NCBI GenBank assembly: GCA_963803145.1
Contig: CAWDLW010000038.1
Coordinates: 1-48,041 of the forward strand
Direction: 5' to 3'
Source of the DNA: Methanotrichaceae archaeon
GTDB taxonomy: Archaea > Halobacteriota > Methanosarcinia > Methanotrichales > Methanotrichaceae
DNA length: 48,041 bases
The notes below the pieces were generated by a model. That model saw nothing but the letters and a program-made list of their open reading frames with translations, ran no database searches and had not been told where the DNA came from. The translations under genes were made by a program, and so were the position numbers. Shown here piece by piece: positions 1 to 48,041 of this stretch (its first letter is position 1; each line of letters starts with the position of its first letter).

Positions 1-462
1 ACTTTAACCGAATATTTCAGATCACCCATCTTTTTTGCCGTGGTTCTGGGCCTGATCGTCGCTCCTTTTCGGATTTCTTCAGATAACATGTTCGTTGCCC
101 CATTCTACGAAGCCTTGAGCATCATCGGAAGCGCTGTGGCAGTGCTGGCCTGCCTAATTCTCGGACTTCAGCTCAAGCGGAAGTCGCTGAAGGGGATCTG
201 GATAATATTCGTAGTCTCGGTAATCATCCAGAGTGGACTGCAGCCGTGGCTTGCTCATGTCCAGGCTGGCCTTTTCCAGCTCGGTGCCGAACAGACTCAG
301 GTGCTCACGCTTATCAGCTTGATGCCCTCGGCTGTCTTGGGATCGGTCTTTGCTACCCAGTACAAATGTGCAAGCGATACTGCTTCGGCGCTCATCATGA
401 TGAACGTACTTCTCGCAATAGTCCTGGTCCCCCTCACATTTGCGGTGATTAACACGACATGA
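1..462 (+). CDS. AEC (auxin efflux carrier)/malate permease-like membrane transporter, C-terminal part, 5'-truncated by the window
   Basis: Hydrophobic helices; AEC-like motifs SPIFFAVVLG, LMPSAV and TASALIMMNVLLAIVLVP; frame open from base 1. Confidence 0.7.
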   Translation, partial: TLTEYFRSPIFFAVVLGLIVAPFRISSDNMFVAPFYEALSIIGSAVAVLACLILGLQLKRKSLKGIWIIFVVSVIIQSGLQPWLAHVQAGLFQLGAEQTQVLTLISLMPSAVLGSVFATQYKCASDTASALIMMNVLLAIVLVPLTFAVINTT

Positions 463-693
463 ATACAGTCGATCCTACAAATCCTGCTCCGATAATTTCG
501 ACTTGTTCATCCATAGATTTCGTTATTCCTCGAAATATTAGGGGGATCTGTTGCATTTAGCCGGATTTAAAGTCTCTTTCTCCAGCTCATTTCTCAATTA
601 ATATGACACCGATATTATAAGAGAGTTCCGGCAAGTGCCTAAGTCCTATATACCAATATTGGCATAAGATATCTAAAATTAGGAGGCATAGTA

Positions 694-1059
694 ATGGCTA
701 AAATATTTTTCTTGCCCGTTGTAGTTGCAGTTCTTCTGGGCACCACGTTGGCAGCAGATCTTACCGGTGATTGGAAAGCCAGCACAGGTGAGCACATCTA
801 TATTAGACAAATCAATAATACCGTCTGGTATTACGGAGAATCATCTGCAAAGAATGAGAATTGGACCAGTGTAGGCTATGGCACTCTGCAGGGCAACACA
901 GTGAAGCTGAACTGGACTGATGTTCCCAAAGGTAATGCAAGTTTGATGGGCACCCTCGTACTGAATGTCACCTCAGACAAAGAGTTACAAGTGATAAACC
1001 AGACAGGTGGCTGGAGTAGCAAGGGAACTAAGTTGATGAAGATTACCAGTGGATTTTGA
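694..1059 (+). CDS. Small secreted hypothetical protein, beta-rich
   Basis: GGAGG RBS upstream; signal peptide MAKIFFLPVVVAVLLGTTLA; DLTGDW motif. Confidence 0.75.
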   Translation: MAKIFFLPVVVAVLLGTTLAADLTGDWKASTGEHIYIRQINNTVWYYGESSAKNENWTSVGYGTLQGNTVKLNWTDVPKGNASLMGTLVLNVTSDKELQVINQTGGWSSKGTKLMKITSGF

Positions 1060-1204
1060 TCGCCTACAGTATATGCACCTATAAACTAAATCATTTTTTG
1101 CTACTAAGCGATAGGTTTTAGATATCTCTACTCACACGAATGGGAAAAGAGATAGGAAGATTGTCAAGGAGCATGCAGGTTATACATACCAAAGAGAGGT
1201 AGGA

Positions 1205-3631
1205 TCAACCTGTATACCCCAGCTCCTTGGCCTTGGCGAAGGCTGCATCAGCCTCAGTAGTTTTACCCATCGCCTTGAGAACGTTACCTTTACCGTTCCA
1301 TGCATCAGCTAACTTCGGATCAAGCTCAATAGATTTATTGTACGCCGTAAGGGCCTCCTTATACTCTTTCAGGTAAAGCAAAGTTTCTCCCTTATTATCC
1401 CATGCATCTGCAAAGTTGGGATTAATCTCGATAGACTTATTGAAAGCCTGAATACTCTCATTATACTTGCCTTGATTATAGAGAGCAGCACCTTTGTTGT
1501 CCCAGGCAAGAGCATTTTGTGGATTTATCTCTATGGCCTTATCAAAAGCTTGAATGGACTCGTTGTACTTGCCCTGAGCATATAGAGCAGCGCCTTTGTT
1601 ATCCCATGCTTGTGTGTATTGCGGATTGATCTCAATTGCCTTGTCAACGCATTGGATTGCTTCATCATATTTGCCCAAATCTTCACTGAGAACAGTGCCT
1701 TTGCCGAACCAAGCATCTGCAAATTGTGGATTTATTTCTATGGCTTTGTCATATGCTTGAATGGATTCATTATACTTGCCTTGTTGCATGAGTGCGATGC
1801 CTTTATTGTTCCATGCCTCTGCATATGATGAATTTAGCTCAATTGCTTTGTCATATGCTTGGATGGATTCATTATACTTGCCTTGTTGCATAAGTGAGTA
1901 GCCCTTGTTGTTCCAGGCATCTTCATATTGTGGATTCAGCTCTATCGCCTGATCAAAAGCTTGAATTGACTCATCATACTTGCCTTGTTGGCCAAAAACA
2001 ACGCCTCTGTTATCCCAGGCTACTGCATCCCGTGGATTGAGCTCAATTGCCTTATCAAAAGCTGGGATAGATTCGTTAAATCTGCCCTGTGATATGAGTG
2101 CAATGCCTTTGTTTAACCAGGCTGCTTCATATTGAGGATTGATCTCGATAGTCTTGTTGTACGCTTGAATGGACTCATCGTACTTGCATTGCGTCGTGAG
2201 AACAAGGCCTTTAAAATACCATGCATTTGCATATTGTGGATTGATCTCTATGGCCTTACCCAAGTCGATAATAGACTCATTATACTTGCATTGGCCGGTT
2301 AGAGCTACGCCTCTGTAGGCCCAGGCGACTGCATCTCGTGGATTGAGCTCAATTGCCTTATCAAAAACTGGGATAGATTCATTAAATCTGCCCTGTGATA
2401 TGAGTGCAATGCCTTTGTTTAACCAGGCTGCTTCATATTGAGGATTGATCTCGATAGTCTTGTTGTACGCTTGAATGGCCTCATCGTACTCGCCCTGCGC
2501 CGTGAGAGCAAGGCCTTTTCCATCCCAGGCCGTTGCATATTGTGGATCTAGCTCAATAACCTTATCATAGGCCTGGATGGATTCATCGTATTTGCCTAGG
2601 CTATTGAGAGTATTACCTTTGTTATACCATGTATTAGCATATTGTGGATTAAGCTCAATTGCCTTATCATAAGCCTGAATGGAGTCGTTATATTTGCCTT
2701 CATTGTAGAGGGCTAGGCCTTTGTTGTTCCATGCCAATGCATATTTCGGATTGATCTCTATGGTCTTATCGTATGCCTGAATCGATTCATTGTATTTGCC
2801 TTGTTTTAATAGAGCATTGCCCTTGTTGTTCCAGGCAAATGCATATTGTGGGTCTAGCTCAATAGCCTTATCATAAGCTTGAATTGACTCATTGTATTTG
2901 CCCTGACTATAGAGAGCAAGCCCTTTGTCATTCCAGACATCTGCATCGTTTAGATTAAGCTCAATAGCTTTGTCATAGGATTGAATAGACTCATTATATT
3001 TGCCCTGTGCCCTGAGAGCTTCGCCTTTGACAAGCCAGGCAACTGCATCTTTTTGATTAAGCTGTACGGCTTCATCACAAGCCAAGATGGCTTCATCATA
3101 CTTGCCCTCGTCATCGAGAGCAGCGCCTTTGTTATCCCATGCATCAACTAACTGAGGATTAAGTTCAATAGCCTTATCATAAGCTTGAATTGACTCATTG
3201 TACTTGCCCTGTGCTGCGAGAGCTAATCCTTTTTTATTCCAAGCCAGTTCATTATTGGGATCTAGCTCAATAGCTTTGTTATAGGCTTGAATGGATTCAT
3301 TGTACTTGCTCTGTTCTACGAGATCTACGCCTTTGTAGGCCCAGGCTGCTGCATCCCGGGGATTAAGCTCAATTGCCTTATCGAAAGCTTGGATTGATTC
3401 ATTATATTTGCTCTGAAACGTGAGCGCCAGGCCTTTGCTATCCCAGGCTGCTGTTAATTTTGGATTTAGATCAATAGCTTTGTCACTGGCCTGAATAGCC
3501 TCATCATACTTGCCTTGCTCAACCAAATCAACGCTCTTATTAACCCAATCAGCGGCTGTTTGCTGCCCCGAAGCTGATATAAAATATGCCATGAGTATCA
3601 GCCCTAGAACTGATATCGCCTTCACTTTCAT
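1205..3631 (-). CDS. Secreted tetratricopeptide-repeat protein (about 22 TPRs)
   Basis: Signal peptide, then 34-aa repeats AWxNKGxALxxQGKYxESIQAYDKAIExNP; C-terminal AFAKAKELGY. Confidence 0.95.
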   Translation of the reverse strand: MKVKAISVLGLILMAYFISASGQQTAADWVNKSVDLVEQGKYDEAIQASDKAIDLNPKLTAAWDSKGLALTFQSKYNESIQAFDKAIELNPRDAAAWAYKGVDLVEQSKYNESIQAYNKAIELDPNNELAWNKKGLALAAQGKYNESIQAYDKAIELNPQLVDAWDNKGAALDDEGKYDEAILACDEAVQLNQKDAVAWLVKGEALRAQGKYNESIQSYDKAIELNLNDADVWNDKGLALYSQGKYNESIQAYDKAIELDPQYAFAWNNKGNALLKQGKYNESIQAYDKTIEINPKYALAWNNKGLALYNEGKYNDSIQAYDKAIELNPQYANTWYNKGNTLNSLGKYDESIQAYDKVIELDPQYATAWDGKGLALTAQGEYDEAIQAYNKTIEINPQYEAAWLNKGIALISQGRFNESIPVFDKAIELNPRDAVAWAYRGVALTGQCKYNESIIDLGKAIEINPQYANAWYFKGLVLTTQCKYDESIQAYNKTIEINPQYEAAWLNKGIALISQGRFNESIPAFDKAIELNPRDAVAWDNRGVVFGQQGKYDESIQAFDQAIELNPQYEDAWNNKGYSLMQQGKYNESIQAYDKAIELNSSYAEAWNNKGIALMQQGKYNESIQAYDKAIEINPQFADAWFGKGTVLSEDLGKYDEAIQCVDKAIEINPQYTQAWDNKGAALYAQGKYNESIQAFDKAIEINPQNALAWDNKGAALYNQGKYNESIQAFNKSIEINPNFADAWDNKGETLLYLKEYKEALTAYNKSIELDPKLADAWNGKGNVLKAMGKTTEADAAFAKAKELGYTG

Positions 3632-4107
3632 CGATAATGCCCAGTAGCGGTTATCTACGTTTTACAATGATAAATGCTTTGAAATGCAAGGTGCGAGAAT
3701 ATCATTTCACGCGCGTAATCCAATGAAAGCTTGAAACTTCTGATTACAATGGTATTCAGAAATTAATCCGTTCGCGAAGAAGATAGTTCCATAAATGGTA
3801 GTGCGAGAGCCTTATTTCCTCGCACATTCCTTGGCCCTGCATCTTAGTGATATTGGTCTAAGCACTGATCAATTAACCCTAAATATCACCAGTACCAAAA
3901 GTACGGGTCAATGCCCAGAGCATGCGAGCTTTGTAGGCAGATTCTTTCCAGGGTTCCCTTTCTTTATGCATACCAATGACAAACCGCTAGGTGAACCTCT
4001 GAAAGGCACAGTATCTTTCCTCCTACCGTCTCCCCTCGAGGGAGACACTAGATAGCCAGGAGGTTCCTCTTAACTCACCACAGGTTGATCCCTTCACCCG
4101 TTTATTA

Positions 4108-5190
4108 TAGTCATTCTCCCAACTTTTTACCTTATAAACTGCTTTATCCAAGACTTAGAGTATCCATCTTTATTGGAATAAAATATTTGTAAAGCGCAAT
4201 CTTGGGCATCCTCAATAGCTTCATCAAAATCAGTATATTTTGATATCTCTCTTTTAAAATCCTTCCAACCGAACTCTATAGGATTTAAATCAGGGGAATA
4301 TGGCACGTTATATATTAAATGGATATCAAGTTCGTGGGCTAATGCCCTAAACTTCTTAGCTAGATGTATTCTAGCATTATCTAGGACAATACATATTGGT
4401 CTCATAATATTGTTACTTCTCAATTTTTGGGCGAAGATCATTAAATCTTCTTTCTTGGATGAGTGAGAGACCATAACTTCATCATTTCCATTCAATGCAA
4501 TGAACCCAAAAACAGTTCTAGACCTAACTTTTCCAGGTTGATAATTTAGCATATGGGTGTTTAAAACCCTGCGTGTATTAGGTCGCTGTTGCAAAGAGCT
4601 TTCATCAAGGAATCCAATAATAGGTTCTTTGACTGTTGTTATTACTGAATCTATCCTTTTTTTAGAAAACTTTCTGCATTAACAGGCCTCTTATTATTTC
4701 TAATATATGGTTTACCATATTTGACTTTCTTTATTGATCTTAAAATCTTCCAACCACCTTTATACGAATATTCTACGCCTCTTGTGTCTTTTGCATATTT
4801 TATTACCTCTTTTATAGTCATTCCTTTGTCCTCAATCTCTTCGATAATTTTATCCCATTCATCAAAAGATATCATTGGTTCTTTGCCGTTTCTATTCTGT
4901 GGTATCAATCCATCATATCCTTGTTTGTTCCAATCGCTTAGCCAATTCTTTATTGTCTTTTCACTTCGTTTAAGAATATCAGCTACTATATATACATTCT
5001 TTCCTTCGTATAAATGTATTATCGCTAGTAGCCGTTCTTTAATTCTTATGTTTCTCTCATCTTTATACAATTGATCTAATTCTACCTTCGAGATATGTCT
5101 TACAATTACAGGTTTCCTGCCCATGAACGGCTATATCGTATATTAATTATTTAAGGGTATCTATGAGGTAAAAATTACGTGGATTAACTA
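4108..5190 (-). mobile_element. IS630-family insertion sequence
   Basis: TA duplications at 4106-4107 and 5191-5192; imperfect terminal inverted repeats (tatagtcattctcccaacttttta vs reverse complement tatagttaatccacgtaattttta); two-ORF transposase inside. Confidence 0.9.
4127..5124 (-). CDS. IS630 transposase: HTH orfA (4651-5124) plus DDE orfB, joined by a -1 frameshift
   Basis: orfA ends FLKKG* at A-AAA-AAG (T7 run, 4657-4663 on +); the -1 frame continues RIDSVITTVKEPIIGFLDES...LDNARIH...PYSPDLNPIE (DDE motifs). Confidence 0.9.
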
Positions 5191-5288
5191 TACATCCACG
5201 ACTCGCAGGGTGCTACCCCCACCTGTGGACATTGCTACTCTATTTTCAGATAGCCTCCTGGCCTAGATTTGTGCCCCAGACAAGGGGC

Positions 5289-5541
5289 ATGGTGAGGTGA
5301 CCTGCTGCAGTTGTGGGCTGCGGCTGGAATCGGCGCAGATGTCCAGACAACCGAGGAGACAGATAATCAATCAACCGCCTGTTAAATCCTCATGTGAACC
5401 GTCCCGGAGGGCGTTAGCCCGTCGCGGCGACTGAGCGACGCCCCGTAAACAGCTAGCGCGGGAGCGAAGCGACTCGCGGGCACTCCGAAATTAGAGCGCT
5501 GTAAAGTTGACTAAGACTTGACTTATGGACAGATAGTAAAG
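5289..5541. repeat. About 250-bp GC-rich direct repeat, copy A (hairpin repeat family)
   Basis: Closely similar to 6355-6608; contains AGCCCGTCGCGGCGACTGAGCGACGC and GAGCGAAGCGACTC. Confidence 0.9.
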
Positions 5542-5674
5542 TTTGATCCTGGGTTCCGCGACATTTTTTGAATAGCCTGTTAAAATGCCACCGAACTTTC
5601 CCAGCGACATTTAAATCCTTTCGATGTGCATAGGGTCTTGATGTTTGCGGAGCCACTCGCAATTGAGGTGAAGA

Positions 5675-6139
5675 GTGAAGATTAAAATAACAATCATTGG
5701 ACCCAACGTTCATGATGTGGGCTACAGGCCATTTCTGATTGCGTTAGCTGGTGATTGTGGTATTAGCAAATTTGGGGTAAGAAACATCAGAAAGGATGGT
5801 GAGCAATCGGTTGTGGCAATAGTAGATGCTGAAGAGGCCCAAATTGAGGGTCTCATGGACTTGGTGGGATCAAACAAGCCAGAAGGTGCAGAGGTCACAG
5901 GTATTGATAGTGAATTATATGCCGGGGAAGTGCCCTCGATAATGGAAACTTCAATTGTAAACATGAACGCACAGTTAGCTAAGGGTATCAAACGTCTGGA
6001 TGAGCTACCAGGGATAAAAGCAAACACTGGTGCTATCCTAGAAGAGATTAAGGGTGTGAAAGAGGAGCTGCAGCCTGGACTAACTCAGCAGATGCGAAGG
6101 GATATCGCTGCTATAAAAGAGCGTTTGGGGATGCCATAG
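5675..6139 (+). CDS. Acylphosphatase-like protein with C-terminal coiled coil
   Basis: KITIIGPNVHDVGYRPFL resembles the acylphosphatase GxVQGVGFR motif; heptad-like tail; GAGGTG RBS. Confidence 0.75.
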   Translation: MKIKITIIGPNVHDVGYRPFLIALAGDCGISKFGVRNIRKDGEQSVVAIVDAEEAQIEGLMDLVGSNKPEGAEVTGIDSELYAGEVPSIMETSIVNMNAQLAKGIKRLDELPGIKANTGAILEEIKGVKEELQPGLTQQMRRDIAAIKERLGMP

Positions 6140-6141
6140 AC

Positions 6142-6332
6142 TGGACTGAACCCCTGATAGTTGACAGGTAGTTAAGCAATAATATTTAAAGCGGCCTACA
6201 TTTCAAACTGATCAGGCGATTTATATTCCAGAGCTGAATGCAGTCTCTTCTTGCAGTAGACCTTCTCGATAAAATGCCGTATGTTTCTGAGGGCATCTTC
6301 AAATGTTTCGTACACATATAGGTAAACCTGAG
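6142..6332 (-). pseudogene. IS3-family remnant: transposase C-terminus plus right end
   Basis: VYLYVYETFEDALRNIRHFIEKVYCKKRLHSALEYKSPDQFE matches the IS3 integrase C-terminus; terminus TGGACTGAACCCC at 6142. Confidence 0.8.
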
Positions 6333-6354
6333 GTGGTGCCGCTCTCAAGGCACG

Positions 6355-6608
6355 ATGGTGAGGTGAATCAGCAGTATTGTGGGTGGTACGGCTGGAACCG
6401 GCGCAGATGTCCAGACAACCGAGGAGACAGGCAATCAATCGACCGCCTGTTACCTCCTCATGTGAACCGTCCCGGAGGGCGTTAGCCCGTCGCGGCGATT
6501 GAGCGACGCCCCGCAACAGCTCGCGCGGGAGCGAAGCGACTCGCGGGCACTCCGGAATTAGAGCGGCGTAAAGTTGACTAAAGCGCGGCTTATGGACAGA
6601 TGGTAAAG
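6355..6608. repeat. About 250-bp GC-rich direct repeat, copy B
   Basis: Closely similar to 5289-5541. Confidence 0.9.
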
Positions 6609-6815
6609 AATGACGGTTCTTCAAGAAGCGGCTGAGCGAACGCAGGAATAACCACCTGGAACTTCGCGGCTTTGCATGAAATGAGGGGGCTAGCGAGAAG
6701 ACGCGAAGGGCGCGAAGGAAGAAGCGGGATAAGTCAACTCAATTTGGGTAAACCACCCACATTATTACTTCGATAACAAAAGGATTATATCAGCATTCCT
6801 GAGATAAAGTGCCCG

Positions 6816-7730
6816 ATGGATCGCAAGCTTTTGATGAAGGGCAAGGTAAAGGAGGCATATGATCTTGGTGATCGCCTCGAGTTCAGGTTTACGGATAACA
6901 TCTCAGTCTTCGATAAGGTCATTCCAAGCCTGATACCTCATAAGGGTGAGACGCTCTGCCGGGAGGGCATGTACTGGTTCGCGCGAGCTGGCCGGATGGG
7001 AATAAAAACACACTTCTTGGAGTATATTCCGCCAAATGGAATGTCTGTGAAAAAAGTGGATATTATTCAGCCTGAAAATATCACAAGCCAATCGAAACGC
7101 TACCTCATACCTCTTGAGTTCATCTGCCGCTGGTACGTAGCAGGCTCTCTTTATGACCGCATACAGAATGGAAAAGTTTTGGCCGCGTCATTGGGCTTCC
7201 CCTCAGGGCATAAGATCATTTACGGCGAGCCTCTGCCAGAACCTTTCATAGAGGTCTCGACTAAGCTTGAGAAGACAGATAGATTGCTGGATAAGGCTGA
7301 GGCTCTTCGGATCTCAGGGCTTTCAACAGAAGAGTTCGATGCTGCAAAGGATATAGTGCTCAGGATAGATGAGGATATCAACAAAAACGTTGAAAACCGC
7401 GGTCTAATTCACGTTGATGGCAAGAAAGAGCTGGCCTTTGATGAGGACAGGAACATCATGATCGTGGATGTTTATGGCACCGCTGATGAGGACCGTTTCT
7501 GGGACAAGGCAAAATACGATAATGGGGAGTTCGTAGATCTGAGCAAAGAGTTCGTTCGCCAATATTATCGCAAGATTGGCTATAAAGACCAGCTTTATAA
7601 CGCAAGGGATATGGGTGCAAAGGAGCCTCCGATACCAGCATTACCTCAAGAGATCATTGACCAGACAAGTACGATTTATCTAAAGCTCTTTGAGATGATC
7701 ACAGGAGAAAAATATAAGCCTGCGACATGA
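6816..7730 (+). CDS. purC: SAICAR synthetase
   Basis: KGKVKEAY, TDNISVFD, IPLEFICR, VDGKKE, DEDRFW and DLSKEFVR motifs. Confidence 0.95.
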   Translation: MDRKLLMKGKVKEAYDLGDRLEFRFTDNISVFDKVIPSLIPHKGETLCREGMYWFARAGRMGIKTHFLEYIPPNGMSVKKVDIIQPENITSQSKRYLIPLEFICRWYVAGSLYDRIQNGKVLAASLGFPSGHKIIYGEPLPEPFIEVSTKLEKTDRLLDKAEALRISGLSTEEFDAAKDIVLRIDEDINKNVENRGLIHVDGKKELAFDEDRNIMIVDVYGTADEDRFWDKAKYDNGEFVDLSKEFVRQYYRKIGYKDQLYNARDMGAKEPPIPALPQEIIDQTSTIYLKLFEMITGEKYKPAT

Positions 7731-8171
7731 TTTGAGCACAAATGGCCATTTGTTCGACCGAATATCGCAAATCCCCTTGCCCGCTCTGGAAACTGGAGGG
7801 CCAATCGGATATCCCAGTTCGCGAAGGACTCATACTCCTCATGGCGGATAGTAGGGCTATGAAGCTACTGGCGCGGATAATAATATAGCTACCAGGAAAG
7901 AGATTAGAGGACTCAATTTTAAATCCAAGACAGATGCTGCAACACTCTTCATCAATTTCAATAAGTCAGTGATCATAACTTTGCTTGCCGATGCCAGAAA
8001 CACCGATAAGATGCCTGCAGTTCCGATATCGGCTTAGCTTCGGCCTATTCGGGTTCGAGAGACTTATAGAAACGCCCGACAAAAATCTTCATAAAGGCTG
8101 GGTATAACCTACTAGAGCAGGAATAACCTAGAGAAATCACGTATTCAAAATTATGATCCGGAGAAGATATA

Positions 8172-9131
8172 ATGAAGAGATTATTGCTAGTTCTGGCGCT
8201 TATTGTAGTTGTAGCCCTCTCAGGCTGCCTGCAGAATCAGGGGCAGGGGGGACAGCCAAACGAGAGTACGATCAAGACCTCAATGATAAAAGCAGCTGAT
8301 AACCTAAGTTCGTATAACTTTACGGCCGCTCATAACCAAACCGATATCATCAATGAGTACGGAAATAATAATGCTGCCAATATGACAGTACGTTCTGCCA
8401 TCTCCAGTGTCTCGGCCTCAATAGATCTTGCAAACCACAGAGCAAGGGCTGATTTAATCACAGTGACATCTTTGAAAACGCCAGGAGAGGCAGCAACGAT
8501 ATCCTCCTCCAATGGCACTCAATACAACATAGGCAATATAACTTATACAAAAATGAACGGAGAGAATTGGACTCAGCTCAAAGACCCAACACAGGAGAGC
8601 GTGCTATGGGCATCCGGCCGCTATAATGCCCTTAAGTCCAGGGCTGAATCTATCAACGAATCTCAGATCAGTATTCTTGGATCTGAAGTTGTGGACGGAA
8701 AGGATTGCTACAAGCTGAACCTGGTCACGAATGATACCGTTTACAATCAGACGTTGCGTAATGCTGTGGACTCTGTCGTATTCCCATTCATCGCCAACTT
8801 GAATATGACTGATCTTAAAAAGAACAGTCAGCTTGAAGCTCTGGCCTGGGTAGAGAAGGACAACAGCCTCGTAAGGAGATATGAGTACCATCTAAGTCTC
8901 AGTGCAATCCCAGAGCTCGTTGGAGCCATTAACCTCAGCAACAATCAGATAATGATGTTCAACCAATCAATACAGCAATCTATAAAGCCCGTTGTGATAT
9001 CTATAGATGTCAACAACCTGGAGCATTACTATGACATCAACCAGCCCATGAACATAGCTCCACCTATTGAGGCACTGAACACAATGCCGATTGTTCCAGT
9101 TATGATACAAAACAGTTCGGGACAAGTATAG
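8172..9131 (+). CDS. Putative lipoprotein (LolA/LppX-like fold possible)
   Basis: Lipobox ALSGC; GSEVVDGKDCYKL motif; N-glycosylation sequons. Confidence 0.75.
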   Translation: MKRLLLVLALIVVVALSGCLQNQGQGGQPNESTIKTSMIKAADNLSSYNFTAAHNQTDIINEYGNNNAANMTVRSAISSVSASIDLANHRARADLITVTSLKTPGEAATISSSNGTQYNIGNITYTKMNGENWTQLKDPTQESVLWASGRYNALKSRAESINESQISILGSEVVDGKDCYKLNLVTNDTVYNQTLRNAVDSVVFPFIANLNMTDLKKNSQLEALAWVEKDNSLVRRYEYHLSLSAIPELVGAINLSNNQIMMFNQSIQQSIKPVVISIDVNNLEHYYDINQPMNIAPPIEALNTMPIVPVMIQNSSGQV

Positions 9132-9138
9132 GTTAAAT

Positions 9139-9594
9139 ATGGAGGGATCATTGGAGCGTCTTCTCCTTCGTGAGAAGCCTTCGAGAGCGCTCCTGGCAAT
9201 TGGGGAGATGGATCAGGCTTATGCTGCAATGGTGGCAAAGCAAATCGATTCCACCTTCCCTCATACCTCCTCAATTCTTTCTCAGCTTGAGGAGTGCGGT
9301 CTCATAAAATCCAGGCCTGTGGGAAGGGTCAGGTATCTTGAGCTGACTGAGCGGGGCAAAAAGGTGGCTCATACCCTCAAGAATCTGATTCAGCTTCTAA
9401 GTGAGCCTGGAGCGCAATGGATGCGTATGGATGTGATCAGGCAGGCTATAAACTTGGGTCACGGCCAAGACTCTGCCCTGAAGCTTGGACCGCTTAGAAG
9501 AGATCTCGCAAAATTCAAGTTTTCAGAAGATACAGGACTTGTCAAGGTTGCTGATGAGCTTGATAAACAAATCCTCTCTGCCATTAAAAGATAG
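9139..9594 (+). CDS. Winged-helix (MarR-like) transcriptional regulator
   Basis: YAAMVAKQIDSTFPHTSSILSQLEECGLIKS...GRVRYLELTERG. Confidence 0.85.
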   Translation: MEGSLERLLLREKPSRALLAIGEMDQAYAAMVAKQIDSTFPHTSSILSQLEECGLIKSRPVGRVRYLELTERGKKVAHTLKNLIQLLSEPGAQWMRMDVIRQAINLGHGQDSALKLGPLRRDLAKFKFSEDTGLVKVADELDKQILSAIKR

Positions 9595-9798
9595 GTCCTC
9601 GACCATTCTTTATGATGGCATGAATTCCAGCAACAAAACATTCATAATCATCTCTGTTACATATCTTCGAATCATTCTATGGCTATTGAAATAGATAGTA
9701 TGCAACCAGCCTCAGGCATATCTCCATTGAAGGGCTATCTTCCTATCACTTAGAGCTCCATGTAAACTAATAATCAAGCCATTACTCCTTATATGAGA

Positions 9799-10104
9799 TC
9801 ATCTTATGGGCTTTGCTATCCACCATTCGCTGAATCTCATATCTCTGTCGTTGGTCAGGAAATGTCCCTTTATCTCCAGCCTGATCCTATTCTCCCATGG
9901 AATGAGCTTGACTATACAGGACGGCTTAATAGAAAAGTACTCATCTGGATGACTCTTATATTTGGCAAGCTCGGCGATGACTTGCGAGGTTGCCCAAGTT
10001 ATATCACGCTTTGCCCGTCTCCAATCATCATCTGAAAAGTGGATGATGACATCGAGGGGACTCTCTACGCGCTCAGTAGTGCTGTACATAACGATTGCAT
10101 CCAT
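9799..10104 (-). CDS. Hypothetical protein (start probably ATG 10104 rather than 10197)
   Basis: Protein-like composition from MDAIVMY onward; AT-rich promoter-like DNA upstream. Confidence 0.5.
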   Translation of the reverse strand: MDAIVMYSTTERVESPLDVIIHFSDDDWRRAKRDITWATSQVIAELAKYKSHPDEYFSIKPSCIVKLIPWENRIRLEIKGHFLTNDRDMRFSEWWIAKPIR

Positions 10105-10290
10105 AGGTATGAGGATAGATCTGATTGCAGAATAATCTATATGAAATATAATGTAATGTACAGGGATATAAACGTAGAGATTAGACGGAGTATTCATCTA
10201 TAAGATACATAACAGTAATATTACGAAAGTTTTATCAGCATCTATAGGACATATTAGCTATAGGCTGTGTTTTAGCTGGAGGAATAGAAA

Positions 10291-10566
10291 ATACAGCGTC
10301 GGAACAAGCTGGAGATCATCACTTGCATTCTAAAAATTTGCAAAGCAAAAGGCTCTAGTAAGACAAGAATAGTCTACCAGGCTAACCTCAATTTTAGAAA
10401 CGCAGGCATATATTTGGACTGGCTGATGAAGCGTGGATTTATCGAAAGGGATGATAAAATCTACAGGACGACGCCTATGGGACTAGATCTCCTAGCAAAC
10501 CTTACAGATATAGCCTCTATGATCAGTTTAGATTTAGATACCGGTCTACCCAGTGATTCAGAATGA
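10291..10566 (+). CDS. Small archaeal winged-HTH regulator (HTH_45/ArnR1-like) with ATA start; absent from ORF track
   Basis: IQRRNKLEIITCILKICKAKGSSKTRIVYQANLNFRNAGIYLDWLMKRGFIE...YRTTPMG; GGAGG at 10278-10282; in-frame TAG at 10285. Confidence 0.8.
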   Translation: MQRRNKLEIITCILKICKAKGSSKTRIVYQANLNFRNAGIYLDWLMKRGFIERDDKIYRTTPMGLDLLANLTDIASMISLDLDTGLPSDSE

Positions 10567-11088
10567 ATTTCGTATTCAGGATCTATGTACATAGTCCAAA
10601 GCGATTGCTTTTATCCCCTTGATAATCTGGCCTGGAATCCAAGCCTATGCTATGTGTTGTTTATCTTAAGACTGGGAAAGCATTTATATTCCAGAAGATA
10701 TTGTAAACCCTAATCCACTGCCATTAGTTTACATTGGTGGGGTCCAGGGCTCAGGCACTCCTCGGCCTGAGTCCATCTTATGATAAAAGGTTCGAGGTCT
10801 CTAGCCGGGGATGGTTCTGCATCCCCATCCTCCTTTTAATGTATTATATTCGGTAGAAAGATTATAAACGTACTCTAAGGGATGAATACTGTGGTGGCTG
10901 AAGAAGGAGATCATGCAAGAAGATATTTGATACAACGTTAACTTGATAGAAGGCGGAGCAAGATAACTAAAAAGTTTAGAAGATCCTTTTAGATATGGAT
11001 ACAGGAAGAATATGTATAAACCTTCGCATAGAAGCAGCCGTGAATCTTTAGATTGTTCCTGTTAGTTATGATCTAGTGCCTTGAGATT

Positions 11089-12654
11089 TTAACTGAAGCG
11101 TTCTCTACTTATTGCGGATATATTGATATAATGCCGCCCGTACTTGGATGGCAGATACCATAGCTCCTCCTTATCCCGCAGATATCTGATGCTTCCATCT
11201 GATATACATACTACGAACCCATCTGGATAATGTACCTTCTCGGGAAGATAGACAATAGTTGGTGCCAGGCCAGGATTCCCTTCGAAGGTCAGATTATAGT
11301 TTTTGCTGTAAGGATTGAAGGACTGAGATATTGGCGATCCAGCTAGACGGCGAAGATAAGGACGAACGTTCACCTCTAATCCCCTGGGCTGGCCATTATT
11401 ATCAAGGAGAGAATAATCCTCTTCATTCCAGATGCTTCCATTCTCTGCGCTAAAGTCCCAGTACGCGTTATTGATGAACTCGCTTTCGAGTGCATCCATG
11501 GCAATATTTATCTGTCTGTTCCTGTTGGCTGCTGTAGCGGCTGTCCAAGGAGTGCCGAACTCTCCTATGAAGAGAGGCATGCCAAGCTCCTTTGCCTTAT
11601 TTCTCTGAATATCTAAGAGAGCAGGAAAAGATACACCCTTGTAACTGGGATCAAACCATGCTCGCCAGGAGAAGCTCGGATATATATGTGATGCATAAAC
11701 CAGATGGCTGATATTGAAGGCGCTGAGCTTCGAGTCATACAGATCTATGATTGAGGGCTCAACGAAGCCTACTGCATCAGGATCAGCCTCACGGATCGAA
11801 GTTATAGCCCCTTGGTAAAAAGGTTTCAGGTAGCCGTTTTCAAACTGGCCTTCATCATTTGGTATATCCCCTCCATAGGGCTCATTCATTATATCATAGC
11901 CAAGAACATAGGGATTTTTACCCATCTTTCGTGCCACCTCTTTCATTGAGCGATAATAATGATCTTCGAGGTAGCTGGACATAAAGAAGTTTGTGAAGCT
12001 ATCCCTGACATCGCCCGATAAGAAGTATGCCAGGAACCAGAAACGCCCTGCAATTCCGGTGTTAAAGTGAGGATCAACATCGTTCGGCAGAGCCCAGTAT
12101 GGTGCACCATCTCCATGCAACCATCTGCTGTACTCATCCTGGTGCATGTCCAGGACTACATATATGCCTCTCTTGGATGCCTCATTTACAAGCTCCTCAA
12201 CACTGCTTAGATACTTCTGATCGTATACCCCGGGCTCTGGTTCTATGGCTTCCCAAAAGATGGTCAGGCGAACCATATTGTAGCCCCAGGATGCTAGTAA
12301 GTCCCACCATTTGGGATCTCGAAAGGGCAGAAAGGGCGGAAGCTTGGCGTTGGAGGCCACATTAATTCCTCTGAAAAAGACGAGCCTTCCATAAGAGTCC
12401 CGGAAGCCGTCTTTATCGAGCGTAAGTTTAGGATTGGCTTCAGCAGAGAATTTATCAGAGGGCTTAACATCTGGAATGAGATAGGAAGGATTGCAAATGG
12501 CCTCGGGCTGGCCGAGATCTTTATCAGTTGAGCAGAAAGCATCACCTCTAATTGAAGAATTGTTAACATCATATGTGCAGCTTTGGTTTAGCCCTGAGCA
12601 GATGCCTGCGAGAGCAAATAATGCAATGAAGCAAAGAGCGATCTGTGTGCCCAT
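11089..12654 (-). CDS. Secreted GH5 glycoside hydrolase (endoglycoceramidase-like)
   Basis: Signal peptide; FRGINV, RLTIFWEAIEP, LDMHQD, YDIMNEP (acid/base) and FIGEFG (nucleophile); C-terminal RPY beta-domain. Confidence 0.9.
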   Translation of the reverse strand: MGTQIALCFIALFALAGICSGLNQSCTYDVNNSSIRGDAFCSTDKDLGQPEAICNPSYLIPDVKPSDKFSAEANPKLTLDKDGFRDSYGRLVFFRGINVASNAKLPPFLPFRDPKWWDLLASWGYNMVRLTIFWEAIEPEPGVYDQKYLSSVEELVNEASKRGIYVVLDMHQDEYSRWLHGDGAPYWALPNDVDPHFNTGIAGRFWFLAYFLSGDVRDSFTNFFMSSYLEDHYYRSMKEVARKMGKNPYVLGYDIMNEPYGGDIPNDEGQFENGYLKPFYQGAITSIREADPDAVGFVEPSIIDLYDSKLSAFNISHLVYASHIYPSFSWRAWFDPSYKGVSFPALLDIQRNKAKELGMPLFIGEFGTPWTAATAANRNRQINIAMDALESEFINNAYWDFSAENGSIWNEEDYSLLDNNGQPRGLEVNVRPYLRRLAGSPISQSFNPYSKNYNLTFEGNPGLAPTIVYLPEKVHYPDGFVVCISDGSIRYLRDKEELWYLPSKYGRHYINISAISRERFS

Positions 12655-12783
12655 TCCATAATTATATTGACATGCACACTATTTTTAATTTTTGTCTAAG
12701 ATCTTACTATTAGGGATTGTAGTATCAACGGTAATGAATTTATATCATCTTCCCAAATACATTAAAGATCGCTTGGAGGCAAA

Positions 12784-13821
12784 ATGATGGATCAAGATGG
12801 GATGGAAGATTTGCTGAAGCTAGAAAAGAAGCCTGATATATGGGTCGGCAATGAATGGGGAGAGCTGAAGGAAGTGGTCATTGGCAGGCCAGATCAGCAT
12901 CAGTTCCCGATTTTGAACGATCTGCTTAGGGAGAGATTGAAGGTCATTCATAGCTCTGAAAGAGACACTATCCTTAAATCTGAAGGCAAGTTTTTTATGG
13001 AGGCGTTTCCCGACCGTTTTAAAACCATGGTCGATGAGGTCGAGGCCTTCGTCAAGCTCCTGGAAGGGCGAGGCATAAAAGTTCACAGGTCCAGACTGCT
13101 CAATGCCGATGAGCTCAAGTACAACGCCCTCTGGCTGGACGGCTGCACCAGCCTATTCCTGAAGGACCCCATAATTGTCGTGGGCAACCTGGTCATAGAG
13201 GGGGGAAACCGCACCCCCTGGAGGCACAAGGACATGTACTCCTATAGAGAGCTCTTCTTCGAGCGCGTCCTTGGGAGCAACGCCAAGTGGATCTGCATGC
13301 CCAGGCCAGCTCCTAACACTACAGACCCCAATGGTGGATACGGTCCATATCTTACAGGCGGAGATGTCTTCCCGATGGGCAACAGGAATGTGCTCCTGGG
13401 GTTCAACGATGTAGACTCAAATATCTGGGGTCTGCGGTGGATTGCTGACCTCCTGAGAAAAGAGGGATGGAAGATCCATTCGGTCAGGTATAGGAATGAT
13501 TGCATGCACCTGGATACTGCCATGTCGTGCCCTGCCGAAGGGGTGGCCCTAGCCTGCAAAGAGTTCTTCATCGATGGCTTGCCCGACCTTCTAGAGGGCT
13601 GGGAGATCGTGGACGTGGCTCCTGATGATGCCAGGGCCGATGCCTGCAACGGCCTGCCCCTCGGACGCAGCTATTACGTGATGTCCACCGAGTGGAAGAA
13701 GTACGGAGAGAAGCTGAGGGATCATGGTATAAAGCCTCTTTACACGCCCTTTGAGGAGACAAATCACGTTACAGGCGGAGGTCCCCGCTGCTCTCATGGC
13801 CCTCTTGTGAGGGAGGATTAG
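12784..13821 (+). CDS. Amidinotransferase/pentein-superfamily enzyme 1
   Basis: NEWGELKEVVIG, FLKDP, GGDV, MHLDT and GGGPRC catalytic motifs. Confidence 0.9.
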   Translation: MMDQDGMEDLLKLEKKPDIWVGNEWGELKEVVIGRPDQHQFPILNDLLRERLKVIHSSERDTILKSEGKFFMEAFPDRFKTMVDEVEAFVKLLEGRGIKVHRSRLLNADELKYNALWLDGCTSLFLKDPIIVVGNLVIEGGNRTPWRHKDMYSYRELFFERVLGSNAKWICMPRPAPNTTDPNGGYGPYLTGGDVFPMGNRNVLLGFNDVDSNIWGLRWIADLLRKEGWKIHSVRYRNDCMHLDTAMSCPAEGVALACKEFFIDGLPDLLEGWEIVDVAPDDARADACNGLPLGRSYYVMSTEWKKYGEKLRDHGIKPLYTPFEETNHVTGGGPRCSHGPLVRED

Positions 13822-13894
13822 CGTGAGTGAAAGGCCTGTTTCCAAGGCCACGGTCCCCTGTGCCGTGAACATCGACAGTGAGATTGATTGATCC
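13819..13894 (+). repeat. Mosaic remnant collinear with 14995-16603
   Basis: Four short blocks match the membrane-gene start, 15284-15303, 16411-16447 and 16590-16603. Confidence 0.7.
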
Positions 13895-13952
13895 TGCAAA
13901 GTCTTTAAATGCAAGACCTAACTTTCACTAGCTCTTGAAGGAGATTGCAGTC

Positions 13953-15002
13953 ATGGCTAGCAAACCCGATATTTATGTGGACTACGAGTACGGCGATCTG
14001 AAGGAAGTCATCGTTGGTGTGCCTTTAAACATCTATCCGGATATAAAAATGTCAAGCTGGGTCAAGGAAGGCCTCAAGATATTTCCGGAGAGCGAGCAGA
14101 AGAAGATCATCGAGAGGTCGGGCAAGTCCTCCATGGAGATAGGCAAATACGAGGCCACAGAGAAGGAGAACCTGGAGCTTATATCCATCTTTCAGAAGTA
14201 TGGAATCAAGGTCTGGCGCAATGAAGTCATGACAAGAGAGCGCCTGGTCTTAAACCTGGGGGAGGAGGCTATCAAGAACTGGGGAGTCTCCTTCCAGTAC
14301 TCCAGAGATCCCATATTGGTGGTGGGCAGAAACGTAATTGAGCTTACTCCTGGGTCCCTATTCCGCATTGCCGATCTTCTTGCCTACCGCAAGCTCTTCA
14401 TCGAAAGAGTGCTCGGCTCCAATGCTTCCTGGTTCGCCATGCCGAAGCTTGATTACAGCCAGATGTTCGAGAATGGCAGCTACAGCAAGAATGGATTTCC
14501 TGTTCTTGAAGGCGGCGATATCCACGTTCTAGGAAAGAAGATCCTGGTGGGAACCTCTCTAAATCCCACAGTGGGATCGAGCGAGCGGGGTTTTATCTGG
14601 CTCAAGTCTATCCTTGAGCCCCAGGGCTATGATGTGGAGAGGGTACCCATCAAGGACGAGTTCCTTCATCTGGACGTGGTCTTATCGGTCGTGAGGCCGG
14701 GCCTGGCTGTAATCTGCCCTGACGCCTTCGCTGAGGGAATACCATCGTACTTCGACGGCTGGAAGCTCATTGAGGTCTCCAAGGATGAGGCCCAGCGACT
14801 TGCTACAAATGGCCTTCCTATAGATCCCGACCACTATATACTGAGCTACAATGAGCACTATGACGGGTGGCGAGTCCAGAAGGCACTGGAGGCCGAGGGC
14901 ATAACTGTTCATCGCATCGCCTTTGACAACCACAATGAGGATGGAGGCTCTGTGAGATGTGCCACTCACCCGCTGGTGAGGAGATTGAACTCGATAGCAT
15001 GA
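13953..15002 (+). CDS. Amidinotransferase/pentein-superfamily enzyme 2
   Basis: EYGDLKEVIVG, YSRDP, LEGGDI, LHLDV, GGSVRC; AGGAG RBS before ATG 13953. Confidence 0.9.
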   Translation: MASKPDIYVDYEYGDLKEVIVGVPLNIYPDIKMSSWVKEGLKIFPESEQKKIIERSGKSSMEIGKYEATEKENLELISIFQKYGIKVWRNEVMTRERLVLNLGEEAIKNWGVSFQYSRDPILVVGRNVIELTPGSLFRIADLLAYRKLFIERVLGSNASWFAMPKLDYSQMFENGSYSKNGFPVLEGGDIHVLGKKILVGTSLNPTVGSSERGFIWLKSILEPQGYDVERVPIKDEFLHLDVVLSVVRPGLAVICPDAFAEGIPSYFDGWKLIEVSKDEAQRLATNGLPIDPDHYILSYNEHYDGWRVQKALEAEGITVHRIAFDNHNEDGGSVRCATHPLVRRLNSIA

Positions 15003-15508
15003 GTAAAGAAAAATCATCTTCGGAGCTTCAGCCGCCTGAGCTGAAAAGAGGTATCCGGCTATATGCAGGCATAGCAGCGATGGTATTGGCTATCATTCTG
15101 CCAGTCTTTGTCGTCGTCGTCCCTCACTTGGGCCTTTCCACTGGATGGGCCATCATCATCAGTGCAGGTCTCTTCGTAGGAGGACCGGAGATCCTCACTC
15201 TAGTTGCAGTGGCTCTTCTGGGCAAGGAAACACTGCGCTATTTCACATACAGGATTAAGAAGGCCCTGTGGGGTGTGGTGATGGAAAGGCCTGTCTCCAG
15301 GGCACAGTACTACTTTGGCCTGGTCCTCTTTCTAGGAAGCATTTTGCCTCTTTACGTCTATGGCTACTTCCCCAGCATTCTGCCCGAAGGCGAGAGGACA
15401 CATATCCTCGTGGCAGCGGACCTGACTTTTATTATCAGCATGTTCATCATGGGTGGGGAGTTCTGGGAGAAAATTCAGAAGATATTTATATGGGAGGGAA
15501 AAATTTGA
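14999..15508 (+). CDS. Four-TM membrane protein (transporter-suffix-domain-like)
   Basis: ATGA overlap with upstream stop; four hydrophobic segments; LGKE and MGGEFWEK motifs. Confidence 0.75.
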   Translation: MSKEKSSSELQPPELKRGIRLYAGIAAMVLAIILPVFVVVVPHLGLSTGWAIIISAGLFVGGPEILTLVAVALLGKETLRYFTYRIKKALWGVVMERPVSRAQYYFGLVLFLGSILPLYVYGYFPSILPEGERTHILVAADLTFIISMFIMGGEFWEKIQKIFIWEGKI

Positions 15509-15542
15509 TGAATAAAACTGAACGTTTGGGGAGAGAATTATT

Positions 15543-16601
15543 GTGGAACGGGTTTCCCACGCGTCATCAAACGGCGGCATCGATCTAATCCCAGGCTACA
15601 GGCACAAGCTTACTCAGACGTCCATTGGTGAATGGAACCTTTGGGGACGCTTAAGAGAGGTGGTGGTGGGAACTCCAGAGGGAACCATCCTGCCTAACTA
15701 CGAGGCGGTTAATGAAAAGGTCGCTGCGCCTGAGCTCGTGGAGATGATGAGGAAATACGGAGGCAGGCTCGCCAAAGACGTCCACCCGGATTTCTACGCC
15801 GCCCTGGAGAGGGAAAGCAATGAACTGGTAGAGATCTACGAGTCCTACGGTGTCAAGGTTCATAGACCGCGTCCTATCAAGCCTGAGGAGACTGCTTATT
15901 CTTTCGGTTTTGGCTGTACAAATATATTTTCTTGTGATCCCTTTTGGTGCGTGGGAAGGAACATTATAGAGAGCAGCTGGCGAAAGAAGTCAGGCTGGCC
16001 TCAAAAGTGGGCGGTGAGAGAGCTCTACCAACCCAAGGTGGATGCTGATCCCTCGGTCCACCTTCACGCCTGCCCCATGCCCTCTCCGGGGGACGGCCCC
16101 GGCCTGGGGGACTATTATTTCGAGGTCGGAGATATGCTGGTCGTCGGCGATGGAAACGTAATTTTGGCCTACGATGAGGCAGGCACCTCCAGCAACCCCC
16201 GTGGGTGCGAGTGGACCAGGCGCATCCTGGAAGCGGACGGCTTCAAGGTGACCGTCGTAAAGCTGCCGGACACAGGTATACTTCACCTCTTTGCGGTCAT
16301 ATGCATCATAGGCCCTGGCACTGCCATAGCCTACGAGGGCGCCTTCCCCGGAAGGAAACTGCCGGAGCCCCTGGAGGGATGGAACGTGGTATGGTGCGAC
16401 CTGGATGAGGCCAAGGCCACGGCCCCCTGCGCCGTGAACATCGACAGGGAGACGGTGGTGCTGCCGCGTGGAGCTCCTAGGACCCGGAAAGCTGTCTCCA
16501 ATCTGGGCTTCAATGTCATAGATGTAGAGTTCTCAGTCCATGCCATGGCTGCGGGAGGCATCCGCTGTGCGACAGGGGTCATCTACCGGGAGATCGACTG
16601 A
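15543..16601 (+). CDS. Amidinotransferase/pentein-superfamily enzyme 3 (variant active site)
   Basis: WGRLREVVVG, FSCDP, FEVGD, LHLFA, GGIRC; start uncertain (out-of-frame ATG at 15508). Confidence 0.85.
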   Translation: MERVSHASSNGGIDLIPGYRHKLTQTSIGEWNLWGRLREVVVGTPEGTILPNYEAVNEKVAAPELVEMMRKYGGRLAKDVHPDFYAALERESNELVEIYESYGVKVHRPRPIKPEETAYSFGFGCTNIFSCDPFWCVGRNIIESSWRKKSGWPQKWAVRELYQPKVDADPSVHLHACPMPSPGDGPGLGDYYFEVGDMLVVGDGNVILAYDEAGTSSNPRGCEWTRRILEADGFKVTVVKLPDTGILHLFAVICIIGPGTAIAYEGAFPGRKLPEPLEGWNVVWCDLDEAKATAPCAVNIDRETVVLPRGAPRTRKAVSNLGFNVIDVEFSVHAMAAGGIRCATGVIYREID

Positions 16602-16612
16602 TTCCCCAAGTA

Positions 16613-16770
16613 GAAGAATATGGCTGCGATGATGCCTGAATCGAGAGCCACTTTATCTGGCATCTCTGTCCTCCCATATCATCTCTGCTACGCTGACTTC
16701 ACTGGGGTCTTCTGCTTCCAGAGCTCCTGCGCCTCGGCTAATTGCCGCTTTTTCTTTCCCCTGATCAACC
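16613..16770 (-). pseudogene. vapBC remnant: frameshifted antitoxin 3' end plus PIN toxin N-terminus
   Basis: ...SVAEMIWEDRDAR* (stop 16653-16655) overlaps ATG 16663 MPDKVALDSGIIAAIFF (PIN beta1 Asp). Confidence 0.65.
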
Positions 16771-17123
16771 TATCTGTTGCCGAAGATCAGTTCGTACAGA
16801 CACACTTCATTTAGTAAAGTTATACTCCGAACACTCGAATTACAAAACAACACCTTATGAACACGCAGGTCTTGAACTGAAGTGTACGTTAGAAACATTT
16901 CGTATCTTGGGTCCAATTTGTGTATTGCCTGCCTTGGAGCGGCATATGTAAAATCTTCGCAACTTCGACTCATATAAAAACAGGTTTGGCTCTTCTGGTC
17001 CACGGATGAGCTTTCGTGATGTTCGAAGCGTCAGGATTATAAGTTTGGATTAAATAACCGATAAGGAGCTTAGGCATCACAATGAACCTTTGCCTATGTT
17101 TAGAGATTGAATAAGGAGATACT

Positions 17124-17795
17124 ATGGGAAATTCAGGAGTCGCACTGATTCTCACATTTATGGTCTTATCAAATTTGGCATATGCTACATTGGCGGATTG
17201 CCCGTCCTGCGCTGGTGAAACGCCAAATTGGACCTCAAGTGCAGTCGACTTTCTACAGGGCAAACCCGTAAATGACGTGCCATCGAGTCTGAACAGCGCG
17301 CAACAGGCCAGGCTCATTGATGCACAAATCAATTCCAAGAAAAATTCTGGCCAAACTTCGAATGATGAAAGTAACCCAGCGGTATCCCCAGGATACAATT
17401 CAACGACGACCTTAAACATCCTTCTAAATAACATCAGCGCTGAGCCCAATCCGTCGAATTTAGGTGATCCAGTTAAAATTACAGCGGTTTTCGGAAACAA
17501 CAGCACTGCAGCAACTCCGAATAACCTTTCGAAAATGACAACGGCCGGTATGACGGTTTATGCGGACATCATGAATGCTGCTGGAATAGAGGTTGGCAGA
17601 GTGAATCTGAAACAAACATCAGGGAATGAATACACCGGGATCTGGTATGCCAACGTAGGATCTGGGACATATAGCGCAACTATTGATGCTTCAGGGTTTC
17701 AAGGATCGAAGACGTTCAATGAAGCCTTACGGATAGTTGTAAATGAGTCTAAGAGTACAACAGGCGACATTCATGCTGTTCGAAAGCTTGGGTAA
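17124..17795 (+). CDS. Secreted hypothetical protein (N-terminal CxxC, C-terminal Ig-like domain)
   Basis: AGGAG RBS; signal peptide; DCPSC; NPSNLGDPVKITA...YTGIW. Confidence 0.75.
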   Translation: MGNSGVALILTFMVLSNLAYATLADCPSCAGETPNWTSSAVDFLQGKPVNDVPSSLNSAQQARLIDAQINSKKNSGQTSNDESNPAVSPGYNSTTTLNILLNNISAEPNPSNLGDPVKITAVFGNNSTAATPNNLSKMTTAGMTVYADIMNAAGIEVGRVNLKQTSGNEYTGIWYANVGSGTYSATIDASGFQGSKTFNEALRIVVNESKSTTGDIHAVRKLG

Positions 17796-17972
17796 GATTT
17801 CCCAGTTGAGGCCCTTCTTCATTTTAGCCGGAGGAGTTCTAAATCTTCCCTGGATTTAGCTTTGTATAAAGGCGAGTTAGCTGAAGAAGACTCGTTTTGG
17901 CTTTCGCTGGTCATAGATGGATCCACAGGTTTCATCAGTGTTGCGAGAATCTCCGGTTAACGCAAAAAAATA

Positions 17973-19781
17973 TTACAAGGCTTTGAGTTGAGGCTGATGG
18001 AGGGAAGTGTTGTCCCAATATACTTCCCGTCCCTCCAAAACAGTCATGAGCACCCTGGCATCGTTGATATCTTTTGGCGGCATTTTGAAGATATTCCTAT
18101 CTATGACTACAAGGTCAGCCAGCTTTCCTACCTCCAGGGATCCGGTCTCCTTTTCCATGAAGCTCGCATATGCCCCGTTGATGGTGGCGACCTCTATCAT
18201 GGTCTTTAGATCGACTCTCTCTCCAGGATGGAACGGTTCAGTGACGTTGCTCTCCTTTGAGAGCGGGAGCCCGACCACTCCGGTCCTTATGGCATCAAGA
18301 GGCCTTAGGGTGAGATAGTCGATGGCTAAAGGCCAGTCAGTGCCATAAGCTACAACGGCGCCTGAATCTACCAGGCTCTTCATGGGATAGATGCGGGCAG
18401 TCCTCTCAGGGCCTAGCGCAGGCAGAGTGACCTTATCTATGTAGGGAGTATAGTAGAACCAGATGGGCTGGACTACTGGAATTACCCCCAGGGACTTAAA
18501 CCTGGGTACATCCTTCGGTGATATTATCTCTATATGAGCGATCTTGTGCCGTGAGTCCCTCGGACCGTTCTCCTTTCTGGCATTCTCGAAGGCATCCAGG
18601 CTCATGCGGACGGCACCATCTCCCATGCAATGGATCTCGATCTGGAAACCGTCTCTATCTAGGGCAGAGATCATCTTCCGGAAAGCTTCTGGATTCCATA
18701 CAGGAGTCCCACTGAATCCCGGCATATCCGCATAAGGCTCAAGGAGCAAGCCAGTGTGGCTCTCTACTATGCCATCTGCGAACAGTTTCGCGGCCGTTAG
18801 CTGGAAGAGGCCCGAGGAGTGATTTTTACGTTCGGCCACGAGGTAAGGGATCTGATCTAGGCCCAGGGCCTGATTGCAATACATCTCGCCCAAAACTCTG
18901 ACATTAAGCTTGCCTTCTTTCTCCAGATCGGAGTAGGCGAAGATCTGGTCTAAAAGGACCGCAGAGTCGTGGACCGTTGTTATGCCTTCGCTCCTGGCCA
19001 TATCGAGGGCCTTAGTCAGCCCCTGCTCTATCTCGTCCTGGCTCAGGGGCGGGAGCTTGGGGTTGATCAGCATGAAGCAGGCGCTCTCTCTAAGGGTTCC
19101 CGAGGGCTCTCCAGTCTTTGGATCCCTCTCGATCTTCCCGCCATCTGGATCAGGGGTATCCTTTGTGATATTGGCCATCTCCAGAACCTTGGAGTTTGCC
19201 CAGTAGGAATGGCCATCAATAGCTGTCAGAAATACAGGTTTGTCCGACACGATGCCGTCTAAAAGCTCCTTGGTCGGGCCGCTGGCCCCAAAGGGTGGAT
19301 AGTTCCACCCAAAGCCACGTATGACCTTAGCATCCTTGTTCTTATCTGCGTAATCCTTTACTTTTTTTATGTAATCCTTGCTGGTGTTAACATCGGTGAG
19401 GTCAACTCCAGCCATCAGCGTCACTGAGCCTAGAGGATGCATGTGAGCGTCGATGAAACCCGGAAGGACAATCTTGCCGCTGAGGTCTATGGCCTTTGTG
19501 CCTGGTCCTATGTAGGCCCTGGCGCCCGCATCATCACCTACGTAAATTATTCTTTTGCCTGAGATAACGAGCGCCTGTAAAGGATGCTGGTCCCAGCTGG
19601 TATTCATATTCACAGTATAAACTGTGCCGTTGAGCAGTACCATGTCTGCAGCCTGAGATAGAGGTTGAGCTATATCCTCTGCAGTGACGCTGCTTATCAT
19701 AATGATCAGGGTGATTGCTAAATAAAAGGCGACGGTTCCAGTGAATCCCAAGATCTGTCCATCGCTAACAAGAGGCTTCAT
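17973..19781 (-). CDS. Secreted YtcJ/NfdA-like metal-dependent amidohydrolase (amidohydro_3)
   Basis: PGFIDAHMH, HSYWANS, KLFADG, EIHCMGD, IAHIE, GTDWP, GSLEVGKLAD; N-terminal hydrophobic signal. Confidence 0.9.
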   Translation of the reverse strand: MKPLVSDGQILGFTGTVAFYLAITLIIMISSVTAEDIAQPLSQAADMVLLNGTVYTVNMNTSWDQHPLQALVISGKRIIYVGDDAGARAYIGPGTKAIDLSGKIVLPGFIDAHMHPLGSVTLMAGVDLTDVNTSKDYIKKVKDYADKNKDAKVIRGFGWNYPPFGASGPTKELLDGIVSDKPVFLTAIDGHSYWANSKVLEMANITKDTPDPDGGKIERDPKTGEPSGTLRESACFMLINPKLPPLSQDEIEQGLTKALDMARSEGITTVHDSAVLLDQIFAYSDLEKEGKLNVRVLGEMYCNQALGLDQIPYLVAERKNHSSGLFQLTAAKLFADGIVESHTGLLLEPYADMPGFSGTPVWNPEAFRKMISALDRDGFQIEIHCMGDGAVRMSLDAFENARKENGPRDSRHKIAHIEIISPKDVPRFKSLGVIPVVQPIWFYYTPYIDKVTLPALGPERTARIYPMKSLVDSGAVVAYGTDWPLAIDYLTLRPLDAIRTGVVGLPLSKESNVTEPFHPGERVDLKTMIEVATINGAYASFMEKETGSLEVGKLADLVVIDRNIFKMPPKDINDARVLMTVLEGREVYWDNTSLHQPQLKAL

Positions 19782-19958
19782 ATGGCTAAATCCCTCCGAT
19801 TAGTGTGAACTACTATTATACTATTTAACCATTGATGGAATACTAGTCCTATAGCAAGAGCTATCTTATACCTTTATGGCCGATAATAAGGCAATCCAGG
19901 ATTAAAGCCACAAATGTGATCTCTGCCACCTCTAAAGGATGATAAAATATGCTAACTC

Positions 19959-20117
19959 TTAAATCAGCCGCACATCCCTCTTGCCCTTAGCTTTTTCATA
20001 CATCCTTCTATCCAGGGTTAAGAGCGGCACTTGCTCCTTCTCCGCCAGGGCAAGGAAGAGAGAATCGTAGAAAGTAGTCTTGGTTTCCACAGAGATCTCA
20101 TAGGCTTCTGATCCCAT
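19959..20117 (-). pseudogene. PIN/VapC toxin C-terminal fragment
   Basis: MGSEAYEISVETKTTFYDSLFLALAEKEQVPLLTLDRRMYEKAKGKRDVRLI*. Confidence 0.7.
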
Positions 20118-20147
20118 AGCTCCGATATGAGAGGTCTTATCTTGCTA

Positions 20148-20277
20148 ATGCAGAAAGAAGGGTATGCTCTGGCTCATGCATGCAATGCAATATTTGGATG
20201 ATGCTAGATACTGTTTTCAGGGATCGTCGAGGGCAATGGAGCATGTAATATCGACTATAGAAAAGACACGGGACTAA
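20148..20277 (+). pseudogene. Possible HEPN-domain N-terminal remnant
   Basis: MQKE../MLWLMHAMQYLDDARYCFQG resembles the first helix of HEPN proteins. Confidence 0.3.
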
Positions 20278-20639
20278 AGTTTCTTGCTCCTTTTTGTTTC
20301 TTCATTCAATATCTGCAGAAGGATTGGTTTGTAACTTGGGATTAGCTTAGTAGCCGACTCCCATATAATGAACAAATCAATCCCAAAGTATCCGTGTATG
20401 ATCTTATCCCTTAAGCCAGCCATTTTGCTCCATGGAATCTCAGGATACTTCTGCCTGACTTCCATAGGGACGTTCTTAGTCGCTTCGCCAATGACTTCCA
20501 TTGCCCTGATAACAGCGAAGTGTGCCATGTCATCTTCTATAAAATCCTCTTGCGTCATTCCGGCAGTGAAATCTTCTATCTTTTCCACCATTGCCAGGAT
20601 ATCCTGCAAATAGTCGAGATAGTCTCTGTTTGCTTTCAA
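20274..20639 (-). CDS. HepT-like (DUF86) HEPN toxin
   Basis: YLQDIL, IGEATK, PEIPWSKMAGLRDKIIHGYFGID (RxxxxH). Confidence 0.92.
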   Translation of the reverse strand: MKANRDYLDYLQDILAMVEKIEDFTAGMTQEDFIEDDMAHFAVIRAMEVIGEATKNVPMEVRQKYPEIPWSKMAGLRDKIIHGYFGIDLFIIWESATKLIPSYKPILLQILNEETKRSKKL

Positions 20640-20983
20640 ACCAGAACTACCTCGTTAAGGATTCGGTTTCCTCTGTTGCCTTTCAACGCGGGCCTCGTTA
20701 CCAAGTCTACTTTCTGGCCTAGAAGCGCAGTCAGATCGTCCTCTAGATCCATGAATTTGAATATGTCTGGCGTCTCAGAGAATTCGACCAGAAGATCTAC
20801 ATCGCTAGTGCTTCTTGCCTCTCCCCGCACGTAAGAGCCGAAAATGCCTAATGACTTAATCTTATGGCGCTCTGTTAGATCGGGCATGTGTTCTCTCAGG
20901 GTCCGCCTGATATCTTCCAGGGTGGGAATGTTTTCTGAAGGCGAATTGGCTTTTGAGGGCCAGCTCTTATTTTTAGGGATCAT
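20636..20983 (-). CDS. MntA-like minimal nucleotidyltransferase antitoxin
   Basis: GIFGSYVRGE..SDVDLLVEF, KVDLV; 4-bp overlap with the hepT-like gene. Confidence 0.92.
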   Translation of the reverse strand: MIPKNKSWPSKANSPSENIPTLEDIRRTLREHMPDLTERHKIKSLGIFGSYVRGEARSTSDVDLLVEFSETPDIFKFMDLEDDLTALLGQKVDLVTRPALKGNRGNRILNEVVLV

Positions 20984-21050
20984 TAATGTGACCTCATTTT
21001 CCTTATCTCTATGAAAATATCTACTTGTTGGATTGATAATGTTATCCAGG

Positions 21051-21203
21051 TCAGCCTCTTCGCTCCTTGATCTCCTGCTCGATCTCCTCCCAGCTAAGAA
21101 GAGGCTCTCCTGAAGCGATTATCTTTGAACGGATGGCAAGAAGCTTGCGGCCCAGAGCTGTTTTTGGATGATATGATAATTCTGCTTTGGTTCTTTCTGG
21201 CAT
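21051..21203 (-). CDS. 50-aa orphan antitoxin-like protein, paralog of 30759-30974; absent from ORF track
   Basis: MPERTKAELSYHPKTALGRKLLAIRSKIIASGEPLLSWEEIEQEIKERRG*; GGAG RBS. Confidence 0.75.
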   Translation of the reverse strand: MPERTKAELSYHPKTALGRKLLAIRSKIIASGEPLLSWEEIEQEIKERRG

Positions 21204-22259
21204 CTAGCTCTCCAATGATTGATCAAAAACAAATTAAAAAGTGTTATGTGTGTCTAAGTGCATACGTTGTTAGCAGAGCACGTTCCAGACACACACTCGA
21301 AGTTCTTTTTACAGGATTTGCCGGTTAGTTTCTTTTCTTTGCATACATTTGTAGCTGCTGTGAAATCACATGCAAGTTGATAAGGGTTATACTTGTCATC
21401 GAACTTGCATTCGCTCTGGTAGGAGCATGGATCATTCTTATCTTGCCAGATCCTCTCACCTTTGGCGTTCTCTATCCAGATCTTGTAGATAGCAAAGTCA
21501 TCTCCCTTTGGAATGATCTTCAATGTATTCGTGCCAACACTCAGATCGGATACTGCCAATTTGTACAGGAGTTTGTCCTTTCCTTCATCTGTGGTCTTGC
21601 TATCGAAGTCTTTGAGCTTCCTTGCCGGCCTGTCATTTATCTTGAACTGGGAGTCTTGATTCAAATTTACGCCGCCGCTCACTGTCTTGTCAATCAGGAT
21701 TACTAGCTTGGGCGCATCTCGAACTGCATCCGCCTGCCCTGTTCCGCCTATAACATCAACGTTGAACTCTGCATAATAGACATCGGCAAATGCGTTAGGC
21801 CCATCGCCAACTCTGAACTGCTCATTCGGCGGTCCGAATAGGCCGAGGAAACAGCCTTGAGGCACTATTGTCTCTCTGTTTGAAACGCACTTATGCAATA
21901 CATTTATGTCAGTGCAGTACGATTTTGTGCAAGCAGGTCCTTGGATGTCTGGCTGGTCTTGACTGGTGACACCTGTCTGCGGTCCCTGCATATCCGGATG
22001 ATCTTGGCTGGTCACTGAGCTTGCTGTTGGCACTGCCCCTGCAGGATCCACCATCTTGCCGAACCAGACAACAGCGTAATTGCCGTCGATGCCGACACCC
22101 ATAGCCTTCCATGCAGATCCTGCCCAAGTATTGCGTTCGAGAATAACATCGCTATGATCGGTGCTGCCCTTCCATGTATTAAGAGCACAATCCGGCGTTG
22201 CCTCTGGAGTTGCGTAAACTGATATCTCATCGCCATCACTATTATAAATACCGTCAGTT

Positions 22260-23386
22260 GAGGATTCCTATTTACCTGTGTTTAAAAATCAGTTCTTAGA
22301 AGTTGACCCAAGTTTCGTCTTGAGGGTTCCAATATCCTTGAATTACCCACTTATTCGATCATTCATCGACAGCATCCGCTAGTCTAAATAATTTTGGCGT
22401 TTTTAAGAGTGCAGAGCTGATAGAGGTTAAAAGCAAAAGCTGTAACCATCATTTTAACACCAACTCTTTTGACAGTTGTAACCAACACTCTCCCAGCTCC
22501 AAAGACTCTTTTTATGACAGCATGAGGTCTTTCGCCAGGCGATCTTAAAACGCTAATCAATCGATTTCGCTCTTTATCGAGTTCTCCAAGTTGGTATTCC
22601 GTGGTTCTGCGCTTCATGGTAAAATCAATACCTTTTGCCTTCACGCCGAAATAACCTCTATCTCTAAGCACAATCTCTCCCGCTTCAGATAGGTCGACCT
22701 GACTATCGTGCGTTGATGCCGTAGTTGTCTCTATTTCACGTATAAGGCAGTAATCGATATCGGTTTTTTGGTGCAACTTATAGCCGAAATAGGATTCTTT
22801 TCCTTTTTTGGCCCAGGTACCATCTCTGCTGCGGCGAGTTTTAGCATTCTCGCCGCGCAGTTTCTTAGACGATCCTGGATCTGCTTCGATGAATGTGGCA
22901 TCTTGAACCGTTCCACGTTTAACTTGTAAGCCCATTTTGTCCAGCTGCCTTTGAAGTCTGCCCAGACTATCTCTTTTTTCCCGGTCTCAGCCATGCGTTC
23001 TTTGAAAAGCCATATAGTCCTGGAATCGGGGAATGGATCAGGAAAGCCGAGAAAAGACATAAACGAGATGCGATCTGCCATTTGTCTTTCAACTTCCAGA
23101 TCACTCAAACCATACCACTGTTGAAGAACTAGGATTTTGAACATCAGAATAACGTCATAGTTGGGCCTTCCGCCCCTTTCGCTCTTATTGTCATACATCT
23201 CTTCAAGAATGAGACGAATTGGTTCCCAGTCTATTAAATCTGATATCTGTGAAAGTCGAGACTTCCCTTGTTTAGTGCCAAGCCCTCTAAGTATCCATGT
23301 GGTAAAAGAATCCATGATATGGAATAGTATTATTAGTATATAAACTTTCTCATATTGTTGCCTTGGGTAGGTTAATAGGAATCCTC
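22260..23386 (-). mobile_element. IS5-family insertion sequence
   Basis: 18-bp TIRs GAGGATTCCTATTTACCT / AGGTTAATAGGAATCCTC (1 mismatch); 4-bp TSD AGTT at 22256-22259 and 23387-23390. Confidence 0.93.
22384..23315 (-). pseudogene. IS5 transposase, frameshifted near 22958
   Basis: GGRP, LQQWYGLSD, PDSRTIWLF, DATFI, FGYKLH, DRGY; adding one base in GCAGACTT would restore WAELQRQLDKMG. Confidence 0.85.
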
Positions 23387-23973
23387 AGTTATCTCACTGG
23401 GCTTGTTATGCATCTGTGATTGGCTAACAGATCCTGTATAGCATACCGGCGTCCAATTGCCTTTATTTGACCAGCTATGTGTGTTGCAGTCGCCCGTTCC
23501 ATAGTTCAGCGTATCGGGATGATGAGCATTGAGATCAATTATGTGAGTCCTAGCAACATTAGTTAGCGAGTTTGTGATGGGAATGGCTGGAAGTCCATTG
23601 TCAATTCGATACTGGTTAACAAGATCTGCGAGCTTCTTCTCATCGCTATTCAAAGGGTTCTGCTGGTTCTGCGCCTGAACAGCAAATATGGATATTGTCA
23701 GCGATAAAAAAACGATTGCCAACAACTTTTTTTTGATTTTTGCGTCTTTAATATATCAATCCCTCCGATATTGCAGCTTTCTTTAAACAGCTAGTGACCG
23801 AAAATGGTTTCTTTACTATTAATAGTTGCTTAATGCAATCTCATCCTGAGAGATAAAATGGAGAGAGATTTTCGAACAACTTATTGATGCATGATCCCAG
23901 CGCGCTCCGACGCCCGCGCGAGCCTAAAAAGATTACAATTCAAGAGCATACATTTCCGGGCCACTCTCGCTTT

Positions 23974-24097
23974 GCGTTTGGTGCCGACTAATATAATTCA
24001 ACCGCCTTCACTTTCTTCTGGGGCTAACACTAACAGCGTTCTTAGCGCGCTCAATCGCTGTGCGGGCTACCCCTAACCCCTCGCTGGGGGAAGGCTT
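23974..24097. repeat. Hairpin repeat family copy C (direct repeat with 31167-31289)
   Basis: CACTTTCTTCTGGGGCTAAC...TAGCGCGCTCAATCGCTGTGCGGGCTACCCCTAACCCCTCGCTGGGGGAAGGCTT. Confidence 0.85.
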
Positions 24098-24258
24098 TGG
24101 AAAACGCATACTGCAATACTGAAGAGCACAAAATGAAGTAGCACCCTAGTGGCTTTCAGGCAGCATTCCCACTAGGCCATCGAAGAGAAAAAGAGTAAAT
24201 AGCTTCCGCTACTTACTGCAAGATTGCATCCCGATGTGCGAGATCCGGATGCACGAGC

Positions 24259-24453
24259 TTAAGCGAGAGCGGTTTCAGCGGCCCTTAGAGGGTTTCCGCT
24301 TTCGCTTTTTGCTATATCGATTTTCGGCATGACTATTTTCTCAACAGTTATTCTCACCTTATCACCCGGGTGAATATCTAGAACTTCACGGAGTGCTCTG
24401 GAAAGCTGCACTCTTCCGCGAGCGTCTACTTCTCCCACAATTGTTTCTCCCAT
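24259..24453 (-). CDS. AbrB/MazE/SpoVT-family DNA-binding protein
   Basis: VDARGRVQLSRALREVLDIHPGDKVRI. Confidence 0.85.
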   Translation of the reverse strand: MGETIVGEVDARGRVQLSRALREVLDIHPGDKVRITVEKIVMPKIDIAKSESGNPLRAAETALA

Positions 24454-24707
24454 ATTTACGTCGTTTGTCGTCGTGATTATTTAAGCATTTTCTTACTTTT
24501 GAATATATTTGTATCAAATTGTAACGTTAGTGGGAAACTATAAATACTTATGGACTATAGGGGACATTGTAAGTAGGATAGCAACAGCGATTCGGATCTT
24601 CGATCCAGAAGCATATTGAGCAGGCGTAATCCACCTGGGAGCCGCGGGTATTGGCCAGAAGCAAGAGCGATCTGTTGGTCCGGCTGCTGTCAATTTGGAG
24701 GCTAAAA

Positions 24708-24836
24708 ATGACCACAAAAGAGGAAGTTGTGCGCAGAATTGAGAAGCTCGATGAAATCCGTACAATCTTGGATGATATCAGGAGAAGCGAGATGACTGAA
24801 TTGGAGAAGATTGAAGATGCAATGGGCCTCGACTAA
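24708..24836 (+). CDS. 42-aa helical hypothetical protein
   Basis: GGAGG RBS then MTTKEEVVRRIEKLDEIRTILDDIRRSEMTELEKIEDAMGLD. Confidence 0.55.
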   Translation: MTTKEEVVRRIEKLDEIRTILDDIRRSEMTELEKIEDAMGLD

Positions 24837-24908
24837 GATTTTTTCTTTAGGAAAATAATAGTTTATCAGGGAAGTTTAAGAAAGATCGGTTCATCCTATA
24901 TCCAATGT

Positions 24909-26039
24909 CTACTTTCGCTTCGTTATACTAGCTGAAGGACGCATAGGTAGCCCATCGGCGATCCATCCCACCAGGAAAGAAGCAGCTGTATGCGATGCAT
25001 AACGCTTCCAGTTGTCTCTCTCTTCAGTCCCCCTTGTTTCATCTCCATTATCAGAACGCGGTAGATCAGAAATACCTCTGATCATCATGAAACCAACGGA
25101 ATTACCCAAACAATGTGCTTGCTCTATGGCACTACTTATACCTGCGCCTTCCATCTCCACTGCTTTACAACTTGGCAAAACACCCAGTATTTTAGCGAAG
25201 TATTCGTTTGTGGGGTCTTCAATTATCTTATCACCTGAGGCAATCTCGCCTCTAATCACAGTAGGCTCGCATTTAGTAGGCGATTCAACCTTAATGCGCT
25301 TATGCCAATCATTCCAACGAGAGTAAGCGATAGCCCCATTCAGCAATCCAATATCTGTTCTATAAGTCCAGGTTACTCGCGGCTTAAAATTTTTATCTAG
25401 TTTCCCATATTCATATCCGTAAATAACATCAGCGATAATGATATCGCCTTTTTTTATCATCGAATGTTTTTTTTGTGGATCATTTATGCCGCCTGCAATT
25501 CCTGAAAAGAATATATATCGAGGCTTCCAAAGGCGAATAGCTTGATCGGTCGCTAAAGCGCTTTGATTAGTTCCAGCCCTGCCTATCATACCTACTGATA
25601 CATTATATGTGTCATTGAATTTCCGACAATAGACATAACCGAACTTCCATGCATAAAGGTCGGGAATTAAACCTATATTAGGCGAACGAAGGCCTGATAG
25701 CTGAGTGCAAATTTCATCATACTCTTCTTGAAGAACAGTAAGTATAACGACATCTGCCTTGGAATCTTCAAGAGGCGACGGAGGTTGTTGTGGAGGTATC
25801 AATATCTTCATCAATTGCCTCGCCACTATATCATATTGTTCAAGGTCCGCTAATGTACTCTGGATATCTAATACATATGCCTCAGGATTTTTTCTTACAT
25901 TAATAGAGACCCTATCTGGCAATCGTTTTATTACACTATCAGCCAATTGCCGACATGCATCATATTTAGATTTAACTAAAGGACTACTATGATGCCAATA
26001 ATCTATTAACATCCTTGTGATTTCTTCATGCCTGTTCAT
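24909..26039 (-). CDS. PNP/MTA-SAH nucleosidase-domain effector with an unrecognised ~90-aa N-terminal domain
   Basis: ILTVLQEEY, SGIAGG, GDIIIAD, GEIASGDKI, AVEMEGAG, IRGISD; Pro-rich linker; ATG 8 nt after the upstream stop. Confidence 0.88.
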   Translation of the reverse strand: MNRHEEITRMLIDYWHHSSPLVKSKYDACRQLADSVIKRLPDRVSINVRKNPEAYVLDIQSTLADLEQYDIVARQLMKILIPPQQPPSPLEDSKADVVILTVLQEEYDEICTQLSGLRSPNIGLIPDLYAWKFGYVYCRKFNDTYNVSVGMIGRAGTNQSALATDQAIRLWKPRYIFFSGIAGGINDPQKKHSMIKKGDIIIADVIYGYEYGKLDKNFKPRVTWTYRTDIGLLNGAIAYSRWNDWHKRIKVESPTKCEPTVIRGEIASGDKIIEDPTNEYFAKILGVLPSCKAVEMEGAGISSAIEQAHCLGNSVGFMMIRGISDLPRSDNGDETRGTEERDNWKRYASHTAASFLVGWIADGLPMRPSASITKRK

Positions 26040-26047
26040 TTGACACA

Positions 26048-29011
26048 CTACCTAAAGAGGCTATCCCGCAAATGCAACACATTTTGCCTTAACGATAGAC
26101 TCCTCATTCCTTCAGACTTTTGTGGTGGACTAGAGCGTGTTTTAATCCACCAAATCGCAAAGGCACAAAGGAATAATACCAGCAATATGCCCTTAGGGAT
26201 TGGTCCGACTATTAATAGAATTAGTCCCCCTAAAACTAATGTACCAATTAATGTGCTGTGCTCAATCAACCAGATAGCGCGCTCTTGAAGTTTGGCTATT
26301 GTTTTAATCTCGTTATCTGCTGCCCTCCGCCATTTTTCCAATACAAAAGTCATTGCCTGTTTATTTGATTTATTTTGTGCCAAAACCTCAGGCATTAACC
26401 CTTGTATAATGACACTAAAGCGTTCTGCACTTAGCGTAGCAATCCAAATTGCAATTTTCTCCACGAATCTACTTTCCCTAACATGTTGGAGGGATGTTGG
26501 AATAGCTGTAATCTCAGGTGTAGCTTCTTCTATAGGCTGGTTCCGTCGTTCCCGAATCTCTATTATTTGCTGCGCTTCTTTCTGTTCCAGAGCATTGGCA
26601 AAAACTACAGATGCTCGGGTTGCAATTTGCTGAGCTGCGGGGTTTTTGGGATCTTTAATCCAGCGAAGCATTGCTCTTTCAACAGCAGTTAATGGACGTT
26701 CCGAATTAAGCCATATTGGATATGTTTTCTCGTCTACAACTATGAAATCGTCCCCACCCTTCAAGTTTCCTCGCTGCTCAAGGTACACGTTTTTGAGAAT
26801 TTTGACTATCTTATCACTCTCGTTCTCATCCACCTCAGTTACAAGCCTTTGTAGCATCGGTTCGACTCTTTCGAAATTATTATAAGCCTGAAGACTAATA
26901 GCTATTACCACATAATTGCGGACAAAGGGATGCGTCTCTTCTGCGAGAATACTCTGCATACGCTTAAACCCCTCATCAGTTGTAAGTATGCCAGTCATAT
27001 CGTCGTATTTAATATATCCATAGGTCATAGCTATTGTAGCCAACAACTTTTCTCGCAGATTGGGTTCGATTGGATTGGTCCGTGCTGGTCGCAAGATTCT
27101 ACATTCTTGATGCCATTCATCTAGAACAGCAAGAACTTCCTCAGCATTATAGCGATAAGCTAATGCCAGGCTATTGCTAATTGCAGGAATGAGATCGATG
27201 TATCGTGCCATATCATGCAAAATCCCTCGCAATTGTTTCGTATGCAAAGGAACTACATTAGGCAATGTATGAGAACGGAAACGATTTCGTACTAATGTAC
27301 TTTGGTCTTCTGCTAAATCTGCCAGTAGTTTGCAAATGTTATCATTGAGCATATTGCGAGGATCTTCACGCGCTGCATAGCTAACTGTAAGGGCGACCGT
27401 AGCCCGAATGTAATCTCTCGAGTTCTCGTGTCGCTCATCTTTCTTCAGCTCGTTTCTTTGCCTAAGAATTTCTTCGATTAGATAAGACCAACGCGTCTGT
27501 AATTGCCAGTCTTGCAATGTCTCGAAAAGCTCTGTGTCGCGTCCGTAATTACGCCATTGTGCCATCGCACGTGCTGCTACAGCCTGCACGCCCAGATCAT
27601 TATCGGCAGCTAATTTGAGTAATGTACGTTGAACTGCATCCACAGAGATCACACCAATATCGCATAGGGCTTCGCTAGTAACCATACGCAATTGGTGGCG
27701 CCTTTCAGTAGTGCCATATAACTCAGGATCGAGTGATCTATCTGCAACGGAATCAACCGCAAGCTGTGCTATTACTGGCAATGCCGCCAATATATATCGG
27801 CGATGACTGTTCCATGCTATTTCAAATAGCGTACGACGCAATTCTGGGATACGGCTCTCAATCCTAGTTCCATAGCCTTCAATCGGCACTAGATCAAAAA
27901 TATTTCTAAGCTTATCCAAATCGCAGTAGTCCAATGCGCAAAGAGATGGATCACGCCGCTGCCAAACTCTCTCGATCACTCTTTCCATGGCAGCAAAAAA
28001 CTGGTCATCGAAAAGACCATCAAAGAAGCTTAAGCCCAATGCCAATAGTTGTTCACGAGGACTTAAGGCAGGATACCATCGCTCAAGCGTACGCCTTTTA
28101 TCACGAGCGGAAACAATTAGATCCTTAATCACTAATGATTGTAGGGGCCTCTTTTCGGCGCAAAGTAATTGTACGAAATCAGAGATATTATCAGGTGTTT
28201 TTAGCAGTTTTGCTACCTCTTGAATTTTCATATTATCCACTAATGGTTGATCTGGCTCCAATTGCTCACTTAGGAACCCTTTAGGCAAAGACTCTTCAGC
28301 ACCATTCAATTCTTGTATTAGCACGTCCGCCAAGTCATTAATATCATAAAGATATTCAGTGAGCAATTCATACCAAAAATACTGATCATCTTTAGGCATT
28401 TTCCAACTAGGACTAGGTACATCAGTACTTGCTATAACAAAATGTTGATTCTTATTTGCAGCTTTGTTGATAGATGACAGATCATATCTGACATCTTGTG
28501 GCGAAATCTTAGGGAGGATGAAAATAGTTGGAGTAGTTATTCTCAGGAGTTTTGCCTCAATACTCTGAGGATCGGAGGAACTTCGATACCATTCCAAAAT
28601 AGGCATTTCTAATATAGTAGGCATTTTGCCATCGCTGGAAGATGATAGGAGTTCGGAATTACTCCCTAAGAGGCTATCTTCATCGATGAATGCATCGTTG
28701 ATGGAAAGGTCATTTGACAGCTCAGACGAGCCTTCAGATGGATTCGAGAGATCCCATGATGCTTGTTTCAAAATCTCACTGAGAGACCATGCAAGATGCC
28801 GAGCTAACGCCGACTTATCAATTTCATTGCTTCCACCAAGTACAAGCAACCTATTTCGGCGTATCGTATCAATTAATGAGTGGGTATCTTTTGGGCTTTT
28901 AAATCTAGGAGGTTTGAACGGCTCAAGATTGGGCTTGTAGAACTCTGTTTCTTCCTGTGGATAGGTTTCAATCAGATCCGACGTACTCTCCGTCTGCTGC
29001 TCAGATGCCAT
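26048..29011 (-). CDS. 987-aa protein: degenerate P-loop (STAND-like) domain, HEAT/ARM-like helical repeats, two C-terminal TM helices
   Basis: RLLVLGGSNEIDKSALARHLA (Walker A with G>D); LKLAADNDLGVQAVAARAM and LADLAEDQSTLVRNRF repeats; hydrophobic hairpin near the C-terminus. Confidence 0.7.
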   Translation of the reverse strand: MASEQQTESTSDLIETYPQEETEFYKPNLEPFKPPRFKSPKDTHSLIDTIRRNRLLVLGGSNEIDKSALARHLAWSLSEILKQASWDLSNPSEGSSELSNDLSINDAFIDEDSLLGSNSELLSSSSDGKMPTILEMPILEWYRSSSDPQSIEAKLLRITTPTIFILPKISPQDVRYDLSSINKAANKNQHFVIASTDVPSPSWKMPKDDQYFWYELLTEYLYDINDLADVLIQELNGAEESLPKGFLSEQLEPDQPLVDNMKIQEVAKLLKTPDNISDFVQLLCAEKRPLQSLVIKDLIVSARDKRRTLERWYPALSPREQLLALGLSFFDGLFDDQFFAAMERVIERVWQRRDPSLCALDYCDLDKLRNIFDLVPIEGYGTRIESRIPELRRTLFEIAWNSHRRYILAALPVIAQLAVDSVADRSLDPELYGTTERRHQLRMVTSEALCDIGVISVDAVQRTLLKLAADNDLGVQAVAARAMAQWRNYGRDTELFETLQDWQLQTRWSYLIEEILRQRNELKKDERHENSRDYIRATVALTVSYAAREDPRNMLNDNICKLLADLAEDQSTLVRNRFRSHTLPNVVPLHTKQLRGILHDMARYIDLIPAISNSLALAYRYNAEEVLAVLDEWHQECRILRPARTNPIEPNLREKLLATIAMTYGYIKYDDMTGILTTDEGFKRMQSILAEETHPFVRNYVVIAISLQAYNNFERVEPMLQRLVTEVDENESDKIVKILKNVYLEQRGNLKGGDDFIVVDEKTYPIWLNSERPLTAVERAMLRWIKDPKNPAAQQIATRASVVFANALEQKEAQQIIEIRERRNQPIEEATPEITAIPTSLQHVRESRFVEKIAIWIATLSAERFSVIIQGLMPEVLAQNKSNKQAMTFVLEKWRRAADNEIKTIAKLQERAIWLIEHSTLIGTLVLGGLILLIVGPIPKGILLVLFLCAFAIWWIKTRSSPPQKSEGMRSLSLRQNVLHLRDSLFR

Positions 29012-29021
29012 TTTATTTTAT

Positions 29022-29156
29022 CGTAATACCCCGCCGCTTGCAGCGGGGATAGAGTGCAAGTAATCCAATCTAAGGTTTGATCAGTTAACCTGTTTCATCT
29101 TTATGCGGCGACGCCTCGCATACCCCGCAGCTCTGCTGCGTGGGTGCGTCGCCGCC
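29022..29156. mobile_element. Non-autonomous IS200/IS605-like miniature element
   Basis: Two related end hairpins: TACCCCGCCGCTTGCAGCGGGG (29027-29048) and TACCCCGCAGCTCTGCTGCGTGGG within a long stem 29105-29155; no ORF. Confidence 0.55.
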
Positions 29157-29695
29157 GTTTGATTTTCCTCCCTATTTTAAAGTCATATGATATGCCGATT
29201 TTATGAGGGCCCGCCACAGTAGTACGCCCAGCAACTAAGCTTCCAAACATAGAGACAGAAGTTCGTTTCTTCTGCCCCGGTTTTTCAAGCATGCTAGCAT
29301 CCGCTATCTAGACAAGGATAGAGTCCACCATCCCCTCAATGCAATCGAAATTGCCCTCTTGCCATCTCAAACATGATAGGCAAATATCTCTTAATCTTGG
29401 AGTAGTGTTCACATAAAGTTAATAAATTTTTCCTAAGAATTGAGCAACATATGCAAAATTTTCGAAGTTTACACCTTGACTTATAAAATATTTCTACATA
29501 ACTCTATTCAGTTCCCCGCTCGCCAGATCCTGGTTAAAGAAGTTCTTCGGCATTAGCACCCATAGCATCAACGTCGTTATGCGTTTGGCATAGAATGGCA
29601 CAAGCCTTAGCATTCCCTTAGGAAACATCTTCAGATAAGGCCTTTGGAGCTCCATTATACCTGAGCTACTCATAACCATAGTAGCGGGCGTTCAT

Positions 29696-29842
29696 CTAGC
29701 TCTCCAGGCTTGATAGCTCATCGCTTTCTGCTATTTCCTTACTGAGCTTAGGGTCTATCTTAATGATGCCTTTGGTTCTGCGGACGGCACTGCTATTTTC
29801 TGTCTCGAGCTCTTCGCATTGCTTAAGGTCTAGCCTTTTCAC
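29696..29842 (-). CDS. 48-aa antitoxin-like small ORF; absent from ORF track
   Basis: GTG start after GGAG; MKRLDLKQCEELETENSSAVRRTKGIIKIDPKLSKEIAESDELSSLES*. Confidence 0.45.
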   Translation of the reverse strand: MKRLDLKQCEELETENSSAVRRTKGIIKIDPKLSKEIAESDELSSLES

Positions 29843-29966
29843 GATTTAAAACTCCACATTTGTAGACTGCTTGATCTATATCATCTTCCTCTAGTGTGCA
29901 ATATTGCGCTCAGCTTCAAAAGGGGTTTGGATAATATTAATAGCTGATAGGAAGAATTACATTCCT

Positions 29967-30173
29967 ATGAGACAAGTGGTCATCTATCCAGGCGAAGACG
30001 GCTACTGGGTGGCGGAAGTTCCCAGCTTGCCCGGCTGCATCAGCCAAGGGAAAACCAAGGAAGAAGCAATTACCAATATTAGGGAGGCCATTAAAGCCTA
30101 CATAGATGCACTGAAGGAGGATTGCATCCCGGTTCCTGAAGATCACTTGGAAGCCATGTTGACGGTAGTATGA
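29967..30173 (+). CDS. HicB-family antitoxin (no adjacent hicA)
   Basis: MRQVVIYPGEDGYWVAEVPSLPGCISQGKTKEEAITNIREAI. Confidence 0.9.
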   Translation: MRQVVIYPGEDGYWVAEVPSLPGCISQGKTKEEAITNIREAIKAYIDALKEDCIPVPEDHLEAMLTVV

Positions 30174-30319
30174 GCGCATCTAATGATGCTAAAGGAAGAC
30201 AGGCCAGAAAACTCAAAGGCAAAATGAAGCTGGATTGGCGTGGCGCTCTCGGGGATATGAAGGATAAACATACATCGGTAGCACTGCAGCACAAGATCCA
30301 GGATTGGCGAGGAGACTAA
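30170..30319 (+). CDS. 49-aa DUF2281-like antitoxin fragment; absent from ORF track
   Basis: ATGA overlap with hicB; MSASNDAKGRQARKLKGKMKLDWRGALGDMKDKHTSVALQHKIQDWRGD*. Confidence 0.6.
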   Translation: MSASNDAKGRQARKLKGKMKLDWRGALGDMKDKHTSVALQHKIQDWRGD

Positions 30320-30348
30320 TATGTCTTCATTAGATTCTAGATCAGCGT

Positions 30349-30762
30349 TTAAATCTGGATGGATACAACCCGGATATCTTTTGCTTTGAATATCGGCTTA
30401 CTTGATCGTTCAGTTGTTATCAGCTCTTCAGCTCCTGCAGATATTGCAGCTGCCACATGAAGCGAATCCATGGCATTCAATCCAATTTCCGAAGCTTTTT
30501 GATTAGCCATTTCCACGATTGTACCGAGATTATTAGCCCATATAGATACAGAATCAAAGAATGCACTATAAAATTCAGCTTCATGCGTCCTTCTGCTAAA
30601 AATCGCTTTAGGAAGCACTTCAAGCCTGACAAAAGGGCTTGAGATAAATTCTCGGTTAGGATCGTCTAGGATTGATAGGGCCCTTCTGGATTGTTCACTG
30701 CCCCCACGAGCTGCAGCTATGAGAACTCCGGCATCTATAAAAGTCAGCATCTTATGCTTCAA
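30349..30762 (-). CDS. PIN-domain (VapC-like) toxin
   Basis: TFIDAGVLI, SPFVRLEVL, MDSLHVAAA, LITTE. Confidence 0.9.
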   Translation of the reverse strand: MKHKMLTFIDAGVLIAAARGGSEQSRRALSILDDPNREFISSPFVRLEVLPKAIFSRRTHEAEFYSAFFDSVSIWANNLGTIVEMANQKASEIGLNAMDSLHVAAAISAGAEELITTERSSKPIFKAKDIRVVSIQI

Positions 30763-30974
30763 TCAGCTTCGCCTCTTCGCTCCGCTACCTCCCGCTCGAT
30801 CTCTTCCCAATTCAGAAGCGGCTCTCCGGAGGCGATTATCTTTGCGCGGATGGACACCAGCTTGCGCCCCAGAGGAGTTTTAGGCTGGTATTCATCATCG
30901 TCCTGGTTGCGGGATCTATCGGCAGAACGCTTGAGGTCTATGCCTTCAACTCTGGACTTGGCTTTCATCATCAA
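30759..30974 (-). CDS. Putative antitoxin of the PIN toxin
   Basis: Small gene with 4-bp overlap; YQPKTPLGRKLVSIRAKIIASGEPLLNWEEIEREV. Confidence 0.75.
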   Translation of the reverse strand: MMMKAKSRVEGIDLKRSADRSRNQDDDEYQPKTPLGRKLVSIRAKIIASGEPLLNWEEIEREVAERRGEAD

Positions 30975-31166
30975 GCTTATGGAACTGCTTTGGTTAAAAA
31001 TATTGTCTAGGATGATATGAATAGGAAAATGATGAGAATGAAATAGGGTGATGCTAAATTGTTTTGATGCCTAAATATTATCCGCTGGTGGCAAAGCAGA
31101 GGATTTAACTCGGCCTCCGAGAAACCTTGGGGCTGATCAAGGAGTCGCAAATCGCCCTGTTAATTC

Positions 31167-31289
31167 GCGTTTGCGGCTGACTAACATAGTTCGAAGGCCC
31201 ACACTTTCTTCTGGGGCTAACAATAACTACACTCTAGCGCGCTCAGTCGCCGCGCGGGCTGCCCCTAGTCCCTCGCTGGGGGAAGGCTT
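31167..31289. repeat. Hairpin repeat family copy D
   Basis: Direct repeat of 23974-24097. Confidence 0.85.
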
Positions 31290-31409
31290 CTGGATACGTA
31301 GACAAGAAACCAAGATTTTGAAACCAAGCTAAATTGTTTTCTTATAAACTCTATCCCTTATGATAAATAATGGTTTATATAGGGTATCACTTATTGAAGA
31401 ATCACTAGT

Positions 31410-33206
31410 ATGAGTAGAAAAAGGATAAATGAAAAAAGCTATAATAACCGACATCATACAAAAAACAAAAACAGACTTCAGGACATCGGAAGCTGTGAAT
31501 GGCTAATGAAAGCCGACCTATTTCGACTTCGTGATTATAAATTTCCGTGGGAGAATAAAACTGAAACTCTTAACGCAAATCGAAACAATATTTTTGGGGG
31601 TTTCAGTATTAAAATGTTAGATTATAAACCGCCTCATGATATAGTAACAAGAGATGATTTGGAAAAATTAAATAGAAAAATTGAATTTCGAATAAAAAAT
31701 TATAGCCTTGATTCATTGCTGTTAATGATACATGACACTTACTTGTTGGATAGATCATTTCCTTTTGTAGCTGGCATGATGACGAAATATGCTATACTTA
31801 ATTGTGAAGTTGATATCGGATATACTATTTACGATGAAAAAGATCCCTCTATGTATAGAGAGGAATTCCTTGAACTAAAAAAATTGATTACAGGTTATTC
31901 TGCATATGATCCTGATCTAGAGCAAGAATCGGATTTAAGGAATAGTCGTGATAAAAAAGTCTCATTCATTTTTAGAAAAATTGGCAGCCAATCGAGATGG
32001 AGTATTCCTATTCATAACATGTTAGGTAGAACTATTTATCTATTTGGTGAACTTTCAAAGAGCGATAAAGCACCACTCTTTATAAAAGATCTTGTCAGTT
32101 ATTATTTTGAAGAAAAATTTAACATACCACTTCTTGATTTTATTAAAATAGGATTTGTTTTATTTGCTGGATCAATTAATCCAGGAGGATTGACGAGAAA
32201 TTATCTCGAGATTGCTCGTAACAGGAAAATGCCAATAGCATCGGACGCGATAATAAATAGATGTCTTGAACAGGTAGCATGTTATCCAGAACAATTTAGG
32301 GATTTATGCAGGGAAAGAGATGCAGGTGAGGAATTCCTTCGAGCATATAAATTCAATCCTCTTTTTCTATTTCCGATAATCAGGCCATGGAAGAATAGTC
32401 ATGTGGGCGAATTAAAGAATGATCGATTTATAGCGCCTATCCCAGAACTTATTATATATCGTTTTACAACAGGTTTATACTATCAACTTTTTAACGACTT
32501 TAAATTAAAATTTACCCAGGCATTTGGAAAGCTTTTTGAATTATATGTGGGAAAAATATTGGAATGGTATAAGCTGCCTGGAATTATTTTATCAGAGAGT
32601 GACATATCTTTGTTATTACCTAATTATTATGGAAAGAAACCTGATTGGATTATTTTATGCGCGGAAGGTGTTGTATTTATCGAATGTAAGGCCACAAAAT
32701 ATTCTCAAGATATTTATGAACATGGCATTAATGCTAGAATCGATAATATGGGATTTATCAGACATATTCATAATGCTATTGATCAGTTGAACGAGCTTGA
32801 ATCCCAAGTACCTTTATTAAAGGAAAAGTGTGGTTTTTCTTCATCTAATAGTGGTATTATAAAATTGATAGTCTCATTTGAGCCTCTTCCCGGATTGAAA
32901 GAAGGTCCTATCAGAGAGTGGGTTGAAGAAAAGAAAAAGAGGGAAGGCCTCAAAATGGATTGGATTGTAGTCTGGGTTGGAGAACTCGAGGAAGCCCAGC
33001 CGTACATAACAAAAGGTGCAAACTTCTGGAGTTTCTTGAAAGATTATTGGGAGAAGGATTTCAACTCAATTCTAATGGAAATGAAATCTAAAACCGGATC
33101 TAGTTATAAAGATGGCATACTCTATCAATATGAAAAAACGATGTTCAAAGAATTATTGAAGAATGCACCATCTTCAATTCGTAATCTGGCATTTTTGAAT
33201 TCCTAG
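31410..33206 (+). CDS. AT-rich hypothetical protein with C-terminal PD-(D/E)xK nuclease-like domain
   Basis: FGKLFELYV...KKPDWIILCAEGVVFIECK...AIDQL; true start may be MLDYKPP. Confidence 0.7.
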   Translation: MSRKRINEKSYNNRHHTKNKNRLQDIGSCEWLMKADLFRLRDYKFPWENKTETLNANRNNIFGGFSIKMLDYKPPHDIVTRDDLEKLNRKIEFRIKNYSLDSLLLMIHDTYLLDRSFPFVAGMMTKYAILNCEVDIGYTIYDEKDPSMYREEFLELKKLITGYSAYDPDLEQESDLRNSRDKKVSFIFRKIGSQSRWSIPIHNMLGRTIYLFGELSKSDKAPLFIKDLVSYYFEEKFNIPLLDFIKIGFVLFAGSINPGGLTRNYLEIARNRKMPIASDAIINRCLEQVACYPEQFRDLCRERDAGEEFLRAYKFNPLFLFPIIRPWKNSHVGELKNDRFIAPIPELIIYRFTTGLYYQLFNDFKLKFTQAFGKLFELYVGKILEWYKLPGIILSESDISLLLPNYYGKKPDWIILCAEGVVFIECKATKYSQDIYEHGINARIDNMGFIRHIHNAIDQLNELESQVPLLKEKCGFSSSNSGIIKLIVSFEPLPGLKEGPIREWVEEKKKREGLKMDWIVVWVGELEEAQPYITKGANFWSFLKDYWEKDFNSILMEMKSKTGSSYKDGILYQYEKTMFKELLKNAPSSIRNLAFLNS

Positions 33207-34660
33207 GTTACACCTTTACATATTTCCCTATTATTCTCAAGATCTTCTCTAAATAGGTCTTTTTTGCTGCGCAGCTTAAGCGCTAGAGCAATTTTCCTTT
33301 TGGTATAGAATGGAAAAAGCCTTAGAGTCTCTCTAATAAACCACTTTGGATAAAGCCTCTTCACTTTGTTATATCTGAACCACTCATAATCGTAGTAGCG
33401 GGCGTTCATCTCCCAGGTGATATACTGCACATCCTCTGCGCTCAGATGCTTCGTCCTCAAATTTGCATGCAGCCCATCATACTTTGTAAAATCATTATTA
33501 GTGACCAGCCCCATCTCCTCAAGCTCCGCCCTCATTTGCGTCTTGGGATATGGCGTTGAGATGTAAAATATTGGAATGTCCACCTTCAGCCTGCGGGCAA
33601 GTCGGAAATTCTCCCAGATATCCTCGGCATCATCATCCGGGTTTCCGCCGATGAGACCCGTGGAGACTATGATATCATTATCATGCAAATATTGCACTGC
33701 GCGTTCGGCATCATCGGACATCTTGCCCTTCCCCAGGAACTGCAGGTTCCTTTTGTTCACGCTCTCCACGCCCAAAAAGACCCCATCGAACCCGGCCTCG
33801 CCCATCTTATCGACGAGCCGTTTGCTTGATGCTATGCCTGATGCAGATGCCTGTGTCTTGTACCGCAGGTGTGTGAGTCCGGCATCGATTATAGCCTGGC
33901 AGAGCTGCTCCAGCCTCTTCACATCCAGCGTGATATTATCGTCCGGGAAGAAGATCGAGCCTGCGCCATGGGCCTCAGCATCTCTGATATCTTCTATGAC
34001 CCGCTCGATTGGAAACTTGCGGAACTTACGTCCGTACATAATATTGATGGAGCAGAACTTGCAGCCCTGTGTGCACCCACGGCTGGTCTCGACGGAGTCT
34101 ATGGGAATGCCGAGGCTGTTGAATCCTTTTGTGATCAGGCGAGCATCTCGGTTGGGCATCTTGATCTCGCTCACATCCAGCAGCGGGCGCGCGGGATTGT
34201 GGACAATTTTGTCCCCATCATGGTAAGAGAGACCCAGCACGTCTCCGAGATCGCTCCCAGCCAGCTTTGCCTGCACCAGCTCTCTGAAGGTGGCCTCGCC
34301 CTCGCCCCTTACTATGTAATCGATAATCTTGGAATCCGGTGATTCGGCGATCTCCTGATAAGCCAGAGTTGGATGATAGCCGCCAAAGACAGTCTCTGCG
34401 CCTGATTCTTTTGCGATCTTCGCCAGCTCTAACGATTCTTGATATTGGAAGCTCATGGCCGTCAGGCCGACGAGATCATAGCCGTTGACAATTCTTCGAA
34501 CGAAATCCCTGTGGTTCTTCATCCCGTGGATATCGGCCACATGAACTATGCAGAGATCGTCCACATGCGCAGACAGCGATGCTAATCCAAGATTGGGAAG
34601 CCTTGCAATGCGATCGAAGTCCGGCTGGACGATGGGTGATGATAGTAGTAGTATCTTCAT
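33203..34660 (-). CDS. Cobalamin-binding (class B) radical SAM protein
   Basis: PNLGLASL, VFGGYHPT, VRGEGE, TSRGCTQGCKFC. Confidence 0.92.
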   Translation of the reverse strand: MKILLLSSPIVQPDFDRIARLPNLGLASLSAHVDDLCIVHVADIHGMKNHRDFVRRIVNGYDLVGLTAMSFQYQESLELAKIAKESGAETVFGGYHPTLAYQEIAESPDSKIIDYIVRGEGEATFRELVQAKLAGSDLGDVLGLSYHDGDKIVHNPARPLLDVSEIKMPNRDARLITKGFNSLGIPIDSVETSRGCTQGCKFCSINIMYGRKFRKFPIERVIEDIRDAEAHGAGSIFFPDDNITLDVKRLEQLCQAIIDAGLTHLRYKTQASASGIASSKRLVDKMGEAGFDGVFLGVESVNKRNLQFLGKGKMSDDAERAVQYLHDNDIIVSTGLIGGNPDDDAEDIWENFRLARRLKVDIPIFYISTPYPKTQMRAELEEMGLVTNNDFTKYDGLHANLRTKHLSAEDVQYITWEMNARYYDYEWFRYNKVKRLYPKWFIRETLRLFPFYTKRKIALALKLRSKKDLFREDLENNREICKGVT

Positions 34661-34684
34661 AGTAATATTTTCATGCTCGAATCT

Positions 34685-36028
34685 TCAGCTCGTTTTGAAC
34701 AGCCTCGGACCCTGGCTCCAATCGAACTTGTTCGCCCTGGAGATGTAAGCAGCGACTTCCTTCATTCCCGCCAGACCGCCATAGCGGTAGGCGTTTGCCC
34801 ATACGCGCCCCGATGTGAGTATCGGCGTGCTCCAGGAGTAGGTCCTCTTGAATGACCAGTCGAGGATCTTCGGAAACTCCTCTGGGGCAATGCGCGGATG
34901 GTTCCAGACCATATGCTTCCCATCGTGGTTGTGGTAATCGTTATCCCATATTCCGTACTTCTCCTCGATCTCAGTCCATAGTGGCGTCTGAGGCAGAGGC
35001 GTGATCACGCAGATCTGAGTGATGTCCAGCTTCAGATCTGCCAGCTTTTGGATGTCCACCTTCAGGCTCTCTATTGTATCGTCCTCAAAGCCGATCATAT
35101 AGTATCCGACTGTTCCGAAACCGTGCTTCTGCAGCATATGCACAGTCTCGAGGATGTCCTCGGTGCCCTCCTTCTTTTTGATTTCATCGAGGCGCTCCTG
35201 GTGCAGGTTCTCGATACCGATGGCCGCGCCCCCAAAGCCGGCTACCTTTCGGCCGTTCTTCCGCCTCATCTCGGCCCAATCGTCTATCTTCTTTCTCAGA
35301 TAATCCGCTCGGGCCATGCATCCCCAAACCATCTCGTACTTATCCAAAAGGTCGACAACCTGGTCTGCATGGCGTCGGTTGCAGCCAAAGTTCTCATCCT
35401 CGATCAGAACTACGTTTATGCCCTGTTCTTTGTAGTAAGCAAGAACCCGATCAATGCTCTTCAGCGAAATTATGTTGGGCTTGCTACAAAAGACGGGAGT
35501 CTGGCAGAACTTGCAGCCCACGGGACAGCCGCGTGTGGTGAAGAGCACACCGTAAATATTCAGCTTGATCCCGAATGGAGTGTTCAGGTACTCGATAAGC
35601 GGAGGGTGAATTATGTCCTTGATCTGCCTGCCGAAATAAGGAGCTAGCTGGTGCTCCGAGTAGCCCACGAAGATCCTATCAAACTTGTCTTGGATCGCAG
35701 TAGTCAGCGCGCCGTAGTTTCCGGCCCATATCTCCCCTGCGCCCGCAGCGCGTGCGGCCTCAACCATCTCCAGAGCCTCATGGGTCTCGCTTAAGTAGAA
35801 TGAGAGCCCTACCACATCCCAGCCCTCTTCCAGCTTCTTCTTGTACTCTTCCCACGTAGGAAACTCCATGATCTCCAGCTCGGGAATGTTCTGCTTTAAA
35901 AAGCGGAGTCCAAAGGACTGAATCCTGGGCCAGTAGAAGCGGAACCATGATCTGGTGTTGGCTCCAATATAATCATAGGGCTCAGAACTTTTCCTATAGA
36001 TTGTAGTGAACAGAACCCTGGGGGGCAT
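34685..36028 (-). CDS. Radical SAM protein (class B-like, atypical N-terminal domain)
   Basis: TTRGCPVGCKFC, EDENF, TPLPQTPLW. Confidence 0.9.
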   Translation of the reverse strand: MPPRVLFTTIYRKSSEPYDYIGANTRSWFRFYWPRIQSFGLRFLKQNIPELEIMEFPTWEEYKKKLEEGWDVVGLSFYLSETHEALEMVEAARAAGAGEIWAGNYGALTTAIQDKFDRIFVGYSEHQLAPYFGRQIKDIIHPPLIEYLNTPFGIKLNIYGVLFTTRGCPVGCKFCQTPVFCSKPNIISLKSIDRVLAYYKEQGINVVLIEDENFGCNRRHADQVVDLLDKYEMVWGCMARADYLRKKIDDWAEMRRKNGRKVAGFGGAAIGIENLHQERLDEIKKKEGTEDILETVHMLQKHGFGTVGYYMIGFEDDTIESLKVDIQKLADLKLDITQICVITPLPQTPLWTEIEEKYGIWDNDYHNHDGKHMVWNHPRIAPEEFPKILDWSFKRTYSWSTPILTSGRVWANAYRYGGLAGMKEVAAYISRANKFDWSQGPRLFKTS

Positions 36029-36310
36029 ATGATAGCTCTGTCCCGGCCCATATAAGATTAAGCTTACGATTCCTCGGCTAAAGCGAGATCATAATCCCTT
36101 TTGAAATAGAAGTGCAATTATACATAACCGTCTGACTGCGGATATTTGCTTTGCTTCTCTGCTTTATCCTTTTCGAGCTTATCCATCTCCCTTTGAACAA
36201 CATTGAAGACATCTGAATGGCATTAGTTGTAATTGTATAAATATTTATAGCGTTATTAATCATCAATTCAAATATAGACTTAACACAGGATTTCTGATAT
36301 TTCATATGTC

Positions 36311-36814
36311 TCATATATCCTTCCCGATATTGGACATTTCTGCATCAGCATTCTCTGTACTTACCCTTGCCAATAAGTTTTGGAATGCTTCAGTTGCGAG
36401 ATCACTTACATCTATTCCAAGCTCTCTAGCCACCAGCAGCATAACAGCATCTAGATCCACCAGCCGCTGCAGCGAGTCCTGCTTCTCGTTCGCCAGGGCT
36501 ATGATCTCCTTTCTGCTCATACCTGTCTTGGATGTTACAAGCCTGATGCCTCTATCAAGAATCCCTTCTTCTGAAGAAGGCTTGAACCCCATGGGTATAT
36601 CCACACTCTCAGCCTCGAACTTAGCGTGAACAATCTCGCCGTCGAGCTTCACCATTCCCTCGGAATCAGCCTCCCTGAGAAGAGCACGTACCTTCTCAGG
36701 CGGCCCCCATTTAAGGTCGAGGGACAGGGCAAAGATGAAATCGCTTATTTTGAGGCTCTTCTTGCCGCGCTTTTTAAAGGGCATGGCGATTAAATAGGCT
36801 TTCTCGCGATCCAA
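36311..36814 (-). CDS. DUF2240-family archaeal protein
   Basis: IAMPFKKRGK..FIFALSLDLKW..P, IPMGFKP, LLVARELGIDV. Confidence 0.8.
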   Translation of the reverse strand: MDREKAYLIAMPFKKRGKKSLKISDFIFALSLDLKWGPPEKVRALLREADSEGMVKLDGEIVHAKFEAESVDIPMGFKPSSEEGILDRGIRLVTSKTGMSRKEIIALANEKQDSLQRLVDLDAVMLLVARELGIDVSDLATEAFQNLLARVSTENADAEMSNIGKDI

Positions 36815-36969
36815 GGAACCACCTGTTTATAGATTAGAAGCTACAGCAACAGATATAAACCATCCCTGCATGGGTCTTGCTATATTGGAATTTATCGCCT
36901 AGTAAATAAGGTTTTATATATTGAAAAATAACTGTAGAAAAATCTGGCATAAGCAATGCGTGATGGAAG

Positions 36970-38556
36970 ATGAGGCCGATATACCTGATTGCCATCCTCT
37001 CACTCCTGATAGGAGCTGCGTATGGGCAGCTTTCACCGGATAAAGAGAGGTTCGATGTAAAGCTTCACCCGGGTGAAGTCATTGAGAAAACACTTACGCT
37101 GAAGAACGTTGGAGATACACCTATACTCAAGATTACCAATACACCAATCAGCGGTGATGCGAAGGATTTTGTATTCCTGAATATACCTGATGGCAAGGTT
37201 CTCGATCCCCAGGATAGTGAGAAGATCAGTATATTTTTTGCAGTTCCTCCTGAGGCCAAACCTGGACAGTATACCAGCTCCATCTATCTTCTCGATAGTG
37301 CACCGCCATCGATGCCCGTAGCGATAGAATTCTATGTGTATGTGACTCCACCCGAAAGCTACGATATAGACTTATCCATAAATGATGCCAGAGCAGCCTC
37401 TACTTTCGCTAAGGCTGGTGATACTGCAGACTTCGATCTTCTAGTCTCCAACTTGGGCAGGTTCAGGGATGTAGTATCAGTGGATATTCCTGCTCTTCCT
37501 GATGGCTGGAGCGCAAGCCTTCTAGACGGAGATGATGAGGTTCCTATTCCATTTGAAATTCCTCTAAACCCAGGCATAAGTCATCCATTGAAACTTAAAA
37601 TAGAGTCGGCCAACCCGGGAGAGAAAGGAAAAGTTACTGTTGAGGCTAAATCGCTGGGGAACAGCTCCAAGAACTCTACGGTCGAGGCATCCGCAGAGTT
37701 CGGCATAGCTGTAAGAGGTTACAACGTTAAGACTGATCTGCCTGAGAAGATGGTGCCCAATAGGACGTATGAAGGTGCCTTCAGCATAGCCATGCAGGTC
37801 AAAGAGAAGGTTACAGTGGGTGTCCTCACGCCCTCTGAGCTGCTGGTGATACCCGTAATTCAGGTTGAACCAGTTACCCCAGATAACCCAGGAGTAGCTA
37901 ACTTCACCATGCTCGCCCTAAAGCCCGGTGAGTATCCTGTAGTCTTCAAGCTTATTGATTCCAAGGGTGTCCATATGCCTGATGAGATTGCAGCCGTAAA
38001 TGTCGTCGAGCCAAACGGCACAGCCATATTGACTGGAGAGGATTTCCTCTACAAGACTATAGCATCTCTATGCCCCCCGGAGAATTCAAGTCTGCCAGTC
38101 ATAACAGCTCCATTAGGAAAGCTGGACGAGAACTCTAAGGAGAGCCTTTTCGCCTATTCAAAGGTCGTGATATTTGGCAACGAGTCAGTAGTCACGAATG
38201 ATGCCGAGGCGGAACTCAAAGGCACTGAACTAAAGAGAATACAGGGAAATAGCCTCTGCGACATGTCCTGGCAGCTAATCTCAGAGATATGGAAAAATGG
38301 AACATCTGAAGTGATACTATCAAGCCCTGAGGATACTCAGCTATTTAGAGCATATCGTGAGGCTAAGATGCTTAATGTGCCTTTGGCAATTTGCGAGACT
38401 AATATGACTATGACAAACACGACCAGATCAGTTATCGCGGATCTAACTAAGCGCAATACCAAGCTCACAAAGGTGCTGGTGGTAGGGAGTATTAGTGAAG
38501 ATAGCAGAAAGACACTGGCAAATATGGGAATCTCCGTTGAAGAGGTGAAACAGTGA
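36970..38556 (+). CDS. Secreted multi-Ig (NEW3-like) surface protein
   Basis: Signal peptide; LTLKNVGD, NLG..DV..LPDGWSA Ig-like units; C-terminal alpha/beta repeats. Confidence 0.8.
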   Translation: MRPIYLIAILSLLIGAAYGQLSPDKERFDVKLHPGEVIEKTLTLKNVGDTPILKITNTPISGDAKDFVFLNIPDGKVLDPQDSEKISIFFAVPPEAKPGQYTSSIYLLDSAPPSMPVAIEFYVYVTPPESYDIDLSINDARAASTFAKAGDTADFDLLVSNLGRFRDVVSVDIPALPDGWSASLLDGDDEVPIPFEIPLNPGISHPLKLKIESANPGEKGKVTVEAKSLGNSSKNSTVEASAEFGIAVRGYNVKTDLPEKMVPNRTYEGAFSIAMQVKEKVTVGVLTPSELLVIPVIQVEPVTPDNPGVANFTMLALKPGEYPVVFKLIDSKGVHMPDEIAAVNVVEPNGTAILTGEDFLYKTIASLCPPENSSLPVITAPLGKLDENSKESLFAYSKVVIFGNESVVTNDAEAELKGTELKRIQGNSLCDMSWQLISEIWKNGTSEVILSSPEDTQLFRAYREAKMLNVPLAICETNMTMTNTTRSVIADLTKRNTKLTKVLVVGSISEDSRKTLANMGISVEEVKQ

Positions 38557-41500
38557 GACTGCTCTTGGTTCTCTTAGCGATTATATTTCTTTCCAGCGCT
38601 ACAAATGCTCAGCTTGAGCGGGGCGTGAAGGGCAATGTAGAGGATGTAATCTTAGTGGGTGCAGATGACTGGCAAGCTTCAGTTGCGGCAACACCTCTGG
38701 CAATATGGTCCGAAGATAACCATACAGTTGCAAGAACTCTAATGATTCTCCCAAAGGACGTCCGATCTGGCGATCGCATGGGCTGGGTTGAGCAAAGCGA
38801 TCTGGACACCTACGGAGCTGCCTCGATTTTGCACGACTTTAAATCTGCCAATGTCACTGCCATCACCATTCACGGAAGCGGGGATGCTGTAAAGAGCCTT
38901 GTCGATGCGGCCCATAAGGAAGGGCTGAAGGCATATGTGACAGCATCGCTCGAGCTTCCCAAAAAATCCGATAGTAGCATAAAGCAATTAGGCACAGTAA
39001 ATCTGGGCAGCACAGAGACTGCATCGGTCGCCGAAAAGATGTTCCTGGGAGAGATTGGTCTCGATACACCGATCCTTGACAAATCCCAGATCGATCCCTC
39101 CTGGATTCAGGTTGCGAATACAGGCACTGATGGCAATGGCAACTACTTCTGTCCAGTGAACCCTGATGCTAGAGAGAGCCTGTATAATCAGATAGAAACG
39201 TTGGTAGAAGACTATAAGGTCGATGGAGTTGTGCTCTATAATATCGGCTTCCAGAACGATAATTACTGCTTCTGCGATTACTGTAAAGAGCAGTTCTATA
39301 AAGATACTGGAATAGACTTGACAAAGGTCTCAGCCAATAGCTACAACATGGAGAGATGGAGGCAGTGGAAGCAGGACCAGGTTATGGAGATTGTGAGCGA
39401 AGCCAGAAATATAACCACAGATCTTGGGCCTGTGAAGCTCGGCTTTGCCTTGGGCGATCCATTTGATCGAAGCCTTGGATATAACTATGCAGATATCTCA
39501 AAAGCTGCGGACTTTACACTGATCTCACCTGTATCCGCCTCAGATGTAAAGCTGGCATCGGGCATGACTGACAAGCCGATCTACATAAGGCTCAGCGATA
39601 GCTATGTACAGTACGTCCTCTCTGCCCAGAACGTAGAAGGTACAATCAATTACATCGAAGACCTCAATCGGGCAGGTGCAAGTGGATTTGCCTTCGAGCA
39701 CAATGTGGTCTACACACCCCTGTGGTCTGAGCTTGAACCGCCATCGAACTCAGCAAGATGGTTATTACAGCAGCTCGGCGGAAAAACTCTCGGCATAGGT
39801 AATATCTCGTGGAGATGCGATTCGACGATCAAGGCAAACAACAGCGCTGATCTCGCAGGAAAATTGAGTGTGCGTTGGATAAACTCATCAGGAGCTGTGA
39901 TCGTTGGCGACAATTATACAGCTGGTCTAAGTGCAGCATCGCTGGCGTCATATCTGGATTGGCCTGTGCTTTTCACCGGCAATACATTGCCAGCTGAGAC
40001 AGCTTCGGCACTGAAGCGTCTGAAGACAAATAAAGTTGTAATATTCGGCCCAATATCAGAGCAAAGTAGAAAGAATCTCAGCGACTTAAACCTCACCTTG
40101 ATAGAAGGGAATGATGGACTCATTCTCAAAGAGATGGAGGCGAGGGGAGATAAGCCAAATATGATTGTTCTAACAAACTCCCGCGATCTTTCCTTATTGC
40201 CGCCAGTGCCAACAGAGGATATCAAGCGCGATCTGGTAGGAGATCTACTTGTTCATATCGATATGAGTACGAACCAGGTGCCATCTGAGGAGCTTGGCGA
40301 AACAGTGCGGCTGAACATAACCCTTACCAACACCAATTCAACAGATATTGAGAATATCCGCTTCATGGATATTTTCCCCAGCGGCAAGATGCTCAGAGAG
40401 CCAAAGCCCAGCCAGGGAACGGTCAATGTTACAGATCCTTACACAGGCAACGATATCAATCCAGATAGCGCCTTTGAAAACGGCTCGCTGCTCAGGTGGC
40501 ACCTAGATAAGCTTGGTCCAGGCGAGTCCACCACATTGACGATAGAGGCCGAGATCCTCTACCCAATGGATTCAGGTTGGAAGCAGCGACTAGATAGCGG
40601 TGCAACAGTATCCTATGACGGCCTGGTGCTCAACAAAACTATGGTGAGGAAAGATGATTGGCCGATAACTAATATAACCTATCCTGCCAAAATGTTCTCA
40701 GGAGTGGCACATATATCCTGGAGCATCGATAGAGCTTCCAGCTATACCGCCATCAATATCTACAGCCCTGATAGCAGAAGCGGGCTCTTAAAGGTAAAAA
40801 ATACTTCGCAGGAAAATAGATATACTGCAAAGATACCGCTCTTAACTCCAGGCAAATGGATTTTCAATATCGAGGCAGGCGATGGCTATACTCATAGAAC
40901 TGAGAATTATACAATAAACGTTCAATCAAATGTTGATCCGTTGAACATCACCGCCTTTAGCCATACAAAAGTTCCTAGGCTCTCGCTTGTTGCCGCTCAG
41001 GTTGCAGCAGCTCATAAGGCCCTATTAGTGGATGTTGCGACGGCACCACAGGAGATTGATCCTTTAAATATTGAGGATTCCCTCAAAGAGAAAGTAGATG
41101 ATCTGCAGCTAACGCCCACGTACCTAACTGTCGTGGGCGACCCAGGATCCCTGCCCTTTATCGCTACCGGCCTCAAGCAGGATGAAGTCCCTCCCATGAT
41201 ATTCGATATCTACAGGGATTATCAGATTCAGCAGGATGATGACAACTATACGAGTACAGCAGTCGGCAGAATCATGGGTCTGAGTGTATACGATGCGTCT
41301 CAACTGGTAGCACGAACGCTTGCATATGACAAGCTCAGCGGAGCCTGGAAGAACAATGCACTGGTCATATCCTCTCCGCCGCTCTCATTCCCGCAAGCGC
41401 CAGTTGCGATTAGCATTGGGGATTACCTTAAGAACGCGGGAATGAATGTCAAAGACCTGCTCCACGAGGAGGCAACATATCAGCAGGCTGTTTCGCAAAT

Positions 41501-42938
41501 GAATAACGGCCAGAACATTGTTCACTTCGATAATCATGGCAACCAGGAGGCATGGGGGCTCTCTGATTGGTCGATGACCGATACAGTTCTTGATGAGCCC
41601 AATGTAAATTTGCTAACACTTTCACCCCAGACTACCACATCCACGGGATGTTTGACATCGAATCTTGAAGGATACTCCATAAATGTCAGCGGAACAGAGA
41701 TGTATATACCCAGGAAGCTTGAGGATTCTATAGCCCTGGCCTTTATCAAAGCAGGCGCAGTCAACTACGTGGGTGAGACTGCATTGTCGTGGATCTTCAT
41801 AGACGGAGATTACAGCAAGAGATTCTATCAGGCTTTGATCTTCGAGAACTCAACCGTCGGTCAGGCAGAGCTAGCCGCAGATAACCTCTATAAGATGAAG
41901 CTCAACGGCGCAGATAACATTAAGAAAAACTATAGCGAATATGATGAGACTCTGCCGGACTGGGACTTATCGATTAAGGAGATGCTCAATCAGACAGCCA
42001 TCATGACATCAATCCTTGGAGATCCCAGCTTCAGGCCTGCAATACCGAAGACCCCACCTCTGCCTTATACTACAGAGGTTAAGACAGTAGGAGCAGAAGC
42101 CAATACTTCTTCAAGCGATACAAACAAAAATAAAACGAGCCTTGAGGTGACGCTCGCACCAGTAAACGAGACAGCAACCGATTGGGTCTACTGGATCGAG
42201 ACCGACACCACCGATGGCAAGCTGAAGCTCAACGCCCAGCCTGCGCTAATCGGGGAAGTTGTACTGCCCAAAGATGCTGATAAGATTGTAGTAAAGGAGA
42301 ATGGTCTGACTGTCTGGCACGATGAGGATACCTCCGAGAACCAAAAGAGAGTAATGTGGCCCATTGTGATGCCAAGACTTGGAGAGAACAGAACATTCAG
42401 CGTAGAATATGTTCTCATTCCAGGGCAAGTTCAAGTGATAAACGTGACTGCCGGGTGGAATGCTGTATCGACATACTTGACGCCAAAGGATAAATCGATA
42501 TCAAAGTACCTCAAGAATAAACCATATAGAGGCATATTCTCAGTGAACGGTGAGGATTGGACATTTGCCATGAAAGGCTATGAGATGAAGAACGTCACAT
42601 ACTTCGAGCCAGGCGTTGGCTATCTAATAGATAGCTCAGGAAACTTCACTATTGAGCTTAGTGGAAAACCAGTGGATCTTCCCTACCGCCTGAACCTAAA
42701 TAAGGGCTGGAATATGATAGGTCTGCCTATAAACAGAACTATGGATATAAGAAATATCACAGTGAACGCAGAGCACAGGAGATACAGGTACCCCGATGCT
42801 GTTGAGAAGGGCATTATCTCGGCATTCGTCTGGGAGTATGATGGGATCGATTGGAGCCATCTTGGGGAGAACGAGACTCTGCAACCAGGGAAAGCTTACC
42901 TCGTCGAAGCAATGAACGATTGCAGACTTGAGTTCTGA
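38553..42938 (+). CDS. Large secreted protein: glycosidase-like TIM barrel, CWB2-like repeats, DUF11, peptidase C25-like domain, C-terminal GWN repeats
   Basis: CFCDYCKEQF; ASYLDWPVLFT; YLTVVGDP, AVGRI, HFDNHG, TGCLT, AGAVNYVG, ILGDP; GWNAVS and GWNMIG repeats. Confidence 0.75.
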   Translation: MRLLLVLLAIIFLSSATNAQLERGVKGNVEDVILVGADDWQASVAATPLAIWSEDNHTVARTLMILPKDVRSGDRMGWVEQSDLDTYGAASILHDFKSANVTAITIHGSGDAVKSLVDAAHKEGLKAYVTASLELPKKSDSSIKQLGTVNLGSTETASVAEKMFLGEIGLDTPILDKSQIDPSWIQVANTGTDGNGNYFCPVNPDARESLYNQIETLVEDYKVDGVVLYNIGFQNDNYCFCDYCKEQFYKDTGIDLTKVSANSYNMERWRQWKQDQVMEIVSEARNITTDLGPVKLGFALGDPFDRSLGYNYADISKAADFTLISPVSASDVKLASGMTDKPIYIRLSDSYVQYVLSAQNVEGTINYIEDLNRAGASGFAFEHNVVYTPLWSELEPPSNSARWLLQQLGGKTLGIGNISWRCDSTIKANNSADLAGKLSVRWINSSGAVIVGDNYTAGLSAASLASYLDWPVLFTGNTLPAETASALKRLKTNKVVIFGPISEQSRKNLSDLNLTLIEGNDGLILKEMEARGDKPNMIVLTNSRDLSLLPPVPTEDIKRDLVGDLLVHIDMSTNQVPSEELGETVRLNITLTNTNSTDIENIRFMDIFPSGKMLREPKPSQGTVNVTDPYTGNDINPDSAFENGSLLRWHLDKLGPGESTTLTIEAEILYPMDSGWKQRLDSGATVSYDGLVLNKTMVRKDDWPITNITYPAKMFSGVAHISWSIDRASSYTAINIYSPDSRSGLLKVKNTSQENRYTAKIPLLTPGKWIFNIEAGDGYTHRTENYTINVQSNVDPLNITAFSHTKVPRLSLVAAQVAAAHKALLVDVATAPQEIDPLNIEDSLKEKVDDLQLTPTYLTVVGDPGSLPFIATGLKQDEVPPMIFDIYRDYQIQQDDDNYTSTAVGRIMGLSVYDASQLVARTLAYDKLSGAWKNNALVISSPPLSFPQAPVAISIGDYLKNAGMNVKDLLHEEATYQQAVSQMNNGQNIVHFDNHGNQEAWGLSDWSMTDTVLDEPNVNLLTLSPQTTTSTGCLTSNLEGYSINVSGTEMYIPRKLEDSIALAFIKAGAVNYVGETALSWIFIDGDYSKRFYQALIFENSTVGQAELAADNLYKMKLNGADNIKKNYSEYDETLPDWDLSIKEMLNQTAIMTSILGDPSFRPAIPKTPPLPYTTEVKTVGAEANTSSSDTNKNKTSLEVTLAPVNETATDWVYWIETDTTDGKLKLNAQPALIGEVVLPKDADKIVVKENGLTVWHDEDTSENQKRVMWPIVMPRLGENRTFSVEYVLIPGQVQVINVTAGWNAVSTYLTPKDKSISKYLKNKPYRGIFSVNGEDWTFAMKGYEMKNVTYFEPGVGYLIDSSGNFTIELSGKPVDLPYRLNLNKGWNMIGLPINRTMDIRNITVNAEHRRYRYPDAVEKGIISAFVWEYDGIDWSHLGENETLQPGKAYLVEAMNDCRLEF

Positions 42939-42950
42939 AGGTAGAAAACC

Positions 42951-42988
42951 TTTTGATTTTACGCGATGATCATCGCGTAAAATCAAAA
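42951..42988. terminator. Perfect 38-bp palindrome between convergent genes (probable bidirectional terminator)
   Basis: TTTTGATTTTACGCGATGA|TCATCGCGTAAAATCAAAA. Confidence 0.55.
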
Positions 42989-42999
42989 AGGCTTTCCGA

Positions 43000-43911
43000 T
43001 TATCTTTTGCGCCTATAGAATTCACGCATTGATTCTCTATGCAGAGATGCCATGACATCCCCGAGGATTCCTATAAGAAACAGTTGGAAGCCTACTATTA
43101 TCAATATCGCAGTGAGGATCGTCAGGGGTATATGTTCTATTCTGCCATTGAGCCAATCCCTCACGACATAAAGGCCCGTCAAGAAGCCTGCCATTCCGAA
43201 GAGTGAACCTATCAGACCAAAATAGATCATAGGATTGTGAGTTTTCGCCATGCGATATATCGTGAGAACGATCTTTGGGCCATCTCTTATGGGTCTGAGC
43301 TTTGTGTGCGTGCCCTCTGCTCTGGGGAGGTAGGTTATAGGCACCTCGATTATGCGCAAACCCTTCTTAACGCTCTCGATTGTCATCTCCGATTCTATCT
43401 CAAAGCCAGGCGTCGAGAGATCAAGCATACGCACGCTATCGGATGTGAATGCCCTGTATCCTGAGAGGATATCTTCGAGCGGTATGCCATATATTGAGAC
43501 AAAGAAGCGGTTGATTAGCTTATTTCCTACAAGGTTGAGACGCTTAAGGGCGCCGCCACTCAGGCATCCGAACCTGTTGCCTACGACATGATCTGCTCTG
43601 CCATTCATGACTGGCTCAAGGAGATTATCGGCCTCAGAGGGAAGATAAGTTCTATCGCCATCGATTAATAAAATATATTTATCCTCGATGAGGTTGAACA
43701 CCTCTTTGAGCGCTTGGCCTTTGCCCTTTCCAGATTGGATGATCACGCGAGCGCCAGCCGCCTCAGTCCTGGATACAGTCTCATCAGTACTGTGACCATC
43801 AATCACAAGGATGTTCTCAAAGCCCAGGTCCTTGAACTCCTTTATGACCGACCCTATGGATTCCTCCTCGTTGAGGGTCGGTATCAGAACGCAGACATCT
43901 TCATAGCTCAA
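43000..43911 (-). CDS. aglJ: GT2 dolichol-phosphate glycosyltransferase, AglJ-like
   Basis: VLIPTLNEE, IDGHSTD, GKGQA, IDGDRTY, DILSGYRAF; two C-terminal TMs. Confidence 0.8.
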   Translation of the reverse strand: MSYEDVCVLIPTLNEEESIGSVIKEFKDLGFENILVIDGHSTDETVSRTEAAGARVIIQSGKGKGQALKEVFNLIEDKYILLIDGDRTYLPSEADNLLEPVMNGRADHVVGNRFGCLSGGALKRLNLVGNKLINRFFVSIYGIPLEDILSGYRAFTSDSVRMLDLSTPGFEIESEMTIESVKKGLRIIEVPITYLPRAEGTHTKLRPIRDGPKIVLTIYRMAKTHNPMIYFGLIGSLFGMAGFLTGLYVVRDWLNGRIEHIPLTILTAILIIVGFQLFLIGILGDVMASLHRESMREFYRRKR

Positions 43912-43974
43912 ACTAGTTCAGCCCATTTGTTTATAGATGATAAAAGGAGGATGACATTAAAATAGGTTTGCAGA

Positions 43975-45288
43975 TTATGCCTTCATTGCCCCCTTTATAA
44001 TACGCTCAAAACGATTTGCGAGCTCCTTAAGATCATCGCCAGTTGTCTCTATGTACAACCTCAGCAATGGCTCTGTATTTGAGGGCCTGATAAGAACACT
44101 GTAGATGTCTGTGGTGATCTTGAGGCCATCAAGAGTATCCGGGTTCATATCCGCAAGCTGCTCTTTTAGATTGAGCATCACGCCCGCCGGGTCCTCCTTT
44201 AGCCTGATGCTCTTCTGCACATAAGGATAATCTGGTATCTCATCTGCGAGCTCAGAGAGCTTTTTATCTTCTGCGAGTATCTCTCCAATAGCCAGGCTCA
44301 TTACGAATGGATCGTCAGAATACTGAAACTCGGGGAGGAAAAAATGACCGCTGCGTTCAACGCCCAGGACAGCGCCTGAGTTCTTTACAGTATTGGCGAC
44401 GAAGACGTCACCTACACGTTCGCGCTTTACTCTTATGCCATCAGGCTCAAGCTGCCGCTCGATGATCATTGAGCAGTCGAATCCGGCGATTACGAGATCA
44501 CCCGAATGATACCGCCTTCTGGCGAGAATTATGGCCACCTTCTCCGGCGGGACTATGCGGCCAAGATCATCGATAACTATACCGCGATCAGCATCAGGAT
44601 CAAAGCCTACGCCGTAATTCGCCCTGCTGCTTCTAACTAACTCTGATGCGCGCTTAAGCGATTCCTCTGTCGGAGCCGGCCCGCGGCCAGGAAATTTGCC
44701 ATCCATTTCGCCATTGAGAACTTGAGAGTCAAAGCCCATGCTATTGTAGAGAGGTCTCATAGTACAGGCCGAGCCGTTGCCCATATCCAGAACAATTTTC
44801 AGAGGGCGCTTGATATTCAGCTTCTCAGAGACATAATCCGAGTATCTGGCAATAGCATCTTCAGATCGCAGTTCAACCAAGTGCCCTTCGCCCGACCTAA
44901 AGTTGCCCTCGTTATAGAACTTCATCATCTCTGTCTCTTTATAGAGCATGCCGTAGCCATCGCCAGTCCTGAACCTGACTCCATTGTACTCCGGGGGATT
45001 ATGAGAGGCAGAGATATAGGCCGCTGCCTTGAGCGATCTCGCACAGGTGACATAACTTAGAACGGCAATTGGGATTATCCCGTAACTGTAGACTTCACAG
45101 CCTGTACTAAGAGCGCCCTCCAAAAATGCCTTCTCAAGAGATGGGCTGCTATTCCGTGTATCCCTTCCAAGCGATATGGGACTACCATCTGCATAAGAAC
45201 CAAAGGATGCGCCTACTCGCCTGACTAAATCTTCAGTGATCTCCGTGCCATAGATACCTCTAATATCGTAAGCCTTGAATGCCGTCAC
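43975..45288 (-). CDS. Phosphomannomutase/phosphoglucomutase
   Basis: FKAYDIRG, SASHNP, FDPDADR, RPSNTEP. Confidence 0.93.
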   Translation of the reverse strand: MTAFKAYDIRGIYGTEITEDLVRRVGASFGSYADGSPISLGRDTRNSSPSLEKAFLEGALSTGCEVYSYGIIPIAVLSYVTCARSLKAAAYISASHNPPEYNGVRFRTGDGYGMLYKETEMMKFYNEGNFRSGEGHLVELRSEDAIARYSDYVSEKLNIKRPLKIVLDMGNGSACTMRPLYNSMGFDSQVLNGEMDGKFPGRGPAPTEESLKRASELVRSSRANYGVGFDPDADRGIVIDDLGRIVPPEKVAIILARRRYHSGDLVIAGFDCSMIIERQLEPDGIRVKRERVGDVFVANTVKNSGAVLGVERSGHFFLPEFQYSDDPFVMSLAIGEILAEDKKLSELADEIPDYPYVQKSIRLKEDPAGVMLNLKEQLADMNPDTLDGLKITTDIYSVLIRPSNTEPLLRLYIETTGDDLKELANRFERIIKGAMKA

Positions 45289-45547
45289 AGTATGCGAATA
45301 AGATTTTCACATTTAAAATTGTTCCTGTAGGCGAATGGAGAGCACGTGTTTGAGTATATAATAATAAGACCGGCTTTATGCTACTGATTTATGCTACTGA
45401 TGTTACAAGATTAAAATCCTAATTATCCGGATTTCAGGATCGCAGTGCCCTAACTAAATCTAAGACTCACTACAATAGCTATGAAACATTTGAAACAAAG
45501 AAAAGATATTATGGCTTCAGTAGGAAGCGATACAAAGCGAGGCGGGA

Positions 45548-45835
45548 TCACTGCTTCATCAGCACAATCTCCATTGAGGATACGTTGATGTTCCTGCCCT
45601 GATCATCCGGAATGCTCTCGGTCCCTATAGTTATCCCTTGTATCATCAGGTTGGGCATGAATCTGTTTCTGGTGATCTCTGCCGTATCTACGGCGCGTGA
45701 GATGGACCTGCCCCTTGCCTTCAAAGTAACTGTGCCCACTGTTTTATTGAACTGAGTTAGAACCGCTAGCACGTAATTCATGACAGGCTTATCGCCTATA
45801 AAGACCACCGCATTATCTTCCATACCGTCACCCAA
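45548..45835 (-). CDS. albA: DNA/RNA-binding protein Alba
   Basis: FIGDKPVMNYVLAV, LKARGRSISRAVD, NVSSMEI. Confidence 0.95.
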   Translation of the reverse strand: MGDGMEDNAVVFIGDKPVMNYVLAVLTQFNKTVGTVTLKARGRSISRAVDTAEITRNRFMPNLMIQGITIGTESIPDDQGRNINVSSMEIVLMKQ

Positions 45836-45861
45836 TCACTTTAGTTTTCTTTAATAGGTTA

Positions 45862-46632
45862 TTAATCCTTTCTATCAAGGATATTTGCAAAGGCGAAGTT
45901 CTGCTTTACAGCACTTATCTTTATACGAAGTTTTTCACCTAGCTTAGCGCTCTTGACAATCACGGCAAAGCCATCAACTATTGCTATTCCATCGCCTGAT
46001 TTTCCAACAGATTCTATCTGAACATCGCGAACATCGCCTATGCGTACTGGCGCAGACAGAAGCTTCTTGGCGATAATATATATCTCAGCGCTCTCTTTTC
46101 TGGATGCAAGCGGCGAGTGTGCCTGTACGCGAGAGAATTCATGCCTGACGTCCCTGAGATAATCATTGAACATATCGCCCTGAAAAACCTTTACCAGGAA
46201 GCTGCCTCCCGGTTTCAGGAGTTTTTTCGCAATCATTAGAGCAGATCTTGCCAGATCTATGGATCGGGCATGATCTACGTCCCAAGTGCCTGATAAATTG
46301 GGAGCTGCATCGCAGATTACCACATCTGCGCTGCCGCCGATAGCATCTTTTGTCAGATTAACGGTTGATTCTTCAGTTATGTCCGCCTTGAAGGTGATCA
46401 CGCCGGGAATTGGCTCTATCTTCACCAGATCAACTCCCACAATCTTCCCGCCTGATAGCTGCTGGGCAACCTGCAGCCAGCCGCCGGGAGCCGCGCCAAG
46501 ATCGACGACAGAGTCTCCCTTTTTGATTAGATGGAACCTTTGGTTTATTTGCAGCAGCTTATAAGCAGAGCGTGCGCGGTAGCCCTCTTCCTTTGCCTTC
46601 CAGTAGTAATGATCTCTCTGATCTCTGGCCAT
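45862..46632 (-). CDS. rlmE: 23S rRNA U2552 2'-O-methyltransferase with C-terminal TRAM domain
   Basis: GYRARSAYKL, DLGAAPGGW, CDAAP, KVFQG, ASRKESAE; TRAM VGKSGDGIA. Confidence 0.95.
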   Translation of the reverse strand: MARDQRDHYYWKAKEEGYRARSAYKLLQINQRFHLIKKGDSVVDLGAAPGGWLQVAQQLSGGKIVGVDLVKIEPIPGVITFKADITEESTVNLTKDAIGGSADVVICDAAPNLSGTWDVDHARSIDLARSALMIAKKLLKPGGSFLVKVFQGDMFNDYLRDVRHEFSRVQAHSPLASRKESAEIYIIAKKLLSAPVRIGDVRDVQIESVGKSGDGIAIVDGFAVIVKSAKLGEKLRIKISAVKQNFAFANILDRKD

Positions 46633-46740
46633 CCTTTATAGCAGGGCATATAAGGAATATAGCTTTGGCCCCGGCGAAGGCATTGTGACTTTCTCCCCGG
46701 CATTTAGGCCGGGGTTTTCTTGGCCCATACACCCCATATC

Positions 46741-46748
46741 TATAAATA
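46741..46748 (+). promoter_or_regulatory. TATA box of rnpB
   Basis: TATAAATA about 25 bp upstream of the RNase P RNA 5' end. Confidence 0.6.
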
Positions 46749-46770
46749 TCGTGAAACAAAGTAGCAGCAG

Positions 46771-47076
46771 ACGAGAGAGGAAGGGCGGCCGCCGCTGGCC
46801 TTTTGAGGTCGGTGTGGAAAGTCCCCCCACCTCTGGACGCACAGACATCCCAACGGATGTGGGGCGAGAGCTCCGGCTCTGGCACAGAAACGATACCGCT
46901 CGACGCTAATGCGATGATGCTGCAAGGCTGAGGTCACGTCGAAAGCGGATGAAACGGCGAAACCCTGTGGGTGCAAGCCAAAATAGAGCAAAATAGTTTG
47001 GTTGTCCAGCCAAGCTCGGGTATGGCGCTAAGCTAAATGCCGCCGAAACAGAAGGGGGCTTACTCTCCTCACTCGT
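46771..47076 (+). ncRNA. rnpB: Archaeal RNase P RNA (type A)
   Basis: GGAAAGTCC (CR-I), ACAGAAA, TGAAACG, GTGCAAG, AAACAGAAGGGGGCTTAC (CR-V); P1 pairing ACGAG..GAGG with CCTC..CTCGT. Confidence 0.93.
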
Positions 47077-47334
47077 TTAATATTGCTGATTTGTATATAA
47101 TTATAGATGGATATCCTCTTCAAATTAAGAAATTGTTCATTTTGTCCTCATCAACTATATCGCCTATGTTTCCAGAAACTTTCCCCGAAGAGGGGTGAGG
47201 GTGTTATTTTTTCAAGCCGCTATCCGCAGGCGGAATCCGTAAGTGATGTAATTGCTGTTAGCCTGAGAACTCATTGCAGCAGTATGCAAAAACAAACTGC
47301 TAACTTTCTGGGGTGCTATGGGTCTGTGGATCTC

Positions 47335-47405
47335 GCGCGCTAATGGTTAACGGGGCGCGCTCAGTCGCCGCGCAGGCTGCTCGTGGGGCCTCTTCGGGGG
47401 AATGT
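47335..47405. repeat. Hairpin repeat family copy E
   Basis: CGCGCTAATGGTTAACGGGGCGCGCTCAGTCGCCGCGCAGGCT matches the reverse complement of copies A/B and the core of C/D. Confidence 0.75.
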
Positions 47406-47492
47406 TTTGGAAAATGTATGAAATAAGGTTGAAGAGCATATGATGATTTGAGATTATGCTCGCTATTTTCAACGTTATACCATATCGCGCCA

Positions 47493-48041
47493 TTATTTCT
47501 CGTTCTCATGAAGCGCTACCCTGGCAACCAATCGAGCCACGCGCACAGGCTCAGGAATTCTGCCATCAAAGGTGAACTTATTGATCATAACCTCGGCATC
47601 TTCAGAAGGGATGCCGAGAGTTCGCACATAGACCTCGTAGCCAGTCTTTAGCATTATTTGCTGGCGAGACCCCAGTCGTTCGTAGCTCTGAAGCTTCTCA
47701 TTCATTATCAGGGAAATACTCCCGGATATATTTCTCAAGACTGGTGACTCCTCATATGTCAGGCAGACCACAGGCTTCTCTGTTCTTTCGAAGACCTCCT
47801 TAAAGGCTATGAGTTGACCAGCTTATCACAGCGCCACTCAAGAGGATCGCATTCAGGTCTGCGCGATCAAGTTCCTCATATATATTTAGAACTGCGCGAG
47901 TAGCATCATCGCCACCAACTGTTGCGCTTGCTAGAGCTAATCCATCGATTCTGAGGTCTGCCCGCATGACCACGCCGGCGAAACGAGTACAGGCATCGTA
48001 CGCACAAAGCTCTCTGCTATGCCGAGCACACGCAAAGCGGG
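47493..48041 (-). pseudogene. DUF99 (endonuclease V-like) gene, 5'-truncated, with several frameshifts
   Basis: LRVLGIAESF / AGVVMRADLRIDG..TVGGDDAT..LLSGAVISW / PVVCLTYEES / LEKYIREYFPD / GRIPEPVRVARLVA spread across frames. Confidence 0.8.

Follow-up and report, generated by a model that had tools for sequence, protein, structure and literature searches.

A candidate two-component module of a membrane-anchored STAND-like protein and a PNP-fold nucleosidase with an adaptor-like domain in a Methanotrichaceae archaeon

Results

The gene pair and its surroundings

Two closely spaced genes were found on the minus strand of the window, the whole 48,041-nucleotide stretch of archaeal DNA that was analysed. 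The following features were assigned to the pair:

26048..29011, minus strand: gene 1, an ORF with an ATG start for a 987-aa membrane-anchored STAND/NLR-like protein, the putative sensor/hub
27602..28957, minus strand: STAND-type nucleotide-binding oligomerisation module (gene 1 residues 19-470), with NBD, helical domain, winged helix and first solenoid helices
28811..28837, minus strand: non-canonical Walker A, GGSNEIDKS (gene 1 residues 59-67)
28604..28750, minus strand: Ser/acidic insertion in the NBD, predicted to be disordered (gene 1 residues ~88-136)
26297..27601, minus strand: helical HEAT-like region, the presumed sensor (gene 1 residues 471-905)
26132..26269, minus strand: two hydrophobic helices, a putative membrane hairpin (gene 1 residues 915-960), followed by a tail of ~27 aa
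26040..26047, minus strand: 8-nt gap from the gene 1 stop codon to the ATG of gene 2
24909..26039 (ATG start), minus strand: gene 2, a putative 376-aa effector with N-dom, Pro-rich linker and PNP-fold nucleosidase
25776..26039, minus strand: N-dom, a five-helix adaptor-like domain (gene 2 residues 1-88)
25752..25775, minus strand: Pro-rich linker (gene 2 residues 89-96)
24945..25751, minus strand: PNP_UDP_1 nucleosidase domain (gene 2 residues 97-365)

Neither ORF contains internal stops. A GTG would extend gene 2 to 24909-26048; the ATG agrees with the N-termini of its homologs and gives the 8-nt spacing reported in the first-pass annotation. The surroundings include the following elements:

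20274-20983: HepT/MNT, flank of the pair
22259-23387: IS5-like element with 19-nt inverted ends
23971..24111, no strand assigned: left copy of a dispersed ~140-nt repeat, context only
24259-24453: AbrB/MazE-like, a weak match, flank of the pair
29904-30173: HicB-like, flank of the pair
30349-30762: PIN, with a small ORF upstream of it, flank of the pair
31164..31303, no strand assigned: right copy of the dispersed repeat, context only

The pair had been described as lying in AT-richer DNA flanked by toxin-antitoxin modules and direct repeats. Toxin-antitoxin-type genes do occur on both sides, and the GC content of the pair is lower than that of the window (0.420 versus 0.456), but the difference is modest. 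The repeats are real, with the left and right copies 81-83% identical, but they have 44 matches genome-wide and were ruled out as borders specific to the pair. Known defence genes were not abundant in the window or in most of the related loci, and PADLOC recognised only the MNT gene around the pair, as part of the candidate PDC-S09. The host is a filament-forming methanogen, the contig being archaeal and of Methanotrichaceae type.

Gene 1 has a STAND-like fold and a deviant P-loop

The AF2 model of gene 1 covered residues 19-470 (pLDDT 86.4, pTM 0.81), and by this model the region is a STAND/NLR nucleotide-binding module. The top VIA-align match was the STAND-TPR protein 6mfv_A (Z 15.7, rmsd 3.7, 288 aligned residues), followed by MalT (8bob_D, Z 14.9), NRC2 (Z 13.9) and Apaf-1 (Z 12.6), with generic AAA+ proteins below them at Z about 9. 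Foldseek likewise returned STAND/AAA+ matches, while a search against Pfam gave no NACHT or NB-ARC match. The P-loop deviation is family-wide in the alignment of 17 homologs: K66 is invariant, the preceding glycine is found in none (0/17) and is replaced by Asp, Glu or Asn in all 17, and Ser or Thr follows the lysine in just 9. In 13/17, neither of the two positions that follow the Walker B strand is acidic. Because the P-loop glycine is lost, as are the Walker B acidic residues in most relatives, gene 1 probably binds nucleotide without hydrolysing it. The Ser/acidic insertion (S13, L7, E5 and D5 among 48 residues) is largely particular to the gene 1 protein, with most homologs gapped there, and the model falls below pLDDT 50 over residues 102-131. 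The degenerate STAND scaffold, broken Walker A and insertion proposed in the first-pass annotation are thus borne out.

The long HEAT-like solenoid of the same annotation stood less firmly. Residues 471-905 were judged by sequence, and their HEAT-like character is weakly supported: a trace of HEAT_2 was found in Pfam (E 0.13), precomputed PF13646 matches were present on 10 of the 54 homologs (gene 1 itself counted), and ESM Atlas feature matches to HEAT clusters (0.81-0.84) provide no more than a lead. The two C-terminal transmembrane helices were recovered, as Kyte-Doolittle values exceed 1.6 in 19-residue windows across residues 915-960 and the homologs carry hydrophobic segments at the same place.

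Gene 2 encodes an immune-type nucleosidase domain

Gene 2 matches PF01048 over residues 97-353 (E 2.4e-13), the AVEMEG and IRGISD motifs are conserved as had been noted, and E106, E297 and D325 align with E12, E174 and D197 of E. coli Mtn. By these comparisons it is a PNP-fold nucleosidase that retains its catalytic residues. The closest relatives of the domain (50-62% identity) have TIR, SIR2, NACHT, EADs, FGE-sulfatase and HEAT as fusion partners. In a quick tree whose rows were picked among the homologs of gene 2 itself, it fell inside a 29-row clade (SH-aLRT 96) that also holds a Nostoc PNP-SAVED protein whose gene adjoins that of a CBASS cyclase. This clade was apart from a four-row outgroup made up of E. 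coli Mtn (the only Mtn), E. coli Udp, a partial E. coli DeoD sequence and the separate PNP_UDP_1 protein of the genome to which the window belongs (E 3.3e-43), Cap17 and DtcC not being among the rows. By sequence, the domain thus groups with the immune type seen in CBASS, NACHT, TIR and SIR2 fusions rather than with housekeeping enzymes, in agreement with the earlier expectation.

The N-terminal domain is linked to gene 1 homologs

The helical N-terminal domain that the first-pass annotation could not place was modelled as a five-helix bundle (pLDDT 90.1; helices 3-16, 23-39, 42-50, 52-69 and 71-80). It had no Pfam match at E<=1, a top Z of 5.7 against the PDB and no Foldseek match at E<=1e-3. 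A profile search recovered 53 proteins among 1.84 billion representatives. The architectures of N-dom proteins (n=54) comprised CHAT (32), EAD7 (5), TIR_2 (3), PNP (3), EAD1 (2) and Trypsin_2 (1), so the predicted attachment of one adaptor to swapped effectors was found. N-dom is encoded directly downstream of the gene 1 homolog in 6 of 31 non-redundant loci, an association counted from the gene 1 loci rather than from the neighbourhoods of the 53 representatives. Across the surveyed loci (L numbers), the N-dom HMM matched only ORFs in that position (L004, with two, L019, L020, L022, L023, L024 and L027). The genome of the window has one copy each of N-dom and gene 1, and genome G493 has two N-dom copies, both immediately after its gene 1 homolog. 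The HMM did not find N-dom in gene 1 homologs, so the two proteins would not form a homotypic adaptor pair. These sequence comparisons suggest that N-dom is a previously undescribed docking or adaptor domain linked to gene 1 homologs. The distribution is sporadic, with gene 1 in 2/105 genomes of its order and N-dom in 1/401 genomes of the phylum sample.

Effectors and coupling motifs vary among the relatives

The Pfam-confirmed effectors adjoining gene 1 homologs were EAD7 (L019), TIR_2 (L022, L008 and L012) and CHAT (L024, L004 and L028), and a weak alpha/beta-hydrolase match was seen in L026. The proposed pairing of the sensor with an adaptor-PNP protein holds for the window, but PNP is the adjacent effector in just 4/31 non-redundant loci. 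In the three besides the window (L002, L003 and L021) it lies upstream and lacks N-dom. The closest relative of gene 1 (L001, 58% identity) is accompanied by another effector, which is also placed differently.

Among the relatives, the sensor N-terminus shares a G/N/V/I-rich motif of ~20-25 residues with the adjacent collinear effector, which may be a small helical protein, TIR, CHAT, alpha/beta-hydrolase or PNP. Relatives outside the N-dom loci have effectors encoded upstream that carry this short amyloid-signalling-like motif of the sensor. In most relatives, sensor and effector appear to be linked by matching G/N-rich motifs, an arrangement that fits the descriptions by Dyrka et al. and Ibarlosa et al. 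As regards the recruitment through the adaptor that was first proposed, N-dom recurs beside gene 1 homologs, but it is not on both partners and is not the route suggested for most relatives. A shared motif was not found in the window pair (its local score of 28 compares with a mean of 25.5 for non-cognates, 6/30 of which score at least as high), so the coupling route evident in the relatives is missing here. The N-terminus of gene 1 is short and without the motif that is repeated in its closest relatives. Many N-dom proteins have a G/N-rich strand motif where gene 2, which lacks it, has the Pro-rich linker. The strict motif expression was failed by 42 of the 53 representatives and passed by 11, about as many again showing a looser form by eye, and the motif was absent from all three N-dom-PNP proteins. 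Since motif-less N-dom proteins recur, a design without the motif seems to be a natural variant.

Interpretation of the gene pair

We consider it fairly probable that the two genes form an NLR-like conflict module of two components. The module would bring about growth arrest or cell death in a regulated manner, most likely against viruses. Gene 1 would be the sensor and hub, with a STAND oligomerisation module, a HEAT-like sensor region and the C-terminal hairpin as membrane anchor, and gene 2 the effector, an immune-type nucleosidase held by N-dom. A trigger acting at the helical region or the membrane would cause a conformational change or oligomerisation of gene 1, onto which N-dom may dock the effector. 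Clustering would then switch on the nucleosidase, which may release the base of an adenine nucleotide (ATP/dATP, if it acts as Cap17 and DtcC do), and the loss of nucleotide would starve the cell and any virus inside. We infer binding, oligomerisation, trigger, substrate and outcome from the features above. PNP domains of the Cap17 clade are described in 10.1101/2023.01.24.525353 as ATP nucleosidases that are present on Avs/NLR-like proteins. The first-pass interpretation is partly supported.

It is rather unlikely that the same two-part module has another output, the PNP domain freeing a base for a signalling molecule or using a different nucleotide or nucleoside as substrate (NAD-derived, AMP or MTA-like) without ATP depletion, so that the module signals onward instead of killing directly. 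In some N-dom proteins, the place of the enzyme is taken by a mere adaptor (EAD7 or EAD1), implying that multi-step relays exist in the family, and the solved structures nearest to gene 2 by sequence are MTA/SAH nucleosidases. However, those members of the immune PNP clade that have been assayed cleave ATP/dATP (10.1101/2023.01.24.525353), and a receiver gene for such a signal was not found among the window ORFs scanned. Decay into an uncoupled remnant, whose genes no longer communicate and drift after loss of the N-terminal sensor motif, the effector carrying none, is improbable. The short gene 1 N-terminus, the background motif score and the IS elements and toxin-antitoxin genes crowding the region would suit it, but both ORFs are intact, the conserved and catalytic residues are all kept, and motif-less N-dom proteins recur.

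We give similarly little credence to a role outside antiviral defence, in membrane or envelope surveillance or as a developmental cell-death device of a filamentous organism (kin discrimination, filament fragmentation or envelope stress). The sensing end would then be the membrane anchor and, in cyanobacteria, extracytoplasmic SH3b or IMS domains, into which homologs extend past the membrane segment (10/54 and 4/54, respectively). SH3_3 is encoded downstream in L013, a VanY peptidase gene comes next in L005, L025, L026 and L040, and members of the family are found in lineages that form filaments or aggregates, such systems being described in the literature as typical of multicellular prokaryotes. 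Nevertheless, the effector set of TIR, CHAT, PNP and EAD is that of antiviral systems, L019 and L020 lie between PglX-like and BrxC-like genes, and the distribution is sporadic. That a salvage nucleosidase merely neighbours an unrelated membrane scaffold is very improbable and disfavoured. The best NCBIfam model is indeed an MTA/SAH nucleosidase (E 1.6e-14), but at 54 bits against a cut-off of 169; the genome also has its own PNP_UDP_1 gene, N-dom is tied to gene 1 homologs, and gene 2 stands apart from Mtn in the tree.

Comparison with known systems

Under the favoured reading, the pair resembles a rare module of two parts for cell suicide or immunity, with a membrane-anchored relative of NOD-like receptors. 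STAND sensors with PNP effectors and effector swapping are already known; the N-dom adaptor on the separate effector is new here. Avs and bNACHT proteins with PNP effectors (10.1101/2023.01.24.525353) also combine a STAND module followed by a helical-repeat sensor with an immune-type PNP. The window pair differs in its separate effector with a new adaptor, non-canonical P-loop and membrane anchor, and gene 1 lacks Pfam NACHT/NB-ARC and PADLOC matches. Amyloid-motif NLR/effector pairs (fungal HET-S/NWD2; bacterial BASS/Bell; Bab/Agp) resemble the relatives of gene 1, whose motif, shared with a collinear effector, is amyloid-signalling-like by sequence, but not the motif-less window pair. The EAD-coupled and iSTAND ternary systems of multicellular prokaryotes (Kaur et al. 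2020, 2021) share an inactive-looking STAND core, EAD7/EAD1 adaptors, interchangeable effectors (TIR, caspase-like and PNPase domains) and, in a subset, membrane proximity. N-dom, in contrast, is not a Pfam EAD and is absent from the sensor, and no MoxR or vWA partner, as in the iSTAND ternary systems, was found among the window ORFs and 20 neighbour proteins scanned.

CBASS Cap17 and Detocs DtcC are likewise PNP-fold effectors with conserved catalytic acids, and gene 2 groups with the CBASS-linked PNP-SAVED protein. The upstream signal differs, being a STAND-like protein instead of a nucleotide or phosphorelay, and the scan of window ORFs revealed no CD-NTase, SLOG/SAVED domain, histidine kinase or receiver. 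Consistent with the earlier view that the pairing is not a named system, PADLOC gave no match for gene 1, including to components A and B of PDC-M60, and matched gene 2 only to PNP effector models, namely the CBASS 'PN-superfamily' effector (E 5.6e-11) and PDC-M60C (E 2.7e-13), the PDC-M60 component with a related PNP domain.

The gene pair lies among toxin-antitoxin genes and mobile elements

The two genes under study are located on a single entire contig of a 4.13-Mb genome, which belongs to an order sampled by 105 genomes, all of one family. The following features were identified in and around the pair.

Features of the gene pair and its surroundings
26048-29011, minus strand: gene 1, 987 aa, single copy in the genome (putative sensor)
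24909-26039, minus strand: gene 2, 376 aa counted from ATG, single copy in the genome (putative effector)
20274-20983: HepT/MNT toxin-antitoxin pair, the MNT protein matching PADLOC candidate PDC-S09 (E 1.7e-26)
22259-23387: IS5-like element with 19-nt inverted ends, 95% complementary
near the pair: AbrB/MazE-like ORF, weak match
near the pair: HicB-like gene
near the pair: PIN gene with a small ORF upstream of it

The first-pass annotation had placed the pair in AT-richer DNA flanked by toxin-antitoxin modules, a MITE and direct repeats. The pair has a GC content of 0.420 in comparison to 0.456 for the window, and toxin-antitoxin-type genes and mobile elements surround it. Gene 1 and gene 2 are separated by 8 nt. 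The IS5-like element has its transposase divided between two ORFs that overlap, DUF772 (22731-23315) and DDE_Tnp_1 (22384-22935). The pair is flanked by direct repeats (23971-24111 and 31164-31303), which are 81-83% identical and represent copies of a dispersed, MITE-like repeat of approximately 140 nt with 44 matches genome-wide. The window also encodes an archaeal RNase P RNA.

Gene 1 is predicted to combine a STAND module with a degenerate P-loop and a membrane segment

Gene 1 had been read as a degenerate-NTPase sensor with a broken Walker A, a Ser/acidic insertion and two C-terminal transmembrane helices, and each of these features was recovered. No significant model was found in Pfam, NCBIfam or PADLOC (0 PADLOC matches at E<=1), and a profile of gene 1 had 0 matches among PDB sequences. 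In an exhaustive structural comparison, a confident AlphaFold2 model of residues 1-470, based on 43 aligned sequences (pLDDT 86.4, pTM 0.81), was most similar to STAND proteins, led by 6mfv_A, a STAND-TPR protein of Pyrococcus (Z 15.7, rmsd 3.7, 288 residues aligned) and followed by MalT (Z 14.9), NRC2 (Z 13.9), Apaf-1 (Z 12.6), the NB-ARC of NRC1 (Z 12.1), SAMD9 (Z 11.6) and Avs5 (approximately Z 10). Generic AAA+ proteins ranked below the STAND matches at approximately Z 9, and the Foldseek result agreed in kind with this ranking. In the model, the NOD module (NBD, helical domain and winged helix) has a STAND fold.

The fold is retained, while the canonical Walker A (GxxxxGK[ST]) and Walker B motifs are not. 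The Walker A position (GGSNEIDKS, residues 59-67) lacks the Gly before the Lys in all 17 aligned homologs; the Lys itself is invariant (17/17) and is followed by Ser/Thr in nine of them. As read from the sequences, the two positions after the hydrophobic strand of Walker B bear no Asp or Glu in 13 of the 17 aligned proteins, including the window protein. Given the P-loop deviation and the missing acidic residues, the module may bind nucleotide and is unlikely to hydrolyse it. The Ser/acidic insert (approximately residues 88-136) is largely confined to this protein, and the model shows it as disordered. Residues 471-905 may be HEAT-like, as suggested by a weak HEAT_2 match (E 0.13), by PF13646 on 10 of the 54 homologs collected and by Atlas leads below 0.9. 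Residues 915-960 form two hydrophobic helices.

The nearest named relative of gene 1 is a protein of a Methanotrichaceae MAG, and the 54 homologs include proteins from Methanotrichaceae, many cyanobacteria, Herpetosiphonaceae, Aminicenantes, Longimicrobium and Bacteroidota. Beyond the membrane segment, SH3b was found in 10 and IMS in four of the 54, which points to an extracytoplasmic C-terminus in those homologs. In one cyanobacterial subgroup, a gene for a VanY-type D-Ala-D-Ala carboxypeptidase is kept just downstream of the sensor (8864-9670 in locus L005; also L025, L026 and L040; L numbers denote loci of gene 1 homologs).

Gene 2 carries a nucleosidase domain separate from housekeeping relatives

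PNP_UDP_1 covers residues 97-353 of gene 2 (Pfam, E 2.4e-13). The MTA/SAH nucleosidase equivalog model scored 54 bits against a cut-off of 169, and a separate PNP_UDP_1 gene (E 3.3e-43) is present elsewhere in the same genome. Residues E106, E297 and D325 align with the catalytic residues E12, E174 and D197 of E. coli Mtn, and the catalytic acidic residues of gene 2 are intact in the alignment. A comparison of the PNP profile with the PDB returned MTA/SAH or futalosine-type nucleosidases only, with no Cap17 or DtcC entry.

Among the best 120 of 305 homologs, the closest relatives were 50-62% identical across the PNP part and were fused to TIR, SIR2_2, NACHT, HEAT_2, FGE-sulfatase, several EAD families or PF20689. 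Plasmid-borne relatives carried fusions to HNH, SAVED, AAA and TPR modules, and on Nostoc pNPM2 a PNP-SAVED protein adjoins an annotated CBASS cyclase. The question raised in the first-pass annotation of whether the domain would cluster with housekeeping MtnN was addressed with a quick maximum-likelihood tree, whose 33 rows (one of them Mtn) were drawn from gene 2's own homologs and include neither Cap17 nor DtcC. In this tree a 29-row clade (SH-aLRT 96) joined gene 2 with the CBASS-linked PNP-SAVED protein and with NACHT, TIR, SIR2, EAD and FGE fusions, and excluded E. coli Mtn, Udp and DeoD as well as the PNP protein of the same genome. Rousset et al. (10.1101/2023.01.24.525353) showed that immune PNP domains make up a clade of their own, which cleaves ATP/dATP and is found in CBASS, Avs/NLR-like, pAgo and Detocs systems.

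The N-terminal domain of gene 2 occurs on exchanged effectors

The N-terminal domain of gene 2 (N-dom, residues 1-88) had been described as unrecognised, and it gave no Pfam match at E<=1. It was modelled as a five-helix bundle (pLDDT 90.1). No solved structure matched at E<=1e-3 in Foldseek, and the best matches in VIA (Z 5.7) were unrelated helical proteins; Death-like and other adaptor folds were missing from these match lists, which does not by itself make the fold new.

A profile built from six sequences and searched against 1.84 billion representatives retrieved 53 proteins at E<=1e-3, of which 12 reached <=1e-10, and the domain nearly always occupied residues 1-88. As predicted for an adaptor on swapped effectors, the 54 proteins (the 53 matches and gene 2) carried CHAT (32), EAD7 (5), TIR_2 (3), PNP (3), EAD1 (2), Trypsin_2 (1) and ThsB_TIR (1) by Pfam. 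One doubtful member of this count, P0181, is an 855-aa translated tandem repeat with seven matching stretches and is probably a false positive.

A homotypic adaptor pair was considered and rejected, as the local alignment between gene 1 and N-dom scored 35, equal to background. Consistently, the N-dom HMM matched none of the gene 1 homologs, and its matches were confined to downstream ORFs. Complex prediction with gene 1 residues 1-880 and residues 1-95 of gene 2 gave a score of 0.00 and a mark of 0.32, and weighs neither way.

Gene 1 homologs are accompanied by two arrangements of effector genes

The neighbourhoods of 15 genome and 28 metagenome loci were compared, giving 30 non-redundant groups, or 31 including the window. 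An N-dom match lies directly downstream of the sensor in L004 (two in tandem), L019, L020, L022, L023, L024 and L027, and six of the 31 groups, including the window, bear the domain; L023, L027 and the second L004 gene were not among the sequences used to train the HMM. The effector parts behind N-dom are EAD7 (L019), TIR_2 (L022) and CHAT (L024, L004). The tandem genes of L004 (4446-5408 and 5507-6478) are the sole two copies in that 7.6-Mb genome, and the window's own genome has one copy.

In the other loci the partner gene is located upstream on the same strand. It encodes a small helical protein of approximately 150 aa in most cyanobacterial loci, PNP in L002, L003 and L021, SEFIR/TIR in L008, TIR in L012, CHAT in L028 and L032, and a protein with a weak alpha/beta-hydrolase match in L026. 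In L001 and L018 the upstream partner is a 155-aa protein (5371-5838 in L001) that ends in a hydrophobic helix. Three copies of a sensor-type short motif open this protein, a possible membrane-acting effector in which the motif has an N-terminal instead of a C-terminal position. In the sensor tree, the cyanobacterial loci with upstream effectors form one group, which includes neither the N-dom loci nor the window or L001. L001 holds the nearest relative of the window sensor (58% identity), with another effector on the opposite side. A tblastn search of the window with all neighbour proteins found no remnant of an upstream effector.

Two loci had additional features. In L019 (2-2671 and 6398-9943; also L020), the sensor and the N-dom-EAD7 gene are flanked by genes for a PglX-like methylase (Eco57I, DUF7008) on one side and for a DUF6079/BrxC-like ATPase on the other, a BREX-like setting. 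In L003 of Coleofasciculus (5447-8484), a C-truncated PNP ORF abuts a sensor whose first residue corresponds to position 258; a deletion seems to have taken away the final part of the PNP gene together with the sensor NOD.

The gene 1 profile matched two of the 105 genomes of the order. N-dom was found in one of 401 genomes in the archaeal phylum sample (the window's own genome) and in one of 301 in the phylum sample around L004 (the L004 genome itself); these surveys yielded no further independent contexts, with N-dom not found in the remaining genomes, which is not proof of absence. The sporadic distribution, together with effector swapping, fits an accessory conflict gene that moves horizontally.

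In relatives of the pair, sensors and effectors carry similar short motifs

G/N/V/I-rich stretches of approximately 20-25 residues were observed at the N-termini of gene 1 homologs and at the C-termini of upstream effectors, and were alike within a locus; the corresponding stretch in N-dom effectors is the linker after N-dom. For each neighbour protein, similarity was scored to the N-terminal 70 residues of the cognate sensor and of 29 other sensors. In 14 of 51 cases the cognate sensor outscored all of the non-cognates, in comparison to approximately 1.7 expected by chance, three of the 14 being doubtful (the downstream VanY of L005, at 35 versus 34; the 286-aa upstream ORF of L037; and the choice of downstream ORF in L027). 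Seven further proteins were matched or beaten by one non-cognate only.

The upstream proteins of approximately 150 aa had no Pfam match and are tentatively called Bell-like here after the published description (a hydrophobic helix at the N-terminus and an acidic residue at position 2-3). Several did not score best with their own sensor, the number of non-cognates equal to or above the cognate being 27 of 29 for L006, 13 for L033, 11 for L030, 7 for L035, 4 for L007 and 3 for L036; their motifs are widely shared across cyanobacterial loci.

Dyrka et al. describe NLR-associated amyloid motifs of approximately 25 residues, rich in Q, N, G, V and I, in collinear adjacent genes, with Bell, alpha/beta-hydrolase, TIR2 and CHAT as effector types. 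By sequence, the locus motifs of the gene 1 relatives correspond to the genomic signature of these amyloid signalling motifs. The sensors in that study are defined by NB-ARC/NACHT plus TPR/WD, a definition that the gene 1 family would miss. Amyloid-motif coupling has been shown to operate in Bab/Agp, an antiphage pair of E. coli.

The window pair has no matching motif (score 28; the non-cognate comparisons averaged 25.5, and 6 of 30 equalled or exceeded the pair). A strict motif expression was failed by 42 of the 53 N-dom representatives, approximately 11 more of which have a looser form by eye, and the motif is missing from all three N-dom-PNP proteins.

Relation to known systems

The expectation that the pair would match no named system was borne out. 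No CD-NTase, and no histidine kinase with a receiver, was found among the window ORFs scanned, so neither CBASS nor Detocs applies. Components A and B of PADLOC PDC-M60, which would accompany the PNP component C, were not found, gene 1 having no PADLOC match at E<=1, and the pair is not PDC-M60. No MoxR AAA+ or vWA partner was present among 30 window ORFs or 20 neighbour proteins of the relatives, and the pair is therefore not an iSTAND ternary system. The matching motif of amyloid-signalling BASS-type pairs is found in the relatives and not in the window pair.

In its manner of working, the pair would resemble Avs/NLR-like proteins with PNP effectors, the NLR/effector pairs known from fungi and from filamentous bacteria, and the EAD-coupled systems of Kaur et al. 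(PMC7159879, PMC8195603). It differs from the EAD principle, in which effector and core NTPase bear the same adaptor, as N-dom is missing from the sensors. Neither the gene 1 sensor family nor N-dom was described in the accessible text of the literature searched, which includes a 2026 survey of approximately 90 STAND families (10.64898/2026.01.04.697583); the supplementary tables of that survey, Dyrka et al. and Kaur et al. may list them.

Proposed mode of action and alternatives

Immunity in prokaryotes and in eukaryotes makes use of both NLR-like STAND proteins and PNP nucleosidase effectors. With the domains, conservation, associations and distribution of the pair observed as described, it is rather probable that gene 1 acts as a sensor or hub and gene 2 as its effector; the docking, oligomerisation, trigger, substrate and outcome are what we infer. 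By analogy with STAND proteins, a trigger detected at the membrane or through the helical region would lead to release or oligomerisation of the NOD. N-dom would dock the effector. The PNP domain has relatives that function as oligomers, and clustering would activate it. The cell would then be arrested by the cleavage of adenine nucleotides.

We consider four other explanations less probable. The nucleosidase might produce a signal rather than deplete a pool, the pair might be a decayed remnant, or it might serve a surveillance role other than antiviral defence; each of these is unlikely in our view. Least probable is that gene 1 and gene 2 are unrelated neighbours.

Returning to the sensor and effector reading, a broader version of it is possible and, in our view, unlikely as a whole. 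Gene 1 would represent an unrecognised membrane-spanning family of NLR-like receptors, whose extracytoplasmic SH3b or IMS domains in cyanobacteria suggest that events at the membrane or outside it are reported, and in which the P-loop is a nucleotide-independent or binding-only switch and interchangeable death effectors are joined through two alternative couplers, prion-like motif templating or N-dom, the archaeal pair being a horizontally acquired, adaptor-only version.

The known prokaryotic examples of such proteins are located in the cytosol, possess functional P-loops and in most cases include the effector in one polypeptide with the sensor, and very little is known of abortive-infection-type immunity in archaea. 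The gene 1 family would add a membrane-anchored NLR-like branch with a degenerate P-loop, and N-dom a new adaptor that could serve as a handle for finding further effectors (CHAT, TIR, EAD7, trypsin and PNP). The loci would provide a natural set for comparing motif-based and adaptor-based coupling, and the pair is one of few such modules seen in an archaeon.

Other features of the window

A second, IS630-like insertion sequence (4127-5124, GC 0.35) has its HTH (4651-5124) and DDE_3 (4127-4594) parts in separate ORFs. A 598-aa ORF (31410-33206) follows immediately on the right-hand copy of the dispersed repeat, where the window is at its most AT-rich (GC 0.34-0.37). It had no match in Pfam or PADLOC and may be another accessory gene. 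At 38553-42938, a 1461-aa protein with Peptidase_C25 and DUF11, and with weak glycosyl-hydrolase-like and CW_binding_2 matches, is probably a surface protease.
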